Shown here in pieces: positions 1 to 64,000 of a stretch of 64,000 nt of DNA. Source of the DNA: an uncultured Mageeibacillus sp. (GTDB lineage: Bacteria > Bacillota > Clostridia > Saccharofermentanales > UBA5734); assembly GCA_964499985.1 (NCBI GenBank), contig CAZCMX010000001.1, positions 10,916 to 74,915 on the forward strand, given 5' to 3'. The notes below the pieces were generated by a model. The model searched no databases. It worked only from the letters and a program-made list of their open reading frames with translations, and was not told where the DNA came from. Every line of letters begins with the position of its first letter. Positions within the stretch are counted from its first letter, which is position 1. Position numbers and translations under genes: made by a program.

Positions 1-821
1 TCGCTGAAGCCCAGCGCGCCGGCGGTACGGCTGCCTTTATCGATGCCGAGCATGCGCTCGACCCGAATTATGCGGCCAAGCTGGGCGTCGACATCGACAA
101 TCTCATCGTGTCTCAGCCCGATACCGGCGAGCAAGCCCTGGAAATTACCGAAGCCCTGGTTCGCAGCGGTGCGATTGATGTCATTGTCGTCGACTCCGTG
201 GCCGCCCTGGTTCCCAAGGCCGAGATCGATGGAGAGATGGGTGATTCCCATGTGGGCCTGCAGGCCCGCCTGATGTCGCAGGCGCTGCGCAAGCTGGCCG
301 GTGTCATCGCCAAGTCCAGCACGGTTGCCGTCTTCATCAACCAGCTGCGTGAAAAGGTCGGCATCATGTTTGGCAATCCGGAGACGACACCAGGTGGCCG
401 GGCCCTCAAGTTCTACGCGTCTGTCCGCCTCGATGTGCGCAAGATCGAAACCCTGCGCAATGGCACCGATGTGGTCGGTTCCCGGACCCGGGTCAAGGTG
501 GTTAAAAACAAGGTTGCCCCACCGTTCAAGGAGGCCGAATTCGACATCATCTATGGCGAGGGCATCTCCAAGGAGGGCTGTATTCTCGATCTGGCGGTCA
601 CCATGGACCTCGTTGACAAAAGTGGAGCCTGGTTCTCCTATAAGGGCCAGCGGATTGGCCAGGGCCGGGACAATACCCGCCAGTTCCTCAAGGCCAATCC
701 TGAGATGCGCGATGAACTGGATGCCCGGATCCGGGCCCAGATCGCCAATGTGGGCGGACCAGAAGAACCCGTTTCCGAGGATGAAGAACGCGAAGAGGAC
801 ATCCTGGGATTGGACCTGTAA
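1..821 (+). CDS. recA: Recombinase RecA, C-terminal ~270 aa (5' end lies outside the window)
   Basis: The frame is open from the window edge ([21 protein letters not shown]...). Canonical RecA core motifs are present: [37 protein letters not shown] and [37 protein letters not shown]. The C-terminal tail is acidic. Confidence 0.97.
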
Positions 822-836
822 GCCCCGGTCACAGGT

Positions 837-1388
837 ATGCCCAGGGATCCCGATGAATTTTTAAAGGGGTTGGCCGGCCCGTCAGACGAAAGCAGGGAAC
901 GGGATGAAACCGCAGCTGCCCGGTCTGCTGTGGTCCGCTGGCTGGGCTTGAGTCGCAAGCCATCTGGCCAAGCCCGTGATTTTCTGCAGCGCCAGGGCTT
1001 CGACTCTGTCATCATCGACAGGGTGCTTTCCGAGCTGAAAGAGGAAGGTCGGCTGGACGATTTCCGCCTGGCCAGGCAAAAGTCCAGGACCAGGACTGGC
1101 GCCAAGTCCGAATCAGCCCTGCGGACCACCCAGCGCCTGTCGGCCCAGGGTCTCGACCGCGAGGCGATCGAGCAAGCCCTGGCCGAGCGTCCGACCGATC
1201 GCGATCTGGCGCTGGCCGCCTTGCAGGGCAAGTTCAGACCGCCCCTGGCTCAGGAGCCAGGAATCACTGATCTGAAGGTCAAATACTACCGTTTCCTGAT
1301 GAACCGCGGCTTTTCACCGGATATTGTCCGTGAGTCAATCCATGATTTCCTGAAAGGATCTACCGAAAACGATGACTTTGCCGACTGA
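837..1388 (+). CDS. recX: RecA regulator RecX
   Basis: 183 aa, starting 16 nt after the recA stop. It has RecX-style helical repeats (RQGFDSVIIDRVLSELKEEGRLDDFRLA; YYRFLMNRGFSPDIV). Position immediately after recA supports the call. Confidence 0.75.
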   Translation: MPRDPDEFLKGLAGPSDESRERDETAAARSAVVRWLGLSRKPSGQARDFLQRQGFDSVIIDRVLSELKEEGRLDDFRLARQKSRTRTGAKSESALRTTQRLSAQGLDREAIEQALAERPTDRDLALAALQGKFRPPLAQEPGITDLKVKYYRFLMNRGFSPDIVRESIHDFLKGSTENDDFAD

Positions 1389-2757
1389 CACTCCTGTCTC
1401 TTGGGAAACCAGACAGGTTTTCCTGCTTTCCCTTGGCTGTGCCAAGAATCTGGTTGATTCCGAGTGCATGAGCCAGCTCCTGCGCGAGGCTGGATTCCTG
1501 ATGGTGGATGATCCCGGCCAGGCCGATGTATTGGTGGTCAATACATGTGGCTTTATCGAATCCGCAAAAAAGGAAGCCATTGACAGCATCCTGCAGCTGG
1601 CAGAGTATAAACAGCCGGCCGGACGGGCCAGATATCTGATCGTCGCAGGCTGCCTGTCCCAGCGTTATGCCGTCGATATCCTGGCCCAGATGCCCGAGGT
1701 CAATGCGGTCCTGGGCACCGCTGATTACAACCGGATCCGGGATGTGATCTTGCAGCTGGACCGGGAGACGGTCCAGCCAGCAGACCAGATCCCTGACTTG
1801 CCTGGCCCGGGCGGCAGCCTCGAGCACCTGTCCATCCCCAGGCAGCCCTCCACGCCTGGCAATTATGCCTATATCAAAGTCGCCGAGGGCTGTTCCAATC
1901 ACTGCGCCTACTGCGCGATCCCGGGGATCCGGGGACCATTCATTTCCAGACCCTTCGAGGACATCGTTGCCGAGGCCGTCCGCCTGAGCACGGCCGGCTA
2001 TGGCGAGCTGATCCTGATCGCCCAGGACACCACCCGCTATGGGCTGGATCTGTATGGCCGCCGGCGACTGCCTGAACTGGTCCGGGCGCTGTGCCAGATT
2101 CCCGAGGTCCGTCTGGTCCGGATCTTATATGTTTATACAGATGGCCTGACCGATGAATTGATTGATTGCATGGCCAGTGAGAGCAAGGTCGCCCATTATC
2201 TCGATTTGCCGATCCAGCATGCGGCAGACCCCGTCCTGCGGGCCATGAACCGCCGCGATACAAAGGCCAGTATCCGGGCAACGATTCAGAAATTGCGCCA
2301 GGCAATGCCGGATCTGGTCCTTCGGACCACGGTCCTGGTTGGTTTCCCCGGAGAGACCGATGCGGATTTTGCCGAATTACAGGATTTTTTGCGGGAAATC
2401 CGCTTCGACCGTCTGGGCTGCTTTGTTTTTTCAGCTGAAGAGGGGACTGTGGCAGCCGGACTGAAACCGAAAGTCAAAAAATCAGTCGCCCAGAACCGGA
2501 TGAAGACGATCATGGCCCTGCAGCAGGAAATTTGCCTGGCCGCCAACCAGAAAAGGCTGGGCCAGGTTCTCGATGTCACGCTTGAAAGCGTCTCTGATGA
2601 TGGTGTATTCTACAAAGGCCGCAGTTTTGCCGAAGCACCGGAAGTCGATCCTGTCATCTGGGTCGCTGCCAGCAGGGCAGACCTGATGCTCGGCCAGACC
2701 CTGCCTGTCCGCATCGTCGATGCGGGAGAATACGAATTAACGGGAGTTACCGTCTGA
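1372..2757 (+). CDS. rimO: Ribosomal protein S12 methylthiotransferase RimO (MTTase family)
   Basis: MTTase N-domain LGCAKNLVDSE..VNTCGF, radical-SAM cluster CSNHCAYCAIP, and a C-terminal TRAM-like region. The LGCxKN-type N-terminus and adjacency to pgsA favour RimO over MiaB. The start overlaps recX by 17 nt. Confidence 0.8.
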   Translation: MTLPTDTPVSWETRQVFLLSLGCAKNLVDSECMSQLLREAGFLMVDDPGQADVLVVNTCGFIESAKKEAIDSILQLAEYKQPAGRARYLIVAGCLSQRYAVDILAQMPEVNAVLGTADYNRIRDVILQLDRETVQPADQIPDLPGPGGSLEHLSIPRQPSTPGNYAYIKVAEGCSNHCAYCAIPGIRGPFISRPFEDIVAEAVRLSTAGYGELILIAQDTTRYGLDLYGRRRLPELVRALCQIPEVRLVRILYVYTDGLTDELIDCMASESKVAHYLDLPIQHAADPVLRAMNRRDTKASIRATIQKLRQAMPDLVLRTTVLVGFPGETDADFAELQDFLREIRFDRLGCFVFSAEEGTVAAGLKPKVKKSVAQNRMKTIMALQQEICLAANQKRLGQVLDVTLESVSDDGVFYKGRSFAEAPEVDPVIWVAASRADLMLGQTLPVRIVDAGEYELTGVTV

Positions 2758-3365
2758 TGAACCTGCCGAATAAGCTCACCTTGCTCCGGATCATCCTGGT
2801 CCCCTTTGTCCTGGTTTTCATGCTGCCGGTTCCGAGCCAGTCCGCCACCTTTGCCGGCTGGAATGCCTTCATCATGAGTTATGGCCAGATCATTGCCCTG
2901 GTCATTTTCATCGCCGCCTCACTGACAGATATGCTGGACGGGGCCATAGCGAGAAGCCAGAACCTGGTCACCAACCTGGGCAAGTTTCTCGATCCGATTG
3001 CCGACAAAATGCTGGTGATCTCCGTTTTGATCGCTCTGGTCCAGAATACCCGGATCCATGCCCTGGTTGCGATCGTCATCATCATCCGCGAGTTCATGGT
3101 CACAGGGATTCGCCTCCTGGCCTCCGATCATGGTGTCGTCATCGCAGCTGGCAAGCTGGGCAAGCTCAAAACCGTAACCCAAATTATTGCGATCTCCTTA
3201 TTGATGGTCGAAGCCCTGGTCATCCAGCTGCTCTTGCAGGTCGCACCGGGACTGGCGGCCAATTACCACTGGGTGGGCGATATCGCCATGTTCATTGCAG
3301 TGGTCATGACCATCATTTCCGGCTATGACTATATCAAGCGCAACCTGCATTTCCTGCATGGCTGA
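2757..3365 (+). CDS. pgsA: CDP-diacylglycerol--glycerol-3-phosphate 3-phosphatidyltransferase
   Basis: CDP-alcohol phosphatidyltransferase motif DMLDGAIAR..G..DPIADK in a multi-TM hydrophobic protein. Its start overlaps the rimO stop (TGATG). Confidence 0.9.
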   Translation: MNLPNKLTLLRIILVPFVLVFMLPVPSQSATFAGWNAFIMSYGQIIALVIFIAASLTDMLDGAIARSQNLVTNLGKFLDPIADKMLVISVLIALVQNTRIHALVAIVIIIREFMVTGIRLLASDHGVVIAAGKLGKLKTVTQIIAISLLMVEALVIQLLLQVAPGLAANYHWVGDIAMFIAVVMTIISGYDYIKRNLHFLHG

Positions 3366-3504
3366 GGGACCTCAACGAGATCTCCTTTGATATTGGTCAG
3401 CCAACTGACTTGACATTTGCTTGATGATCAAATAAAAATAGGATAGGTTTGACAACGAAACCACTATGATCAAGAAATAAGCCCATTTTTAGGAGGAATA
3501 CTTC

Positions 3505-3744
3505 ATGTCTACAGATAGCATTTTCACCAGTGTCCAGAACATTCTGGTCGACCAGCTCGGAGTGGATGCCGACAGCATCACGATGCAGTCCAATTTCATT
3601 GATGATCTCAATGCCGATTCGCTGGATATTGTTGAGCTGGTGATGGCGATGGAGCAGGAATTCAATATCTCGATTCCCGACGAGGATGCTGAGAAGATCA
3701 AGTCAGTCGGAGATGCCGTCGAGTACATCAAAGCAAATACCTGA
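3505..3744 (+). CDS. acpP: Acyl carrier protein
   Basis: 79 aa with the phosphopantetheine attachment motif [19 protein letters not shown]. An AGGAGG Shine-Dalgarno sequence lies 7 nt upstream. Confidence 0.95.
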
Positions 3745-3765
3745 ACAATCACCTGATCAGACAGC

Positions 3766-3793
3766 AAAAAAGCCCCGGCAGGGGCTTTTTTTT
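3766..3793 (+). terminator. Rho-independent terminator after acpP
   Basis: Stem AGCCCC, loop GGCA, stem GGGGCT, followed by an 8-T run and preceded by an A-run. Confidence 0.8.
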
Positions 3794-3809
3794 GAAACAG
3801 GGGGACATC

Positions 3810-4562
3810 ATGCAAGAACAATTCCGGGCTGGCTGCGACCGCCTCTGCCGGGCGATCGGCCATGAATTTGCCCAGCCGGATCTCCTGGTCCAGGCCATCA
3901 CCCATTCCACCTATGCTTACGAACACCGGGCAGAAAAAATACCTGACAACGAGCGGCTTGAGTTTCTCGGCGATGCCGTCCTCGACCTGGTTGTCAGTGA
4001 TTTTTTATTCCGTGAGCCAGCAAGTCTGTCTGAAGGCATCATGACGAAAACCCGGGCCCTGATCGTCTGTGAAAGCACGCTGGCCCTGGTTGCCCGTGAA
4101 CTTGAGCTGGGCCACTTGCTGCTGCTCGGCAAGGGGGAGTGGACAACGGGAGGCGGCGACAAATCGTCAAACCTGGCCAATGCCATGGAGGCGATTTTTG
4201 GCGCCGTGTATCTGGATGCCGGTTATGACAAAGCGCGCACGCTCATCTTGATTCTGCTGGACGAATACATCCAGCAGGCTTTGACCGGCGATATGGTTTA
4301 TGACTATAAGAGCCGTCTGCTGGAAATGGTCCAGGGAACCCGGGGCAACAGCACACTGCGCTTCATCATTATCAATGAAGAAGGACCGGTGCATGACCGG
4401 GTCTTCACCGCCGCAGTGGTGGTCGATGACCGTCAGATTGCCACAGGCAGCGGCAGCAGCAAGAAGGACGCTGAGCAGAAAGCCGCCCGTGAAGCCCTGC
4501 GTTTTTTGTCCTGCAACCGTGAAGGCTGCCAGATCCTCGATGACCAGGAAGACAAAGCATGA
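3810..4562 (+). CDS. rnc: Ribonuclease III
   Basis: RNase III signature [15 protein letters not shown] and a C-terminal dsRBD ([17 protein letters not shown]). I moved the start to ATG 3810 behind GGGGGA because the TTG at 3792 lies inside the acpP terminator T-run. Confidence 0.92.
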
Positions 4563-4578
4563 ACCGGAGTGATCAATC

Positions 4579-7500
4579 ATGCACCTGAAAACACTGGAGA
4601 TCCAGGGTTTCAAATCTTTTCCTGAGCGAACCGTGATCGATTTCCATCCCGGTGTCACGGCGATTGTCGGACCGAATGGCAGTGGCAAATCCAATGTCAC
4701 CGATGCCATCCGCTGGGTTTTGGGCGAGCAAAGTGTCAAGACGCTGCGTGGCGCCCGTATGGAAGATGTCATTTTTACCGGCACCCAGTCGCGCCGGGCC
4801 ATGAGTTATGCCGAAGTCAGCATCACCTTTGACAATTCAGACCGGGCCCTGCCGGTCGAATACACCGAATTATGTGTGACCCGCCGGCTATACCGTTCGG
4901 GTGACAGCGAATATCTTTTAAACCAGACGACCGTCCGGCTCAAGGATATCACCACCTTGTTCATGGACACCGGCCTGGGCCGGGATGGTTATTCGATTGT
5001 CGGCCAGGGGCGGGTCGATGACATCCTCAGCCACCGCTCCGAAGACCGGCGCCGGATTTTCGAAGAAGCCTCCGGCATCGTGAAGTTCAAGACCCGCAAA
5101 GAAGAATCCGAACGAAAGCTGCTCCAGACCGAACAGAATCTGGTCCGGATCAATGACATTATCCAGGAGCTATCCGAACGGATTGAACCATTAAGCCAGC
5201 AGGCAGAAACGGCACGGCAATTCTTGCGTTTGTCTGATGAACTCAAGACCGTGGAAATAGCCCTGATCCTCGATTCAATCGGGCAAAATGAGTCCAGCAT
5301 CGCCGCGGCCCAGGCTGAAAAGCAGCTCTTGGAAAACGACTGGATGATCGAGCAGGACAAGCTGGTCAGTCTGCGTGATGAGCATCGCACAACCACGGAA
5401 TCGATCCGGGCCATCGAACAGCAGATGGAGTTGCTCCGCGAGCAGTTCAACCAGGAAAACAACCGGATGGGGATCCTCTCGAGCCAGAAGGCAGCGAATG
5501 TTGAGCGGACTGAGCAGCTCCAAAAACGGATCGAACAAAGTGGTGTCCTGCACCAGGACCTTGCCAGCCAGATTGAGAGCCTGCAGGAGGATTTGGCTGC
5601 CCGGACGAAAAAATCCGAAACCCTGTCCCGCCAGCATGACCATTTTTCGCGGCAATTACAGGCCGCCGAGCAAGCCATGCAGGCTGTACTGGCTCAATTA
5701 TCGGTCAGCGAACGACAAGTCGAAGCGCTTAAAACCGATCTGGAAGCCAAGACAGAAGCCATCTATGAACAGAAAAACCGGGTTGGCCAACTGAAGGGAC
5801 AATTGCCCCTGATCGAAAACCGCCGCCGGACCTTAAGCAATGACCAGATGGCCCAGATCAGTGACTGGGACCGGATCGGCCTGCAGCATGAGGAGGCTTC
5901 AGAGAGCCTCAAGCGAGTCCAATCTGCCTTCCAGTCTGAGGAATCCGCCAAGTTCAAGCTCCAGCAAGCCATGGAGAGCACCCGGGAAATGCTGCACCAG
6001 GCACATGCCGAGTCGGAAAAGCTGCGCCAGTCACAGCGCAATGACCAATATCGGCTGCAGACCCTGCTTGAGCTGGAAAAAAGCCACGAGGGCTATGCCG
6101 AGTCCGTCAAGCGGATCCTCGGCCAGGCGGCTGAAAATCCGGCCTTTGGCCAAGGGATCATAGGCACCCTGGGTGAATTGATCCGGGTCCAGCCAGATCT
6201 TGAGCTGGCCCTGGAAACTGCTTTGGGACCGGCTGTATCCAATCTGGTGACCGATACGGAAGCAACCGCCAGCCGCCTGATCAGCTATCTCAAGGAAAAC
6301 CGGGCCGGACGGGCGACTTTCCTGCCGATTGCCACGATCCGTGGCCGCCGCCTGGAGAGCTCGACGCTCTCGCAGCTCCAGTCCATGTCCGGATTTATTG
6401 GCCTGGCCAGTGACCTCGTGACAGCCGACGCGTCCTTGCGGGCCATTCTGGAGTCTTTGCTCGGCCGGATCGTGATCGCCCGCCAGCTTTCCGATGCGAC
6501 GGCCATGGCCAGGAAGATCCAGTATTCCTGCCGGATCGTGACCCTGGAAGGGGATGTCGTCAATCCAGGAGGCTCATTAACCGGCGGCTTCAATCGACGG
6601 GGTTCAAGCGGCGTTCTAGGCCGGGGCCGGGAAATCGAAATCCTGCGCCTGCGTCTGGTGGAAACCGAGGAAAAAATCAAGACAGCCATCGAAACGGAAG
6701 CAGAACAGGACACCCTTTTGAAGCAGCTGGCCTCGCAGCTGTCTGCAGTGGAACACCAGTTGCTCCAATTGTCACATCAGAAAATCCGCGATGAAGCCCA
6801 GATGAATGCCCTGTCTGAGCAGATGAAACAGTCACTGGCTTTGCGCCAGCGGCTTGAAGCAGAACAAGACGCACTGGCCAGGCAGGCCCAGGGGCTCACC
6901 GGCCAGATGAATCAGCTGGAGCAGGCGATTGTCCTGGAAGAGCAGCAGATCGCCCTGATCCGCCAGAAAATCAGCCAGCAGGAGGGTGCCAGCAAAATGG
7001 ACCAGCAGCGGCGCGATGAATTGCGCGAAGAGCTGTCCGATTTGAAGGTCTCCTTGCATTCCATCACCGAATCACTCCAGGCTTCGCATGAAATTCTCGA
7101 GCGGATTGAGCGGGAACGCCAGACCATCCATGACCGGCAGACCCGCAGTCAGGCTGAAGTGGCTGAATTTGCCGCAGAAATCGAGCATCTGACCGCCCAG
7201 ACCCGGGAATTGGACCAGACCATTGCCAAGGCACATCAGGCTAGCCTGGCCCTGTCTGAGCAGGTCCGCCAGGAAAATGCGCGGCGTGAAGCTCTGGAGG
7301 CCAGCCAGGCTCGCTTTTTTGACACGCTGGAAGCACAGTCGGCCCGGATCAGTGCCCTGCAAACCGAAATCGGTAAGACGACGGCCAAGATCGAGCGGCT
7401 TGAGCTGGCCGGCGATGAGGCCAGGAACCGGCTCTGGGAATCCTATGAACTGACGGTCCAGACCGCACAGGCCTGGCGCCAGCCCGTGCAAAACCACGCC

Positions 7501-8142
7501 GAGGCTGGCAAAACGATCGCAGCCCTGAAATCGAGCATCAAAGCCCTCGGTCCGGTCAGCCTGGCCGCGATCGATGAATTCCAGACCGTGCACGAACGGT
7601 TTCTGTTCATGGTCCAGCAGCGCGACGATATCGAAAGCTCACGCCAGAAGCTGCAAAGTGTGATTGCCGAACTGACCGAGGCCATGCGCCAGCAATTCGC
7701 CCAGCATTTCCACCTGATCAATGAAAATTTCAAAATTGTCTTCGCTGAACTGTTTGGCGGTGGCATGGCTGAAGTCCAGTTGGAAAATCCGGACGATGTC
7801 CTGTCCAGTGGGATCGAGATCAAAGCGCAGCCGCCGGGCAAGAAGCTGCAAAGCCTGCTCTTGCTCTCGGGTGGCGAACGCTGCCTGACGGCCATTGCCT
7901 TGCTGTTTGCCATTCTCAAGCTGCGGCCCACGCCGTTTTGTGTCCTGGATGAGGTTGAGGCGGCGCTTGATGATGCCAATGTTGTCCGTTTTTCCGAATA
8001 TATCCGCCGCTATGCCGAAGAATCGCAATTCATCCTGGTCACCCACCGCAAGGGAACCATGGAATCCGCCGATCGCCTCTATGGTGTCACGATGCAGGAA
8101 AGAGGCATCTCCCGGATCTTATCGATGCAGTTGACCGGTTGA
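4579..8142 (+). CDS. smc: Chromosome partition protein Smc
   Basis: 1187 aa with N-terminal Walker [10 protein letters not shown], long heptad-rich coiled coils, a central hinge, and C-terminal LSGGE plus Walker [13 protein letters not shown]. Confidence 0.97.
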
Positions 8143-8219
8143 CAGGCCTGGCTTGATTCGGGCAAAGTCAGGAACCCCCCCCGGGAAAAGTGCGCCACTG
8201 AAGAAAGGAAATCATCACC

Positions 8220-9134
8220 ATGGGTCTATTTGATACATTTCGCAAAGGCTTGCAGAAAACCCGCGATTTCGTCACCGAAGGCATCAACCGAATTGCTGCC
8301 AATATGGGATTTTTTGACGAGGATATGCTCGATGAGCTGGAGATGCTGCTGGTCCAGGCCGATGTTGGTGCCGCTTGCTCGATCCATCTGATGAATAAAG
8401 TCCGTCAGGAAATCAAAGCCACCGGCAATGCCTCGCGCCAGACGGTCATTTCGACTTTACATCAGGAAATGCTAGCCGTACTTGGCCAGGCCAAGCCGCT
8501 GGCCTTCAATAAGGGCCAGCTCAATATTCTCCTGATGGTGGGCGTCAATGGCACCGGCAAGACGACTACGGCCGGCAAGATCTGTGCCCGCTATCAAAAA
8601 CTGGGGTTCAAAATCTTACTGGGTGCGGCAGATACCTTCCGGGCCGCTGCGATCGAGCAGTTGACCCATTGGGGCGAACGGTCAGGCACACCGGTGATCG
8701 CCCACCAGGAGGGGTCGGATCCGGCAGCGGTCGTCTTCGATGCCATCCAGGCAGCCAAATCACGGGGTATTGATCTGCTGATCCTGGATACGGCTGGCCG
8801 TCTGCACAATAAGGCCAACCTGATGAACGAGCTGGGCAAAATCCGCCGCATCATCCAGCGCGAAGCGCCCTCCGCCAAGGTTGAAACCTTGCTGGTGATT
8901 GACGCGACGACGGGCCAGAATGCCGTGACCCAGGCCAAGGTGTTCACTGAGGTGGCTGAGGTCACCAGCCTGGCGATCACCAAGCTGGATGGCAATGCCA
9001 AGGGCGGTGTCGCCTTGGCGGTCGCCCACGAAACGCATACCCCGATTGCCCTGGCGGGCTTGGGCGAAAAGCTCGACGACCTGATGGATTTCGATCCCCA
9101 GGCCTTCGTCGAATCCTTGTTGCCAAAGCCTTAG
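8220..9134 (+). CDS. ftsY: Signal recognition particle receptor FtsY
   Basis: SRP-GTPase NG domain motifs GVNGTGKTTT, DTAGRLH and TKLDGNAKGG. Confidence 0.96.
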   Translation: MGLFDTFRKGLQKTRDFVTEGINRIAANMGFFDEDMLDELEMLLVQADVGAACSIHLMNKVRQEIKATGNASRQTVISTLHQEMLAVLGQAKPLAFNKGQLNILLMVGVNGTGKTTTAGKICARYQKLGFKILLGAADTFRAAAIEQLTHWGERSGTPVIAHQEGSDPAAVVFDAIQAAKSRGIDLLILDTAGRLHNKANLMNELGKIRRIIQREAPSAKVETLLVIDATTGQNAVTQAKVFTEVAEVTSLAITKLDGNAKGGVALAVAHETHTPIALAGLGEKLDDLMDFDPQAFVESLLPKP

Positions 9135-9160
9135 ACCATCATAAAACCGATGCACCACCG

Positions 9161-9195
9161 ATGCATTGTCAAGTAAATATACTTGACAATGCATC
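9161..9195. repeat. Perfect inverted repeat: 15-bp arms with a 5-nt spacer
   Basis: GATGCATTGTCAAGT-aaata-ACTTGACAATGCATC, read directly from the sequence. It starts 27 nt after the ftsY stop, and its right arm contains a TTGACA hexamer. Confidence 0.9.
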
Positions 9196-9211
9196 GGGTT
9201 TCCAGTATTCT
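9183..9211 (+). promoter_or_regulatory. Putative sigma-A promoter in front of ylxM-ffh
   Basis: TTGACA (9183-9188), a 17-nt spacer, then TATTCT (9206-9211). The -35 hexamer sits inside the right arm of the palindrome. Confidence 0.4.
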
Positions 9212-9218
9212 GAACCAG

Positions 9219-9566
9219 ATGAAACGCCTTGAAGCAGATATCCAGGATTACCGGACTGTTGTCCTGTGGCTAGACTTTTACAGTCAGCTGCTGACCGCCC
9301 GCACCCGCGAGGTGCTGGAGCTGCATTATAACGAGGACATGACCCTCAGTGAGATTGCCGAGCATCTGGCGATCACGCGCCAGGGGGTGCATGACAAGTT
9401 CCGCCAGGGCCTGCAGCAGCTGATGGACTATGAAGCCAAGCTCGGCCTGGTCCAGCGTTTCCTCACCCAGAAAGAACAGATTGCCCAGGTGATTGCCGAT
9501 CTTGACCAGGGCCAGGCAGAAAAAGCCAGGTCCACACTGGTTCGTTTGCACCAGTCACTCGGATAA
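9219..9566 (+). CDS. ylxM: YlxM/UPF0122 putative helix-turn-helix protein
   Basis: LDFYSQLLTARTREVLELHYNEDMTLSEIAEHLAITRQGVHDKFRQGLQQLMDYEAKL matches the YlxM sigma-70-region-4-like fold, and the position directly upstream of ffh fits. The start is ambiguous (TTG 9183, ATG 9189 or ATG 9219) and none has a clear Shine-Dalgarno sequence. Confidence 0.8.
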   Translation: MKRLEADIQDYRTVVLWLDFYSQLLTARTREVLELHYNEDMTLSEIAEHLAITRQGVHDKFRQGLQQLMDYEAKLGLVQRFLTQKEQIAQVIADLDQGQAEKARSTLVRLHQSLG

Positions 9567-9576
9567 CGGAGGCAGC

Positions 9577-10932
9577 ATGGCACTTTTCGAAGGCCTGTCC
9601 GCAAAATTACAGGACATCACGGCGAAAATGCGCGGCAAGTCCCGCGTCACAGAGCAAGACATCAAGGACATGATGCGGGAGATCCGCCTGGCCTTGCTCG
9701 AGGCGGATGTCAATTTCACCGTGGTCAAGGAACTCGTCGCCGAGATTTCCGAAAAGAGCAAGGGCGTCGAAGTCATGGAGAGCCTGACGCCCGGCCAGCA
9801 GGTGGTCAAAATCGTCCACGAGTCGCTGGTTGACATTCTGGGCCAGACCAATAGCAAGCTGCTCGTTTCGCCTTCCGGCTTTACGGTGATCATGCTCTAC
9901 GGTCTCCAGGGTGCCGGCAAAACCACCACCGCTGCCAAGATGGCCCTGATGCTCAAGAAAAAGGGCAAGAAACCGATGCTGACATCGGTTGACGTCCACC
10001 GTCCGGCGGCGGCCCGCCAGCTTGAAATCCTGGCCAAGTCTGTCGAAATCCCCTGTTTTATCCAGCCTGAGGAAAAGGATGCCGTCAAGATCGCCCGTCA
10101 GGCGGTTGACCGGGCCAAATACCTGCTTTGTGACACCCTGATCGTCGATACCGCCGGCCGGATGACCATTGACACCGAGATGATGGCGGAGCTCAAGGCC
10201 ATCGGCAAGGTTGTCAACCCCACTGAGAAGCTCCTGATCGTCGATGCGATGATCGGCCAGGAAGCGGTGAATGTCGCCCTCGGCTTTGACAAGGAAATCG
10301 GCCTCGATGGCTTCATCATGACCAAGCTCGATGGTGATGCCCGGGGTGGTGCCGCCCTGTCGATCCGCAAGATCACGGGTAAGCCGATCAAGCTGATCTG
10401 TGTCGGTGAAAAAATCGACGCCATCGAGGAATACTACCCCGACCGCATGGCATCACGCATCCTCGGCATGGGCGATGTCTTGTCCCTGATTGAAAAGGCC
10501 ACGGCTAACCTGGACGAGAAGAAGGCCGCCGAAGCCTTCGACAAGCTGAAAAAGAATCAGTTCACCCTCGAGGATATGCTGTCGCAATTTGAAGAGGTCA
10601 AGAAAATGGGCTCGATCAAGGATGTCCTGTCGATGCTGCCGGGCATGGGCAATAAGGCCATCCCTGATGAGCACATCGACGAGCGGGCCATCGACCGCAG
10701 TGCGGCGATCATCCGTTCGATGACCCGAAAAGAACGGCAAAACCCAGGCCTGCTGAATGCCAGCCGGAGAAAGCGCATTGCCGCCGGCTCTGGCACCACC
10801 GTCCAGGATGTCAACCGGCTGATCAAGCAATTTGAAGAAACCCAGAAAATGATGAAACAATTTTCCGGCATGATGAAGGGCAAGGGCCGGATGCCCAATT
10901 TTGGTTTTGGCAAACGCGGTTTTCCGTTCTGA
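9577..10932 (+). CDS. ffh: Signal recognition particle protein Ffh
   Basis: MALFEGLSAKLQ N-terminus behind GGAGG, with GLQGAGKTTT, DTAGR and TKLDGDARGGAALS motifs and a Met-rich M domain. The upstream ORF extension (9493) overlaps ylxM and was rejected. Confidence 0.96.
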   Translation: MALFEGLSAKLQDITAKMRGKSRVTEQDIKDMMREIRLALLEADVNFTVVKELVAEISEKSKGVEVMESLTPGQQVVKIVHESLVDILGQTNSKLLVSPSGFTVIMLYGLQGAGKTTTAAKMALMLKKKGKKPMLTSVDVHRPAAARQLEILAKSVEIPCFIQPEEKDAVKIARQAVDRAKYLLCDTLIVDTAGRMTIDTEMMAELKAIGKVVNPTEKLLIVDAMIGQEAVNVALGFDKEIGLDGFIMTKLDGDARGGAALSIRKITGKPIKLICVGEKIDAIEEYYPDRMASRILGMGDVLSLIEKATANLDEKKAAEAFDKLKKNQFTLEDMLSQFEEVKKMGSIKDVLSMLPGMGNKAIPDEHIDERAIDRSAAIIRSMTRKERQNPGLLNASRRKRIAAGSGTTVQDVNRLIKQFEETQKMMKQFSGMMKGKGRMPNFGFGKRGFPF

Positions 10933-11011
10933 TTCCCCCTCGGGACAGAAGCAAGACTGATATGCAGATAGAAAATCCACTCAGGATCAAATCATTTGGA
11001 GGTACCTAACA

Positions 11012-11257
11012 ATGGCAGTAAAAATCAGACTGAAGCGCATGGGCGCCAAGAAAGCTCCGTTCTACCGCGTCGTGGTAGCCGATTCCCGTTATCCGCGTGA
11101 TGGCCGTTTCATCGAAGAAATCGGCACCTACAATCCGCTGACCGAGCCGGCCGATGTCAAGATCGACGCCGAAGCCGCCAAGAAATGGATTGCCAATGGC
11201 GCCCAGCCCACGGACACCGTTCGTGCCCTTTTGAAGAAGAACGGCATCATCGGCTAA
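11012..11257 (+). CDS. rpsP: 30S ribosomal protein S16
   Basis: [35 protein letters not shown], with a GGAGG Shine-Dalgarno sequence. Confidence 0.97.
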
Positions 11258-11278
11258 TAACAGTTTGGAGGTCAGGCT

Positions 11279-11506
11279 ATGAAAGAACTGCTCAGCACGA
11301 TCGTGCGACCCCTGGTCAGCGATCCTGACGCGGTCAGCATCAAGCAGGTCGACCGTGGCCATACCATTGTGCTTGAACTGCACGTGGCCCCGACAGACAT
11401 GGGCAAGATCATCGGCAAGCAAGGTCGCCGGGCCCAGGCCATCCGGGCGATTGTCAAGGCACGCGCCGCCCGTCTGGGCAAGCGCGTGATCGTCGATATC
11501 ATCTGA
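11279..11506 (+). CDS. khpA: KH-domain RNA-binding protein (YlqC/KhpA family)
   Basis: 75 aa with the KH GXXG loop MGKIIGKQGRRAQAIR. It occupies the conserved slot between rpsP and rimM. Confidence 0.85.
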   Translation: MKELLSTIVRPLVSDPDAVSIKQVDRGHTIVLELHVAPTDMGKIIGKQGRRAQAIRAIVKARAARLGKRVIVDII

Positions 11507-12057
11507 TGGTCAAGCAGACGACACCCTTGCGCGACATTCTCCATATCGGCCGGATCACTGGAGCCCACGGTCTGCAGGGGGAGCTGAAAATCCACCCGCT
11601 GACGGATGATCCAAAACGGTTTACAGACCTGAAGGATTGTCTGATCGTTTCCGATGATGAAAAAGAACGGGTGCCAGCGAAAGCAGCTGGCGCCCGGTTT
11701 TTCAATGACCAGGTGCTGCTCAGGCTCGAGGGGGTTACAGACCGCACAGCGGCCGAGCACCTCAAGGGCCGCCTGATCAGCGTCACCCGGGAACATGCCG
11801 TGGCCTTGCCACCGGATACCTGGTTCATTTGCGACCTTCTGGGCTGCGAGGTCTTTGACCGCCGCCATGGCCTTCTCGGCCAGCTCAAGGATATCCAGTC
11901 CGGCACAGCCCAGGATGTCTATGTCGTGGCCCAGGCCGGCCAGAAGGACCTGCTGTTTCCAGCCCGCAAAACCATCCTCAGAATGGTTGATCTGGAGGCC
12001 AGGCGAATCGAAGTCGATTTGCCTGACGGACTGTTCGAAATCTACCGGGAAGCCTGA
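11506..12057 (+). CDS. rimM: 16S rRNA processing protein RimM
   Basis: GRITGAHGLQGELKIHPLTDDP N-domain plus a PRC-barrel C-domain, with rpsP-rimM-trmD synteny. Confidence 0.9.
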   Translation: MVKQTTPLRDILHIGRITGAHGLQGELKIHPLTDDPKRFTDLKDCLIVSDDEKERVPAKAAGARFFNDQVLLRLEGVTDRTAAEHLKGRLISVTREHAVALPPDTWFICDLLGCEVFDRRHGLLGQLKDIQSGTAQDVYVVAQAGQKDLLFPARKTILRMVDLEARRIEVDLPDGLFEIYREA

Positions 12058-12066
12058 GAGCGATTC

Positions 12067-12837
12067 ATGGCACTGCGCTTTTCAGTTCTGACCCTTTTCC
12101 CGGAGCTGGTTGAGACGGTTGTCCAGGCCAGCATCACCGGCCGGGCCATCAAAAACGGCCTGATCGAGCTCAATGCGGTCCAGATCCGCGACTTTGCCGT
12201 CAATGCCTATGGCCAGGTGGATGACGCCTTGTACGGTGGCGGCACAGGGATGCTTTTACGCCCCGAACCGGTCTATGCAGCCTGGCTTCATGCCACCGGC
12301 CAGACTGGCCAGGCTGTGCCGGATCACCATCCCCAGGCGGTCCGGACCATCGCCCTGTCCCCCAAAGGCAGGGTTCTCACTCAGGCCGTGGTCGAGGATC
12401 TGGCGGTCTGCCCGCATCTGGTCCTGGTCTGCGGCCATTACGAAGGGATTGACCAGCGTGTCCTTGACTGTGTGGTTGATGAGGAGCTCTCCATCGGCGA
12501 CTATGTCCTGACGGGCGGCGAGATCGCCGCAACGGTGCTGATTGATGCGGTATCCCGTCTGGTGCCAGGGGTTCTGCCAGATCAGGCAGCGCACGAGCAG
12601 GAATCGCATAGTCTGGGCCGCCTTGAGCACCCGCAGTACACCCGGCCGGCCAACTGGCATGGTTATTCTGTTCCAGATGTCCTGATGTCTGGTCATCAAG
12701 CCAAGATCGAACGTTATCAATATCTGGCCAGCTTGCAGGATACCATGCTTAAACGGCCGGATTTATTCAATCAAATGCGGCTTTCTGCAGCTGATTATCA
12801 GGAATTGATCGAATTCACTTGCCAGAACCCCAAGTGA
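12067..12837 (+). CDS. trmD: tRNA (guanine37-N1)-methyltransferase
   Basis: FSVLTLFPE..., HYEGIDQRV and SIGDYVLTGGEIAATVLIDAVSRLVPGVL are SPOUT/TrmD motifs. Confidence 0.95.
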   Translation: MALRFSVLTLFPELVETVVQASITGRAIKNGLIELNAVQIRDFAVNAYGQVDDALYGGGTGMLLRPEPVYAAWLHATGQTGQAVPDHHPQAVRTIALSPKGRVLTQAVVEDLAVCPHLVLVCGHYEGIDQRVLDCVVDEELSIGDYVLTGGEIAATVLIDAVSRLVPGVLPDQAAHEQESHSLGRLEHPQYTRPANWHGYSVPDVLMSGHQAKIERYQYLASLQDTMLKRPDLFNQMRLSAADYQELIEFTCQNPK

Positions 12838-12922
12838 CTGCTATACTTTCAACGGTTATTACGGATGGTCCGCTGCTCAATTGCGTGCATGAACATCCTG
12901 AAAAAGAGAGGAGGAACGCAAT

Positions 12923-13273
12923 ATGAATCTGGTTTCCGTAATTGAAAACGAACAGCTCCGTTCAGACCTGCCGTCAGTTGATATCGGTGATTTCGTCAAA
13001 GTTCACCTGAAGATCAAAGAAGGCAACCGCGAACGTGTCCAGGTCTTCGAAGGCACCATCATTGCCAAGAAGGGCGCTGGCCTGACTGAAACCATGACGG
13101 TTCGCCGCCTGTCTTATGGCGTCGGTGTCGAACGAATTCTGCCCGTCCATTCGCCGAAGATCGACAAGATCGAGATCGTGCGCAAGGGTAAAATCAGAAG
13201 AGCCAAGCTGTACTACCTGCGTGACCGCGTCGGCAAAGCCGCCAAAGTCAAGGAAAAACTGGTCAGCAAGTAA
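12923..13273 (+). CDS. rplS: 50S ribosomal protein L19
   Basis: [30 protein letters not shown]...RRAKLYYLR, with a GAGGAGG Shine-Dalgarno sequence. Confidence 0.97.
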
Positions 13274-13293
13274 TTGGATTTCACTTGATCTGG

Positions 13294-13327
13294 AAAGAGG
13301 CCTGTTGCAGGTCTCTTTTCTTTTTCT
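13294..13327 (+). terminator. Rho-independent terminator after rplS
   Basis: An 11-bp stem AAAGAGGCCTG / CAGGTCTCTTT with loop TTG, followed by a T-rich tract. Confidence 0.7.
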
Positions 13328-13390
13328 TATCCTGTCAGTATCCACCGGTTCCAGCTTTGCGGACCGACTCTGTTTCAAGGGAGGACATAC

Positions 13391-14248
13391 ATGGACGTCA
13401 ACTGGTTTCCTGGCCATATGGCCAAAACCTTGCGCGAAATGCGCGACCAGATTAAGCAGGTCGACCTGGTTGTCGAAACCTGCGATGCCCGGATTCCGGA
13501 AAGCAGTCGCAATCCTGAGCTGGACCGTCTCCTGGGCAGCAAGCCGCGGATTCTGGTCCTGAACAAGGCAGACCTGGCGGATCCGGTCCAGACCAGCCGC
13601 TGGCTGGACTATTACCAGAAGGCCCAGATTCCTGTCCTGGCCTGCGAAGGCAATCGCCGTGCCACGTTGGACCCATTACGCAAGCTGATCATCAGCATGA
13701 ATCAGCACAAAATCGACGCGGCCAAGGCCAAGGGGCGCCTGATCCGGCCAATCCGGGTCATGGTGGTCGGTATTCCTAATACGGGCAAATCGACCATCAT
13801 CAATGCGTTGAGTGGCCGGAAGATTGCCGTCACCGCCGACCGGCCGGGGGTGACCCGTCAGGCCAACTGGTCCAAAGCCGGCACGGAGCTGGAGCTGCTC
13901 GATACACCAGGGGTGCTCTGGCCGAAGCTGGGCAGCCCCTCCAGCCAGCGCCGCCTGGCAGCCAGCGGCGCGATCAAGGATGATGTCCTGCCGATCGAGG
14001 AGATCGCCATGGAGGTCCTGCATGACCTGTGCCAGGACTATCCGCAGCTGATCCAGGACCGCTACAAGCTCGAGCAGCTGGAAGGCGAACCCCTCCAGCT
14101 CATGGAAACGGCTTGCCGCCGCCGTGGCTGCCTGCTGCCGGGCAACAGGCCGGACTATACCCGGTTCGCCGTGCTGTTCCTCGACGAACTCAGGGCCGGT
14201 AAAATTGGCCGGATCACGCTGGAACGACCAGCTGCCGGCAGTTATTGA
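13391..14248 (+). CDS. rbgA: Ribosome biogenesis GTPase A (YlqF/RbgA)
   Basis: Circularly permuted GTPase motifs: WFPGHMAK, LNKADLAD, GIPNTGKSTIINAL and DTPGVLWPK. Confidence 0.93.
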   Translation: MDVNWFPGHMAKTLREMRDQIKQVDLVVETCDARIPESSRNPELDRLLGSKPRILVLNKADLADPVQTSRWLDYYQKAQIPVLACEGNRRATLDPLRKLIISMNQHKIDAAKAKGRLIRPIRVMVVGIPNTGKSTIINALSGRKIAVTADRPGVTRQANWSKAGTELELLDTPGVLWPKLGSPSSQRRLAASGAIKDDVLPIEEIAMEVLHDLCQDYPQLIQDRYKLEQLEGEPLQLMETACRRRGCLLPGNRPDYTRFAVLFLDELRAGKIGRITLERPAAGSY

Positions 14249-14263
14249 GCAGGAGCAAGGCCC

Positions 14264-14905
14264 ATGGTGAAGATCAGCGAGCAGGACAGATATATCCTGC
14301 TGGACCACTATGAACAAAAAGCCCGTACCGAAGGGTTTCGTGCCATTGCCGGGGTCGACGAGGCCGGGCGCGGACCTCTGGCCGGGCCAGTTGCGGCAGC
14401 GGCAGTCATCCTGGATCCGGCCCGGCCGATCCTGGGCCTGAATGATTCGAAAAAACTCAGCGAAGCGAAACGGGAAGCTCTGTATGACCAGATCGTGGAC
14501 CGGGCCCTGGCCTGGTCGGTCATTCTGGTTGATGCCCAGGAAATCGACCGGATCAATATCCTGCAGGCGACGAAAAAGGCCATGCGCAAGGCCGTCACCA
14601 GTCTGGCCATCGAACCAGATCTGCTGCTTGTCGATGCCGTTGCCCTGGACCAGGTTCCGGGAACAGTCTGGCCCATTGTCAAAGGCGATGCCCAATCGAA
14701 TTCAATCGCGGCCGCTTCGATCCTGGCCAAGGTGACCCGGGACCGTCTGATGCAAGAGCTGGACCACATGTATCCGGACTATGGACTGGCCCAGCATAAA
14801 GGCTATGGAACGGCTTTGCATTATGCGGCTTTGCGGCAATTGGGCCTGACCCCCATCCATCGCCGTTCGTTCTTAAGAAACCTTTCCGAGCATGAGCGCC
14901 TTTGA
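14264..14905 (+). CDS. rnhB: Ribonuclease HII
   Basis: [14 protein letters not shown] and NDSKKL motifs, with a C-terminal HRRSF. Confidence 0.94.
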
Positions 14906-15311
14906 TGCCGGACAAAACCTGGATCCAGGCCGCCCCAGTTCTGGCAGGCGAGGTCCGGAAAAGACAAGGGGCGATGCCGGTGAGCTGGCGGTCGCCCGTT
15001 ATCTTGAAGCCCATGGCTTTGTCTTGCTGGTCCACCAGTATGCCGTTCCCCGGCTCGGTGAAATCGACCTGGTGATGCAAAAAGGCGGCTGTCTGTATTT
15101 CATCGAAGTCAAGGCGAGATCGGGCCCCGAATCCTTTGGCAGCGGTCTCGAGCAGATCACCCGCGACAAAATCAGGAAAATCAGGAAAACCGCGCTGGCT
15201 TATTGCCAAAGCACGGGCAATATGAATACTGAGACAAGGATTCTTGCAGCAGAGGTGCGACTGCAAAATGGTCTGCCGACTGGAAATATCCGGATTGTAC
15301 CGATAACATAG
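14892..15311 (+). CDS. yraN: YraN-family endonuclease-like protein (UPF0102)
   Basis: [14 protein letters not shown]...[22 protein letters not shown] is a PD-(D/E)XK-like YraN signature. It overlaps rnhB by 14 nt. Confidence 0.85.
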
Positions 15312-15345
15312 CGCAAAAACCAGCATTATTCGTCTAAAATACGAC

Positions 15346-15374
15346 TTGTTCCGGCAATTGGGATCCTTTATAAT
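15346..15374 (+). promoter_or_regulatory. Putative sigma-A promoter for the aminotransferase-purB unit
   Basis: TTGTTC, a 17-nt spacer, then a consensus TATAAT, about 40 nt upstream of the ATG. Confidence 0.45.
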
Positions 15375-15413
15375 AAAGCGGCAATCGCGTCGTTTGTGCA
15401 AGGAGGATACAAC

Positions 15414-16694
15414 ATGCTTTCATATTCCAAGATGAACCATCAGCAACTCGCAGAGGAACTGAAAGTTCAGGAAAACCGTTACCAGGCTTTTGCCGATCTC
15501 AAACTCAAGCTCAATATGACGCGGGGAAAACCCTGTTCCGAACAGCTTGACCTGGCCAATGGCCTGCAGACGGCACTCTCGGAAAAGGACTTCAAGGCCC
15601 AGGATGGCACCGACTGCCGCAATTATGGTGGCCTGGAAGGTATTCCGGAAGCCCGCCAGCTATTTGCCGACCTGCTCGGTGTCTCGGCCAGCCAGATTCT
15701 GGTCCTGGGCAATTCCAGTCTCAATCTGATGTATGACACCATGGCCCGGGCCATGCTGTTCGCCTTGCCTGGTGCCAGCCGCCCCTGGTGCAAGGAAGAA
15801 ACCGTCAAATTCCTCTGCCCGGTTCCGGGCTATGACCGCCATTTTGCCGTGACGCAGTCGCTGGGGATCGAGATGATTCCCGTCCCGCTGACTGCCGAGG
15901 GTCCGGATATGGATCTGGTCGAATCCCTCGTCGCTGCAGATGCTTCGATCAAGGGCATGTGGTCCGTACCGGTCTACAGCAATCCGGATGGCTATACCTA
16001 TTCCGAAACGACCTGCCGCCGTCTGGCTGAGATGAAGACTGCCGCCCCGGATTTCCGGATCTGGTGGGACAATGCCTATGTGGTCCACCATTTGTTTGCC
16101 GATGACCGTGACAGTGTGCCGGATATCCTGGATTTGTGTGACCTGGCCGGTCATCCTGACCGCGTCTTCGAATTCGCCTCGACATCGAAAATCACTCAGG
16201 CCGGCGCCGGCCTGGCCTGTCTGGCGACCAGTCCGGCCAACCTCGGCTGGTTCAAAAAGCAGCTGACGATCCAGACCATTGGCCCTGACAAGATGAACCA
16301 GCTGCGCCATGTCCGCTATATCGCGGCCTCTGGCGGCATCGAGGCCATCATGGATCGTCATGCCGAGATCCTGCGGCCGAAATTTGAGCTGGTGCTGGAA
16401 CGGCTCGACGAAGAGCTGGCCTCTACCGGCCTGTGCACCTGGAAACGGCCCAAGGGCGGTTATTTCGTCAGCGTCAATGTTCCAGCCGGCACAGCCAATG
16501 AAGTCGTTCGCCTGGCCAAGGAATGCGGGGTTGAGCTGACGCCTGCCGGCGCCACCTATCCCTATGGCAAGGACCCGCAGGACAGCAATATCCGCCTGGC
16601 CCCGTCATTTCCGCCGATGTCCGAGCTGCGCCCGGCGATGGAAATTTTCTGCACCTGTGTTAAACTGGCAGCGATACGCCAATTGCTGGCCTGA
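15414..16694 (+). CDS. PLP-dependent aminotransferase (fold type I; aspartate-aminotransferase-like family)
   Basis: 426 aa. The N-terminal LNMTRGKPCSEQLDL and the central STSKITQAGAGL (candidate PLP lysine) resemble the class I/II aminotransferase group annotated as putative aspartate aminotransferases. The start was set to ATG 15414 behind AGGAGG. The substrate cannot be determined from sequence. Confidence 0.7.
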   Translation: MLSYSKMNHQQLAEELKVQENRYQAFADLKLKLNMTRGKPCSEQLDLANGLQTALSEKDFKAQDGTDCRNYGGLEGIPEARQLFADLLGVSASQILVLGNSSLNLMYDTMARAMLFALPGASRPWCKEETVKFLCPVPGYDRHFAVTQSLGIEMIPVPLTAEGPDMDLVESLVAADASIKGMWSVPVYSNPDGYTYSETTCRRLAEMKTAAPDFRIWWDNAYVVHHLFADDRDSVPDILDLCDLAGHPDRVFEFASTSKITQAGAGLACLATSPANLGWFKKQLTIQTIGPDKMNQLRHVRYIAASGGIEAIMDRHAEILRPKFELVLERLDEELASTGLCTWKRPKGGYFVSVNVPAGTANEVVRLAKECGVELTPAGATYPYGKDPQDSNIRLAPSFPPMSELRPAMEIFCTCVKLAAIRQLLA

Positions 16695-16747
16695 GTCCTG
16701 ACACTCGGTCCAGCCGTTTCAGGAACACGGTGCAAGGAGACCCATTC

Positions 16748-18181
16748 ATGAAAAACAGCTACGAAAGTCCGTTTAATTCACGCTATGCCAGTGAGCAGAT
16801 GCAGGCCATTTTTTCGCCGGACATGAAATTCAGGACCTGGCGCAAGCTTTGGGTCGCTCTGGCCGAGGCTGAACAGGCCCTGGGATTGCCAATCACGGAT
16901 GATCAGATTGCTGAGCTCAGGGCACATCAGGACAATATCAACTATGATGTGGCCGCCAGGGAAGAGGCACTGGTCCGCCACGATGTCATGGCCCATGTCC
17001 ATGCCTATGGCGAGCAATGCCCACTGGCCAAGGGGATCATCCACCTCGGCGCCACCTCCTGTTATGTCGGTGACAATACGGATTTGATCATCATGGCACA
17101 AGCCTTGAAGCTGGTCCGGAAAAAACTGGTCGCAGTCATCGGGCAGCTTGCCCGGTTTGCCGATGAATACAAAGCCTTGCCCACCTTGGGCTTCACGCAT
17201 TTCCAGCCCGCCCAGCTGGTCACCGTCGGCAAGCGGGCCACGCTCTGGATCGCGGAGCTGGTTTCGGATCTCGAAGACCTCGATTATGTGGCCGCATCGC
17301 TCCGTCTTCTGGGCAGCAAGGGGACCACGGGCACCCAGGCCAGCTTCATGAGCCTGTTTGACAATGACCAGGACAAGGTCCGGCAGATCGATGACCTGAT
17401 TGCTGCCAAATTCGGATTTTCAGGGGTCTATCCGGTCAGTGGCCAGACCTATTCCCGCAAAGTCGATGCCCGGGTGGTCAATGTCCTGGCTGGCATTGCC
17501 CAGACCGCCCACAAATTTTCCAATGACATCCGCTTGCTCCAGCATCTGAAGGAAATCGAAGAGCCCTTTGAAAAGAACCAGATCGGCTCTTCGGCCATGG
17601 CCTATAAACGCAATCCCATGCGCAGCGAACGCATGGCGGCCCTGGCCCGCTATGTCATTGTCAATGCTGCCAATCCGGCCCTGACGGCAGCCGAGCAATG
17701 GTTTGAACGCACCCTCGATGACTCTGCCAATAAGCGCATTGCGATCCCTGAGGCTTTCCTGGCCATCGATGCCATCCTGATGCTGATGCAGAATGTTTCC
17801 AGCGGCCTGGTTGTCTATCCGGCCGTGATTGCCCGCCATATCCGGGACGAATTGCCCTTCATGGCGACCGAAAACATCATGATGGAGGCCGTCAAGCGGG
17901 GCGGCGACCGTCAGGAGCTGCATGAGAAAATCCGCCAGCACAGCATGGCTGCCGGAGCCAGAGTCAAGCAGGACGGAGCGGCCAATGACCTTCTCGAGCG
18001 GATTGCTGCCGATCCGGCTTTCGGTCTGGACCAGGCCGAGCTCGACCAGCTGCTGGATGCTGAGCTGTATATCGGCCGCAGCCCGGACCAGGTCAGCGAT
18101 TTCCTGGGGACGGTCGTCCAGCCGATCCTCGCGGCCCAGTCCGATGACCTGAGCGCCGTGTCCTTTGAACTGAAGGTCTGA
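16748..18181 (+). CDS. purB: Adenylosuccinate lyase
   Basis: Fumarate-lyase superfamily signature GSSAMAYKRNPMRSE, with the YESPFNSRYAS N-terminus typical of PurB. The start was set to ATG 16748 behind AGGAGA. Confidence 0.93.
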   Translation: MKNSYESPFNSRYASEQMQAIFSPDMKFRTWRKLWVALAEAEQALGLPITDDQIAELRAHQDNINYDVAAREEALVRHDVMAHVHAYGEQCPLAKGIIHLGATSCYVGDNTDLIIMAQALKLVRKKLVAVIGQLARFADEYKALPTLGFTHFQPAQLVTVGKRATLWIAELVSDLEDLDYVAASLRLLGSKGTTGTQASFMSLFDNDQDKVRQIDDLIAAKFGFSGVYPVSGQTYSRKVDARVVNVLAGIAQTAHKFSNDIRLLQHLKEIEEPFEKNQIGSSAMAYKRNPMRSERMAALARYVIVNAANPALTAAEQWFERTLDDSANKRIAIPEAFLAIDAILMLMQNVSSGLVVYPAVIARHIRDELPFMATENIMMEAVKRGGDRQELHEKIRQHSMAAGARVKQDGAANDLLERIAADPAFGLDQAELDQLLDAELYIGRSPDQVSDFLGTVVQPILAAQSDDLSAVSFELKV

Positions 18182-18250
18182 CGGCCTGGCAGCGCCGTCT
18201 GGAGCGGCAGCCTTCGCATTGAACCAGAACCAATTTTCATGCTAAGATGT

Positions 18251-18288
18251 AAAGACAGGCAAACGTCCCGCTTGCCTGTCTTTATTTT
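18251..18288 (+). terminator. Rho-independent terminator after purB
   Basis: A perfect 12-bp stem AAAGACAGGCAA / TTGCCTGTCTTT with a 9-nt loop, followed by ATTTT. Confidence 0.7.
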
Positions 18289-18306
18289 GAAAGGACAGCT
18301 GGTGTG

Positions 18307-19047
18307 ATGAAACTGGACAAACGCAGCAATATCCCCTTGTATGCCCAATTAAAGGACCTGATCCTCGAGCGGATCGCCCATGGTCAATATCCGGCCGGAA
18401 CACAAATACCATCTGAACTGGCCCTGTGCGAAGAGCTGGCCCTCAGTCGGCCCACGGTTCGCCAGGCGATTGCCGAGCTGGTTTCCGAAGGGACACTGGT
18501 GATCCAGAAGGGCAAGGGCACCTTTGTTGCCGCCGAGCCGGAGCGCCTGGAAATCCGGCAGTTTTCCCCCTTTTCGTATTCCTTGCTGGCGGCCCGCAGC
18601 CTTGCTGATTATGCCTTCCAGATGATCGAACGGATCCCGGCCGATGAAGAGACCCTGCGTCTGTTCGAGGGCGCCTCAGCCAGCGGCAGCCCGGGCTATT
18701 GGTCCCTGTCCTGGCCGATCCTGATCCATGGCCAGGAGATCGGTCTGGGCCACTCACTGATCCCCGTCAGCCTGTTCCCGGATTTTGGCGATCAGGTCCA
18801 GTCTGGCAAATCGATGATTGATATCCTGGCCAATAAATACGCCTATCTGCCCAGCAAGGGTAATTGTCAGCTGGTGGTCCGGGCTGCGACCCAGGCCGAG
18901 GCACTGGCTCTGGATATCAGCCGCCGTTCGCCGGTGCTTTCCGCGACCAGCCGCCTGACGTCCAGAAGCGGCCATGTCTGTGAATGGCTCGAACTGGTCT
19001 GGCGGCCGGACTGCGTGACCCTGGGGCTGGAAGCAGGGAGGACCTGA
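18307..19047 (+). CDS. GntR-family transcriptional regulator (HutC-like, UTRA effector domain)
   Basis: N-terminal winged helix-turn-helix PLYAQLKDLILERIAHGQYPAGTQIPSELALCEELALSRPTVRQAIAELVSEGTLVIQKGKGTFV, with a C-terminal region of about 170 aa of UTRA size. Confidence 0.85.
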   Translation: MKLDKRSNIPLYAQLKDLILERIAHGQYPAGTQIPSELALCEELALSRPTVRQAIAELVSEGTLVIQKGKGTFVAAEPERLEIRQFSPFSYSLLAARSLADYAFQMIERIPADEETLRLFEGASASGSPGYWSLSWPILIHGQEIGLGHSLIPVSLFPDFGDQVQSGKSMIDILANKYAYLPSKGNCQLVVRAATQAEALALDISRRSPVLSATSRLTSRSGHVCEWLELVWRPDCVTLGLEAGRT

Positions 19048-19048
19048 A

Positions 19049-20191
19049 TTGGCCACCATCTATCTCGATCATAGTGCCACCACCTGGCCTTCCGACCAGA
19101 CCATTGCCGAATATGCCAGAGACCTGAGCCTGTTTTCTGCCAATCCCGCGTCATTGCACCGGCCCGGCCAAAAGGCCGCCCGCCTGGTCCGGGACGCCAA
19201 GATCTCCCTGGCCCGTTCCATGGGCTGCCGGCCCGATGAGGTCATCCTGACATCAGGTGGTTCCGAATCGATCAATATGGCTCTGAAAGGCTATGTCGCG
19301 GCAAATCCCCGGCGGGGCCGCACCATCATCAGCCTGGCCGGTGAACATGCTGCCACCCGCGAAGCCCTGGCATTCCTGGAGAAGCAGGGCTATACCGTGC
19401 GAACGGTTGGCTTGCAGGCGGATGGCCAGGCAGACTGGGAACAGCTGGCGGCAGCGATCGATGCGGATACCGTCCTGATCACCGTTTTGCTGGTCAATAA
19501 TGAGACCGGCGTTATCCAGTCCCTGGACCGGATCGTCGAGATCCGCAACCGCCTGCGGCCACTGGCGGCCATCCATGTGGACGGCGTCCAGGCCTGCGGC
19601 AAGCATGAGGTCCAGTTCAGCCAGCTGGGGATCGAACTGCTTTCCGGCAGCGGCCATAAGTTCGGCACCCCCAAAGGCATCGGTTTTCTCGTGGTGAAAA
19701 GGGGCTTGCCCATCCAGCCCCTGATCCATGGCGGCGGACAGCAGCAGGGGCTGAGGGGCGGGACGGAAAATGCGCCACTGGCAGCGGCGATGGCACGCTG
19801 TCTCGAGCGCTCGGTCAGCCAATTGAGCGCGACGAAAAACCATTGCCAGGATTTGCAGTCCATATTGCTCAGCGAGCTGCAGCGACTGGGCGTCGCCTTC
19901 AGCCGGATCTCGCCACCTGAGGCCATCCCCCAGATCCTGTCCCTGGCATTCCCGGGCCTGAGAGGGGAGACCTTGCAGCATGCGCTGGAGGAGGACGAGA
20001 TCTATGTGTCCACGGGATCCGCCTGTTCCTCGCATAAGAAGGGCCCATCCGAGGTTTTGCTGGCCATGGGCATTCCCCGGAAAACAGCAGAATGTACGAT
20101 CCGGATCAGCTTGTCTGACAGCAATACCCGCGAGGAAATGACACTGACCGCACAGTCCATTGCCAGAGCCTGCCAGAAATACCGGCGCTGA
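19049..20191 (+). CDS. Cysteine desulfurase (class V aminotransferase; NifZ/IscS-like partner of ThiI)
   Basis: IYLDHSATT N-terminus, PLP lysine motif SGHKFGTPKGIGFL and active-site Cys loop STGSACSS. A TTG start lies 2 nt after the GntR stop, and the gene sits immediately upstream of thiI. Confidence 0.88.
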   Translation: MATIYLDHSATTWPSDQTIAEYARDLSLFSANPASLHRPGQKAARLVRDAKISLARSMGCRPDEVILTSGGSESINMALKGYVAANPRRGRTIISLAGEHAATREALAFLEKQGYTVRTVGLQADGQADWEQLAAAIDADTVLITVLLVNNETGVIQSLDRIVEIRNRLRPLAAIHVDGVQACGKHEVQFSQLGIELLSGSGHKFGTPKGIGFLVVKRGLPIQPLIHGGGQQQGLRGGTENAPLAAAMARCLERSVSQLSATKNHCQDLQSILLSELQRLGVAFSRISPPEAIPQILSLAFPGLRGETLQHALEEDEIYVSTGSACSSHKKGPSEVLLAMGIPRKTAECTIRISLSDSNTREEMTLTAQSIARACQKYRR

Positions 20192-20242
20192 GACTCATCG
20201 TGCATCAGTGCCAGAACCAAATCATGAAAATCAGAGGAAATC

Positions 20243-21517
20243 ATGTCAGAAGAATTCATCCAGCCAAATTTAGCCAGCCTCAGGGAGAAAATCCTCCTGG
20301 TCCGCTTGGGCGAGATCACGCTCAAGGGCATGAACCGCCACAAATTTGAACAGCAAATGATCCGGAACATGAAGCACCGGATCAAGGACCTGGGCAATTT
20401 TTCCATTATGCAAAGCCATTCGCGAATCTGGATCGAACCGGAGCCTTTGCCGGGTGGCGGCGGGTTCACGGATGACCGGCTGGTCCAGCAAATCATCGAC
20501 CGGATCAAAGAGGTCTTTGGCGTCGTTTCCCTGAGCCCCGTCTGGCGGTTTGCCGGCGGGCTTGAAGCAATCGAGGCCCAGGCCATCGAATTCGTCGGCC
20601 AGCTTTTGGCCGATGGCCGGCGCCGGACCTTCAAGGTTGAAACGCGCCGCGGCCTCAAATCGTTTCCCTATCAATCACCGGAAATCAGCGAACGCATCGG
20701 CGGCCTGCTGGCAGAGCGGTTTGCCAGCCAGCTGACCGTCAATGTCAAGGAGCCGGATTTCGTTCTCTATGTCGAGATCCGGGAGAAAAACTACCTCTAC
20801 AGCTCAATCATCAAGGCTCATCGTGGCTTGCCCGTTGGCACCAGCGGGACCGGCCTGCTCCTGTTGTCCGGCGGCATCGACAGTCCGGTAGCCGGCTATC
20901 TGATGGCGTCGCGGGGCATGCAGCTGGAGGCCATGTATTTCCATGCCTATCCGTTTACCAGTGACCAGGCCAGGGAAAAGGTGGTCGAGCTGGCCCGTCA
21001 CCTGTCCCATTATGCCGGCCGGATCCGTCTGCATGTGGTCAATTTCACCGATATCCAGATCACCTTGCGTGATTTATGCCCGCCGGAAATGATGACGATT
21101 GTGATGCGCCGGATGATGATGCGGATTGCTGATCGCTTTGCCGGGGCAAACCGTCTGAAAGCGCTGATCACCGGGGAGAGCCTGGGCCAGGTCGCCAGCC
21201 AGACCCTGGAGGCTCTGGTCACCACAGACCAGATCAGCACGCGGCCGGTCTTCCGTCCGCTGATCGGCCTCGACAAGGATGACACCGTGGCCATCGCCCG
21301 GCGGATCGGGACCTTTGAAACGTCGATCCTGCCCTTCGAGGATTGCTGCACCGTTTTTGTGGCCAAGCATCCGAAGACGCATCCCAGCCCTGAAGATGCC
21401 GTCGCGGCAGAAAAGGATCTGGACATCGAGGCTCTGGTTGCGCTGGGCCTCCAGGCCATCGAAACCCAGATCGTCACCCCCCGCTATGATGAGACTGCTT
21501 TGCGAGGTGAGCTGTGA
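20243..21517 (+). CDS. thiI: tRNA 4-thiouridine synthase ThiI (no rhodanese domain)
   Basis: N-terminal ferredoxin-like and THUMP region (LGEITLKGMNR), PP-loop LLLLSGGIDSPVAGY and GESLGQVASQT motifs. Confidence 0.93.
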   Translation: MSEEFIQPNLASLREKILLVRLGEITLKGMNRHKFEQQMIRNMKHRIKDLGNFSIMQSHSRIWIEPEPLPGGGGFTDDRLVQQIIDRIKEVFGVVSLSPVWRFAGGLEAIEAQAIEFVGQLLADGRRRTFKVETRRGLKSFPYQSPEISERIGGLLAERFASQLTVNVKEPDFVLYVEIREKNYLYSSIIKAHRGLPVGTSGTGLLLLSGGIDSPVAGYLMASRGMQLEAMYFHAYPFTSDQAREKVVELARHLSHYAGRIRLHVVNFTDIQITLRDLCPPEMMTIVMRRMMMRIADRFAGANRLKALITGESLGQVASQTLEALVTTDQISTRPVFRPLIGLDKDDTVAIARRIGTFETSILPFEDCCTVFVAKHPKTHPSPEDAVAAEKDLDIEALVALGLQAIETQIVTPRYDETALRGEL

Positions 21518-22494
21518 AAATTGGCAAACTCGACCCCGCCAACCTTGAGGACCTGGTCCTGCACCGGCTGCCGGTCCTGTCCGAGGATATTGTCTGTGGA
21601 CCGGCCACCGGTCTTGACTGCGCTGCCATCCGGTTCCAGGATGGCCTGGCAGTCCTGTCGACGGATCCGATCACTGGCGCCAGTGCAGATATCGGCAGCC
21701 TGGCCATCCACGTGTCCTGCAATGATCTGGCTGCCTTCGGAATCCGGCCCAAGGGCATCCTCCTGGTCCTGATCGCGCCACCGACCGCAACGGCCGAGGA
21801 TGTGGCTGCAGTCATCGAGCAGGCCAGCCAGACCGCCGAGCAGCTGGGCGTCAGCATCGCCGGGGGCCACACGGAAGTCAGTGATGCTGTCAACCGGTTT
21901 ATCGTCACCACAACCGCGATCGGCTTTGCCGAGACCGGCCGGATGGTGCAAAGCAATGGTGGCCAGCCGGGGGACACCCTGTTGATGACCAAGACCGGGG
22001 GCCTGGAGGGCACCGCCATCCTGGCGGCAGACCAGCGGGCCCGCCTGAGCCGCGTGCTATCGGATCCGGAGCTTTCCGAGGCCAGGGATCTGATCACCCA
22101 GATCAGTGTCGTTCCAGAAGGCATCATCGGCGGCGAGCTTGGCGTGCATGCCATGCATGATGCCACCGAGGGAGGCATACTGGGTGCGGCCTGGGAAATG
22201 GCGCAGGCCTGTGGTCTCGGTCTGGTCATCGACATCGACGCCATTCCGCTGCACCCGCTGACCCGGCAAATCACCGCCGAGCTGGGGCTTGATCCTTATC
22301 GCCTGATTTCCAGCGGCAGCCTTCTGATCGCGACAGACAAGCCAGACCTGGTCCAGGCTTCCCTGGCCCGGGCGGGCATCCTTTGCAGCAAGATCGGTAT
22401 TTTGACGCCAGAACCAGACTATGTCCAGATTTGTTCAGGAATTGCTTCGGAATTGGCTCCACCTGGACCGGATGAACTTTACAAAATCACCTGA
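21514..22494 (+). CDS. AIR-synthase-related (PurM/ThiL/HypE/SelD superfamily) protein of unknown specific function
   Basis: 326 aa. MKIGKLDPANLEDLV..GLDCAAI...STDPITGA..IGSLAIHVSCNDLAAFG matches the PurM-like N-domain, and GGHTEV...GDTLLMTKTGGLEG and HAMHDATEGG match the C-domain. A GTG start overlaps the thiI stop (GTGA). Confidence 0.7.
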   Translation: MKIGKLDPANLEDLVLHRLPVLSEDIVCGPATGLDCAAIRFQDGLAVLSTDPITGASADIGSLAIHVSCNDLAAFGIRPKGILLVLIAPPTATAEDVAAVIEQASQTAEQLGVSIAGGHTEVSDAVNRFIVTTTAIGFAETGRMVQSNGGQPGDTLLMTKTGGLEGTAILAADQRARLSRVLSDPELSEARDLITQISVVPEGIIGGELGVHAMHDATEGGILGAAWEMAQACGLGLVIDIDAIPLHPLTRQITAELGLDPYRLISSGSLLIATDKPDLVQASLARAGILCSKIGILTPEPDYVQICSGIASELAPPGPDELYKIT

Positions 22495-22533
22495 TTGTTT
22501 ACAATAGATTTGAAATTCCCAGGGAGGTATTTT

Positions 22534-23775
22534 ATGAATTACCAGCATTTGGCCCAGGTTGATCCGGAAATCTACTCGGCAGTCCAGCTTGAGATCGGTC
22601 GCCAGCGTTCCAAAATTGAACTGATCGCTTCGGAAAATTTCGTCAGCGAAGCCGTTCTGGAGGCTGTCGGCACGCCACTGACCAACAAATACGCTGAGGG
22701 TTATCCGGGCAAGCGGTATTATGGCGGTTGTGAATATGTCGATATCGCCGAAAACCTGGCCATCGAAAGGGCCAAGCAGCTGTTCGGTGCCGATCATGTC
22801 AATGTCCAGCCGCACTCAGGGGCTCAGGCCAATACGGCGGTCTATTTTGCCATGCTGGAACCCGGCGATACCATCCTGGGCATGGACCTGGCTCATGGTG
22901 GCCACCTGACCCATGGCATGTTCAAGAACGTCTCCGGCCGGACCTATCATGCCGAATCCTACAAGGTCGCCGAAGATACCTGCCTGATTGATTATGACCA
23001 GGTCCTGGACGTTGCCCGCCGGACGAAGCCCAAAATGATCGTGGCCGGAGCCAGCGCCTATCCCCGGATCATTGACTTTGCCAAGTTCCGCGCCATCGCC
23101 GATGAGGTCGGGGCCCTGCTTTTTGTCGACATGGCCCATATCGCTGGCCTCGTCGCGGCTGGCCTGCATCCGAGTCCGGTTCCCTATGCCGATTTCGTCA
23201 CCACAACCACGCATAAAACCCTGCGCGGTCCGCGTGGCGGCATGATCCTGTGCAAAGCAGACTATGCCAAGGCCATTGACTCGGCCGTTTTCCCGGGCCA
23301 GCAGGGTGGACCCCTGATGCATGTCATCGCTGGCAAGGCCGTCTCATTCAAGGAAGCCCTCGAGCCCTCCTTCAAAATCTACCAGCAGCAGATCATCGAC
23401 AATGCCAAGGCCCTGGCCGCTGGCCTCCTGAACCGCGGCATCAACCTGGTCTCCGGCGGTACGGACAATCACCTGATGCTGGTCGACCTGAGGGGCACCG
23501 GTGTCTCCGGCAAGGAGATGCAGCTGCGCCTGGACGAGGTCAATATCACCTGCAATAAGAACGGCATTCCGTATGATCCGGAGAAGCCAACCATCACCAG
23601 TGGCATCCGCCTGGGCACGCCGGCCGTGACCAGCCGTGGCATGACACCGGCGGACATGGATGAAATCGCTGATCTGATTGCCCTGACCTTGCGTGACTAT
23701 GACGGTCATCACGAATTGATCCGCAACCGGGTCGCTGAGCTGGTGGTCAAATATCCGCTATATCCCAGCCTCTGA
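22534..23775 (+). CDS. glyA: Serine hydroxymethyltransferase
   Basis: [27 protein letters not shown] and the PLP site [15 protein letters not shown]. The start was set to ATG 22534 behind GGGAGG. Confidence 0.97.
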
Positions 23776-23804
23776 GCCTGGCCCATGCCCAGGACTGGCC
23801 CCCT

Positions 23805-25124
23805 ATGACTTCCACATCGTCCCGGCAGCCGCTGGCCTTCCGGATGGCGCCCCGGACCCTCAACGAGTATGTTGGTCAGGAGCATATCCTGGGCAAGGGG
23901 AAAATGCTGCGCCGGATGATCGAGGCGGACCGCCTGAGCTCGATCATCCTGTTCGGCCCGCCTGGCACTGGAAAAACTTCACTGGCCCGGGTGATCGCAC
24001 AGACCACCCAGGCCAGTTTTGTGATGCTCAATGCCGTCACCTCCGGTGTGGCCGACATCAAGCGCGTCATCGCCGACAGCCAGAATCCCTTGCTCACCCC
24101 GTCGGGCAAGACGGTCCTGTTTGTCGATGAAATCCATCGGTTCAATAAAGCGCAGCAGGATGCCCTGCTGCCATCGGTTGAAGATGGCACCCTGATCCTG
24201 GTGGGTGCAACGACGGAAAACCCCTATTTCGAGGTCAACAAGGCCCTGATCTCCCGCTCGACCGTATTTGCCCTCAAGCCCCTGGAAACCGGCCAGATCC
24301 GGCAGATCATCCTGCAGGCACTGGCTGACCATGACCGGGGGCTGGGCCATTTTCCGGTGAGCTGGGCCGAACAGGCGATGGAATTCCTCTGTGACATCGC
24401 CAATGGCGATGCCCGGATTGCCTTGAATGCGCTTGAGCTGGCGGTGGTCACGACCCCACCCGGCCCGGACGGGGTCATCTTGCTGAGCAAAGACATCCTG
24501 GCCGACTGTGCCCAGAAGCGCAGCATTGCCTATGATGCCACGGGGGAGAGCCATTATGACAATATCAGTGCCTTCATCAAATCCATGCGGGGCAGCGATC
24601 CGGACGCCACGGTCTTTTATCTGGCCCGGGCCCTGCATGGCGGTGAAGACATCGAATTTCTGGCCCGCCGCATCCTGATCTGTGCCGCCGAAGACGTCGG
24701 ACTGGCCAATCCCCAGATGATCCAGGTCGCCATGGCGGCCTATCAGGGGGCGATGGCGGTCGGGATGCCGGAAGCCCGCATCCTTCTGTCCGAAGCAGCC
24801 CTGGCGGTGGCGACCAGTCCAAAATCCAATGCAGCCTATCTGGCCATCGACCAGGCCCTCGATGATGTCAATAACCGCCGTACGGGTGAAGTGCCGATGC
24901 ATTTGCGCAATGCCCCGGCCAAAGGCATGTCTGACCTGGGCTATGGCCAAGGCTATAAATATGCCCATGATTATCCCGGTCATATTGTCGACCAGGATTA
25001 TTTGCCGGCCGAAATTCTCGGTACAGTCTACTATGAACCGACCCAGAACGGCTATGAAGCCAAGATCACCGAATGGCTGCAAAGAAGGCGCAAACCCTCC
25101 GGATCTGCTGCCAAGGGTCCTTAG
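23805..25124 (+). CDS. rarA: Replication-associated recombination protein A (MgsA/RarA AAA+ ATPase)
   Basis: LFGPPGTGKTSLA Walker A, VLFVDEIHRFNKAQQDALLP Walker B/sensor region, and a C-terminal MgsA domain (HLRNAPAKGMSDLGYGQGYKYAHD). Confidence 0.95.
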   Translation: MTSTSSRQPLAFRMAPRTLNEYVGQEHILGKGKMLRRMIEADRLSSIILFGPPGTGKTSLARVIAQTTQASFVMLNAVTSGVADIKRVIADSQNPLLTPSGKTVLFVDEIHRFNKAQQDALLPSVEDGTLILVGATTENPYFEVNKALISRSTVFALKPLETGQIRQIILQALADHDRGLGHFPVSWAEQAMEFLCDIANGDARIALNALELAVVTTPPGPDGVILLSKDILADCAQKRSIAYDATGESHYDNISAFIKSMRGSDPDATVFYLARALHGGEDIEFLARRILICAAEDVGLANPQMIQVAMAAYQGAMAVGMPEARILLSEAALAVATSPKSNAAYLAIDQALDDVNNRRTGEVPMHLRNAPAKGMSDLGYGQGYKYAHDYPGHIVDQDYLPAEILGTVYYEPTQNGYEAKITEWLQRRRKPSGSAAKGP

Positions 25125-25260
25125 CCCTGTGGCTATAGTCAGGAAGCGCCGTATTCCCAGTAAAATAATAGGATATAGGCCAGCCCAGTAACGGAAGTTA
25201 CAACAAGACTGGTTTGAATCCCCTAAAGTGGAAACGTATCTCTAGTCAAGGGAGTTTTTC

Positions 25261-26451
25261 ATGAGTGCCATCAAACGAGTCTATCTCGATCACGCGGCGA
25301 CCACTCCGGTCCGCCCGGAAGTCATGGAGGCCATGCTGCCTGTTTTCCAGGAACAGTTTGGCAATCCGTCCTCTTTTTACCATCGCGGCCAGGAGGCCAA
25401 GCGACTGCTCGAGGATGCCCGCCAAAGGGTTGCCACTTGCATCCAGGCCAATCCCCACGAAATCTATTTCACCTCCTGCGGGACCGAAGCCGACAACTGG
25501 GCCATCAAAGGGGTCGCCCGCGCCCTTGAAAAAAAAGGCCGCCATATCATCACCTCCAAGATTGAACACCATGCCGTACTGCATTCCTGTGAATCATTGG
25601 CTGCCCAGGGGTTCGAGATCACCTATCTGGATGTCGATGCAGAGGGCCTGGTCGATCCCGAAGCTGTCCGTGCAGCCATTCGCCCCGATACCATCCTGGT
25701 CACGATCATGATGGCCAATAACGAGATCGGCACCATCCAGCCGATTGCCGAGATCGGAGCGATCTGCAAGGCACATAAGGTTCTATTCCATTCTGATGCA
25801 GTCCAGGCTGCTGGTGCGATCCCCATCGATGTTTCGACCTTGCCGGTCGATCTGCTTTCATTCTCCGGCCACAAGTTCTATGCCCCCAAAGGGGTCGGTG
25901 CCCTGTATATCCGCCGCGGCACCCGCATCGCCACCTTCATGGACGGCGGTGCCCAGGAGCGCAACCGCCGGGCTGGCACGGAAAATGTGCCCTATATCGT
26001 CGGTTTTGCCAAAGCCTTTGAACTGGCAATGGCGGAAATGGCTGACAATGAGCGCCGTCTTTCTGCCCTGCGCGATGATCTGATCGAAAAGGTGCTCAAG
26101 GCTGTGCCCCATACGCGCTTGAATGGTCACCGGACCCGGCGCCTGCCCAACAATGTCAATTTTTCCTTTGAATTCATCGAAGGCGAATCGATTCTCATCA
26201 TGCTCGACCATTTCGGCTTTGAATGTTCATCCGGTTCGGCCTGCACATCCGGCTCGCTCGATCCGTCGCATGTCCTGCTGGCCATCGGATTGCCCCATGA
26301 AAAAGCGCATGGCTCACTGCGCGTGACCTTTGGCAAGAGCAGTGAAGCCGAGGATATCGACCGCCTGGTCGAGGTCCTGCAGAAAATCGTCACCCGTCTC
26401 AGAGAGATTTCGCCTCTGTATGAGGCATTTTTGAAAGAAACCCAAGGTTGA
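25261..26451 (+). CDS. nifS: Cysteine desulfurase NifS/IscS
   Basis: VYLDHAATTP, SGHKFYAPKGVGALY and ECSSGSACTSG motifs. The gene is followed by nifU/iscU. Confidence 0.95.
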   Translation: MSAIKRVYLDHAATTPVRPEVMEAMLPVFQEQFGNPSSFYHRGQEAKRLLEDARQRVATCIQANPHEIYFTSCGTEADNWAIKGVARALEKKGRHIITSKIEHHAVLHSCESLAAQGFEITYLDVDAEGLVDPEAVRAAIRPDTILVTIMMANNEIGTIQPIAEIGAICKAHKVLFHSDAVQAAGAIPIDVSTLPVDLLSFSGHKFYAPKGVGALYIRRGTRIATFMDGGAQERNRRAGTENVPYIVGFAKAFELAMAEMADNERRLSALRDDLIEKVLKAVPHTRLNGHRTRRLPNNVNFSFEFIEGESILIMLDHFGFECSSGSACTSGSLDPSHVLLAIGLPHEKAHGSLRVTFGKSSEAEDIDRLVEVLQKIVTRLREISPLYEAFLKETQG

Positions 26452-26465
26452 AAGAGAGGATACTC

Positions 26466-26912
26466 ATGGAATACAGCGATAAAGTCATGGACCATTTCAT
26501 GAACCCACGCAATGTCGGAGAAATTGCCGATGCTTCGGCGACCGGCATGGTTGGCAATGCCAAATGTGGTGACATCATGAAGGTTTATCTGAAAATTGAA
26601 AACGACATCATTGTCGATGCCAAGTTCAAGACCTTTGGCTGCGGCTCGGCCATCGCCACTTCGAGCATGGCTACGGAAATGATCAAGGGCAAAACCCTGG
26701 ATGAAGCTTTGCAGCTCACCAATAAGGCCGTGGCAGAGGCTCTCGATGGCCTGCCGCCGGTCAAGATGCATTGCTCTCTGCTGGCTGAGCAGGCTGTCAA
26801 GGCCGCGCTCAAGGAATACTATGAGTCCACCGGCCGCATGAACGAAGAGAACCGCAAGCTGTTTGACATGCTCGATGATGATGCCCATGACCATGGGCAT
26901 GAACACCACTGA
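26466..26912 (+). CDS. nifU: Fe-S cluster assembly scaffold NifU/IscU, with a His/Asp-rich C-terminal tail
   Basis: YSDKVMDHFMNPRNVG, with three cluster cysteines in GNAKCGD, FGCGSAIA and HCSLLAEQA. The tail is DDDAHDHGHEHH. The start was set to ATG 26466 behind GAGAGGA. Confidence 0.93.
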   Translation: MEYSDKVMDHFMNPRNVGEIADASATGMVGNAKCGDIMKVYLKIENDIIVDAKFKTFGCGSAIATSSMATEMIKGKTLDEALQLTNKAVAEALDGLPPVKMHCSLLAEQAVKAALKEYYESTGRMNEENRKLFDMLDDDAHDHGHEHH

Positions 26913-26986
26913 GCAGCCCCTGGTGAACGGCCGATGGTGATTGATCCGCCGGCCGTTCCGGTAACCGGAGCCGGGCTGGCCTCGGG

Positions 26987-27826
26987 TCAGTCAATCGCGG
27001 TCAGGATTGGTTTCCGGTTGGCAAAGTGGGTCAGCTGGCGCACGCCGACGGATTTGAGAAATTCGATCGCTTCCGGGAACAGGGTTGCCGCCTGACCGAT
27101 CTGGTGTGAATCCGAACTCAGGCTGATCAATTCGCCGCCCATTTCCAGGTAACGTTTGTAAATGGCAGGGTCTGGCCAGGCTGAAGCGCCGGTCAGGCCC
27201 TTGCTTTTGAATTTCAGGGCAGTCCGGGTATTGAGCTCCATGGCTTTGCCATGGGCGATCAGATGCGCGAACAGGGCATCAAATTCGTCTGCCAGCGGGG
27301 TATAATCCATGCGGGTGGTTGGACCAGGGAAATAGCGGCTGACATAATCATAATGGCCAAGGATCGTGAAATCAGGACAGCTGGACATCATGTCGACCAT
27401 CTGGGTCAGGGCACGAGAATAGGCGGCCAGAGCCCCCTGGTCATAAACCGAGTGATCAACAAATATGTCTTTGTCCCCATCCATGTTATGCAGGGACAAA
27501 ATGATGCTGTCAAAAGGCCAGGCCTGGCTGATCTGGTTATACAGCCTGGTCAAATGGGGCATCCAGCCCAATTCGATGCCTACATAAAGCTGGAGCTCCT
27601 GGGGACTGGTCCGCGACTGGGCCCGGATCGGGTTCAGATGGTTGAAATAGTCCGGCAGGTCGAAGATATGTTCGATCCCGGTATAATTGACATCTTTGTC
27701 GTAATGGTCCGTCAGGCAGATCCCGGCCAGCTCCTGGGCCCGGGCATCCTCGATCAGCTCTGCGACCGTCTGGACAGCATCAGTGGAATAATGGACCGTA
27801 TGGGAATGGCAATCAACCAGTTTCAT
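26987..27826 (-). CDS. PHP-family phosphoesterase (HisJ-type histidinol-phosphatase family)
   Basis: MKLVDCHSHTVHYSTDA metal-binding start, then LTDHYD, a His-containing motif SLHNMDG, and SSDSH near the C-terminus. The start was set to ATG 27826 behind GAGGTG. Confidence 0.8.
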   Translation of the reverse strand: MKLVDCHSHTVHYSTDAVQTVAELIEDARAQELAGICLTDHYDKDVNYTGIEHIFDLPDYFNHLNPIRAQSRTSPQELQLYVGIELGWMPHLTRLYNQISQAWPFDSIILSLHNMDGDKDIFVDHSVYDQGALAAYSRALTQMVDMMSSCPDFTILGHYDYVSRYFPGPTTRMDYTPLADEFDALFAHLIAHGKAMELNTRTALKFKSKGLTGASAWPDPAIYKRYLEMGGELISLSSDSHQIGQAATLFPEAIEFLKSVGVRQLTHFANRKPILTAID

Positions 27827-27975
27827 CAGACACCTCAAAGTAACGTGACTCACCACACAAGGCAAACAAATCGATTATAATATGAACCAGTTGCTCTGGC
27901 CAGCCCAAAATCAAGTCTGTGGGCTGACCTTTGCCAATGCAAGCTAAGACTAAAAGGACAAATGACGGAGGTACG

Positions 27976-29457
27976 ATGATGGCAGCAGCCAAGAAAGAAG
28001 AGGTTTCCGGCAAGAACCTCAAGACGAAAAAAAGCATCAAGGGCCCCAGCGCCAAGGAGCTCAAAAAAGAATTGGCCAAGGAATACCGCAATGCCTGGGA
28101 TTTCAACCGTGAGGATGAGCAGGATTTTGCCTTTGCCTTTGCTGAAGAATACAAGGCCTTCCTCGACCAGGCCAAAACCGAACGGGAATTTGTGACTCTG
28201 GCCATCGAAACCTTGGAAAACATGGGCTTTATGCCCTTGAAAGACCAAGAGCGGCTCGTGGCGGGTGACAAGGTCTATAAGAATATCCGTGGCAAGGGTC
28301 TGGCCATCGCTGTGATTGGCCGCCAGAATGCCGTCGATGGCTTCAATCTGATTGGTGCCCATATCGATGCACCACGGATCGATCTCAAGGCCAATCCCAT
28401 TTACGAGGAGGGCGACCTGGCCTTTTTCAAGACCCATTATTATGGTGGGATCAAGAAATACCAGTGGGCCGCCATTCCTTTGTCCCTGCATGGTGTCGTC
28501 TACCGCAAGGATGGTTCCCTGCTCACCATCAGCCTCGGTGACAAGCCGGAAGATCCGGTCCTGACCATCACGGACTTGCTGCCACACCTGGGCGCCGAGC
28601 AGATGCAAAAGAAGGCGACCGAAGTGATCCGGGGCGAGGATCTCAATATCCTGGTCGGTGGCATCCCCTTTGCCGATCCTGAAGCCAGCGGCCGCTTCAA
28701 GCTGGGCCTGCTCCAGGTCCTCAAGGACCGCTACAATATCACGGAAGCAGATCTGGTCACGGCAGAGCTGGAAATCGTGCCAGCCTATCCATCACGCGAT
28801 ATCGGCTTTGACCGCAGCATGGTCGGAGCCTATGGCCATGACGACCGGGCCTGTTCATTCCCGGCCCTGGTTGCGCTCACGAGTGTCGACCGGCTGGAGC
28901 GCACAGGCATCACCTTCCTGTTTGACAAGGAAGAAATCGGCAGCGTTGGCAATACCGGTGCCAAGTCGCGGACCTATGAGCAGTTCATCTACGAAATCTA
29001 TGCCCGCCAGGTAGAAGCACCGAGCCAGCTCGATTTCTACCGCTTGCTCGAAAACAGCCGCATGCTGTCGGGCGATGTCACCAATGCCTTTGATCCGACC
29101 TTTGCCTCCGTATCGGACAGCCGTAACAATGCCTATCTCGGTAAGGGCATCAATTTCATGAAATTCGGCGGTTCCCGCGGCAAATCCGGCTCTTCGGACG
29201 CCAGCTCAGAATTCTATTTTGCGGTCACCAAGCTGATGGATGAACAGAAGATCGCCTGGCAGGCGGGTGAGCTGGGGAAAGTCGACGCGGGCGGCGGTGG
29301 CACGATTGCCGGGTTCATGGCCAATCTGGGAATCGAGGTCATCGACTGCGGTGTACCAGTCCTCTCGATGCATTCCCCCTTCGAGGTGGTCAGCAAGATC
29401 GACCTCTACCATACCTTCCTGGCCTATAAGGCCTTCTTCCAGCATATGCAGGCATGA
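27976..29457 (+). CDS. M18-family aminopeptidase (aminopeptidase 1 type)
   Basis: About 493 aa. GAHIDAPRIDLKANP, GHDDRACSF, DKEEIGSVGNTGA and LSMHSPFE resemble the M18/M42 zinc aminopeptidase metal-ligand blocks. The start was set to ATG 27976 behind GGAGG. Confidence 0.8.
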   Translation: MMAAAKKEEVSGKNLKTKKSIKGPSAKELKKELAKEYRNAWDFNREDEQDFAFAFAEEYKAFLDQAKTEREFVTLAIETLENMGFMPLKDQERLVAGDKVYKNIRGKGLAIAVIGRQNAVDGFNLIGAHIDAPRIDLKANPIYEEGDLAFFKTHYYGGIKKYQWAAIPLSLHGVVYRKDGSLLTISLGDKPEDPVLTITDLLPHLGAEQMQKKATEVIRGEDLNILVGGIPFADPEASGRFKLGLLQVLKDRYNITEADLVTAELEIVPAYPSRDIGFDRSMVGAYGHDDRACSFPALVALTSVDRLERTGITFLFDKEEIGSVGNTGAKSRTYEQFIYEIYARQVEAPSQLDFYRLLENSRMLSGDVTNAFDPTFASVSDSRNNAYLGKGINFMKFGGSRGKSGSSDASSEFYFAVTKLMDEQKIAWQAGELGKVDAGGGGTIAGFMANLGIEVIDCGVPVLSMHSPFEVVSKIDLYHTFLAYKAFFQHMQA

Positions 29458-30392
29458 GTGCCTGCCATTTATGTCCCCGCGCCTGCGGGGCATCCAGGAC
29501 TCTGGAAAACCCGGGCCTGTGCGGGATCCGCACCGGTCCGGGTTTATTCCGGGTGGCCAGGGTCATGGCCCATTTCTGGGAAGAGCCCTATATCAGTGGC
29601 TCGCGCGGTTCAGGCACGGTGTTTTTTTCCGGCTGTCCCCTGGGCTGCCGCTTCTGCCAGAACCACAGGATCAGCCAGCCGGACCAGGCCCAGGCCCTGC
29701 CCGGCACAGACCTTACCATGGCTGCGCTCAGTCAGCAGATGCAAGAGCTCGCCGCTCAAGGTGTGCATAACTTCAATCTGGTGACCGCCGGCCATTTTGC
29801 CGCGGATGTCCCGGCATTGGTCGAGACCTTGCACCAGCAGGGCACCCGTTTGCCAATAGTCTGGAATACCAGCGCCTATGAATCCGTGGCCACCTTAAGG
29901 CGTCTCGACGGTTTCATCGACGTCTATCTGCCGGATTTCAAATTCTGGGATTCCAGCCTGAGTGCCGGATTGTCCCGGGCACCTGACTATGCCAGGGTGG
30001 CTGCCCTGGCTATTGGTGAAATGTACCGGCAGCAGCCAGTCACCGTCTTTGACGCGGAGGGTCTGCTGGTCAAAGGGGTAGCCTTGCGGCTGCTCGTCTT
30101 ACCGGGACATCATCGCGATGCCTTCAAGATTCTGGACTGGATCAGCAGTGAGCTGCCCTCAGACTGTCTGCTGGCGATCATGAACCAGTACACGCCTTTT
30201 CCGGAGCTGTTCGACAGCTTGGCCGACCATCCGGAAATGAAGCGGCGCCTGACCACCTACGAATATGACAAGGTCATTGAATATGCCCAAAAGAAGGGCT
30301 TGTCCCGGCTTCTGGGCCAGGAGCGGTCTGCCGCTAATGCCCGGTATACGCCAGATTTCCCAGGGCCAGTACCACGATCCGTGTCACGATAA
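29454..30392 (+). CDS. Radical SAM protein, PflX-like (COG1313-type, function unknown)
   Basis: N-terminal CHLCPRAC...GLCG cysteine block, HFWEEPYISGSRGSGTVFFSGCPLGCRFCQN (CX3CX2C). Its ATG overlaps the aminopeptidase stop (ATGA). Confidence 0.8.
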   Translation: MSACHLCPRACGASRTLENPGLCGIRTGPGLFRVARVMAHFWEEPYISGSRGSGTVFFSGCPLGCRFCQNHRISQPDQAQALPGTDLTMAALSQQMQELAAQGVHNFNLVTAGHFAADVPALVETLHQQGTRLPIVWNTSAYESVATLRRLDGFIDVYLPDFKFWDSSLSAGLSRAPDYARVAALAIGEMYRQQPVTVFDAEGLLVKGVALRLLVLPGHHRDAFKILDWISSELPSDCLLAIMNQYTPFPELFDSLADHPEMKRRLTTYEYDKVIEYAQKKGLSRLLGQERSAANARYTPDFPGPVPRSVSR

Positions 30393-30421
30393 GTGTCACG
30401 AAGGGACCGCCCTTTTCGACA

Positions 30422-31456
30422 TCAGGCTTTGCGCCGCCGCCGGCTCAGGGGATTGCTTTCCACAGCCTGATGCAAACGGTCAGCATCGACATGGGTATAG
30501 ATTTCTGTCGTCGCAATGCTGGAATGGCCGAGAATTTCCTGCAGGGCCCGGATATCAACCTTGCCGTATTTATACATCAGGGTGGCCGCCGTATGGCGCA
30601 GCTTATGGGTTGAATAGCGTTCTGGATCAAGACCGGATGCAGCGATGAAATTCTTGACCAGGACCTGGACCATTTTCGTGCTGATCCGGCGCCGGTTGCG
30701 GCTGACAAACAAAGCATCCTGGTCCTGCTGCTGCTTGTCCGGCCTGACTTTGAGGTAGTCATCCAGAGCATCGAGGCAAGCGGCATTGAGATAGATGGTC
30801 CGCTCCTTGCCGCCCTTGCCCAGGACGCGCAGAGTATCGCCCCGGATATCTGACCGATCGATATTGCATAGCTCAGACAAGCGCATGCCGCAATTGAGAA
30901 ACAAGGTCAGGATGCAGTAATCACGAGCCGACCAGGCATGGTTCGATTCAGCTGCCGTTTCCAGCAGCTTCTCGCTTTCCTCGAGCGACAGGTGGCGGGG
31001 CAATCGCCTGAGCAGCCGGGGGGATTCCAATTCCAGGGCGATGTTTTCATCGAGGATCCGGGCTTTGTTTTTCAGATAACCGAAAAAGGTCCGGATCGAA
31101 GCGACCCGCCGGGCCCTGATCGCCGGGCCATTCTGGCGCTCCACGGATAAAAAGGTGATGAATGCATAAAGATCGGCCAGGGTGATCGAGCGGATCAGGC
31201 CTTCGTCGACTTTGTCCAGAGGAATTTTCTCAAATTCCAGAGCAGCCGGACATAGTTTCCGGCGGCGAACCAGGAAACGGAAGAAGAGGACCAGATCATA
31301 GCGGTATTCCTTGATCGTCAGTGGCGACCGTTCCTTGATCGACTGGAAATAGCCGAGGAACTGGTCTAGCCAGACAAAGCTGTCCCGGGCCTTTTGCTCC
31401 GCTGGAAAAAAGGATTGGCCGGCCGCCTGTTCCGGATTGATCTTGGGGTCACTCAT
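30422..31456 (-). CDS. Tyrosine site-specific recombinase, XerC/XerD-like
   Basis: The catalytic region contains CGMRLSEL (Arg), GKGGKERTIYL (Lys), HKLRHTAAT (His-x-x-Arg) and LGHSSIATTEIYTHV (His...Tyr). The N-terminus has a SAM-like domain. The start was set to ATG 31456. Confidence 0.85.
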   Translation of the reverse strand: MSDPKINPEQAAGQSFFPAEQKARDSFVWLDQFLGYFQSIKERSPLTIKEYRYDLVLFFRFLVRRRKLCPAALEFEKIPLDKVDEGLIRSITLADLYAFITFLSVERQNGPAIRARRVASIRTFFGYLKNKARILDENIALELESPRLLRRLPRHLSLEESEKLLETAAESNHAWSARDYCILTLFLNCGMRLSELCNIDRSDIRGDTLRVLGKGGKERTIYLNAACLDALDDYLKVRPDKQQQDQDALFVSRNRRRISTKMVQVLVKNFIAASGLDPERYSTHKLRHTAATLMYKYGKVDIRALQEILGHSSIATTEIYTHVDADRLHQAVESNPLSRRRRKA

Positions 31457-31510
31457 CTTCTGGTCCTTTCCCGATCCATTTGGTATCATTTTCCCTGAAG
31501 AAGTACTCGC

Positions 31511-31539
31511 TTGTCAAAGAGGTTTTGCTATGGTAAAAT
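31511..31539 (+). promoter_or_regulatory. Putative sigma-A promoter for asd
   Basis: TTGTCA, a 17-nt spacer, then TAAAAT with an upstream TGg extended -10, about 60 nt before the asd ATG. Confidence 0.45.
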
Positions 31540-31598
31540 TCACGCGATAAAGACAAATGTCCGCGATGGATGGACTTTGCACATGAAGGAGAAGCAGC

Positions 31599-32684
31599 AT
31601 GGATAAGAAATTGAAAGTAGGCGTGATCGGCGGCACCGGCTATGTCGGCCAGCGCTTTTTGACTTTGCTGGACCAGCATCCCTGGTTCGAAACGGTGGCG
31701 ATTGCCGCCTCCCCCCGTTCAGCCGGTAAAACCTATGCCGAGGCGGTGGAGGGACGCTGGAAGATCGAGCGCGACCTGCCGGCAGCCATGGCCGCGATCC
31801 AGGTCCAGAGCACCGAGGCCATGCGCGAATTCTGCGAGCAGGTCGATTTTGTCTTCTGCGCCGTCGATATGAAAAAGGATGAAATCCGGGCGCTCGAGGA
31901 ACAGATCGCCCGGTTCGAAACCCCGGTGGTATCGAACAATTCAGCCCATCGCTGGACCCCGGATGTTCCGGTGATCATCCCCGAGATCAATCCGGAGCAT
32001 GCTCAGCTGATCGAAGCTCAGCGCCGCCGTCTCGGCACCAGCCGCGGCTTCATCACCGCCAAGCCCAATTGCTCGATCCAGAGCTATGTGCCCGCCCTGG
32101 CCGCCCTGAAGGATTTCGGCCCGGAGCAGGTCTTTGTCAGCACCTACCAGGCGATTTCCGGAGCAGGCAAGACTTTCCAGGACTGGCCGGAGATGGTCAA
32201 TAACCTGATCCCCTATATTGGGGGCGAAGAAGAGAAGAGCGAGCAGGAACCGTTGAAGATCTGGGGCACGATGCAAGATGGCCAGATCGTCAAGGCTCAA
32301 AGCCCGGTCATTTCAGCCCAGTGCTACCGGGTCGCTGTCCAGGAAGGCCATACGGCTTCCGTTGCCGTCAAGTTCAAAACCAAACCCAGCCAGGAGGAGA
32401 TCCTTTCTTGCTGGGCCAGCTATGAGGGGATTCCGCAGCAGGCCAAGCTGCCGTCGGCCCCAACGCCTTTCCTGACCTATTTTGCCGAGGATAACCGGCC
32501 ACAGCCGGTCCTCGACCGCGAGGTCGGACAGGGTATGGGCATCGCGATCGGCCGCCTGCGCGAAGATCCGCTTTTTGACTACAAATTTGCCTGTCTCTCC
32601 CACAATACGATCCGTGGCGCCGCCGGCGGTGCCGTCCTGACGGCTGAACTGCTCGTCCATCTGGGATATATCGGCAAAAAGTAA
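31599..32684 (+). CDS. asd: Aspartate-semialdehyde dehydrogenase
   Basis: VGVIGGTGYVGQRF NAD(P)-binding start, active-site AKPNCSIQ, and HNTIRGAAGGAVL near the C-terminus. Confidence 0.92.
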   Translation: MDKKLKVGVIGGTGYVGQRFLTLLDQHPWFETVAIAASPRSAGKTYAEAVEGRWKIERDLPAAMAAIQVQSTEAMREFCEQVDFVFCAVDMKKDEIRALEEQIARFETPVVSNNSAHRWTPDVPVIIPEINPEHAQLIEAQRRRLGTSRGFITAKPNCSIQSYVPALAALKDFGPEQVFVSTYQAISGAGKTFQDWPEMVNNLIPYIGGEEEKSEQEPLKIWGTMQDGQIVKAQSPVISAQCYRVAVQEGHTASVAVKFKTKPSQEEILSCWASYEGIPQQAKLPSAPTPFLTYFAEDNRPQPVLDREVGQGMGIAIGRLREDPLFDYKFACLSHNTIRGAAGGAVLTAELLVHLGYIGKK

Positions 32685-32753
32685 CCCAAGGCATGGACCG
32701 GAAGACCTGATCTACGCTACAATTGGCATCATGAAGGGATCCGGGAGGACAGC

Positions 32754-33737
32754 ATGATTACCATCAAAGACATCGCCGAACGTGCGGGTGTTTCCTATGC
32801 CACAGTATCGAGAGCCTTGAACAACCGCTCCGATGTCAGTAGCGAGACCAGAAAGCTGATCATGGAGCTGGCGGCTGAAATGGGCTACCAGCCCAATGCC
32901 ATCGCCCGCAGCCTGGTCAAGCGCAAATCGATGAACATTGCCCTGATCGTGCCAGACGTATCCAATCCATTCTTTGCGGATATCACCATGGCAGTCAATT
33001 CTGCCGCCGAAAACGCCGGATACACGACCATGGTCTGCAATACCGGCTGGGATCAGCAGAAGGAGCAGGAAAAGCTGCGGATCATGGTCGAGCAGCGCGT
33101 AGACGGCATCATCCTCAAGCCAACCGGATTTTTCAAGCCCGAAACCCTCGAGGCCTACAATGTGCCGATCGTGGTGTTCTGGCATGCCGGGGATGATGAC
33201 CTGTCGTATATCGAGGTCGACCATGAGGCAGGCAGCCGCCTGGCCGTCCAGCATCTGGTTGACCGGGGCTATAAGCGCATCGCCTATATCGGTGGCCAGG
33301 AGACCTCACCGTCCAACCAGATCCGTCTGCTGGCCTATCAGCAGACCTTGCAGGAGAATGGCCTGGTCGTCGATCCGAAGCTGATCAGCTTTGGTGGTTT
33401 CCGCCTCGAGAGCGGCTATGAGCGGTTTGGCCGGATGATGCAGCTGCCCAAGCCACCCGATGCCGTTTTCTGCAGCAATGACATCATCGCACTCGGGGTT
33501 CTCCAATATGCCCGCGAGCACAATATCCGCGTCCCCGAGGATTTTGGCATCATCGGTTTCGATGATATCAATTATGCCTCCTTGCCCCAGATTTTGCTCA
33601 GCACCGTTTCTCAGCCCCGTGACAAGCTCGGGGAAGAGGCCCTGAATGCGCTCATCCGCGAAATGGAGGCTTTCCCGGACCGGACCCGGCAGAGAATCCT
33701 GGTCGCACCCGAGCTGAAGGTCCGTTCCACGACCTGA
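32754..33737 (+). CDS. LacI-family transcriptional regulator
   Basis: Helix-turn-helix ITIKDIAERAGVSYATVSRALNN plus a periplasmic-binding-protein-like sugar-binding core (GFDDINYASL). Confidence 0.9.
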   Translation: MITIKDIAERAGVSYATVSRALNNRSDVSSETRKLIMELAAEMGYQPNAIARSLVKRKSMNIALIVPDVSNPFFADITMAVNSAAENAGYTTMVCNTGWDQQKEQEKLRIMVEQRVDGIILKPTGFFKPETLEAYNVPIVVFWHAGDDDLSYIEVDHEAGSRLAVQHLVDRGYKRIAYIGGQETSPSNQIRLLAYQQTLQENGLVVDPKLISFGGFRLESGYERFGRMMQLPKPPDAVFCSNDIIALGVLQYAREHNIRVPEDFGIIGFDDINYASLPQILLSTVSQPRDKLGEEALNALIREMEAFPDRTRQRILVAPELKVRSTT

Positions 33738-33786
33738 ACGATCGCCCGCCGGGACCTAACCGAGACCATAACCGAAAAGTCAAGGC

Positions 33787-33816
33787 TTGACGCCCGGCAA
33801 ACGGTTGTGCTAGATT
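33787..33816 (+). promoter_or_regulatory. Putative promoter of the leuA T-box leader
   Basis: TTGACG, an 18-nt spacer, then TAGATT. Confidence 0.4.
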
Positions 33817-33822
33817 ATTGCA

Positions 33823-34127
33823 AACGAACCTTTACAACCACAGACCTCACGTCGAAGAGGACCAGTAGACCAGCGAATGGATTTCAGAGAGCTGCCGCCA
33901 GGTGCAAGGCAGTATCCGGACGAGGTTGAACTCACCTCTGAGTGCACGCACTGAACCTCTGGCAGCAGGGTAGTAGGAGGCGTCGGGTTCTCCCGTTATC
34001 GAGACAGGGTATCGGCCTTTTGGGCCTGCACCCGCAGAGTGCATCGCTTTTAGCGATGAAGCGCAGTGGTACCGCGAAAGTCTTCATCAGTCTTTCGTCT
34101 CGCAAACAGAGACGAAAGACTTTTTTT
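33823..34127 (+). promoter_or_regulatory. T-box riboswitch leader, leucine specifier (CUC), with intrinsic terminator
   Basis: Stem I elements are GAAGAGG..AGTAG (GA/K-turn-like), AGAGAG and GGTGCAA. The specifier-loop context is GTTGAA-CTC-A at 33931-33933. The conserved T-box core AGTGGTACCGCG lies at 34065-34076. The terminator at 34090-34127 has a 12-bp stem GTCTTTCGTCTC/GAGACGAAAGAC plus T7. Confidence 0.85.
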
Positions 34128-34172
34128 ATTTCGCCTGGCCTGGCACTTAACCTTGAAAGGAGACTCTACCCC

Positions 34173-35840
34173 ATGAAAAACGTCCAGAAATACCAGCCAT
34201 TTCCGCCCGTCCACCTGCCCGACCGCCAATGGCCCAACCGGACCCTGACCAAAGCCCCGCTCTGGTGCAGTGTCGATTTGCGCGATGGCAACCAGGCACT
34301 GGAAATTCCCATGAATCTCGAGCAGAAATTGAAATTTTTCCAGCATCTGGTGGATCTGGGCTTTAAAACGATCGAAATCGGCTTTCCCGCTGCTTCAGAT
34401 ACTGAATTCGAGTTTACCCGCCATCTGATCGACCATCAGCTGATCCCTGAAGATGTCACCATCCAGGTGCTCACCCAGTCACGCCAGCACATCATTGAAC
34501 GGACCTTCGAGGCTCTGCGCGGAGTCGGAAAGGCGGTCGTCCATCTCTACAATTCCACCTCGACCCTGCAGCGCGAAGTAGTTTTCCGCATGGACCAGGC
34601 CCAGTGCAAGGAATTGGCTGTCTTCGGTGCGAAGCTGGTCAAAGAATTTGCCGAGAAGGACACCTTGGGCAGTGAATTCACTTTCGAGTATTCGCCGGAA
34701 AGCTTTACGGGTACGGAAATGGATTTTGCCGTTGAAATCTGCGATGCCGTCTGTGCGGTCTGGCAGCCCACCCCGGAGCATAAGGTGATCATCAATCTGC
34801 CGGCCACGGTGGAAATGTCCACCCCGAATATCTATGCCGACCAGATCGAATATTTCTGCCGCAAGACCCAGTATCGCGACAGCATCTGGGTCAGCCTGCA
34901 TACCCACAATGACCGCGGCACGGCCGTGGCGGCCACTGAGCTGGCCTTGCTGGCCGGCGCCGACCGGGTCGAAGGGACCTTGTTTGGCAATGGCGAGCGG
35001 ACTGGCAACAGCGATATCCTGACCTTGGCCATGAATCTGTTCTCACAGGGGATCGATCCTGAACTCGATTTCTCCAATATGAACGACATCATCGATATTT
35101 ACGAGGAAAACACCCGCATGACAGTGCCTCAGCGCCATCCTTATGCCGGCAAGCTCGTCTATACGGCTTTCTCTGGCTCGCACCAGGATGCCATCAATAA
35201 GGGCATGGCGATCATGAAAAAAGGGAAGAGGCACTGGGCAGTGCCCTACCTGCCGATCGATCCACTCGATGTCGGCCGCTCCTATGATCCGATCATCCGG
35301 ATCAACAGCCAGTCCGGCAAGGGTGGTGTGGCCTATATTCTGGAGCAGCATTTTGGCTATCAGCTGCCCAAGCCTGTCCAGCAGGCGTTCTCGACGATCG
35401 TCACCCGCGTATCCGACCAGCGCCAGTCCGACCTCACGCCGGCCGACCTGCATGAATTGTTCCTCGAAACCTATGTCAACCGCAGGCAGCCGCTCGACCT
35501 GATCAGCTATCGTGAGGAAATGCTCGATGACAAGACGGTCCAGATGAGTGCCCAGATCAAGGTCAAGGACGTGGAATACAGCATCAGCGGGTCGGGCAAT
35601 GGCTTGCTTGACGCATTCTGCCAGGCTTTGCAGAACCATCTCAATGGCCATTTTGAAATCACGGCCTATCATGAGCATGCTCTGGAACGTGGTACCGGTT
35701 CAGAGGCCATCACCTATGTGATCATCCAGAATGGCGGCAATAAGACTTATATTGGCGCCGGCATTTCCTCAAGTGTCAGCCGCTCCTCATTGCGGGCGAT
35801 TCTGTCGGCCGTCAACCAGATCCCAGGCATTGTGTCCTGA
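34173..35840 (+). CDS. leuA: 2-isopropylmalate synthase (long form)
   Basis: QPFPPVHLPDRQWPN...WCSVDLRDGNQAL, HTHNDRGTAVA, and a C-terminal LeuA-dimer regulatory domain. The start was set to ATG 34173 behind AAAGGAGA. The ORF-track extension to 33942 covers the T-box leader. Confidence 0.93.
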   Translation: MKNVQKYQPFPPVHLPDRQWPNRTLTKAPLWCSVDLRDGNQALEIPMNLEQKLKFFQHLVDLGFKTIEIGFPAASDTEFEFTRHLIDHQLIPEDVTIQVLTQSRQHIIERTFEALRGVGKAVVHLYNSTSTLQREVVFRMDQAQCKELAVFGAKLVKEFAEKDTLGSEFTFEYSPESFTGTEMDFAVEICDAVCAVWQPTPEHKVIINLPATVEMSTPNIYADQIEYFCRKTQYRDSIWVSLHTHNDRGTAVAATELALLAGADRVEGTLFGNGERTGNSDILTLAMNLFSQGIDPELDFSNMNDIIDIYEENTRMTVPQRHPYAGKLVYTAFSGSHQDAINKGMAIMKKGKRHWAVPYLPIDPLDVGRSYDPIIRINSQSGKGGVAYILEQHFGYQLPKPVQQAFSTIVTRVSDQRQSDLTPADLHELFLETYVNRRQPLDLISYREEMLDDKTVQMSAQIKVKDVEYSISGSGNGLLDAFCQALQNHLNGHFEITAYHEHALERGTGSEAITYVIIQNGGNKTYIGAGISSSVSRSSLRAILSAVNQIPGIVS

Positions 35841-36376
35841 TGGCATACGTGAACATCCGGCCCGCACAGCCAGGCGATTATCCGGCGATCCGGCGTATCC
35901 TGGGCTACTATATCGAGCAGACTACGGCCAGCTGGCGTTACGAGGTTCCTGGCCCGAGCTGGATCGAGCAATTTGCGGCCAGCCACCAGACCCCGGAGCG
36001 GCCGGTATTTGTGGCCGACTTTGAGGGACAGATCGTCGGTTATAGCTGCCTGTCTGATTTTCGGACCTATGAAGGTTATTGGCCCTGTGCGGAAAACAGT
36101 GTCTATGTGCTGCCAGACTATTTGAACCAGAAGATCGGCAGCCGGCTGATGCAGGCTTTGCTGAATGCCGCGGCCAAAACGCGATTGAAAAAAATCATTG
36201 CCGCCATTGATGCCGATAACCAGTCAAGCGTGCAATTCCACGAGCGCTTTGGTTTTGCCATCTGCGGCGAGCTCAAAGACATCGGTTTCAAAATGGATCG
36301 CTGGCTGAGCCTGGTCCTGATGGAACTCGATCTGGCTGAATATCAGGCTGCGCAAACATCCAGCGGGCCCGGCTGA
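35840..36376 (+). CDS. GNAT N-acetyltransferase (phosphinothricin/MSO acetyltransferase-like family)
   Basis: IRPAQPGDYPAIRRILGYYIEQTTASW, VADFEGQIVGY, and QKIGSRLMQALL..A..LKKIIAAI..DNQSSVQFHERFGF form a GNAT acetyl-CoA fold. Its start overlaps the leuA stop (TGATG). Confidence 0.8.
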   Translation: MAYVNIRPAQPGDYPAIRRILGYYIEQTTASWRYEVPGPSWIEQFAASHQTPERPVFVADFEGQIVGYSCLSDFRTYEGYWPCAENSVYVLPDYLNQKIGSRLMQALLNAAAKTRLKKIIAAIDADNQSSVQFHERFGFAICGELKDIGFKMDRWLSLVLMELDLAEYQAAQTSSGPG

Positions 36377-36423
36377 ACCCCAGACCAGGCAAAAGGGGTC
36401 CAGATCTGATATAGGGCACCTGA

Positions 36424-36467
36424 GAAGAGGCTGACTGCCGGATTTTCCGGAACAGCCTCTTTTTCTT
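36424..36467 (+). terminator. Rho-independent terminator after the GNAT gene
   Basis: GAAGAGGCTG ... CAGCCTCTTT stem enclosing an inner CCGG-ATTTT-CCGG hairpin, followed by a T-run. Confidence 0.7.
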
Positions 36468-36480
36468 GATTTTCTCCCTG

Positions 36481-36514
36481 CCAATTAGACAAAATTATTA
36501 TTTTGTCTAATTGG
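36481..36514. repeat. AT-rich perfect palindrome: 15-bp arms with a 4-nt centre
   Basis: CCAATTAGACAAAAT-tatt-ATTTTGTCTAATTGG, read directly from the sequence. It sits between the two convergent terminators. Confidence 0.9.
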
Positions 36515-36521
36515 CGATTTC

Positions 36522-36560
36522 AAAAAAACGCAGCTGGGGGGACTGCCCTGGCCAGCTGCG
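36522..36560 (-). terminator. Rho-independent terminator of the minus-strand 150-aa gene
   Basis: On the minus strand, CGCAGCTGG ... CCAGCTGCG is followed by T7. Confidence 0.7.
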
Positions 36561-36614
36561 GCTGATTTAAGGATCAAGGGGTCGAAACAAGGCCTGATTG
36601 CTGCTCCTCGATGA

Positions 36615-37067
36615 TCAAGGGCTGGCGGTTGTTCCCAGGCTGATGGCCTCACCCAGATGCTTGACGCCAATGATCCGGTACCATTCGGAAAGATCCTGGA
36701 TGGGATTGTAGACATTCAGCAAAAGGATCGCCAGCAGAACGGCAAACAAAATCAGCAAGGCTCTGCGCAAAAAACGCTGCTGGCGTTCGGACTGACGCTT
36801 GCGGTTGATTTTCGCCACCGTGGTATAGCCCTTGAGACGATAGACGCGTTCCTGGCCAACCCGGCGGATCGCCTTGACCGCCTGCTTGCTGTCTCGTTTC
36901 AAATCGAGCTTCAGCTGGCGCAGCCAGAACGGACCATGTTTCTTCAGATAGGCCATCCCCTGGGCCAGCCGGGCTTTCACCGGTTCGAAAAATGCCAGCA
37001 GCCGGTCCAGTCCCTGGGGCTGGGCAGGCCTTACCGGTTGATCAGGTTTGGTATCGAGACTTTTCAA
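36615..37067 (-). CDS. Hypothetical single-pass membrane protein, transcribed divergently from lexA
   Basis: 150 aa with a TTG start 7 nt behind GGAG (AAGGATGGAG). It has a basic N-terminal region of about 100 aa, one TM segment (ALLILFAVLLAILLL) and a 33-aa C-terminal tail. I recognise no domain in it. It has its own terminator. Confidence 0.6.
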   Translation of the reverse strand: MKSLDTKPDQPVRPAQPQGLDRLLAFFEPVKARLAQGMAYLKKHGPFWLRQLKLDLKRDSKQAVKAIRRVGQERVYRLKGYTTVAKINRKRQSERQQRFLRRALLILFAVLLAILLLNVYNPIQDLSEWYRIIGVKHLGEAISLGTTASP

Positions 37068-37136
37068 ATTGCAGCTCCATCCTTTGTGTCCAAATCACAA
37101 GGGATATTATAACGTAAAATCGGGACTGCAACAAAA

Positions 37137-37150
37137 CGAACATAAGTTTG
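37137..37150. promoter_or_regulatory. LexA operator (Cheo/SOS box) 1
   Basis: CGAACATAAGTTTG differs from the Firmicutes consensus CGAAC-N4-GTTCG at one position. It overlaps the lexA -35 TTGACA (37148-37153). Confidence 0.65.
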
Positions 37151-37176
37151 ACAAGGCCATGCCAGTTTGTTACGAT
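37148..37176 (+). promoter_or_regulatory. Putative lexA promoter
   Basis: TTGACA, a 17-nt spacer, then TACGAT. It is bracketed by the two SOS-box-like sites. Confidence 0.5.
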
Positions 37177-37181
37177 TGATT

Positions 37182-37195
37182 TGAACATGTGTTTG
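37182..37195. promoter_or_regulatory. LexA operator (Cheo/SOS box) 2
   Basis: TGAACATGTGTTTG (GAAC-N4-GTTT core, two mismatches to the consensus) lies just downstream of the lexA -10. Confidence 0.55.
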
Positions 37196-37210
37196 TTTTG
37201 GAGGCCTGAC

Positions 37211-37840
37211 ATGACAACCTATCCATTTACCCGTTCCAATGTCGATGACACGGTCAACCGGGTCTATGAATATATTGTCGACTATATCCGGGACAAGGGC
37301 TATCCGCCGGCTGTCCGCGATATTTGTGCCGGGGTCGGGATTCGCTCGACGTCAACCATCCACAGCCATTTGCAGCGCCTGCAGCAGCAAGGCAAGATCG
37401 TCTACTCCTCAGGCAAACGCCGGGCCATCACCATCCCGGAGCAGGAGGCCAACCGTGTGGTCTCACTGCCGCTGGTCGGTGAGGTCACCGCCGGCATGCC
37501 GATCTTCGCCCAGGAGAATATCGAGCGCTTCTTCCCTTTCCCTGCCGATTTCCTGCCGGATGACCGGGATATCTTTGTCCTCAAGGTCAAGGGCGACAGC
37601 ATGGTCGGTGCCGCCATCCTCGATGGTGACTATGTGATCGTCAGGAAACAATCCAATGCCCGGACCGGGGATATCATTGTCGCCCTCGTCGGCGATGAAG
37701 CGACAGTCAAGAAACTGGCCAATGTGGACGGCCAGATTGTCCTCCAGCCGCAAAACCCAGCCTATCCCCTGATTCCCTTTGACAAGCCTGACTGCCAGAT
37801 CCTGGGCAAGGTCTGCGGACTCTACCGGGCCCATGGCTGA
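37211..37840 (+). CDS. lexA: SOS repressor LexA
   Basis: N-terminal winged helix-turn-helix (GYPPAVRDICAGVGIRSTSTIHSHLQRLQQQG), cleavage-site context VGEVTAGMPI, and S24 peptidase Ser in KGDSMVGA and Lys in EATVKKL. The start was set to ATG 37211 behind TGGAGG. Confidence 0.95.
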   Translation: MTTYPFTRSNVDDTVNRVYEYIVDYIRDKGYPPAVRDICAGVGIRSTSTIHSHLQRLQQQGKIVYSSGKRRAITIPEQEANRVVSLPLVGEVTAGMPIFAQENIERFFPFPADFLPDDRDIFVLKVKGDSMVGAAILDGDYVIVRKQSNARTGDIIVALVGDEATVKKLANVDGQIVLQPQNPAYPLIPFDKPDCQILGKVCGLYRAHG

Positions 37841-37851
37841 CCGAGTGGCAG

Positions 37852-38169
37852 TCACTGCATGTGCAGGGCCTTCGTATCGGGTTCTTCTGTGCGGGGCGCA
37901 TCATTGAAGATATAGGAGAAATCCTCCTGGGGATCGATCAGGCAGATTGCCGTTTTGAAGGCCAGGCGCTGGCGGCCATTCGTCCGCAGGATGATGCTGT
38001 GCTGGTCAAATCCGATGATCTGGCCGTATTTGATGCTCTGATCGATGAAATGGACAGCCACGGGCACGCGTTCTCGGCGGCATTGATTGAGAAAAACATC
38101 CTGGAGCTTGAGATCATAGGACTGGCGTTCCGGATGGGAACGGGTCGATGTAGACGCATTGGAATTCAT
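37852..38169 (-). CDS. hfq: RNA chaperone Hfq (divergent, with an N-terminal extension of about 20 aa)
   Basis: LQDVFLNQCRRERVPVAVHFIDQSIKYGQIIGFDQHSIILRTNGRQRLAFKTAICLIDP aligns to the Sm1/Sm2 core of Hfq (canonical LQDPFLN..RKERVPV...G.I..FD...ILL......YKHAIS). miaA-hfq synteny supports the call. Confidence 0.85.
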   Translation of the reverse strand: MNSNASTSTRSHPERQSYDLKLQDVFLNQCRRERVPVAVHFIDQSIKYGQIIGFDQHSIILRTNGRQRLAFKTAICLIDPQEDFSYIFNDAPRTEEPDTKALHMQ

Positions 38170-38273
38170 GCTGCGCCCTCCTTTCTCTTTCAGGATGAGC
38201 GTACAATAAGACGGGACATTTGACCATTAACTCAATCAGAAACTTTTCGACAAAACCGGCCTGGGGCTGGTTT

Positions 38274-39239
38274 TTATATGCTGAAATTGCTCTGGACCCA
38301 TTCGACGATGGCCTGTGCGGCCTGTTCCGGGCTGAGGTTTTCCAGCCAATGCACCCCGGGCATGCGCCTGAACCAGGTGAGCTGCCGCTTGGCATAGCGC
38401 CGGGATGACTGGGCGATCAAGGCGATGGTGTCGATCAGGTCGAGCTTGCCCTGCAGGTGGTCGATGACTTCCTTATAGCCAATGGCCTGCCAAGCTGTGG
38501 CAGCCGGTCTTGTCCCTGGTTCTGGGTCATTCACACCCGTTTCTGCCAGAAGAGCGGCCACCTCTGCCACCAGGCCCTGCTCCATCATCCGCTCGACACG
38601 CTGATTGATTCTTTCGTAGAGAACTTCTCTCTGGTGGGTCAGGCAAAAGATGGCAAACTCAAAATCCGGCCCATGCCGCAAGGATGCTGCCATTTGTTGT
38701 GTTTTGGTGCGGCCAGTCTGCCTGTAGATTTCCAGGGCCCGGACAATCCGCTTCTGGTCCTGTGGCTTGATCGTCTGGGCTGCTTCGGGGTCCAGCTGCG
38801 CCAGCTCCTGATAAAGCATATCCAGCCCTTCTTCCCTGGCCCGGCGATTCAGCTCTTCTCTGAGGCAAGCATCTGCCGGCAGCTCGACATAGTCGATCCC
38901 CTGGACCATGGCGCTGATGTATTGGCCGGTGCCACCGCAGACAATGGCCAGTTTGCCTCGCGCCTGGATATCCCGGATGGCTGCGGTGGCCAATTGCTTG
39001 AAGCGCGCCACGCTGAAGGCTTCACCGGGTTCGCAACAATCGATCAGGTGATGGCGGACCAGAGCCTGCTCATCCGAGTTGACTTTGGCTGTGCCGATAT
39101 CCATCCCCCGATAGATTTGCATCGAGTCCGCCGAAACGATCTCGCCATTGAGTTGAAGCGCGACCTCGATGGCGGTGCTGGATTTTCCCGATGCCGTGGG
39201 GCCGCAGATCACCAGGACAGGGCTGCTGGTCTGTTTCAT
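38274..39239 (-). CDS. miaA: tRNA dimethylallyltransferase
   Basis: P-loop VICGPTASGKSSTAIEVA, SADSMQIYRGMDIGTAK and RRYAKRQLTWFRR motifs. The start was set to ATG 39239, directly after the mutL stop. Confidence 0.93.
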   Translation of the reverse strand: MKQTSSPVLVICGPTASGKSSTAIEVALQLNGEIVSADSMQIYRGMDIGTAKVNSDEQALVRHHLIDCCEPGEAFSVARFKQLATAAIRDIQARGKLAIVCGGTGQYISAMVQGIDYVELPADACLREELNRRAREEGLDMLYQELAQLDPEAAQTIKPQDQKRIVRALEIYRQTGRTKTQQMAASLRHGPDFEFAIFCLTHQREVLYERINQRVERMMEQGLVAEVAALLAETGVNDPEPGTRPAATAWQAIGYKEVIDHLQGKLDLIDTIALIAQSSRRYAKRQLTWFRRMPGVHWLENLSPEQAAQAIVEWVQSNFSI

Positions 39240-39240
39240 C

Positions 39241-41106
39241 CTAGACCACCCGCTTGAATTGCTTTTCCAGCTCATACTGGCTGATCCGGATGATCACCGG
39301 ACGTCCATGCGGGCAATGGTAGGGATCCTCCAGCTCACAAAGATCCTTGAGCAGCTGCACCATTTCCTGCGGATCGAGTTTGTCATGCGCTTTGATGGCG
39401 GCTTTGCAGGCCATGGTGTAAAACAATTCATCGATTTGCTCTTCGGAATGCAATTTGTCTGACAGCAAGGTATCGAGCACAACCCGGATGGCGGCCTGTG
39501 GTTTCAAGGCAAAACGGCCGCTGTCAGGCAAGCTGCGGAGTAAAATGGACTGGCTGCCAAAAGCCTCGTACTCAAAACCCAATTGGAGCAGCTTTTCCTG
39601 CTCGGCCAGAAGGACAGCCTGTTCCCGGGCGGACACTTCAACGGTCTGCGGAATCAGCAGGGGCTGGACCGCGGCCGGACCGCGGGCGCGGTGGCGGATC
39701 ACCAGCTGCTCAAACAGAATGCGTTCATGGGCCGCATGCTGGTCGACCAGCAGCAGATCCTGTTCATGCTCAAGCAGCAGGTAGGTTGCAAAAAGCTGGC
39801 CGATCAGCCGGGCCGAACTGAGGCTATGGATGGTTTTGGCAGTCTGGGCTGTTGTGGGATGAACCTGGGGGGTCTCGGCCGGGGGCAAATTGGGGAGCTG
39901 GTCCTGGTTTGCAGGCCGGTCCTGGCTTGCTGGCTGGTCCTGCGGCTCTGGCACAAGTTCGGCCGGGGGCTGTGCAGCACCAGCCGACAATGGCCGAGCC
40001 CAAACCGGATCGTCTGACCGCGCCGGCGCGTCCCGCAGGATCTGGCCAACCGTCATTTGCAGGGCTGGGCCTGCAGCAGTCTGGGGCAAGACCTGTGGCG
40101 AGCTCTCAACAATGCTGCCACTGGTCTGCAGCACATTCTGGATGGCATGGTAGACCGCCCGGAAAACAGCCTGCTCATCCCAGAAGCGGACCTCCATTTT
40201 CTGCGGATGGACATTCACATCCACCAGCGGTGAAGGCAGCTCAATTTTCAAAACCGCCAGGGGATGCTTTCGCTTCATCAAATGCGTGGCATAAGCCTCA
40301 TCGATCGCAGCACTGATGGCCCGGGATTTGACGAGACGGCCATTGACGAAAAAGCATTGCTGGTTGCGGCTATTGCGGGCGGCCTCTGGCATGCCGATAA
40401 AGCCGGTCACCCGGACAGGCGATAATTCATGCTCGAGCAGCTTGATTGTGCTGGCCGCCTCCTTGCCGAATACGGCAAAAATGGCACTGCGCAAGTCGTT
40501 ATTGCCAGGGGTATGCAGCAATTCATTGCCCTGGCTGACCAGTCGGAAGGAGACATCGGGCCGGGCCAGGCTCATCCGCTCCAGGACATCGGCGACTGCA
40601 GCCGCCTCAGAGCTGTCCTTTTTTAAGAATTTGAAGCGGGCCGGTGTATTGAAAAACAGGTTTTCGATCGTAATCGAGGTTCCTTCCGGACAGCCGGCGG
40701 GCCGGCAGGCCAAGAGCTCTCCGGCCGTGATTTCCACCGCAGTTCCCGTGGGCTGGCCGAGCAGGCGGGTTTCCAGCCTGACCTTGGCGACGGCAGCCAC
40801 ACTGGCCAGGGCCTCGCCACGGAAGCCCATGGTGGTCAATTGTTCGAGATCATCGATCGATTGGATCTTGCTGGTGGCATGGCGGCCAAAGGCCAGCTGG
40901 GCATCGACTTCATCCATGCCAGAGCCATTGTCGGTCACGCGGATCGAGCTGATGCCACCCTGGCGAATCTCGACATGAATCACCGATGCCCCGGCATCGA
41001 GGGCGTTTTCGACCAGCTCCTTGACGACGGAGGCGGGACGTTCGACAACTTCGCCCGCGGCGATGCTGTTAGCAGTCTGGGTATCCAGGACAGTGATGCG
41101 GCTCAT
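39241..41106 (-). CDS. mutL: DNA mismatch repair protein MutL (endonuclease-type)
   Basis: GHKL ATPase N-terminus ANSIAAGEVVERPASVVKELVENALDAG and DNGSGM. A Pro/Gln-rich linker follows. The C-terminal endonuclease motif is DQHAAHERILFE. Confidence 0.96.
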   Translation of the reverse strand: MSRITVLDTQTANSIAAGEVVERPASVVKELVENALDAGASVIHVEIRQGGISSIRVTDNGSGMDEVDAQLAFGRHATSKIQSIDDLEQLTTMGFRGEALASVAAVAKVRLETRLLGQPTGTAVEITAGELLACRPAGCPEGTSITIENLFFNTPARFKFLKKDSSEAAAVADVLERMSLARPDVSFRLVSQGNELLHTPGNNDLRSAIFAVFGKEAASTIKLLEHELSPVRVTGFIGMPEAARNSRNQQCFFVNGRLVKSRAISAAIDEAYATHLMKRKHPLAVLKIELPSPLVDVNVHPQKMEVRFWDEQAVFRAVYHAIQNVLQTSGSIVESSPQVLPQTAAGPALQMTVGQILRDAPARSDDPVWARPLSAGAAQPPAELVPEPQDQPASQDRPANQDQLPNLPPAETPQVHPTTAQTAKTIHSLSSARLIGQLFATYLLLEHEQDLLLVDQHAAHERILFEQLVIRHRARGPAAVQPLLIPQTVEVSAREQAVLLAEQEKLLQLGFEYEAFGSQSILLRSLPDSGRFALKPQAAIRVVLDTLLSDKLHSEEQIDELFYTMACKAAIKAHDKLDPQEMVQLLKDLCELEDPYHCPHGRPVIIRISQYELEKQFKRVV

Positions 41107-43757
41107 GCTAGCTTTCCTCCACCGCCCTTGGCTTTCTGCTGCAAATCGTACAGGGTGTTCAAGGCATCCAGTGGCGTCATCTGGCTGATCTCGAGCTGGC
41201 GCAGCTCTGACAGCAGGTCGCTGGCATTCTGGCCGGCCATGGCAGCGGCAAATAAGTCGAACTGCCCCTCCATTGGCTTGGCCAGGCGCCGGACCTTGCC
41301 CTTGGTCCTGGCATTATTGTCCGTCTCCAGCTGGAGCAGAAGCTCCGAAGCCCGCTTGACGACGGAATCGGGTACGCCTGCAATCCGGGCCACCTCGATG
41401 CCATAGCTGTCATCTGAACCGCCTTCGCGGATCTGGTGCAGGAATATGACCTCGCCCTGGGTATCGTCCACGGCCACATGGCAATTGAATACGCCCGGCA
41501 TCGACTCCGAAAGATCGGTCAGCTCATGGTAATGGGTGGCAAACAATGTCCGGCAGCCGAGGATGGCAGGGTCCGAAATATGTTCGATCACCGACCAGGC
41601 GATCGACAGGCCATCGTAGGTGCTGGTCCCACGGCCGATTTCATCGAGGATGAGCAGACTGCGGGCCGAAGCATGCTGCAAAATGGCCGCCACCTCACTC
41701 ATTTCAACCATGAAGGTCGACTGGCCACCGCCCAGATCATCAGAAGCACCGACGCGGGTGAATACGCGGTCAACCAGGCCAAGCCGGGCCGACTGGGCGG
41801 GCACAAAGCTGCCGATCTGGGCCAGAAGGACAATCTGGGCGACTTGGCGCATATAGGTCGATTTGCCGGCCATATTCGGTCCGGTCAGAATCATCAGGCG
41901 CCGGTCCGACAGATTCAGGATGGTATCATTGGGGACAAACAGGCTGTCCCCGAGCATCCTTTCAACCACTGGATGGCGGCCGCCACTGATCGTCAAGGCA
42001 TCGGAAAGATCGACCTCAGGCCGGCAATACTGCTGGCGGTCAGCCAGCTCGGCCAGGCCGGCCAGGCAGTCGATGGCGGCAATGGCCTGAGCCGTCTGCT
42101 GGAGACGGGGCAATTGAGCCAGGACCTGGTCACGGATTTCACAGAATAGTTCATACTCCAGCGCGATCGATTTTTGTTCCGCACCCAGGACCGTGTCTTC
42201 CATTTCCTTGAGTTCGCTGGTGATGTACCGTTCCCCATTGGCCAGGGTCTGCTTGCGGATATAGTCGTCAGGCACCTGGCTGAGATTCGACCGGGTGACA
42301 TCGAGATAAAAGCCAAAGACCTTGTTATAGCCGATCTTGAGGCTGCGGATTCCTGTCCGCTCCCGTTCACGGTTTTCCAGGTCGATGATCCATTGCTTGC
42401 CATCGCGGGCAGCTGCCCGCAGCTGGTCGACCTGGTCCTGGTAGCCATCCTTGATCAGCTGACCTTCCTTGAGACTGACCGGTGGCTCATCATGGATGGC
42501 GGCGGTCAACAGGGTTTCGAGGTCAGCCAGGGCATCCAGCTGGCGCGACCAGCCAGAAATGGCACTGCTGTCGATCTCGGCCAGACCGGCCATCAGGCCC
42601 GGCAGCTTGGCCAGAGACCGGCGCAGGGCGACCAAATCACGGGCATTGGCGGTCTTCAAGGCCAGTTTGCTGCATAAGCGCTCCAGGTCATGCAGTCCAT
42701 GCAGACGCTCGCGGATTTCCTGGCGGGCCAGGTAGGCTTGCTTGAAATCCGCCACAGCCTGCTGGCGGAACTGGATATCATGCAGACTCAGCAGGGGTTG
42801 CTCAAGCCAGCGGCGCAGCAGGCGGGATCCCATGCTGGTCATCGTCCGGTCGATGGCCCAGAGCAGGCTGCCCTTGCGTTGCTTGTCCCGGATCGTCTCA
42901 GTCAATTCCAGGTTGCGCCGGGCATTGGCATCCAGGGTCATGAAATCCGTGATCTGATAGGGCTCGATCCGGGCAATATGGTCCGGTGACTGGTGCTGGG
43001 TTTCCTTCAGATAATGGATCAGGACGGCGGATGCCCTGGCCCAGAGGGCATGGTCATCGGCCTGTGGCAGGATTTCCCGCATGAATTCAGGCAAGAATTC
43101 GTGATCCGGACGACAGGACAACGTGACATTGCTACGAATAACGGCCTGCAGAGTCTGGGCCGTTTCGCCGAAAATGCTGTTGTGGACAATCTCAGCCGGA
43201 TTGAACCGGGCCAGTTCATCCGACAGCTTGGCCAGGGTTTGGCCAACCACCAGCTGGGTCGTTTCAAACAGGCCTGTCGACAGGTCACAGGCGGCCAGGC
43301 CGAAATACTGGTTCAGCTGGTAGATGGCGACGATATAATTGTTCCGCTTTTCGTCCAGTGACGAGGGCTCCAGCACGGTCCCTGGCGTCACGACCCGGAT
43401 CACTTCGCGCCGGACGATGCCCTTGGCCAGGGCAGGATCTTCGACTTGCTCGCAGATTGCTACCTTATAACCCCGGTTGACCAGGCGATTGATGTAGTTT
43501 TCAGCCGCATGGTAAGGGACACCACACATCGGCGCCCGTTCCTTCTGGCCACAGTCTCTGCCGGTCAAGGCCAGCTCCAGCTCCCGGGCCGCAATCACCG
43601 CATCGTCGAAAAACAATTCGTAAAAATCACCAAGCCGGAAAAACAGCAGGCAGTCCGGCCAGGTTTTTTTCTGGTCGAGATATTGCTGCATCATCGGAGT
43701 GATGCGGGACAGATCAATATCTGCGTAAGTCAGCCCCATGGCAATAGACGCTCCCAT
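41103..43757 (-). CDS. mutS: DNA mismatch repair protein MutS
   Basis: ITPMMQQYL..., Walker A GPNMAGKSTYMRQ, and DEIGRGTSTYDG. An alternative start at ATG 43739 is possible. The gene overlaps mutL by 4 nt and the miaB 3' end. Confidence 0.95.
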   Translation of the reverse strand: MGASIAMGLTYADIDLSRITPMMQQYLDQKKTWPDCLLFFRLGDFYELFFDDAVIAARELELALTGRDCGQKERAPMCGVPYHAAENYINRLVNRGYKVAICEQVEDPALAKGIVRREVIRVVTPGTVLEPSSLDEKRNNYIVAIYQLNQYFGLAACDLSTGLFETTQLVVGQTLAKLSDELARFNPAEIVHNSIFGETAQTLQAVIRSNVTLSCRPDHEFLPEFMREILPQADDHALWARASAVLIHYLKETQHQSPDHIARIEPYQITDFMTLDANARRNLELTETIRDKQRKGSLLWAIDRTMTSMGSRLLRRWLEQPLLSLHDIQFRQQAVADFKQAYLARQEIRERLHGLHDLERLCSKLALKTANARDLVALRRSLAKLPGLMAGLAEIDSSAISGWSRQLDALADLETLLTAAIHDEPPVSLKEGQLIKDGYQDQVDQLRAAARDGKQWIIDLENRERERTGIRSLKIGYNKVFGFYLDVTRSNLSQVPDDYIRKQTLANGERYITSELKEMEDTVLGAEQKSIALEYELFCEIRDQVLAQLPRLQQTAQAIAAIDCLAGLAELADRQQYCRPEVDLSDALTISGGRHPVVERMLGDSLFVPNDTILNLSDRRLMILTGPNMAGKSTYMRQVAQIVLLAQIGSFVPAQSARLGLVDRVFTRVGASDDLGGGQSTFMVEMSEVAAILQHASARSLLILDEIGRGTSTYDGLSIAWSVIEHISDPAILGCRTLFATHYHELTDLSESMPGVFNCHVAVDDTQGEVIFLHQIREGGSDDSYGIEVARIAGVPDSVVKRASELLLQLETDNNARTKGKVRRLAKPMEGQFDLFAAAMAGQNASDLLSELRQLEISQMTPLDALNTLYDLQQKAKGGGGKLA

Positions 43758-45229
43758 TGCGCTTCCATGGAGAAGGTCTTGGCCCGCGTGATCCGCACCT
43801 CGGCGATCTGGCCTTCAAACCGGGCGGGGTCTAGTGAACCATCCGGCTGGCAAAGCTCTGCCGGATAGGGATAGTCAGAGGGCAGGCGGAAATTGACCAG
43901 CCGGTTATGCGCCGTCCGGCCACTCAGGACATGCGGGTCATTTTCACTGCGTCCTTCGATCAGGACTTCCTGGACGGTACCCAGTGTCGATTCATTGGAG
44001 GCCAGGCTATGTTCATTCTGCAATGCCAATAAGCGCGCAAACCGGTCCCGCATGGTCTGGTCGTCAATCTGGTCCGGATAGCTGGCGGCAGGGGTTCCGG
44101 TGCGGCGGCTATACTGGAAGGTGAAGGCCGCATCAAAGCGGATTTGCGCCATGGTATGCAGGGTTTGGCAAAAATCTGCTTCGGTTTCACCCGGGAAACC
44201 GACAATCAGATCGGTCGAGATCGTCAGGCCGGGCCGCAGGGCGCGGGCCTGGCGGGCGATTTCGATGAATTCAGCCTGGGTATAGTGCCGGTTCATCGCC
44301 CTGAGAATCCGGTCACTGCCAGATTGCAGCGGCAAGTGGATATGCGGTTCGATCGCCGGATAGGCGGCAATCGTAGCCAGCAGCCGGGGCGACAGGTCCT
44401 TGGGATGCGAGGTCATGAACCGGATCCGGTAGATGCCGGGAATCGATGCCACTGCAGCCAGCAGATCAGAAAAATCAGCCTGGCCGGGGTCTGATTTCTG
44501 CAAATCCAGGCCATAGGAATTGACGTTCTGGCCCAAAAGCATGATTTCCTTATAGCCATCAGAAACCAGCTGCCTGATTTCGGCCAAGATGTCCGCCTGG
44601 GTCCGGCTGCGCTCGCGGCCCCGGGTATAAGGCACGATGCAATAGGTGCAGAAATTGTTGCAGCCAAACATGATCGAAACGAGGGCCCGGTGCTTCCTGG
44701 CCCGGTGGATCGGCAGGCCTTCGACCAGTGTATCATCTTCACCCACGTCGTAAACACGCCGGGTATCTGTCAGGCGATGGAACAGCAGCTCTGGCAGCCG
44801 GTAGATATCCTGGGGTCCAAAAACCAGGTCGACAAAGGGATAGCTCTGACGGATCTTGGCCACGGCCTCGTCCTGGGTCATCAGGCAACCGGCTAGGCCA
44901 ATGATCAGGTCCGGCCGGTCGCGCCGGATATTCTTGACCATGCCGAGATGGCCGAAAAAGCGGTCATCGGCATTTTCCCGCACGCTGCAGGTGTTCAGAA
45001 GGATCAGGTCTGCTTCCCGCGGCGATTCGACAGCCTGGTAGCCCATCTCATCGAGCAGGCCCGCCATGCGTTCGCTGTCATTTTCATTCTGCTGGCAACC
45101 AAAAGTGATGATGTGGTAACCCAGAGTCCGGTTCAAAAACAGAGCCCGTTCCTGGTTGGCCTGGTTGACACGCTGGCTGTACTCAGCCTGTTGTTTCAGT
45201 TCTTGTTCAGTGACAGTTCGGATCGACAA
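43730..45229 (-). CDS. miaB: tRNA-i6A37 methylthiotransferase MiaB
   Basis: TFGCQQNENDSE..LNTCSVRE N-domain, radical-SAM GCNNFCTYCIVP, and a C-terminal TRAM domain. Confidence 0.92.
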   Translation of the reverse strand: MSIRTVTEQELKQQAEYSQRVNQANQERALFLNRTLGYHIITFGCQQNENDSERMAGLLDEMGYQAVESPREADLILLNTCSVRENADDRFFGHLGMVKNIRRDRPDLIIGLAGCLMTQDEAVAKIRQSYPFVDLVFGPQDIYRLPELLFHRLTDTRRVYDVGEDDTLVEGLPIHRARKHRALVSIMFGCNNFCTYCIVPYTRGRERSRTQADILAEIRQLVSDGYKEIMLLGQNVNSYGLDLQKSDPGQADFSDLLAAVASIPGIYRIRFMTSHPKDLSPRLLATIAAYPAIEPHIHLPLQSGSDRILRAMNRHYTQAEFIEIARQARALRPGLTISTDLIVGFPGETEADFCQTLHTMAQIRFDAAFTFQYSRRTGTPAASYPDQIDDQTMRDRFARLLALQNEHSLASNESTLGTVQEVLIEGRSENDPHVLSGRTAHNRLVNFRLPSDYPYPAELCQPDGSLDPARFEGQIAEVRITRAKTFSMEAQWERLLPWG

Positions 45230-45248
45230 AGTGAATTACCTCTTTTGT

Positions 45249-46277
45249 TCAAGCAAGATCAGCGATGGTCAGGACCAGTTGCCGGGAATCCTGCCAGCCC
45301 AGGCAGGGGTCCGTGATGGATTTGCCAAATATGCCGCCGCCAATGGTCTGGCTGCCCTCCTCCAGATAGCTTTCGATCATCAGTCCCTTGACCAGGCTGC
45401 GGATTTCAGGGGATAATCGCCTGCTGTGCAGGACTTCCTTGGCTATCCGGGGCTGCTCTTTGAAGCGTTTATTGGAATTGGCATGGTTGGTGTCAATCAG
45501 GCAGGCTGGATTGGCCAGTTCCCGCTGGCTGTACATTTTGGACAGCATCTGGAGATCCTCGTAATGGTAGTTGGGGATCGAGCGACCCGAATGGTCGACG
45601 GCACCGCGCAAAATGGCATGAGCATAGGGATTGCCACTGGTGCGGACCTGGTAGCCCTGGTAGGCAAAGACATGGCCATGCTGGGCGGCATAGATCCCGT
45701 TCAGCATGACGCTCAAGTCACCACTGGTCGGGTTTTTCATGCCGGCAGGCATATCGATGCCACTGACCGTCAGGCGATGCTGCTGGTTTTCGACCGAGCG
45801 GGCACCTATGGCTACATAAGACAACAGGTCAGCCAGGTAGGTATGGTTTTCCGGGTAGAGCATTTCATCTGCTGCCGACAGGCCCGTCTGTTCGATGGCG
45901 TGCAAATGCAGGCGGCGCAAAGCAATCAGGCCACCCACCATGTCGGGTTCGCGCTCCGGATCGGGCTGATGCGAAATGCCCTTGTACCCCTCCCCGGTGG
46001 TCCGCGGCTTATTGGTGTAGATCCGGGGCACAAGCACCAGACGGTCAGCGACCTCCGCCTGCAACAGGGAGAGCCGGTGGCAATACTCGAGCACTGGTTC
46101 TTCGGAATCGGCCGAACAGGGGCCGATAATCAGGAGGAATTTGTCTGATTTCCCGGTCAGGATATCCTGGATGGCCTGGTCCCGCCTCGCTTTGGCCGCC
46201 CGGACAGCTTCGGTAGCCGGGAATTGGCGGATGATCTCCTCAGAACTGGGGATACGCGTGATGTATTCAAAACCCAT
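45249..46277 (-). CDS. 3-deoxy-7-phosphoheptulonate (DAHP) synthase, class I (AroF/G/H-like)
   Basis: LLIIGPCSADSEEPVLEY, RIYTNKPRTTGEGYKGISHQPDP and IDTNHANS are the class I DAHP synthase blocks. Confidence 0.88.
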   Translation of the reverse strand: MGFEYITRIPSSEEIIRQFPATEAVRAAKARRDQAIQDILTGKSDKFLLIIGPCSADSEEPVLEYCHRLSLLQAEVADRLVLVPRIYTNKPRTTGEGYKGISHQPDPEREPDMVGGLIALRRLHLHAIEQTGLSAADEMLYPENHTYLADLLSYVAIGARSVENQQHRLTVSGIDMPAGMKNPTSGDLSVMLNGIYAAQHGHVFAYQGYQVRTSGNPYAHAILRGAVDHSGRSIPNYHYEDLQMLSKMYSQRELANPACLIDTNHANSNKRFKEQPRIAKEVLHSRRLSPEIRSLVKGLMIESYLEEGSQTIGGGIFGKSITDPCLGWQDSRQLVLTIADLA

Positions 46278-46298
46278 GTCAAGATTCTCCTCTTGGTT

Positions 46299-46928
46299 CT
46301 AGTTGGCTTTTGGTTCCATGGTTTCGGGAATGAAATCGATCACACGGTCAGAGAGCTGCTCCCGCTGGATCAATTTTTTCAGGTCTTTGGCATGGTTGGA
46401 GGACAGGATCAGGATATCGGCATCATGGTCGTCCTGGCCAGGGTTTTTGATTTTCAGAAAAACCAGGCGGGAACGGCGGACTGAAGCATATCCGAGGCGG
46501 ATCTTCTCCCGGACCAGGGACAGAAGTCTGGAATTGCCACCGGACAGGGCTTTGAGGATTTCCCGGTCCGGCAGGGAATGGATCTGGTCCGCAGTCATGA
46601 TCACGAGCTTGTCCAGCTGGCTGCGGGAACATTGCCACAGATCATGGTCCGATTCAAATCGGATGCAATCCGGTGTGATAAACCAGTTGACAGGGGTCGG
46701 GACCGGAAATGGCAAGCCGCCCAGATGGCGGACCTGGCTGGCACTGGTCGCACCCAACTCATGACTGCGCAGGACCATGCGATGGCGTTCGAGGTGCTGG
46801 CGAAAATTGATCGCAAACAAACCGATGCTGCTGCCGATGATAAAGGCAGCCGCAATGCCGGGTGACAGGGACCCTGTCATGGCCAATAACAGACTGCTGA
46901 TGATCAAAACCAGGATCAGGCCGGTCAA
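46299..46928 (-). CDS. Hypothetical membrane protein (two N-terminal TM helices plus a soluble domain of about 150 aa)
   Basis: 209 aa with TM segments GLILVLIISSLLLAM and GIAAAFIIGSSIGLFAI. I recognise no motif in the remainder. It ends 21 nt upstream of the DAHP synthase gene on the same strand. Confidence 0.55.
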   Translation of the reverse strand: MTGLILVLIISSLLLAMTGSLSPGIAAAFIIGSSIGLFAINFRQHLERHRMVLRSHELGATSASQVRHLGGLPFPVPTPVNWFITPDCIRFESDHDLWQCSRSQLDKLVIMTADQIHSLPDREILKALSGGNSRLLSLVREKIRLGYASVRRSRLVFLKIKNPGQDDHDADILILSSNHAKDLKKLIQREQLSDRVIDFIPETMEPKAN

Positions 46929-47011
46929 TTCCTTGCTCCTTCCAGCGGATTTGCCAAGACTTTAAGATTGTATCATAACCAGCGGATCGCTCCCAGAACC
47001 TGTGTGACTCT

Positions 47012-47764
47012 CTAGAAGAAAGTCCACGGTTCGCCAGCGGGCGCAGGCAGAATAAACTGCAGAGGTTTCAGGCTGGCAGGATGAAGAAAGGCAAGCTGGC
47101 AGGATTGCAGGGCCAGGCGGCCCGGACAGCCTGGCAATTGCAGGCCGCCATATTTGGCATCATTGACGATCGGACAGCCGGCATGGGCCAGCTGGACCCG
47201 GATCTGGTGGTGGCGGCCGGTTTCCAGCTGAATCGAAAGCCAGGCCAGGCCATGCCCTTGCCAGATCGATTCTTGCTCAACCTGAAAGGATAACCGGGCC
47301 AGCTTCTGACCCCGCGCAGGGCTTTGCACTGCCACGACCCGGCTGAGATTGCCTGATGCCTGCTTCTTGAGATAGTCCTCCAGCTGGCCGCTCTTCATGG
47401 CTGGTCCGGGGCTGACGACCGCGCGATATGATTTGGCAAAGAGTCCCTGGCTCATCTGGCGGGTCAAGGCCGTTTGAGCCTGGGCCGACTTGGCCAGCAC
47501 GATCAGACCACTGACCGGTCGATCGAGCCGATGGACCAGATAGAGGGTTTCCCGCGGCCGCTGGGCCTGGAGCAGTCCCAGGAGATGCTGGGAACCGCTT
47601 TGGTCTGCCTGCACCGGCAAACCGGCTGGCTTGACGGCGACCAGGATCACCGCGTCCTCGCAGATGATTTCAAGGTCTGAAGGCTCAGGGTCCAGGGCTT
47701 CAGGCTGGGACATCCGGCGGGGCTGGTCCCACCAGGATCCGGCAAAGGAAATGGCTGCAGTCAT
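47012..47764 (-). CDS. RluA-family pseudouridine synthase
   Basis: VKPAGLPVQ and the catalytic motif HRLDRPVSGLIVLAK. An internal start at MSQPEA (47713) is possible. Confidence 0.85.
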   Translation of the reverse strand: MTAAISFAGSWWDQPRRMSQPEALDPEPSDLEIICEDAVILVAVKPAGLPVQADQSGSQHLLGLLQAQRPRETLYLVHRLDRPVSGLIVLAKSAQAQTALTRQMSQGLFAKSYRAVVSPGPAMKSGQLEDYLKKQASGNLSRVVAVQSPARGQKLARLSFQVEQESIWQGHGLAWLSIQLETGRHHQIRVQLAHAGCPIVNDAKYGGLQLPGCPGRLALQSCQLAFLHPASLKPLQFILPAPAGEPWTFF

Positions 47765-47773
47765 GGTGATTCC

Positions 47774-48325
47774 TCAGGTGAGCCGATAGCGTTGCAAAGC
47801 CTGGCGCCTCGACCTGGCCCCCGGCAATACCTGTTCCAGCAGCTGGTGGAATCGCGGGCTGTGGTCGAACTGGACCAAGTGGCAAAGCTCGTGGACGACA
47901 ATGTATTCGAGCAGGTCGTCTGGCAGAAGACCGGCACAGACATTGATCGAAATCAGGCCGGACTTGCTGCAACTGCCCCATCTTCGCTTCTGGCGGCGGA
48001 TGGTCACCTGGCTGGGCAGGAGTTGCGGGAACCGTTCCAGGACCATTTTGACCTTGGCCCTGGTCAGTTCGCGCAAAGCAGCCAGCTGCGCGGTGTCGCC
48101 CGGGATCTCGACCTGGACCAGCCGGCCATTCTCGGTCATCTTCCGGCGAATCCAGGACTCCTTGTCGCGGATGAATCGTTCAATCTCGGCCAGGGGCATT
48201 TTCAGCCCGCAGCGCACCTCCAGCTGGTTATCCGGATGAAGGACGAGGGCCATGGTTTTGCGCCGGCTGCGAACGACCGTAAAGGGAACAGGCACCGCCC
48301 GGGGGACGGGCTCAGGCCTGGCCAT
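47774..48325 (-). CDS. YgjP/DUF45-family (WLM-like) putative metallopeptidase
   Basis: The C-terminal zinc motif VVHELCHLVQFDHSPRF (HExxH) and the N-terminal SRRKTMALVL...V block are typical of DUF45. The start is uncertain: 48325 was chosen, while the longest ORF reaches 48391 and overlaps the upstream gene by 80 nt. Confidence 0.7.
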   Translation of the reverse strand: MARPEPVPRAVPVPFTVVRSRRKTMALVLHPDNQLEVRCGLKMPLAEIERFIRDKESWIRRKMTENGRLVQVEIPGDTAQLAALRELTRAKVKMVLERFPQLLPSQVTIRRQKRRWGSCSKSGLISINVCAGLLPDDLLEYIVVHELCHLVQFDHSPRFHQLLEQVLPGARSRRQALQRYRLT

Positions 48326-49169
48326 AACCCTGTTCAAGGCAGCGCCGGGCGCGTTCAGCGGCTTTGCCACCCAGCCTGATTTGTTCAGCAAGAAAGTCTG
48401 GATGCTCGGCCAGAAAGCGGACCATGTACTGGTGGGGATCCTGCATGAAGCGGTTGACCTGCTCCGTCTGCTCTTGGCTCAAAAGTCCGGCCGCAGTCGC
48501 CTGCTCAAACAGGTTGCGGTCGATTTTGGCCAGGGCGGTCAATTCAACCCCGGCTTGCTGCAAAATTTCGCGCCCCCCCTGGTCACGGTCGACCACAACA
48601 GCCGTATCTGTGATTGATCCGCCCAGACGGGCGATGGCAGGCAGCCAGGCTCTGGTATAGCTGGATGCCTCGGTCACCAGATCAGCGATATGCAGAACTT
48701 TCTGTCCCCGCAGGGCCTGGTCAGGCAGCTCATGCACGGCTTGGAAATTCGGATCGCTCCAGAAGGCCTTGCCATCCTTGAGAATCGCGACATGTGGCTT
48801 GCCGGTTCTTGCTGCCAGCGGGATGGAAAAGAAATAGTCCCGTCTCTCCCCACCGGAAACCACATCAAAATCAAGCTCGGCCACGGCATCAACGAGCTGG
48901 TCAATGACGGCCTGGAAAACCGGCTGCTGCTGGTCATGTTCCATGATCACCGCAGCAAGCAGTCCCGGCAGTTCAAGCGGTGTTTGGACAGCCTGCTCGA
49001 TCAGGGTCAATAACTGGTTGGCCTCGGCTTCACTGCCATACAGGAAATGGGTATTGATATAGTATGGTCCAAGGGTCCCGGACGTATACCAGAAAGGCTG
49101 GTCTGCCGGACTGACCCGGATGGCGCTGGTATCGAACAATGCCTTGATGATCGATTGGTCTTGCTTCAT
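48312..49169 (-). CDS. Type I phosphoribosyltransferase, PyrE-like but atypical (long, with a divergent PRPP loop)
   Basis: 285 aa, the last gene of the pyr operon. It contains FWYTSGTLGPYYIN (compare PyrE F.L.SG..SPYF.N), GGERRDYFFSIPLA and a PRPP-loop position reading VLHIADLVTEASS instead of the usual acidic-acidic-x-x-T-T-G-G-T. It has an extra C-terminal region of about 80 aa. The start was set to ATG 49169 behind GGAGGA. Confidence 0.6.
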   Translation of the reverse strand: MKQDQSIIKALFDTSAIRVSPADQPFWYTSGTLGPYYINTHFLYGSEAEANQLLTLIEQAVQTPLELPGLLAAVIMEHDQQQPVFQAVIDQLVDAVAELDFDVVSGGERRDYFFSIPLAARTGKPHVAILKDGKAFWSDPNFQAVHELPDQALRGQKVLHIADLVTEASSYTRAWLPAIARLGGSITDTAVVVDRDQGGREILQQAGVELTALAKIDRNLFEQATAAGLLSQEQTEQVNRFMQDPHQYMVRFLAEHPDFLAEQIRLGGKAAERARRCLEQGYGQA

Positions 49170-49214
49170 GGCCTGGTTCCTCCACAAATGGTCCTGAAAA
49201 GTTCTATTATACCG

Positions 49215-50126
49215 TTACCAGGGCTGCAGCAGGCCAGTATACTGGCTCACCTGCAACATATTTTCGGTTCCGGCGATGATTTCCATTTCATTAATGACAT
49301 CCTGACAGGCTGTCGGCCTGATCAAATTGGCTGTGCCAACCTGGACCGCAGCAGCCCCGGCGAGCATGAATTCGATCGCATCCTCCCCGTTCATGATCCC
49401 GCCCATGCCGATGATCGGGATCCGGACAGCCCGGTAGACATCCCAGACCATGCGCAGGGCGACGGGCTTGACGGCCGGGCCGGATAAACCGCCGGTATTG
49501 TTGCGCAAGACGGGACGGCGGGTTTTGCGGTCAATCGCCAGACCGAGCAAGGTATTGATCAGGCTGACGGCATCGGCGCCTGCGGCCTCTGCAGCCAGGG
49601 CCATATCGGCGATGCTGGTGACATTGGGGGTCAGCTTGACCCAGAGCGGCTTGCGGGTTTTGGCCCGCACCGCCCAGACCACTTCTTCGATCATGGGCGC
49701 CGAGCTGCCAAAAGCCATGCAGCCCATGCTGACATTGGGGCAGGACAGGTTCAGCTCGATCCCGTCGACTGCCGTCGCATCGAGCTGCTCGGCCATCGCT
49801 ACATTTTCGGCCAGAGAATGGCCGGCGATATTGGCAATGATCGTGGTCCCGAGGCTTTTCATGAAAGGCAGTTCGGTGACGATGAAGGCTTCAAGTCCGG
49901 GGTTCTGCAGTCCGACACTGTTGAGAAGGCCGCCGGTGGTCTCGGCCACCCGGGGCGGATCATTACCCAGGCGTGGATTCAGGGTCAGGCCCTTGGAGCT
50001 GATCGCGCCCAGCTGGGACAAGTCATTCCACTGTTGCATTTCCCGGCCGAAGCCAAAGGTGCCGGAGGCTGCTATCACAGGGTTTTTCAGGGTCAACGAT
50101 CCGATCTGGACAGACAGGTTCACCAT
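49215..50126 (-). CDS. pyrD: Dihydroorotate dehydrogenase, class 1B catalytic subunit
   Basis: MVNLSVQIGSLTLKNPVIAASGTFGFG, LSCPNV and GGLSGPAVKPVALR motifs. The start was set to ATG 50126, overlapping the pyrK stop. The ORF-track extension to 50426 is out-of-frame overlap with pyrK. Confidence 0.93.
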   Translation of the reverse strand: MVNLSVQIGSLTLKNPVIAASGTFGFGREMQQWNDLSQLGAISSKGLTLNPRLGNDPPRVAETTGGLLNSVGLQNPGLEAFIVTELPFMKSLGTTIIANIAGHSLAENVAMAEQLDATAVDGIELNLSCPNVSMGCMAFGSSAPMIEEVVWAVRAKTRKPLWVKLTPNVTSIADMALAAEAAGADAVSLINTLLGLAIDRKTRRPVLRNNTGGLSGPAVKPVALRMVWDVYRAVRIPIIGMGGIMNGEDAIEFMLAGAAAVQVGTANLIRPTACQDVINEMEIIAGTENMLQVSQYTGLLQPW

Positions 50127-50908
50127 ACGACAGCCTCCGCTGGAAAGACCGGTCCTTCGACGCAGCAGCGTTGATGGCTGATCTCCCCTGTTTCCTGTTC
50201 CCTGATTTTGCAGACACAGACGAGGCAGATGCCGATCCCACAGCCCATGCGTTCTTCGAGCGAGACCTGGCAGGGCAAGCCAGCCCGGGCTGCCCGTTCG
50301 GCGACGGCCTGCATCATGATTTTCGGGCCACAGGTCAAGATAACCGTGTCTTCGCCTGAAACGAGGTCTGCAAGCGCCTGGTCCAGGGCCAGGGCTGCGT
50401 GGCCCTCCACATCCAGGCCACCACAATCCGAGGCGAAAATGGCTTTGCTGGCCAGCTGGCGGAATTCATCAACCAGAATCGCATCCCCGGGGCTGCGATA
50501 GCCACAGACTGCCACCGTTTCCACGCCAGATTCACGGCAATGTGCCTGGACGAAATAGAGCGGGAAAACTCCAGTGCCACCACCGACCGTGATGACCCGG
50601 CGGTAACCTGCCAGATCAAAGCCATGGCCCAGGGGACCCAATACGGAAACGGTCGTACCGGGTTTCAAGCCCTTGAACTCCATGGTTCCCTTCCCTTTGG
50701 CCTGGATGCCGATCTGGAACGAGCCAGCGGCCCGGTCTACTGCCATGATGCCGAAAGGGCGGCGCAGGAATTGCTGGCAGGACAGGTTGACAAACTGGCC
50801 CGGCTGGGCGGTCCGGCTGATCGCCTCCCCCTGCAAAGTCAGAATGAAGAACTGGTCGTTCAGCGTTTGGTTGTCGAGGATGGTGCAAGCCCATTCGATC
50901 TGCTGCAT
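50120..50908 (-). CDS. pyrK: Dihydroorotate dehydrogenase electron-transfer subunit
   Basis: FNR-like FAD/NAD fold (RRPFGI, GGGTGVFPL) plus the C-terminal 2Fe-2S motif CGIGICLVCVC. Confidence 0.9.
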   Translation of the reverse strand: MQQIEWACTILDNQTLNDQFFILTLQGEAISRTAQPGQFVNLSCQQFLRRPFGIMAVDRAAGSFQIGIQAKGKGTMEFKGLKPGTTVSVLGPLGHGFDLAGYRRVITVGGGTGVFPLYFVQAHCRESGVETVAVCGYRSPGDAILVDEFRQLASKAIFASDCGGLDVEGHAALALDQALADLVSGEDTVILTCGPKIMMQAVAERAARAGLPCQVSLEERMGCGIGICLVCVCKIREQETGEISHQRCCVEGPVFPAEAVVW

Positions 50909-50920
50909 TCGGATTTCCCC

Positions 50921-53900
50921 TTATTTTTTGAGCATGTCATTTTGCATCGGCATTTCATTTTGCGGCAGGGTATTCTCCCTTGTCGCAGCGACAATGTCGG
51001 CAAAAACCTGGATTTCATAGGGTTTGAGGTCAGCCGGTTTCATTTCGCGCTCCAGGCATTCAACCACAGCCACCAGGGTGTCCAGAGAGGTGATGGTGGC
51101 AATGCCATGCTCGATCGCGTGGCGGCGCAGGCGGAAGCCTTCCCGGTCATCATTGGAGGTCGAGTTCTCGGTATTGATCAGCAGCTTGACGGTGCCCTGG
51201 TCAATCATGTCAACGGTGGATGGATGGCCTTCGAGCGCCCGGCGCGAGATGCTGCAGGGTATGCCGTACTTATTGAGATAATTGGCGGTGCCACCCGTGC
51301 CATAGAGTTCATAGCCCAGGTTGTTGAGCCGGCTGGCCAAAGGCACCAGATCCGGTTTGTCACTGTCTCTGACCGTCATCAGGATCCCGGCGCCCTTGGG
51401 CGGGAATTTGAAATTGGAAGCGAGGATGGCCTTGTACATCGCTTCGCTGTACGTCGTGGACAGGCCTAGGACCTCACCCGTGCTTTTCATTTCCGGGCCG
51501 AGGCTGGTGTCGACATCATGCAGCTTCTCAAAGGAGAAAACCGGTGCCTTGATGGCATAGACCGCCGGATAACGGGCATATAGGCCGGTCCCATACTCGA
51601 AATCAGTCAGACGTGCCCCCATCATGATCCGAGTCGCCAGGTCGACAATCGGGATCCCGGTGACCTTGCTGATATAAGGCACCGTCCGTGACGAGCGCGG
51701 ATTGACCTCGATGACGTAGACTTCATCATTATACAGGATGAACTGGATATTGATCAGGCCGATCACCTGCAAAGCCCGGGCCAGTTTACGGGTATGGTCG
51801 ACCAGAATATCGCGGATCCGCTCCGAGATATAAGCCGGGAAGATCGAAATCGAGTCACCGGAGTGGACACCGGCGCGTTCGAGATGCTCCATGATGCCGG
51901 GGATCAGGATATCTTCGCCGTCCGATACCGCATCGACTTCCAGTTCAACGCCCATCAGATACTTGTCGACCAGAATCGGATTTTCCTGTTCGACCAGATT
52001 GATGATCCGCATGTATTCGATCATGTCGGTATCGTTGTGGACGATGGCCATGCCCTGGCCGCCGAGGACATAGGAGGGCCGGACGAGAACGGGATAACCG
52101 AGGCTGGCAGCAGCAGCGAGGGCCTCATCCGCGGTGCGGACTGTCGTGCCATTCGGACGCTTGATCTGGCATGCCTCGAGGATGGCATCAAAGCGCTGGC
52201 GGTCTTCCGCAGCATCGACCCCATCGGCGGAGGTGCCGAAAATCGGCAGGCCCATTTCAGTCACAGCCTTGATCAGCTTGATCGCCGTCTGGCCGCCAAA
52301 CTGGCAAATGGCGCCATCTGGCTTTTCATTTTCGATGATCGCCCGCACATCGTCCGGAGTCAGCGGTTCAAAATAGAGCCGGTCCGAGGTATCGAAATCG
52401 GTCGAGACGGTCTCGGGATTATTATTGGCGATGATCGCCTCATAACCGAGTTCGCGCAAGGCCCAGACCGAATGGACCGAGCAATAGTCAAACTCGATCC
52501 CCTGGCCGATCCGGATCGGGCCGGAACCAAGCACGAGGACTTTCTTGCGTTCGGTGCGGATGGCTTCGTTCTTCATATCGAAGGTTGAGTAGAAATACGG
52601 CGTCACGGCATCATACTCGCCGGCACAGGTATCGACCATTTTATAGGTGTGGACCAGGCCAAGCGCCTTGCGCCGCTGGCGGATGGCTTCCGCAGGGATG
52701 CCGCTGAGCTTGGCTATCCAGGAATCGGTGAAGGCCATGCGGACGGCTCTGGTCAGCAGGGTGTCATCGATGGTTTTCATCCCACTGATGGCTGTTTCGG
52801 TCGCGACCAGGCTGGCAAGCTTTTTCAGGAAGAATTTGTCAATCCAGGTCCGCTCGTAAATCTCATCGAGCGAAAAGCCGCGCCGGATCCCCTCGGCAAC
52901 GGCAAACAGCCGCATGTCATCGGCCTGGATCATGCGCGGCCAGAGATCATGGTCGGACATCTCCAGCATCAGGGGCACCCTGAGCCCATAAAGCCCCAGC
53001 TCGAGCGAGCGGATGGCCTTCATCAGGGATGCTTCAAAGGTATTGGCGATCGCCATGACCTCACCGGTGGCCTTCATCTGCGTCCCCAGGGTGCGCCGCG
53101 CTTTGACAAATTTGTCAAATGGCCATTTCGGGATCTTGGTGACGATATAGTCGACCGCAGGCTCAAAGCTGGCTTTGGTGGTGCCAGTGACTTCGTTGGG
53201 AATCTCGTCGAGCGCATAGCCGACGGCGATGCGCGAGGCAACCTTGGCGATTGGATACCCGGTGGCCTTGGAGGCCAGGGCTGAGCTGCGCGACAAACGG
53301 GGATTGACTTCAATGACGGCATAGTCGACCTGGGTCGGATGCTGGGCGAACTGGACATTGCAGCCCCCGACAATCCCCAGTTCGGTGACGATTTTCAAAG
53401 CCGCAGTGCGCAGCTTCTGGTATTCGAGGTCGGTCAAGGTCTGGGCCGGTGCCACAACAATCGAGTCCCCGGTATGGACACCGACGGGGTCGAAATTCTC
53501 CATGCTGCAGATGGTGATGGCATTGCCCTTGGCATCGCGGACCGCTTCAAATTCGATTTCCTTCCAGCCGGCGATGCTGCGTTCAATCAGGACCTGGTGC
53601 ACCCGGCTGGCATTGAGGCCGGACACGGCAAACTGGCGCAGCGCTTTTTCGTCAGCTGCGATGCCGCCACCGGTACCGCCCAGGGTGAAGGCCGGCCGGA
53701 CGATGACCGGATAGCCGATCTCCTCTGCCAGACGCAGGCATTCCTCGAGATTGTTCGCCGTGCCGGATGGGATGCAGGGCTCATTGATCCGGAGCATGGC
53801 GGCGCGGAATTCCTCGCGGTCCTCGCCCATCCGGATCCCGGCCGCCGGGGTGCCCAGCATGGCGATCCGGTGCTGGTCGAGAAAACCGGATTCGGACAGT

Positions 53901-54202
53901 TCCATGGCGAAGTTCAAGCCGGTCTGGCCGCCGAGGGTGGCCAGCAAGCCGTCAACTTTTTCGTCGAGCAGGATCCGCTGGATGACATCGATCTGCAAGG
54001 GCTCCAGATAGACTTTGTCAGCCATATTGGTATCGGTCATGATCGTCGCCGGATTGCTGTTGACCAGGACGACCTCGTATCCTTCGGCTTTCAGGGCGCG
54101 GCAGGCTTGGGTGCCGGCATAATCAAACTCGGCAGCCTGGCCGATGACGATCGGACCAGAGCCAATGACCATGATTTTATGAATGTCCGTGCGTTTGGGC
54201 AT
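50921..54202 (-). CDS. carB: Carbamoyl-phosphate synthase large subunit
   Basis: 1093 aa with duplicated ATP-grasp halves (IMVIGSGPIVIGQAAEFDYAGTQA and VLVLGSGPIRIGQGIEFDYCSVH) and a C-terminal MGS-like domain. Confidence 0.97.
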   Translation of the reverse strand: MPKRTDIHKIMVIGSGPIVIGQAAEFDYAGTQACRALKAEGYEVVLVNSNPATIMTDTNMADKVYLEPLQIDVIQRILLDEKVDGLLATLGGQTGLNFAMELSESGFLDQHRIAMLGTPAAGIRMGEDREEFRAAMLRINEPCIPSGTANNLEECLRLAEEIGYPVIVRPAFTLGGTGGGIAADEKALRQFAVSGLNASRVHQVLIERSIAGWKEIEFEAVRDAKGNAITICSMENFDPVGVHTGDSIVVAPAQTLTDLEYQKLRTAALKIVTELGIVGGCNVQFAQHPTQVDYAVIEVNPRLSRSSALASKATGYPIAKVASRIAVGYALDEIPNEVTGTTKASFEPAVDYIVTKIPKWPFDKFVKARRTLGTQMKATGEVMAIANTFEASLMKAIRSLELGLYGLRVPLMLEMSDHDLWPRMIQADDMRLFAVAEGIRRGFSLDEIYERTWIDKFFLKKLASLVATETAISGMKTIDDTLLTRAVRMAFTDSWIAKLSGIPAEAIRQRRKALGLVHTYKMVDTCAGEYDAVTPYFYSTFDMKNEAIRTERKKVLVLGSGPIRIGQGIEFDYCSVHSVWALRELGYEAIIANNNPETVSTDFDTSDRLYFEPLTPDDVRAIIENEKPDGAICQFGGQTAIKLIKAVTEMGLPIFGTSADGVDAAEDRQRFDAILEACQIKRPNGTTVRTADEALAAAASLGYPVLVRPSYVLGGQGMAIVHNDTDMIEYMRIINLVEQENPILVDKYLMGVELEVDAVSDGEDILIPGIMEHLERAGVHSGDSISIFPAYISERIRDILVDHTRKLARALQVIGLINIQFILYNDEVYVIEVNPRSSRTVPYISKVTGIPIVDLATRIMMGARLTDFEYGTGLYARYPAVYAIKAPVFSFEKLHDVDTSLGPEMKSTGEVLGLSTTYSEAMYKAILASNFKFPPKGAGILMTVRDSDKPDLVPLASRLNNLGYELYGTGGTANYLNKYGIPCSISRRALEGHPSTVDMIDQGTVKLLINTENSTSNDDREGFRLRRHAIEHGIATITSLDTLVAVVECLEREMKPADLKPYEIQVFADIVAATRENTLPQNEMPMQNDMLKK

Positions 54203-54240
54203 AGGAATCTCCTTTCAGGAAAAGAGCCAGAATCTGTATA

Positions 54241-54269
54241 ATTATACGTTCCTGTTTATAATTATTCAA
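54241..54269 (-). promoter_or_regulatory. Putative internal sigma-A promoter upstream of carB
   Basis: The minus strand reads TTGAAT, a 17-nt spacer, then a consensus TATAAT, inside a short AT-rich island. The -35 abuts/overlaps the pyrF stop codon by 1 nt, and the AAAGGAGA Shine-Dalgarno and carB ATG follow about 35 nt downstream. Confidence 0.45.
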
Positions 54270-55212
54270 TTGCCCTTCCCGCTCTTTTTAAGGCATCACG
54301 CAAATCGTCACGCATGGCGATGGCCTCGCGGCGGGTGGCTGCCGCAAATTCATCCACCGGCAGGCCGTGCTTTTTATAAGCCAGCATCAGGCTGCGCGAA
54401 GCATTGACCAGGGCACCCTGGCCATCCGGACCAAAGCTGGCAACCGCGTCCTCTGCAGTCGCCCCCTGGGCGCCATAGCCCGGGACCAGGATCAGGCTAT
54501 GCGGCATCAGCTGACGCAGTTTTTCCGCCTGGCGCGGCCAGGTCGCCCCAACCACAGCGCCAACCGACGAATAGCCGGACTGGCCGACCAGGTCCTGGCC
54601 CCATTCGGAAACTTTTTCCGCCATGGCTTCATAAACGGTGCGACCATCGGCGAGGACCAGGTCCTGCAGGTCACCAGCCGAAGGATTCGAGGTCCGGACC
54701 AGGATATAGACGCCCTGGCCACCCTTCTGGCACTGGTCGATAAAGGGCTTGATGCCATCGATCCCGAGATAGCCATTCAAGGTGATGCAATCCGCAGCGA
54801 TGAAAGACTGGCTGCTGGATTCGCCGAGGCTGGTCTGACCCAGGATGGCCCGGGAGTAGGCCTCGGCAGTGCTGCCGATATCATTGCGCTTGGCATCCGC
54901 GATCACCAGAAGGCCTTTCGCCCGGGCATAGGCGATGGTTTTCTGCAAGGCCAGAAGGCCGGGACCGCCATACTGTTCATAATAGGCAAACTGCGGTTTG
55001 ACAGCCGGGACCAGATCGGCCACGGCATCGATCAGCTGCTGGTTGAACGCATACAAGGCCAGGCCTGCAGCTTCTGCCGGATCTGCCGCGGCCAGGCTGG
55101 CCTGGCGACGGATCGATGCCGGCACATAGTCGAGCATCGGGTCGAGGCCCATGACGGTCGGATTGCCGGTTTCCTTGATTTTCCGGGTCAGCCGGTCGGC
55201 AAAATTCAGCAT
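54262..55212 (-). CDS. pyrF: Orotidine-5'-phosphate decarboxylase (long, type 2)
   Basis: 316 aa with VMGLDP, ADAKRNDIGST (Asp-x-Lys-x-x-Asp) and a C-terminal PGYGAQG. Confidence 0.9.
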   Translation of the reverse strand: MLNFADRLTRKIKETGNPTVMGLDPMLDYVPASIRRQASLAAADPAEAAGLALYAFNQQLIDAVADLVPAVKPQFAYYEQYGGPGLLALQKTIAYARAKGLLVIADAKRNDIGSTAEAYSRAILGQTSLGESSSQSFIAADCITLNGYLGIDGIKPFIDQCQKGGQGVYILVRTSNPSAGDLQDLVLADGRTVYEAMAEKVSEWGQDLVGQSGYSSVGAVVGATWPRQAEKLRQLMPHSLILVPGYGAQGATAEDAVASFGPDGQGALVNASRSLMLAYKKHGLPVDEFAAATRREAIAMRDDLRDALKRAGRAIE

Positions 55213-56471
55213 GCGAAAACCACCTTTCCATCACATAAGGTCATCTTGACCTGGCCGCGCAGCAACCAGCCATGGTATGGCGTATTCCGGGCTTTGCTGG
55301 CTGAGGCATTCTTATCAAACATGAAGGGCTTCTGCAGCTCAACCAGGGCGATATCGGCCGGATAGCCCGGTTCGAGGCGGCCCATTTTCTGGTTGAGGAG
55401 CTGCGCCGGCCGGGTCGACATCATCGCCACCAGCTCAGGCAGCGTCAGATGGCCGGGCAGGACCAGATAGGTGTAACCCAGGGCGAACGAGGATTCAAAG
55501 CCGATGATGCCATTATTGGCCAGGCCGAATTCAATCTGCTTCTCATCCTCATGATGCGGGGCATGGTCGGTGCCAATCATGTCAATCGTCCCATCCTTGA
55601 GGCCAGCGATGATGGCATCGACATCCTTTTGCGTGCGCAGGGGTGGATTCATCTTGGCGCTGGTATTGAAGTCGCGGCAGGCTTCCTCGGTCAGGGTGAA
55701 ATAGTGCGGGCAGGTCTCGCAGGTCACCTTCACGCCGCGGGCCTTGGCCTGGCGGACCAGTTCGATCGAGCCGGCCGTGCTCAGATGGGCCAGATGGACC
55801 GGCTGACCGACATATTCAGCAACCAGGATATCTCTGGCCACCATGATTTCCTCGGCGATGGTCGGGATGCCCCGCAGGCCGAGCTCGAGGCTGACCAGGC
55901 CTTCATTCATATGGCCACCCTCGGCCAAGGACGGTTCCTCACAATGGGAAATGACGGTCAGATTGAACTGGGCGGCATACTGGATGGCTTTTTTCATCAG
56001 GTCGGCGGTCAGCACGGGCTTGCCATCGTCCGAAATGGCGACGATGCCGGCCTCCGCCATCAGGCCGATTTCGGCCAGTTCCTTGCCATCCTGGTTCTTG
56101 CTCACCGCACCGACGGGCAGCACCTTGCAGGCGCCTTCACGCTGGGCCTTGTCGATGATATAGCGCACAATGGCCGGATTGTCGGTCACGGGCTTGGTAT
56201 TGGGCATGCAGGCGACGGCCGTGATGCCACCGCGGACGGCGGCCCGGGTGCCACTGACGATGTCTTCCCGGTATTCAAAGCCCGGATCGCGCAGGTGGGT
56301 ATGGGGATCGACCAGACCGGGCAGCACCGCCAGCCCCGTCGCATCGATGACCTGCTCCGGATCGCCGCTCAATGCGGCGACGATGACGCCATTTTCTATC
56401 AGGATGTCCTGGCTGGTTTCCTTCAGGCCAACCGGATCAATGACAAGTCCGCCGGAAATTTGAATTCTCAT
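55206..56471 (-). CDS. pyrC: Dihydroorotase
   Basis: LVDPHTHLRDPG metal-binding motif and GTDHAPH. It overlaps pyrF by 7 nt. Confidence 0.94.
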   Translation of the reverse strand: MRIQISGGLVIDPVGLKETSQDILIENGVIVAALSGDPEQVIDATGLAVLPGLVDPHTHLRDPGFEYREDIVSGTRAAVRGGITAVACMPNTKPVTDNPAIVRYIIDKAQREGACKVLPVGAVSKNQDGKELAEIGLMAEAGIVAISDDGKPVLTADLMKKAIQYAAQFNLTVISHCEEPSLAEGGHMNEGLVSLELGLRGIPTIAEEIMVARDILVAEYVGQPVHLAHLSTAGSIELVRQAKARGVKVTCETCPHYFTLTEEACRDFNTSAKMNPPLRTQKDVDAIIAGLKDGTIDMIGTDHAPHHEDEKQIEFGLANNGIIGFESSFALGYTYLVLPGHLTLPELVAMMSTRPAQLLNQKMGRLEPGYPADIALVELQKPFMFDKNASASKARNTPYHGWLLRGQVKMTLCDGKVVFAC

Positions 56472-57397
56472 CAGCCATTCCTCCTTGCTGAAAGCAGGTA
56501 CAGGATCGCCATGCGGACGGCGACTCCATTGGTCACTTGTTCATTGATCACGGACTGCGATCCGTCATAGACACAAGAAGGCATTTCCACGCCATGATTG
56601 CAAGGTCCGGGATGCATCAGGATCGCATCCGGCTTGGCCAGCTGCAGTGTTTTGTCGTCGATGGCAAAGAAGCGGGCATATTCGCGGATCGAAGGGTAAA
56701 GTGCCTTTTGCTGGCGCTCCAGCTGGACCCGCAGGCCCATGACCACATCGGCGCCCCGGACGGCGTCCTGCACCGTCGGGCAGACGATGGCAGGGGTCTT
56801 ATCGAGGTCTTTGGGCAGCATGGTGCTGGGTGCTGCCATACGAACCCTGGCGCCCATTTTCTCGAGAGCCCACAGATTGCTCCGGGCCACCCGGCTGTGC
56901 AGCAGGTCGCCGACGATCGCCACCTCGAGCCCCTGGAGGCTGCCCTTATGCTGGCGCATGGTGAACAGGTCCAGCAGGGCCTGGGTCGGATGTTCATTCA
57001 TGCCATCGCCGGCATTGACGACGGAGGCTTTGACCAGTGGCGCAATCATATGCGGTGCGCCAGACTGGCTGTGACGCATGATCAGGATGTCGGTGGCCAT
57101 GACATCGATCGTCCGGGCGGTGTCAATCAGTGATTCACCCTTATTGATGCTGCTGCCCGAGGACGAGATATTGGCCGACGAAGCCCCCATGAACTTGGAA
57201 GCCATTTCAAAGGACAGGCGGGTCCGGGTGCTGTTTTCATAAAACAAAGTCACAACGGATTTGCCCTGGAGATGAGCGGTTTTCTTGCTGCTGGCTGACA
57301 GGACATGTTTCATGGTTTCAGCAGTATCAAGGATCAGGCTGATCTCTTCAGCTGACAATTCCTTGATGCCGAGCAAGTCTTTGGATCGCAGTTGCAT
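56471..57397 (-). CDS. pyrB: Aspartate carbamoyltransferase catalytic subunit
   Basis: FYENSTRTRLSFE, HPTQALLD and HPGP motifs. The start was set to ATG 57397, 4 nt after the pyrR stop. The ORF-track extension to 57544 overlaps pyrR. Confidence 0.95.
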   Translation of the reverse strand: MQLRSKDLLGIKELSAEEISLILDTAETMKHVLSASSKKTAHLQGKSVVTLFYENSTRTRLSFEMASKFMGASSANISSSGSSINKGESLIDTARTIDVMATDILIMRHSQSGAPHMIAPLVKASVVNAGDGMNEHPTQALLDLFTMRQHKGSLQGLEVAIVGDLLHSRVARSNLWALEKMGARVRMAAPSTMLPKDLDKTPAIVCPTVQDAVRGADVVMGLRVQLERQQKALYPSIREYARFFAIDDKTLQLAKPDAILMHPGPCNHGVEMPSCVYDGSQSVINEQVTNGVAVRMAILYLLSARRNG

Positions 57398-57401
57398 CCG
57401 C

Positions 57402-57983
<582 letters not shown>

Positions 57984-57995
57984 TCAAACTGATGG

Positions 57996-58128
57996 CATAA
58001 AAATAGCCATCTGTCACTGCAAGACAGGTGGCTGCAAAAATCGTATCCCAAAGGCCCGGATGTGGATGCCAAGATGTGATGGGAGGACTGTTGTAAACCT
58101 TTGAAGTCTCACAGGACTGCGTTAAAGG
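57996..58128 (-). promoter_or_regulatory. PyrR-dependent transcription attenuator (binding loop plus terminator) in the pyr leader
   Basis: The minus-strand RNA has the hairpin CCUUUAACGC-AGUCCUGUGAGACU-UCAAAGG (58098-58128). Its apical sequence matches the PyrR box ARUCCAGAGAGGYU at 11 of 14 positions. Downstream is the terminator AGCCACCUGUC-UUGCAGU-GACAGAUGGCU followed by AUUUUUAU (57996-58033). Confidence 0.65.
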
Positions 58129-58142
58129 TAGCTGTTTTTATG

Positions 58143-58171
58143 AGAATAACTGAACGACACCAAGAAAGCAA
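58143..58171 (-). promoter_or_regulatory. Putative pyr operon promoter
   Basis: The minus strand reads TTGCTT, a 17-nt spacer, then TATTCT, just upstream of the PyrR-binding hairpin. Confidence 0.35.
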
Positions 58172-58181
58172 GACCTGTCGA

Positions 58182-58210
58182 TTGACAGGATCCTGGAAGC
58201 TTGTTAAGAT
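58182..58210 (+). promoter_or_regulatory. Putative promoter of tRNA-Leu(CAA)
   Basis: TTGACA, a 17-nt spacer, then TAAGAT, ending 24 nt upstream of the tRNA 5' end. Confidence 0.5.
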
Positions 58211-58233
58211 TGACCAGGTAGTTCAAAACGCCC

Positions 58234-58320
58234 GGGGATGTGGCGGAACTGGCAGACGCAGCAGACTCAAAATCTGCCGATTGAGAGATCGTAAGGGTTC
58301 GATTCCCTTCATCCCCACCA
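58234..58320 (+). tRNA. tRNA-Leu (anticodon CAA), class II with long variable arm, CCA encoded
   Basis: 7-bp acceptor GGGGATG/CATCCCC, anticodon stem GCAGA/TCTGC with loop CTCAAAA, T-arm AAGGG-TTCGATT-CCCTT, and a 3' ACCA. Confidence 0.92.
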
Positions 58321-58322
58321 GC

Positions 58323-58368
58323 AAAAAAGACCTTGGAACCGCCGGATTGGTTCCAGGGTCTTTTTTTT
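58323..58368 (+). terminator. Rho-independent terminator after tRNA-Leu(CAA)
   Basis: 12-bp stem GACCTTGGAACC/GGTTCCAGGGTC followed by T8. Confidence 0.8.
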
Positions 58369-58382
58369 GAAAAATTTGATGC

Positions 58383-58412
58383 TTGACAAGACAAGTCCCC
58401 TTTCACTATAAT
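58383..58412 (+). promoter_or_regulatory. Putative promoter of the tRNA-Met/Tyr pair
   Basis: TTGACA, an 18-nt spacer, then TATAAT. Confidence 0.5.
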
Positions 58413-58451
58413 CTCCCTTGTTGCTGAGACAAGGTGCCGCGCACGGCAAAT

Positions 58452-58528
58452 GGGCCATTAGCTCAGTTGGTCAGAGCAGCCGGCTCATAACCGGTCGGTC
58501 CGGGGTTCAAGTCCCTGATGGCCCACCA
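58452..58528 (+). tRNA. tRNA with CAT anticodon (elongator Met, or Ile2 if lysidinylated), CCA encoded
   Basis: Acceptor GGGCCAT/ATGGCCC, D-arm TAGCTCAGTTGGTCAGAGC, anticodon loop CTCATAA, and T-loop GGTTCAAGTCC. The G1-C72 pair and the lack of a GGG/CCC anticodon stem argue against an initiator tRNA. Confidence 0.88.
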
Positions 58529-58549
58529 CCTCGCACAACATTTTCATAT

Positions 58550-58634
58550 GGGGGAATTCCCGAGCGGCCAAAGGGGGCAGACTGTAAATCTGTTGTCACC
58601 GACTTCGGTGGTTCGAATCCACCTTCCCCCACCA
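58550..58634 (+). tRNA. tRNA-Tyr (anticodon GTA), class II, CCA encoded
   Basis: Acceptor GGGGGAA/TTCCCCC, anticodon stem-loop GCAGA-CTGTAAA-TCTGT, long variable arm, and T-loop GGTTCGAATCC. Confidence 0.92.
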
Positions 58635-58636
58635 TT

Positions 58637-58670
58637 AAAAAGAACCATCCAGCCGGGTGGTTCTTTTTTT
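58637..58670 (+). terminator. Rho-independent terminator after tRNA-Tyr
   Basis: AAGAACCA ... TGGTTCTT stem followed by a T-run. Confidence 0.75.
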
Positions 58671-58754
58671 GTCATTCAGGCCAGGAATCGATTAGCCAGA
58701 ACAAAGCCAGCCCAGCCTTTGCCACAGCTTGGGCTGGCTTTTCCTCCGCGAATT

Positions 58755-60179
58755 TTATTGCAGGCCTGCCACCAGGTTCTTGAACAGATTGCCGCGTTCC
58801 TCAAAATGGCGGAATTTGTCAAAGCTGGTCCCGGCCGGTGACAAGACAACGACTTCGCCCGGTTGTGCCAGCGACTGGGCCAGGAGCACGGCCTCTTCAT
58901 AGGAATCAACCCGGTGGATGGCCAGGGTATCCGGATGGACCTTGGCCATCGGGGCTTCGAGCAACAGGTTGTCCCGGATCAGGCTGGCATTGTCGCCACA
59001 GAGGATGATTTTGCGGGACACTGCAGCGATCGCCTCACCCAGGCCAGTATAGTCACATTTCTTGTCCTTGCCGCCGGTGATCAGGACCACCTGCTCCTTG
59101 CGTTCAGCCAGAGCGAGCAGGGCCGCCCGGGTGCGGGTCGGACTGGTATCGATCGAACTGTTATAGTAACGGACTCCGTCGAGCTCGCGCACGAGCTCGA
59201 GTCGATGCTCCACCCCGCCAAACCGGGTCGCGATGGCGGCAATATGCTCCGGTTTGACATAAGGCCAGGTTGCGGCCGTGGCAGCGAGATAATTCTCGAT
59301 ATTGTGCTTGCCGGGAATAATGATGTCCTTCGTCGCTACGACGGGCGTATCGCTGCCGTTCTCGCGGTAGCAGATCATGCCATCGACCACCAGGGCGCCC
59401 GTCAGCAGGCCGGCATTTTTCCGGGCAAACAGGATCGTTTCCCCGCGGGCTTCGGGAATCATCGAGCGGGTGACATAATTTTCATGGTTCAAAACCAGAC
59501 GGCCCATGAAGGACTGGTACAGGTAGATGTTCTTCTTGGCATCGATGTATTCCTGATAATCCTTGTGGACATCGAGGTGGTTGGGCGTGACATTGGTCAC
59601 GACAGCCACATCGGGGCTCTGGCGCATGCTCGAGAGCTGGAAGCTCGACAGCTCGAGCACCACCATGTCTTCCGGCCTGACCTGGTCGATCCGGTCGAGC
59701 AGCGGGGTGCCGATATTGCCTCCCAGGTGAACCGTATAGCCTGCCTCTTTCAGGATCAGGCTGACCAGAGTCGTCGTTGTCGTCTTGCCATCCGAACCGG
59801 TAATCGCAAAAATCCTCGCCGGGCAAAGCGCCATGAAGACTTCCATTTCCGAGGTGATGATCGCCCCACGTTCACGTTCCGCCAGCAGCTGGGGAACATC
59901 CGGGCGCATCTTGGGCGTCCGGAAAACCAGGTCAAAGCCTTTAAGGCGGTCCAGGTAGTCGGGGCCGACTGACCAGTCCAGGTCGATGCCTTCGGCGGCA
60001 AACTCTGCCTGGGTTCGGCTCAGGACCGGATCAGCCGCATCGAGCATGTCGAAGGCCGTGATCTGGGCCCCCAGCTGGTGGATATAGCGGATCAGCGGCC
60101 GGTTGCTGATGCCAACCCCGAGGACGGCGATCCGTTTGCCACGAATCATCTGCTTGAACTGTTCCAGTTTCTGGTTCAT
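58755..60179 (-). CDS. murD: UDP-N-acetylmuramoylalanine--D-glutamate ligase
   Basis: Mur ligase P-loop ITGSDGKTTTTTL, with an N-terminal Rossmann segment RIAVLGVGISN. The start was set to ATG 60179 behind GGAGGG. Confidence 0.93.
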   Translation of the reverse strand: MNQKLEQFKQMIRGKRIAVLGVGISNRPLIRYIHQLGAQITAFDMLDAADPVLSRTQAEFAAEGIDLDWSVGPDYLDRLKGFDLVFRTPKMRPDVPQLLAERERGAIITSEMEVFMALCPARIFAITGSDGKTTTTTLVSLILKEAGYTVHLGGNIGTPLLDRIDQVRPEDMVVLELSSFQLSSMRQSPDVAVVTNVTPNHLDVHKDYQEYIDAKKNIYLYQSFMGRLVLNHENYVTRSMIPEARGETILFARKNAGLLTGALVVDGMICYRENGSDTPVVATKDIIIPGKHNIENYLAATAATWPYVKPEHIAAIATRFGGVEHRLELVRELDGVRYYNSSIDTSPTRTRAALLALAERKEQVVLITGGKDKKCDYTGLGEAIAAVSRKIILCGDNASLIRDNLLLEAPMAKVHPDTLAIHRVDSYEEAVLLAQSLAQPGEVVVLSPAGTSFDKFRHFEERGNLFKNLVAGLQ

Positions 60180-60224
60180 TTTTAGCCCTCCAAAAATAAG
60201 TGCTCTAAAATTATAAATCAGGTC

Positions 60225-60253
60225 TTGCAATTTGACCATCGGCAGGTTATGAT
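60225..60253 (+). promoter_or_regulatory. Putative promoter of tRNA-Leu(CAG)
   Basis: TTGCAA, a 17-nt spacer, then TATGAT, ending 13 nt upstream of the tRNA 5' end. Confidence 0.4.
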
Positions 60254-60265
60254 AATCAACGTCCC

Positions 60266-60352
60266 GCGGAGATGGCGGAATTGGCAGACGCGCTAGTTTC
60301 AGGTACTAGTGATCGAGAGGTCATGCAGGTTCAAGTCCTGTTCTCCGCACCA
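60266..60352 (+). tRNA. tRNA-Leu (anticodon CAG), class II, CCA encoded
   Basis: Acceptor GCGGAGA/TCTCCGC, anticodon stem CTAGT/ACTAG with loop TTCAGGT, long variable arm, and T-loop GGTTCAAGTCC. Confidence 0.9.
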
Positions 60353-60357
60353 TCAGG

Positions 60358-60409
60358 AACTGCATCGTTTTGTGCACCCGCACACGCGATGCAGTTTTTG
60401 TATTTCCCG
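60358..60409 (+). terminator. Rho-independent terminator after tRNA-Leu(CAG)
   Basis: 10-bp stem AACTGCATCG/CGATGCAGTT around a structured loop, followed by T5. Confidence 0.65.
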
Positions 60410-60465
60410 GATTTTTGACGGTGCCAATCCGGTCGCAGACTTGACCAGAAAGGGGGATCTGCGAG

Positions 60466-62970
60466 ATGTCCAATCCGAACGATCCGGCTCAGCCGGCCGC
60501 TGCCCTGCCGGTCCTGCCTGTGGCGGTGCGGATCCTGGCCGAGGCTGTCCATCGCCAGGGCGGGCTGGGCGGACCTGCCTATGCTTCGGTCAGCGGCCCC
60601 GAAGGGACCCGCCTGCACCAGAAGCTGGTTCGCCATTATGCCGCCCAGCTCGGTGAGGATAAAGTCCTGTCCGAGCTTCGCCTCAGCGGCCAGGTGGCCT
60701 GTGAGGCGGTCCTGCTCCAGGTCAGCGGCCGCTGCGACCTGGTTTTGCACGATGAGCAGGAGACCGTCCTGATCGAGGCGAAAAGCTTCGCTGGCTCTGC
60801 CCAGCATCTGCCGCCTCAGGGCGATCCGGCCCACTGGGCCCAGGCGATGCTGTATGCCCATCTCTATCTGCAGGATTCCGCAAGGGAAGCCCTGACCATC
60901 GGCCTGGCCTATGTCAGCCAGGAAAATTCTGCAATCATTGAATTCCGCCGGACCGAAACCCGCGCCAGCCTCGAGGAGTTTTTCCGCAGGACGGCGCGGT
61001 CATTTGCCAGTCTGGCCGGCCAGATCCTGACCGGGCAAAAGCTGCGCGATGATAGTGCCAAGACCTGCCGTTTCCCCTTCGCCAGCCTGAGGCCAGGCCA
61101 GAAGCGCCTGATGCAAGAGGTCATCGGCATCACCCGGCAAAAGGGTGTCCTGTTCGCCCAGGCTCCGACAGGCACCGGCAAGACGCTGTCCGTCCTCTTC
61201 CCGGCGATCCGGCTCTTGGCCCATCACCAGATTGACCGCGTCTTCTACCTGACGGCCATGTCCTCCACGCGCAAGGTGGCCGAGCAGGCGCTGGCGGATT
61301 TGCGGGCCAATGGCCTGGTTTTGCGCAGCCTGACCCTGAGGGCCAAAGAAAAAAGCTGTCTGGCCCCGGACTTGTTCTGCAATGTGCGGCTCTGTCCCTA
61401 TGCCATCTCGTATTACCAGCATTTGCCGGCTGCCCTGTCGGATTTGCTGAAAGCCGGCGGTCATTGCCCGCCGGAACAGATCCGGGCCGTCGCCCAGACG
61501 CACCAGGTCTGTCCCTTTGAATTGTCACTGGACTATGCCCTGTACTGCGACGTCATCATCGGTGACTACAACTATGTCTTCGATCCCCGGATCCAGCTCG
61601 ACCGCTTTTTCAACAATACGGACCAGAGTCATCTGGTCCTGGTCGATGAAGCCCATAATCTGCCGGATCGTTCGCGGGAAATGTACAGTGCCGAATTCGA
61701 TTTTGCCCTGGTCAAGGAGGCCATCAGCCTTGTCAAGGATCGCCACCCTTATCTGGCCCAGACGCTGGAGAAGCTCGAGCAATATGGCCTGCGACTGGCA
61801 GCAGCCATGAAAGCCTTGGACGCTGCGGACCAGGTCCATCCTGCCACGGAGCCAACCGGGTTTGCCGCGGTGGAAACGGACCAGACTGGCCGCCTGATGA
61901 AAAGTGACGAGTTCCTGGCCATGACAGCCAAGCCGGCCAACCTGGTCAAATTGCTGGGCCGGACCATCCATTTTGGCCGCCAGTACCTGGATGAGCAGCC
62001 GGACGATCCGGAGTCCAAAAAAATACTCGATCTTTTCCTGATGGCCCATTTTTTCTGCAAGGTGGCTGACCAATTCTTCGGGCCGGCCTATATCACCACG
62101 GCAGCCCGTTCAGAGGCCACTGCCCGGATCCGCCTGATGTGCCTCGATGCCTCTGCCCACTTGACCGAGATATACCGTGACCGCCATCCCGTCGTCTTTT
62201 TTTCTGCCACTCTGACACCGCTCGACTACTATATCGGTCTGCTCGACAGTGATGTCAGCACCAGGCCACCGGAAAAGCTCAGCCTGCCCTCCCCTTTCCC
62301 GCCGGAGAATTTCCTGGTCCTGTTACAGACCCGTCATTCGACCCGCTTTCAGGATCGCCTGGCGACATTTGTGCCTATTGTCGAGGACATCCTGGCCGCC
62401 GCCAGAACCCGGATCGGCAATTACCTCGTCTTCCTGCCTTCATATGCGTATCTGGCGCGGGTGCGCCAGATCCTCAAAAGCCGGCCTGACCGCGCGGATT
62501 TCGATTTCATTGTCCAGGTTCCCAGCATGGATGAAAAACAAAAGCAGGCCTTTTTGAACCGGTTCGAGCACTATGGCCAGAGGACCTTGATCGGTCTGGC
62601 TGTGCTGGGCAGCCTCTTCAATGAAGGCATCGATTTGACCGGAGAGCGCCTCTGCGGCGTGGTCATTGTAGGCGTGGGCTTGCCCCAGCTCAGTCCGGAG
62701 CGTGAAATCATGAGCCAGTATTTTGCCAGCCGGCTGGGACGGGGCTTTGAATATGCCTACCAATTCCCTGGATTCAACAAGGTCCAGCAGGCCGCCGGCC
62801 GGGTGATCCGCTCAGAATCCGATGTCGGTTTTGTCCTGTTGATCGATGACCGTTATAAAAAGCCTGAATACCAGGCCCTGTTCCCGCCGGACTGGCAACC
62901 AGTGGCCATCGACCGGGCCGAGGCCCTGACGGATGAATTGAAGGCGTTCTGGGCCAGTCACAGGCCCTGA
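60466..62970 (+). CDS. Fusion protein: N-terminal RecB/Cas4-like PD-(D/E)XK nuclease domain plus XPD/Rad3/DinG-type Fe-S DNA helicase
   Basis: 834 aa. Nuclease-like motifs are GRCD(91)LVLHD, VLIE(104)AK(106)SF and Q(126)AMLY(130). The helicase has Walker A AQAPTGTGKT, a four-Cys Fe-S insert (KSCLAPDLFCNVRLCPY ... HQVCPFE), the DEAH box LVLVDEAHNL, and C-terminal motifs GSLFNEGIDL and QAAGRVIRS. Confidence 0.85.
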   Translation: MSNPNDPAQPAAALPVLPVAVRILAEAVHRQGGLGGPAYASVSGPEGTRLHQKLVRHYAAQLGEDKVLSELRLSGQVACEAVLLQVSGRCDLVLHDEQETVLIEAKSFAGSAQHLPPQGDPAHWAQAMLYAHLYLQDSAREALTIGLAYVSQENSAIIEFRRTETRASLEEFFRRTARSFASLAGQILTGQKLRDDSAKTCRFPFASLRPGQKRLMQEVIGITRQKGVLFAQAPTGTGKTLSVLFPAIRLLAHHQIDRVFYLTAMSSTRKVAEQALADLRANGLVLRSLTLRAKEKSCLAPDLFCNVRLCPYAISYYQHLPAALSDLLKAGGHCPPEQIRAVAQTHQVCPFELSLDYALYCDVIIGDYNYVFDPRIQLDRFFNNTDQSHLVLVDEAHNLPDRSREMYSAEFDFALVKEAISLVKDRHPYLAQTLEKLEQYGLRLAAAMKALDAADQVHPATEPTGFAAVETDQTGRLMKSDEFLAMTAKPANLVKLLGRTIHFGRQYLDEQPDDPESKKILDLFLMAHFFCKVADQFFGPAYITTAARSEATARIRLMCLDASAHLTEIYRDRHPVVFFSATLTPLDYYIGLLDSDVSTRPPEKLSLPSPFPPENFLVLLQTRHSTRFQDRLATFVPIVEDILAAARTRIGNYLVFLPSYAYLARVRQILKSRPDRADFDFIVQVPSMDEKQKQAFLNRFEHYGQRTLIGLAVLGSLFNEGIDLTGERLCGVVIVGVGLPQLSPEREIMSQYFASRLGRGFEYAYQFPGFNKVQQAAGRVIRSESDVGFVLLIDDRYKKPEYQALFPPDWQPVAIDRAEALTDELKAFWASHRP

Positions 62971-63698
62971 AGCAGCAAGAGCCGCTGGTATTTCTTCTCC
63001 ATGATCACTGTCAGATAGTGTTCGGAGAAATCACAGATCTCTTTTTTGACAATATCCGATACCTTGAACGTAAAGAGCCGCTCGGCTTTGCTGTGCAGGA
63101 TGTATTGCAGGCAGGACAAGGCCGGGGCAGAGACTGACCTTATATCCTGGCCCGGACTGGGCCGGTGGTCATCTGCGCAGACCAGGCCATGGGCTCTGAA
63201 ATCAAACCAGGCGGAGGTCTGCGGCTTGCCGCAGGCCAGGCAGGCATCCAGGACGGGCGTGAAGCCGGAGATCGCCAGGGCCTTGAACTGGGCCACATGC
63301 GTCACCAGCAGCGGATCGGGCTGGTTCTGCAGGGCATGGCAGGCATAGGCCCACAGGATATACATCTGGTCATCTGCCAGATCGTCACGCACCAGGTCAT
63401 GGAAGACTTCGGCCAGATGGGCTGCGCAAATCAGGCGGTCCAGATCTTCCCGCAGGCGCAGGAAGGGCTCGACCAGCTCAGCAGAGTCGATGGTATAGCG
63501 CCCTTTATAGCTGAACAGGGTGAAATCGCTCAGGGCAAAGATTTGCGTGGCCGAAAGCAGCGGACTGCGCACCCGCCTTGAGCCGCGGGCCATGGCGGTC
63601 ACCAGGCCATGGGTGGCGGTCAGGATTTCGACCAGGCGGTCCGCTTCGCCGATGGCCACCTCCCGGAGGATAAAACCACGGACTTGCTCATGGGACAT
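62958..63698 (-). CDS. recO: DNA repair protein RecO
   Basis: RGFILREVAIGEADRLVEILTATHGLVTAMARGSRR forms the OB-fold N-terminus, with a central Cys pair (LDACLACG). era-recO synteny supports the call. Its 3' end overlaps the helicase 3' end by 13 nt. Confidence 0.9.
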   Translation of the reverse strand: MSHEQVRGFILREVAIGEADRLVEILTATHGLVTAMARGSRRVRSPLLSATQIFALSDFTLFSYKGRYTIDSAELVEPFLRLREDLDRLICAAHLAEVFHDLVRDDLADDQMYILWAYACHALQNQPDPLLVTHVAQFKALAISGFTPVLDACLACGKPQTSAWFDFRAHGLVCADDHRPSPGQDIRSVSAPALSCLQYILHSKAERLFTFKVSDIVKKEICDFSEHYLTVIMEKKYQRLLLLQGL

Positions 63699-63703
63699 GG
63701 GGC

Positions 63704-64000
63704 TCAGGAATGGTAGCCCAAGTCATTGAGGATGCTCTGGCGGTTGCGCCAGTCTTCCCTGACCTTGACGAAGAGGTCCAGATAGCAGGGGCAGTCCAGC
63801 ATCGCTTCGATCTCCTTGCGGGCATCCGTGCCAATCGCGGTCAGCATGCTGCCCTTCTTGCCAATGATGATCCCTTTGTGGGTGTCACGCTCACACAGGA
63901 TGGTCGCTTCGATGGTGACTCTGAGCCTCTCCCCCGTTTCGTCGGTTTCCTCCTTGAAGGTTTCGATCGATACGGCGGTGCCATGGGGAATTTCCTCATG
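63704..64000 (-). CDS. era: GTPase Era, C-terminal KH domain (5' part lies outside the window)
   Basis: Reverse translation, open to the window edge, gives ...IEATILCERDTHKGIIIGKKGSMLTAIGTDARKEIEAMLDCPCYLDLFVKVREDWRNRQSILNDLGYHS*. This ORF is not in the ORF track because no start codon lies inside the window. Confidence 0.9.
   Translation of the reverse strand, partial: HEEIPHGTAVSIETFKEETDETGERLRVTIEATILCERDTHKGIIIGKKGSMLTAIGTDARKEIEAMLDCPCYLDLFVKVREDWRNRQSILNDLGYHS

Follow-up and report, generated by a model that had tools for sequence, protein, structure and literature searches.

A previously unnamed single-pass membrane protein family, often divergent from lexA, in uncultured Clostridia, with LexA boxes next to its predicted promoter in one clade

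The gene divergent from lexA in this uncultured Mageeibacillus sp., here called orfX, represents a previously unnamed membrane-protein family that occupies the lexA slot, i.e., the position held by yneA or sosA elsewhere. The initial annotation of the window (the whole stretch of 64,000 nucleotides analysed here) proposed that the gene encodes a SOS cell-division inhibitor without LysM. We tentatively favour a different reading, in which the orfX family has a LexA-independent membrane function of the adaptor type, and the LexA input is an overlay that was acquired or retained in the clade of the window. The regulatory evidence for a damage-induced division brake, as read from predicted promoters and operators, holds only for the close relatives of the window organism.

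The features of the locus are listed in Table 1. The 150-residue open reading frame, its Shine-Dalgarno sequence and terminator, both promoters, the 143-nt region between orfX and the ATG of lexA (37211) and the two LexA boxes were all recovered at the positions given by the initial annotation. The GGAG of the orfX Shine-Dalgarno sequence (37075-37078) is located 7 nt 5' of the TTG. In close relatives an in-frame ATG is found 12 nt upstream of the orfX start; in the window this ATG is out of frame, and TTG is therefore the start of orfX. TTG or GTG starts are seen in several members of the family. The promoter of orfX in the window, TTGTTG-17-TATAAT, is visible by eye but is not called by the promoter scanner, because its weak -35 matches the consensus at only 3 of 6 positions.

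orfX is a real and conserved gene, with a dN/dS of 0.06-0.09 against four relatives (80-83% protein identity). A chance or mis-called reading frame is suggested by the unusual TTG start and nothing further, and is ruled out by the dN/dS values and the conservation, i.e., hundreds of homologues with invariant motifs, in addition to the gene having its own ribosome-binding site, promoter and terminator.

Table 1. Coordinates of orfX, lexA and their signals in the window.
Feature	Position	Strand	Basis or remark
orfX coding sequence, 150 aa, TTG start	36615..37067	-	ORF list, homologues, dN/dS
orfX Shine-Dalgarno sequence AAGGATGGAG	37075..37084	-	sequence reading; kept in close relatives
Predicted orfX promoter: -35 TTGTTG (37129-37134), 17-nt spacer, -10 TATAAT (37106-37111)	37106..37134	-	sequence reading
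orfX intrinsic terminator: GC-rich hairpin, then T-run	~36521..36559	-	terminator scan and sequence reading
Juxtamembrane cytoplasmic motif IRRvGqERVYRLKGYTTVAKINRKRQSERQQRFLRR, codons 69-102	36762..36863	-	alignment A1, information content
Single TM helix, codons 99-119	36711..36773	-	hydropathy, charge, AF2, conservation periodicity
Conserved extracytoplasmic segment YNPIQDLSEWYRIIGV, codons 120-135, directly after the TM helix	36663..36710	-	alignment A1, fixed NP offset
LexA (Cheo) box 1 CGAACATAAGTTTG	37137..37150	.	overlaps lexA -35; 2 nt from orfX -35
LexA (Cheo) box 2 TGAACATGTGTTTG	37182..37195	.	lexA leader, downstream of lexA -10
lexA promoter TTGACA-17-TACGAT	37148..37176	+	promoter scan, 10/12 positions matched
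lexA coding sequence, 209 aa	37211..37840	+	TIGR00498 (1.6e-60), PF01726, PF00717

Immediately downstream of the orfX terminator, at 36480-36515, there is a perfect 16+16-bp palindrome. Its core, TAGACAAAAT-N4-ATTTTGTCTA, occurs nowhere else in the window, also with three mismatches allowed, and it is found exactly in 19 fetched loci while the flanks diverge. At the palindrome the long-range gene orientation switches from plus to minus, and there is a change in the sign of the AT skew. The inner 6-4-6 architecture matches that described for dif sites, and the half-site ATTTTGTCTAAT agrees with the Frankia dif half (PMC3025954) at 9 of 12 positions. We list the palindrome as a candidate dif or terminus site; the sign of the GC skew is not in full accord with this.

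Homology searches reveal that orfX founds an unannotated family, seen only in uncultured Clostridia related to Saccharofermentanales/Mageeibacillus. A word-indexed search gave 69 homologues, all of them 'hypothetical' and none (0/69) with a precomputed Pfam domain; queried with the diverse alignment A2, the same kind of search gave only 15 proteins. An exhaustive profile HMM search of 1.84 billion representative proteins identified, at E <= 1e-3, no fewer than 173 clusters (50% identity); 125 of them reach E <= 1e-10. Metagenomes were scanned using alignment A3 as the query. All named sources are MAGs, assigned to Clostridia, Eubacteriales, Oscillospiraceae, Saccharofermentanales, Mageeibacillus or Saccharofermentans.

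OrfX has no match in Pfam or NCBIfam, LysM included, at E <= 1, in agreement with the initial description of the protein as unannotatable and without LysM, and the HMM and sequence searches for homology to a characterised, unrelated family found no match. Ten diverse family members have no significant Pfam match, and nothing significant was found for the family in PHROGs, PADLOC or the PDB sequences. For the region 36300-37400, Rfam returned only a chance match to a lncRNA. Phage and plasmid collections searched with tblastn contain no match, and the family is therefore chromosomal. The GYTT..K.NRKR stretch of orfX may resemble a motif of ribosomal protein L33.

Family members differ much in length, with 150 residues in the window and up to more than 400 in relatives, but share a common core. 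In alignment A1, 17 columns are invariant, mostly ERVYRLKGYTTVAKINRKRQSERQQRFLR before the TM helix and YNPIKDLSEWYRIIGI after it, and these invariant positions include P122, E128 and G134 of the external segment. The information content, computed over 149 non-redundant members, peaks in the cytoplasmic juxtamembrane motif. Among 202 members, [RK][VI]Y.L.GYTT is near-invariant, and in 160 of these the external [ND]P is located exactly 47 residues past the start of the motif. The signature of the family consists of RVYRLKGYTT..K[IV]NRK, the TM helix and NPxKD..E..RIxGI with fixed spacing. Ahead of the motif there are between 8 and 293 residues, and past the external segment the tail has 0 to ~190 residues, often Ser/Thr-rich, or, in one subfamily, a domain of ~150 residues.

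The most hydrophobic 19-mer of OrfX covers residues 99-117, and 98 residues precede the TM helix. The residues before the helix carry a net charge of +17 and those after it one of -1; the protein is therefore oriented N-in/C-out with an external tail of 31-33 residues. Hydropathy and charge thus confirm the basic N-terminal region, the single TM helix and the tail of ~33 residues that had been read from the sequence at the outset. Conservation within the TM helix has a periodicity of ~110 degrees, i.e., one face of the helix is conserved. The AF2 model of OrfX contains a continuous helix at residues 81-120 (pLDDT 85-95 around 90-120) and a short helix at 122-133; the model is no more than a set of helices, and its remainder is of low confidence (overall pLDDT 66, pTM 0.31). 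For a long member of subfamily I, which has the ~150-residue external domain, the AF2 model is unusable (pLDDT 39).

These alignments show that the selected unit of OrfX is a rigid element of three parts, i.e., the basic cytoplasmic motif, the TM helix and a short external helix, held at invariant spacing. On one side of this core is a fast-evolving N-terminus, disordered for the most part, and on the other an external tail that varies. The core itself evolves about as slowly as LexA.

The neighbour of orfX is a bona fide lexA, with the A94-G95 cleavage site, the GDSM serine and the downstream KK all present. In a survey of 27 species-representative genomes, lexA is found divergently upstream of orfX in 25/25 loci with enough upstream DNA. 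The same arrangement is seen in 23 of the 24 metagenome loci with enough upstream DNA, the exception being one F-type locus. Since the whole mutL-miaA-hfq-lexA-orfX-GNAT-leuA-LacI block is syntenic across the order, the 25/25 linkage alone is weak evidence.

Linkage was also sampled over 12 sequence subfamilies, via the encoding contigs and the metagenome scan. Eight of these (A, B, C, E, H, I, J and M) have orfX divergent from lexA, which supports the positional analogy with yneA and sosA, and the position holds down to 47% identity in LexA and ~30% in orfX. In subfamily M the pair is kept though the other neighbour of lexA is an aldose epimerase gene and not hfq. Subfamilies D and K have hfq followed by orfX on the same strand, with no lexA adjacent (L032, L039). 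In subfamilies F and G the order is PHP protein, peptidase M18, orfX, also with no adjacent lexA (L033/L034, L042, L073), and in L033 only 3 nt separate the peptidase gene from orfX. On one J-type contig, orfX follows a DUF3846 gene. The expectation that homologues are consistently divergent from lexA is thus borne out in eight of the 12 subfamilies but not in D, K, F and G. Together, the loci show that orfX has been passed on in the position of yneA/sosA, divergently from lexA and at the end of a mutS-mutL-miaA-hfq-lexA block.

The LexA boxes follow the promoter of lexA. GAAC-N4-GTTY has three occurrences in the 64 kb, of which two are located within 57 nt beside lexA. A box overlaps or abuts the lexA -35 in 25/25 genome loci, and also in other subfamilies; in essentially all lexA-adjacent loci it has the form CGAAC-N4-GTTTGACA over the lexA -35. 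The exception is subfamily B, where the box is found in the spacer of the lexA promoter and not over the -35. Scanner-called lexA promoters over the box are TTGACA-17-TAAGAT and TTGACA-17-TAAACT (L017 and L009). Box 2 is confined to the clade of the window and two further loci (L006/L007). This survey shows the two Cheo boxes to be, first of all, autoregulatory operators of lexA.

orfX has promoter elements of its own. A perfect TATAAT, often TGcTATAAT, lies at most ~70 nt upstream of the orfX start in 31 of 34 loci, and several clades have a conserved GTGAAA or ATGAAA as the -35. For orfX in L017 and L009 the scanner calls GTGAAA/ATGAAA-17-TATAAT, and the -35 begins 70 and 12 nt past the box. 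The box and the orfX -10 are separated by 26 nt in the clade of the window and nowhere else; four loci have 35-41 nt between the two, and all others 48-160 nt. Likewise, only in the window's clade does the box end 2 nt from the predicted, weak orfX -35.

A LexA position weight matrix was built from 31 boxes, and true sites score 12-22 bits with it. Within -40..+45 of the orfX -10, this matrix finds no LexA-like site in 20 other loci, where the scores range from -12 to +2 bits and the 95th percentile of the background is 3.8. Loci without an adjacent lexA have no LexA box upstream of orfX. The LexA operator is thus not conserved at orthologous orfX promoters, with gaps of 35-160 nt in the other TATAAT clades. 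The two boxes had been read as bearing on orfX. This part of the initial annotation is plausible for the window's clade, where box 1 is 2 nt from the predicted -35, but the boxes are lexA's own operators, and as a sign of SOS control throughout the family they do not hold.

In the AT-rich lineages L035 and L064, boxes are found on or beside plausible orfX promoter elements, and LexA control may therefore reach further than the TATAAT-anchored survey indicates. Going by these boxes, LexA control of orfX may have arisen more than once. A palindrome (ATAATCACTAGTGACTAT) that spans the -10 and the transcription start of orfX was also considered as a conserved operator; it is present in only part of subfamily A, is not general and was rejected.

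We suggest that the orfX family performs a LexA-independent function in the membrane, to which LexA control has been added, or in which it has been kept, in the clade of the window. Family-wide, transcription of orfX would start from a near-consensus promoter of its own that has no LexA site. This LexA-free promoter and the survival of orfX away from lexA make it most likely that the core job of the gene is independent of LexA. The invariant juxtamembrane motif would dock a cytoplasmic partner, while the conserved face of the TM helix and the external helix would contact a partner in the membrane or in wall synthesis. This adaptor mechanism is proposed in generic terms. In the window's clade the intergenic region is compact and box 1 is 2 nt from the orfX -35, so LexA probably also dampens orfX, the expression of which would rise on DNA damage; for the genome of the window, with its predicted promoters, we rate such dampening as somewhat more probable than not. 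The SOS input would then be a clade-specific overlay, and not a defining feature of the family. Arguments against a LexA-independent function can also be given. The characterised Gram-positive genes in the lexA slot are all SOS division inhibitors (PMC6851548; PMC13396833), and this prior favours the proposal of the initial annotation. The retention of the pair in subfamily M and the boxes on orfX promoters in L035 and L064 may point the same way.

It is possible, but for the family as a whole not favoured, that orfX is the SOS-induced division inhibitor of this lineage, a functional analogue unrelated to YneA, SosA, DivS and ChiZ. Cleavage of LexA would then derepress orfX, the protein would insert N-in/C-out, and the TM helix with its conserved flanks would bind the septal peptidoglycan synthase (FtsW/FtsI, FtsQLB), halting septation until the protein is removed by proteolysis. 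The slot rule argues for this, together with the architecture common to such proteins, i.e., one TM helix, an external C-terminus and a conserved segment after the TM helix (PMC6851548). It has been proposed that such inhibitors commonly target FtsW with their TM domain (PMC13396833), and a YneA-like LysM gene is found in the same slot in C. thermocellum (PMC8457756). The persistence of the lexA-divergent position at low sequence identity, the pair in subfamily M, box 1 next to the orfX -35 in the window's clade, the TTG/GTG starts and the one conserved TM face are further points in its favour.

However, the promoter of orfX is without a LexA site in the 20 other loci, and with near-consensus TATAAT/TGnTATAAT promoters an unrepressed inhibitor would be toxic. 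In four subfamilies (D, K, F and G) the pairing is broken and no box is left, and in F and G orfX directly follows what is a housekeeping-type peptidase gene. Further, the strongest constraint is on the cytoplasmic motif, whereas YneA and SosA rely most on the TM helix and the external parts, and the slow evolution of the OrfX core differs from known inhibitors, which are fast-evolving.

A related reading, and in our view an unlikely one, is that orfX represents a new class of division checkpoint proteins in Clostridia, coupled to lexA but non-homologous to the known ones. In contrast to YneA and SosA, OrfX would act via RVYRLKGYTT..KINRK plus the TM helix and the external helix. It would be under LexA control in some clades, and under, e.g., post-transcriptional control or proteolysis in others.

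We also find it rather improbable that the linkage to lexA is a matter of inherited gene order only, with orfX an ordinary envelope protein at a conserved replichore end, beside a dif-like site, and any LexA effect incidental. The synteny of the whole block across the order fits such an explanation, as do subfamilies D and K, in which orfX comes after hfq and lexA is simply missing, and the conserved dif-like palindrome and switch in gene orientation immediately downstream of orfX. On the other hand, the pair is kept in the rearranged context of subfamily M and across several deeply diverged subfamilies.

A role as a membrane-tethered modulator of the SOS circuit, acting on LexA, RecA or repair factors via the basic cytoplasmic motif, appears very improbable. 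It would explain the linkage to lexA without LexA control of orfX transcription, i.e., why adjacency persists while the promoter of orfX is independent. For the invariant, highly basic motif, nucleic acid or the acidic surface of a protein is a conceivable ligand, and genes for DNA repair are frequent nearby (mutS/mutL; rarA in L033). However, the profile libraries show no homology to known SOS modulators, the family persists away from lexA, and the idea is purely inferential.

To our knowledge, no SOS division inhibitor is known for the large, mostly uncultured branch of Clostridia that carries orfX. The boxes belong to the promoter of lexA, and the promoter of its neighbour is LexA-free in most relatives, so divergence from lexA does not by itself identify a SOS gene. 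The orfX case is in this respect a caution against guilt by position.

The rule from which the initial annotation started, that the gene divergent from lexA is the SOS division inhibitor in Bacillus, Listeria and Staphylococcus, is real. In Bacillus, Listeria, Mycobacterium, Corynebacterium and Staphylococcus, the genes of the SOS division inhibitors are found beside lexA; the proteins have mutually dissimilar sequences and share one TM helix and an external C-terminus (PMC6851548). In a 2026 study, the TM helix of YneA was found to bind TM7 of FtsW, with the LysM domain needed, and ChiZ, SosA and SidA were predicted to target FtsW too (PMC13396833). The discovery of each of YneA, SosA, DivS, ChiZ and SidA showed a different way of stopping the septal wall synthase. 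If OrfX were a true division inhibitor, the invariant motif on its cytoplasmic side would suggest a new point of contact with the divisome.

SidA and DidA of Caulobacter are, like OrfX, small membrane proteins, located in the inner membrane, and block late division via FtsW or FtsN (PMC13396833; PMC4211646). However, they are from Proteobacteria, very short, not lexA-adjacent and unrelated to OrfX in both sequence and topology.

YneA, known from Bacillus subtilis, Listeria and C. thermocellum, resembles OrfX more closely, as a small single-pass membrane protein with an external C-terminus whose gene is divergent from lexA with LexA boxes in the intergenic region. In C. thermocellum the lexA-divergent gene is the YneA-like Clo1313_1450, with a LysM domain and LexA DAP-seq sites (PMC8457756). 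In YneA the cytoplasmic N-terminus is very short and the external LysM domain is essential for activity (PMC13396833), whereas OrfX has no LysM and ~98 cytoplasmic residues with an invariant cytoplasmic motif. Unlike yneA, most orfX promoters are without a LexA site.

SosA of Staphylococcus is also encoded divergently from lexA and has one TM helix and no LysM. Its highly conserved stretch just after the TM helix, followed by a variable extreme C-terminus (PMC6851548), parallels the external segment of OrfX. SosA has 77 residues, its TM helix is N-terminal and the external part is the active one, while in OrfX most of the mass and the strongest conservation are on the cytoplasmic side. The profile libraries (Pfam, NCBIfam) detect no similarity between OrfX and SosA.

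ChiZ (Rv2719c) of Mycobacterium and DivS of Corynebacterium are likewise lexA-adjacent single-TM proteins, and DivS, as SosA, has no LysM (PMC6851548). ChiZ differs from OrfX in its C-terminal LysM domain. Before its TM helix, ChiZ, like OrfX, has a cytoplasmic N-terminus that is long, basic and disordered. The initial annotation had seen the mostly cytoplasmic bulk of the protein as a difference in topology; the N-in orientation with ~98 residues before the TM helix agrees with this, but the feature is not unique, ChiZ being alike. We know of neither the RVYRLKGYTT nor the NPxKD motif in ChiZ or DivS. OrfX is without LysM and without conserved LexA control, but it is found in the right slot and has the general shape of the lexA-adjacent division inhibitors.

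The orfX gene encodes a single-pass membrane protein and is divergent from lexA. In many distant relatives, including L009, L017, L020 and other subfamily-A loci, CACTAGTGACTATTT lies 3' of the orfX TATAAT and makes an 18-bp near-palindrome, ATAATCACTAGTGACTAT, which spans the orfX -10 and the transcription start, while the window's clade has a looser GTGAyyATTT in this place. The element may serve as an operator for a regulator other than LexA, or represent a conserved mRNA 5' end. The start codon itself varies, and several members of the orfX family use TTG or GTG. Close relatives (L001-L005) contain an in-frame ATG four codons 5' of the TTG start, whereas in the window a 1-nt difference shifts this ATG to another frame, in which it could give no more than a 12-aa peptide, MELQFEKSRYQT.

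One subfamily is longer (about 385-500 aa); here the family core is followed by an extracellular C-terminal domain, which is conserved and spans roughly 150 aa. Members of this subfamily are the protein of locus L031 together with P0147, P0153, P0155, P0157, P0212 and P0213. This domain is without a Pfam match, and an AF2 model of the subfamily from 6 sequences has a pLDDT of 39 and no usable fold.

At the 3' end, orfX and the GNAT gene are convergent, and a perfect 16+16-bp palindrome, GCCAATTAGACAAAAT-tatt-ATTTTGTCTAATTGGC, separates their terminators. It occurs in a single copy in the 64-kb window, even with 3 mismatches allowed. The core is identical in 19 related loci, with divergent flanking sequence, and is always found directly 3' of the orfX transcription unit. 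In two relatives, L008 and L021, an additional gene has been inserted downstream of orfX, ahead of the palindrome, so that the palindrome marks where the transcription unit ends rather than where orfX itself does.

Coordinates of features at the orfX locus of the window and of its relatives
Feature	Sequence	Position	Remark
Palindrome	window	36480-36515	between orfX and GNAT terminators
Putative sRNA promoter, TTGAAA-18-AATAAT	window	36523-36494	minus strand
Region upstream of the TTG start, compared with L001-L005	window	37068-37084	1-nt difference, ATG out of frame
Corresponding region	L001-L005	3989-4001	ATG in frame
CACTAGTGACTATTT region	L009	3831-3860	just downstream of orfX -10
CACTAGTGACTATTT region	L017	3779-3805	just downstream of orfX -10
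Inserted gene, 316-aa polytopic membrane protein	L008	4435-5385	same strand as orfX
Inserted gene, 233-aa HAD-like hydrolase	L021	4262-4963	same strand as orfX
XerC/D-type recombinase gene	L040	6463-6726	
XerC/D-type recombinase gene	L043	2065-3057	convergent with orfX, 5-nt gap

A long-range switch in gene orientation is seen in the window at about 36.4-37 kb: to its left most long ORFs (24 of 30) lie on the plus strand, and to its right most (14 of 17) lie on the minus strand. The AT skew also reverses its sign here, and an extremum of the cumulative GC skew falls at the same place. The convergent gene orientation suggests that the switch point is a replication terminus; however, the weak GC skew has a sign opposite to the usual leading-strand G excess.

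A gene for a XerC/D-type tyrosine recombinase (Phage_int_SAM_1 and Phage_integrase) lies near orfX in two subfamilies, and may be linked either to the idea of a dif-like site or to a mobile element in the vicinity. The palindrome resembles dif (Xer) sites in its 6-4-6 inner architecture and in one half-site, which makes it a candidate for a dif site or a replication terminus. Alternatively, it could be an operator or an sRNA promoter (TTGAAA-18-AATAAT on the minus strand).

Follow-up and report, generated by a model that had tools for sequence, protein, structure and literature searches.

A gene convergent with recO in an uncultured clostridial lineage encodes a predicted EndoDinG-type nuclease-helicase

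The EndoDinG subgroup of DinG proteins was named and defined in a 2025 review (PMC11981726); a structural and biochemical study followed in 2026 (PMC13650095). The type example, Finegoldia magna DinG (FmaDinG; PDB 9KQH), is a 5'-3' helicase and Mn2+-preferring endonuclease that digests into duplex DNA in an ATP-dependent manner; its activity on single-stranded DNA was measured as that of an endonuclease, not of a polar exonuclease (PMC13650095). FmaDinG and the Bdellovibrio bacteriovorus EndoDinG (PMC11981726) share one domain order: nuclease, motor domain 1 (MD1) with Fe-S and Arch inserts, and motor domain 2 (MD2). ExoDinG proteins (Staphylococcus aureus and Bacillus subtilis DinG; PDB 8ZEF/9II8) likewise join a DinG-like core to an N-terminal, translocation-coupled nuclease, but theirs is a DEDD (DnaQ-like) 3'-5' exonuclease whose fold is unrelated to the one described below. 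E. coli DinG and YoaA have the same XPD-family Fe-S 5'-3' helicase core without a nuclease domain, and archaeal and eukaryotic XPD/Rad3 proteins, which share the Fe-S and Arch elements, also lack a fused nuclease. AddAB, AdnAB, RecBCD and Dna2 combine the nuclease fold and its D...ExK...QxxxY motifs with a translocating motor, but these motors are of superfamily 1 (SF1; UvrD- or Upf1-like). The nuclease lies C-terminal to the motor in AddAB and RecB, and N-terminal to it in Dna2. In contrast to AddAB and RecBCD, FmaDinG is an endonuclease for which Chi-type regulation is not known.

Here we describe an 834-residue protein with the EndoDinG domain order from an uncultured Clostridia/Eubacteriales lineage; its gene lies in a 64-kb window, by which we mean the whole stretch of DNA analyzed (Table 1). 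Judging by sequence comparison and structural models, we estimate a probability of roughly 93% that the gene encodes an EndoDinG, that is, an XPD-family 5'-3' Fe-S/Arch helicase with a predicted active, RecB-like PD-(D/E)XK nuclease at its N-terminus. Because this fusion is already known, the result confirms an annotation but discovers nothing new, and the architecture, structure and core biochemistry published in 2025-2026 (PMC11981726, PMC13650095) leave it little weight as a discovery. A first-pass annotation of this DNA had started from the premise that characterized bacterial DinG proteins are either nuclease-less or carry a DEDD domain, which the naming (PMC11981726) and the structural and biochemical study (PMC13650095) of EndoDinG have made outdated. 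The practical value lies in the name, which should be EndoDinG-type nuclease-helicase, not "ATP-dependent DNA helicase" or "ERCC-2".

Table 1. Positions of the EndoDinG gene, its domains and motifs, and neighboring features in the 64-kb window
Feature	Position	Strand	Remarks	Basis
EndoDinG gene	60466..62970	+	834 aa, ATG start, stop codon within coordinates	ORF
PD-(D/E)XK nuclease domain	60511..61065	+	~residues 16-200	Pfam PDDEXK_1, residue mapping, conservation, domain model
Walker A / helicase motif I	61162..61185	+	APTGTGKT, residues 233-240	Sequence, conservation
Fe-S domain	61357..61512	+	C298/C305/C310/C349	FmaDinG alignment, conservation
DEAH box / motif II	61645..61656	+	Residues 394-397	Sequence, conservation
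Arch domain (approximate)	61693..62145	+	Residues ~410-560	HMMER gap, conservation, Pfam HBB, model secondary structure
Motor domain 2, Helicase_C_2	62404..62901	+	Residues 647-812	Pfam, E = 1.5e-39
tRNA-Leu, anticodon CAG	60266..60352	+	Directly 5' of EndoDinG gene	ARAGORN
Terminator-like hairpin (60354-60400), then U-run	60354..60406	+	End of tRNA transcript	RNA fold
Shine-Dalgarno-like AAGGGGG	60449..60455	+	Ends 10 nt 5' of ATG	Direct reading
recO	62958..63698	-	Convergent neighbor, outside the enzyme	RecO_N + RecO_C
era, 3' end (KH domain)	63704..64000	-	Upstream of recO in same operon; gene cut by window edge	Translation, by eye
mutS	41103-43757		17-23 kb upstream, as mutL and lexA	
mutL	39241-41106		17-23 kb upstream, as mutS and lexA	
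lexA ORF	37148-37840		17-23 kb upstream, as mutS and mutL	

The assignment rests first on overall similarity to FmaDinG. A phmmer comparison with 9kqh_A gives E = 5e-118 and ~35% identity over residues 19-426 and 505-811, nuclease included, and the full-length AlphaFold model (pLDDT 88.3) finds 9kqh_A as its best Foldseek match (E = 1e-64, TMt 0.85), with archaeal and eukaryotic XPD next. In sequence as in fold, only 9KQH has a helicase core closer than that of XPD/Rad3; the score from the rad3 model TIGR00604, 165.5, falls short of its cut-off, 247. FmaDinG has 748 residues; the protein described here has ~12 additional N-terminal residues and a longer Arch domain. Models of ExoDinG fall short (TIGR01407, 87 against 548; PRK07246, 22.8 against 794; PRK08074, far below its cut-off), the ExoDinG fold match is weaker (TMq 0.50), and Pfam finds no DEDD/DnaQ-like exonuclease domain in the 834 residues. 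The E. coli DinG/YoaA equivalog models reach 80-103 bits against cut-offs of 598-680 (NF008729, 79.7 against 598).

The N-terminal region had been read as a RecB/Cas4-like PD-(D/E)XK domain without the Cas4/AddB cysteine cluster, and both parts of that reading hold. Pfam PDDEXK_1 matches residues 49-202 with 35 bits, where 22 would suffice, and the motif set comprises D91, E104-A-K106 and Q126AMLY130, a QxxxY at 126-130. Structure prediction, proposed earlier as a check, yields a model of the isolated domain (pLDDT 91.2) with AddA/Cas4-type nuclease folds among its matches: 9kqh_A comes first, followed by Cas4 SSO0001, EXO5, AddA, AdnAB, RecB, RecE and MGME1. Cas4, the best match outside DinG proteins (SSO0001, E = 4.5e-8), shares the catalytic motifs but has a four-cysteine cluster in its nuclease; this is absent here because only Cys79 and Cys90 lie inside the domain, with Cys201 at its C-terminal edge. 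The Cas4 model TIGR00372 scores 22.2 against a cut-off of 65, and no cas genes or CRISPR array were found around the gene in the 64-kb window. The catalytic residues H51, E70, D91, E104 and K106 and the substrate-binding residues R22 and R89 align with FmaDinG H40, E54, D75, E88, K90, R10 and R73, respectively, and all seven are identical. Among 119 homologues sharing 37-78% identity, these seven residues are conserved in 107-119; loss of the motif residues among homologues had been named as a result that would count against a nuclease, and their near-invariance instead indicates selection for catalysis.

The remainder of the protein is, as previously proposed, a complete XPD/DinG-type Fe-S helicase of superfamily 2 (SF2). 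The profile search suggested for it returns, besides PDDEXK_1, the Pfam domains DEAD (residues 210-282), DEAD_2 (333-411) and Helicase_C_2 (647-812), all above their cut-offs, and every motif coordinate given earlier proved exact on re-reading of the ORF. The Walker A motif, whose GTGKT occupies residues 236-240, and the DEAH box are identical to those of FmaDinG, with D394 aligned to D378, the position of the ATPase-dead FmaDinG mutant. The four cysteines C298, C305, C310 and C349 correspond to FmaDinG C282, C289, C294 and C333 and are invariant in the 119 homologues; this canonical CCCC motif is a predicted [4Fe-4S] site in the helicase, whereas AddB and Dna2 carry their Fe-S cluster in the nuclease domain. 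In motor domain 2, P740, F761 and R796 are identical to FmaDinG P677, F698 and R733, and F628 and R631 likewise match their aligned counterparts, while three DNA-contact residues of FmaDinG are changed (K249 to M265, F478 to L525 and K482 to F529). Pfam HBB matches weakly at residues 541-629. Within the Arch domain, residues 427-504 are variable, ~30 aa longer than in FmaDinG and the least conserved segment across the 119 homologues, and the two enzymes may therefore not treat their substrates in quite the same way. These analyses establish how the protein folds, in what order its domains stand, and that all its catalytic, Fe-S and ATPase residues are identical to those of FmaDinG.

By homology to FmaDinG, the motor domains would engage DNA at a single-stranded 5' tail and move 5'-3' with ATP, the Fe-S and Arch domains would aid strand separation, and the DNA would be passed into the N-terminal nuclease, acting as a Mn2+-preferring single-stranded DNA endonuclease; since the motor would feed this nuclease, cutting would enter duplex only with ATP hydrolysis. 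Entry to the nuclease site is probably controlled by a flexible segment at the N-terminus. From FmaDinG we infer the preferred metal, the endonucleolytic mode of cutting and the 5'-3' polarity. An earlier guess of a Dna2-like or AddAB-like end-processing enzyme is therefore right in part: a single-chain nuclease-helicase fits the FmaDinG biochemistry, but the motor belongs to SF2, not SF1, and the homologue's activity is endonucleolytic (PMC13650095).

The gene has its own Shine-Dalgarno-like sequence and follows a terminated tRNA, both as first annotated. The terminator-like hairpin is strong (-28.4 kcal/mol, z = -6.9, with 0 of 200 shuffles equally stable) and was overlooked by a simple terminator scan because of its internal loop; no sigma-70-like promoter was found between it and the ATG. 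At the other end, the coordinates of the two genes confirm a 13-nt 3' overlap with recO, the last gene of the era-recO operon on the opposite strand, and no terminator-like site was found between the two. The same annotation had seen a repair neighborhood here. Although recO, mutSL and lexA are indeed present, a pyrimidine (pyr) operon, murD and tRNA genes stand between the distant mutSL and lexA and the EndoDinG gene, and recO is convergent and conserved as a neighbor in few loci, which makes the argument weak. When all ORFs within 4 kb were clustered in 80 related loci, with tblastn searches using RecO and MurD, recO adjoined the gene in 11, all of the nearest clade. The only recurrent neighbors were recO, era and a membrane HD protein; they recur in these 11 loci alone, the closest of the 80, and in each case face the EndoDinG gene from the other strand, and we reject recO synteny as evidence of an operon. 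An Era-like GTPase also lies downstream of recO in related loci. The absence of any conserved gene partner among the 80 loci adds to what is described for EndoDinG.

In E. coli, dinG is under LexA control. By contrast, no LexA-box-like site lies upstream of the EndoDinG gene (60353-60465), judged by an operator drawn from one promoter of the lineage: the exact GAAC-N4-GTTC box is absent from the 64-kb window, and with one mismatch allowed, two GAAC-N4-GTTT sites appear in the lexA promoter, at 37138 and 37183, though none precedes our gene. LexA/SOS control was accordingly set aside and damage induction is unsupported, a result that is not decisive. The gene is a stand-alone chromosomal gene of housekeeping type, with no LexA box detected.

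The cellular role of EndoDinG is probably in DNA repair or in the processing of replication intermediates. One could go further and read the protein, in Saccharofermentanales, Oscillospiraceae, Mageeibacillus and their relatives, as a resection or gap-processing enzyme that makes single-stranded DNA for RecFOR, because in these bacteria the 3' ends of its gene and recO stay next to each other, with overlapping stop regions here. This would, if true, be the first physiological role for the family, but we regard it as quite improbable.

Nuclease-helicase fusions are frequent in defense systems, and one might suppose that this one, like Hna or DdmDE, acts against phages or plasmids instead of maintaining the genome. 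Hna and DdmDE do appear as distant fold matches, at ranks 43 and 47, and the authors of the FmaDinG study count defense against mobile elements among the possible functions (PMC13650095). Yet the genes around it (the pyr operon, murD, tRNAs and era-recO) belong to the housekeeping core, a synteny retained in the nearest clade; the GC content of the gene, 0.60, is close to the 0.58 of the window, none of the 80 loci revealed a recurrent defense-type partner, and the PADLOC matches are to generic helicase or Cas-helicase models only. We consider a defensive function very improbable.

Where a PD-(D/E)XK domain is joined to a helicase, it has in many cases lost activity. The N-terminal module might accordingly be degenerate and serve only in DNA binding or helicase regulation, a specialization of the kind seen in pExoDinG or S. 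aureus DinG; its identity to the FmaDinG nuclease domain is just ~26%, and precomputed annotations show PDDEXK_1 in some homologues only. Against this, the protein retains the two substrate arginines and all five residues that coordinate metal or phosphate, each of them near-invariant among the 119 homologues, and alanine at the equivalent FmaDinG residues abolishes nuclease activity (PMC13650095). A non-catalytic module therefore seems scarcely credible.

It is highly improbable that the protein is a type IV CRISPR-associated DinG (CasDinG/Csf4) serving a type IV interference complex as its helicase effector, a reading that we reject: the PADLOC model PDLC01439 ("typeIV_DinG; CAS-IV-A; associated"), whose strong match (residues 202-819, E = 7e-107) could mislead, spans the generic helicase core only, TIGR03117 cas_csf4 (30.7; cut-off 400) and TIGR00372 match weakly, a tandem-repeat scan found no CRISPR-like array in the 64-kb window, the neighbors are murD, tRNA-Leu, recO and era, no cas-like neighbor recurs in the 80 loci, 9KQH and XPD far outrank the CasDinG structures among the fold matches, and the CasDinG Fe-S module is degenerate and cysteine-free (PMC13650095), in contrast to the four invariant cysteines of this protein and its homologues.

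The fusion is widespread. The full protein has at least 3531 homologues at E <= 1e-10, which together with the E-value to 9kqh_A puts the domain matches well outside what chance would give, and the nuclease domain alone, used as query, retrieves 594 cluster representatives. Among the best 150 of these 594 matches, 84 carry the domain at the N-terminus of a protein of 700-1000 aa, and most matches of intermediate length have a Walker A motif ~30 residues further on, in keeping with the fusion. It is spread over Bacillota, Desulfobacterota, Verrucomicrobia, Anaerolineae, Latescibacterota, Aminicenantes and other phyla, and includes many Bacilli (Paenibacillus, Bacillus, Listeria ilorinensis, Enterococcus and Lactobacillaceae), a distribution far wider than the six orders listed for EndoDinG in 2026 (PMC13650095).

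The match that decides the identity of the 834-aa product, encoded by a single ORF with an ATG start, is to the solved structure 9kqh_A ("DNA 5'-3' helicase", 748 aa; E = 5e-118), which aligns in two stretches (query residues 19-426 to chain residues 7-411, and 505-811 to 458-748). Because the alignment begins at residue 19, the N-terminal domain is covered by it. 9KQH is the Finegoldia magna DinG (FmaDinG), put forward as the first EndoDinG characterised (Li et al., Cell Mol Life Sci 2026, PMC13650095); the EndoDinG subgroup, DinG homologues carrying a PD-(D/E)XK nuclease domain at the N-terminus, was defined in a 2025 review (PMC11981726). The Pfam profile search proposed in the first-pass annotation recovered PDDEXK_1, DEAD, DEAD_2 and Helicase_C_2, and the NCBIfam models for rad3, YoaA, DinG, the DnaQ-DinG fusion, Csf4 and Cas4 matched only below threshold, which places the query outside these curated equivalogs. 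The structural interpretation as a PD-(D/E)XK nuclease fused to an Fe-S helicase is supported. The novelty at first ascribed to this fusion is lost: nothing in the architecture is new, since the family has already been named (PMC11981726) and, in FmaDinG, solved and biochemically assayed (PMC13650095).

Features of the EndoDinG gene, its product and the window (gene positions in nt; protein positions in residues; L numbers are loci of the related-gene survey)
Feature	Position	Strand	Detail
EndoDinG gene	60466-62970	+
PDDEXK_1	residues 49-202		Pfam, 35 bits, cut-off 22
DEAD	residues 210-282		Pfam
DEAD_2	residues 333-411		Pfam
Helicase_C_2	residues 647-812		Pfam, E = 1.5e-39
Nuclease motif	D91		in GRCDLV
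Nuclease motif	E104-A-K106
Nuclease motif	Q126AMLY130
Walker A	residues 236-240		GTGKT
DEAH	residues 394-397
Nuclease residues required for activity	H51, E70, R89, D91, E104, K106		FmaDinG H40, E54, R73, D75, E88, K90
Substrate-binding arginine	R22		FmaDinG R10
Four-cysteine set (Fe-S)	C298, C305, C310, C349		FmaDinG C282, C289, C294, C333
ATPase-dead position	D394		FmaDinG D378
Arch segment	residues 427-504 (61744-61977)	+
Pyrimidine biosynthesis operon	49-57.5 kb
tRNA cluster	58234-58634		Leu-CAA, Met-CAT, Tyr-GTA
murD	58755-60239	-
tRNA-Leu(CAG)	60266-60352
recO	62958-63698	-	RecO_N + RecO_C
era, 3' end	63704-64000	-
ORFs without Pfam match	48312-49187, 46299-46928	-	E <= 1e-5
ORFs without Pfam match	36657-37112, 37861-38223	+	E <= 1e-5
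Fusions in Bacilli, Desulfobacterota, Verrucomicrobia, Anaerolineae, Latescibacterota, Aminicenantes			L022-L026, L032, L042, L044, L046, L047, L050, L057, L060-L062, L066, L069, L072, L078

A full-length AlphaFold2 model built on a 30-sequence alignment is confident (pLDDT 88.3, pTM 0.86), and Foldseek against the PDB places 9kqh_A first (E = 1e-64, TMt 0.85, 799 columns), followed by archaeal and eukaryotic XPD; the DinG proteins of S. aureus and E. coli rank next, and CasDinG lower still. Modelled on their own (pLDDT 91.2), residues 1-205 match the 9KQH nuclease domain first and, further down, Cas4 SSO0001, human EXO5, AddA, AdnA/AdnB, RecB, RecE and MGME1; they also match the Argonaute-associated Cas4-like ACE1. 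These matches bear out the RecB-like PD-(D/E)XK fold proposed for the N-terminal domain. The motif residue numbers in the first-pass annotation were all confirmed by script, as was its claim that the nuclease domain lacks a Cas4/AddB-type cluster, since the N-terminal 200 residues hold cysteines at positions 79 and 90 only.

EndoDinG relatives are widespread. A word-indexed protein search returned at least 3531 proteins at E <= 1e-10, the nearest named relatives among the matches listed being Eubacteriales and Clostridia MAGs (76-78% identity); a protein 100% identical to the query is already in a public assembly. In GTDB contigs (one genome per species), relatives turned up in at least 470 stretches, of which 80 loci were kept. 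In all 80, matches span residue 19 or earlier to ~810-834, so the fusion is intact, and it extends over several phyla: hosts comprise Clostridia, Erysipelotrichaceae, Desulfobacterota, Verrucomicrobia subdivision 3, Anaerolineae, Latescibacterota, Aminicenantes and many Bacilli (Paenibacillus, Cohnella, Bacillus, Metabacillus, Halobacillus, Listeria ilorinensis, Enterococcus and, in Lactobacillaceae, Fructilactobacillus and Levilactobacillus). This range is broader than the order list of PMC13650095, from which the lineages grouped in the table are missing; some of these hosts are aerobes, which tempers that paper's remark on 'predominantly anaerobes'. Searched alone against 1.84 billion cluster representatives, the nuclease domain gave 594 matches at E <= 1e-3. 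Among the best 150, 84 are 700-1024 aa long with the domain N-terminal, and most of those of 240-700 aa carry a Walker A ~30 residues past the domain, as truncated fusions would; this reading covers all but the 30 shortest matches. From this search, the nuclease subtype appears to occur essentially only as a DinG fusion.

The immediate flanks are as first described: tRNA-Leu(CAG) is followed by its own very stable terminator hairpin (-28.4 kcal/mol, z = -6.9) and a U-run, a Shine-Dalgarno-like AAGGGGG ends 10 nt from the ATG, and the gene overlaps the 3' end of convergent recO, the terminal gene of era-recO, by 13 nt. A promoter search of the stretch from the tRNA terminator to the start codon (60353-60465) gave no sigma-70-like site. 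murD is bracketed by this tRNA and the three-tRNA cluster, four tRNAs in total; miaB-like, mutS, mutL, miaA and lexA lie farther upstream in the window. Among the long ORFs without a Pfam match, 48312-49187 has pyrD on one side and, on the other, a YgjP-like metallopeptidase ORF that it overlaps by ~80 nt; it may be a gene extended too far or frameshifted.

We compared neighbourhoods across the 80 loci by tblastn and all-against-all clustering of flanking ORFs. Only 11 have recO-era downstream, encoded on the opposite strand; they are precisely the nearest relatives (Saccharofermentanales, Oscillospiraceae, Mageeibacillus and Eubacteriales MAGs), and no other broadly recurring neighbour was found. 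The lexA promoter carries two GAAC-N4-GTTT sites, CGAACATAAGTTTG (37138-37149) and TGAACATGTGTTTG (37183-37194), ahead of a likely true start at the ATG at 37211, which suggests a host SOS operator of this type; only one other exact match lies in the window (8598-8609), and none in the 113 nt that precede the EndoDinG gene. Because recO-era adjoins so few loci and the upstream region holds no such site, the neighbourhood is no evidence of function, and the "repair neighbourhood" of the first-pass annotation is inherited synteny at best. The sole locus-specific hint at a cellular role, a weak one, is the tail-to-tail arrangement with recO kept in one Clostridia clade. A defence role is unlikely, as the gene sits in a housekeeping context and no partner gene recurs broadly in the 80 loci.

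We also considered whether the protein is a type IV CRISPR-associated DinG (CasDinG), as residues 202-819 match PADLOC PDLC01439 ('typeIV_DinG; CAS-IV-A; associated', E = 7e-107). However, this match reflects the common helicase core only; the 64-kb window holds no CRISPR array, no cas genes neighbour the EndoDinG gene, and its Fe-S cysteines are intact, whereas CasDinG lacks them. Context and cysteines rule against CasDinG, and a PDLC01439 match outside any CRISPR/cas context means that automated annotation of defence systems could wrongly call EndoDinG genes type IV CRISPR DinG.

FmaDinG residues were mapped onto the EndoDinG query residue by residue from the HMMER alignment, in which the alanine opposite D91 is the D75A mutation carried by the crystal. 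The helicase DNA-contact residues K278, K280, F575, R578, P677, F698 and R733 are identical in the query and I679 is similar (L742); only K249 (M265), F478 (L525) and K482 (F529) differ. The motif residues, on whose conservation the fusion reading had been staked, are indeed conserved: when the query and 118 near-full-length homologues (37-78% identity) are aligned with MAFFT, E70, R89, D91, E104, K106, Q126, Y130, the four cysteines, G236, K239, T240, D394, E395 and H397 are each kept in 118-119 of 119 sequences, H51 in 113 and R22 in 107. That the N-terminal nuclease is dead is contradicted by this conservation.

FmaDinG cuts end-blocked ssDNA into several products and is therefore an endonuclease rather than a polar exonuclease, with a preference for Mn2+ and for DNA over RNA (PMC13650095). 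Its 5'-3' unwinding acts on 5'-tailed, splayed, flap, bubble and gapped substrates, and its digestion advances into duplex regions only if ATP is present and the DEAH aspartate is intact (PMC13650095). In the mechanism proposed there, the motor translocates from a 5' tail and feeds DNA to the nuclease, and an N-terminal helix-to-loop "gate" operates (PMC13650095). By analogy, the query would be an Mn2+-preferring ssDNA endonuclease and 5'-3' helicase whose motor would load at a 5' tail and pass DNA into the nuclease. Residues ~30-43, the gate equivalent, are the lowest-confidence part of the nuclease domain in our models, which is compatible with a mobile gate and not proof of one. The Arch segment is ~30 residues longer than its FmaDinG counterpart, and no other part of the query is so poorly conserved (mean identity 27%, compared with 57-59% for the motor domains); it contains a low-confidence loop at residues 455-459.
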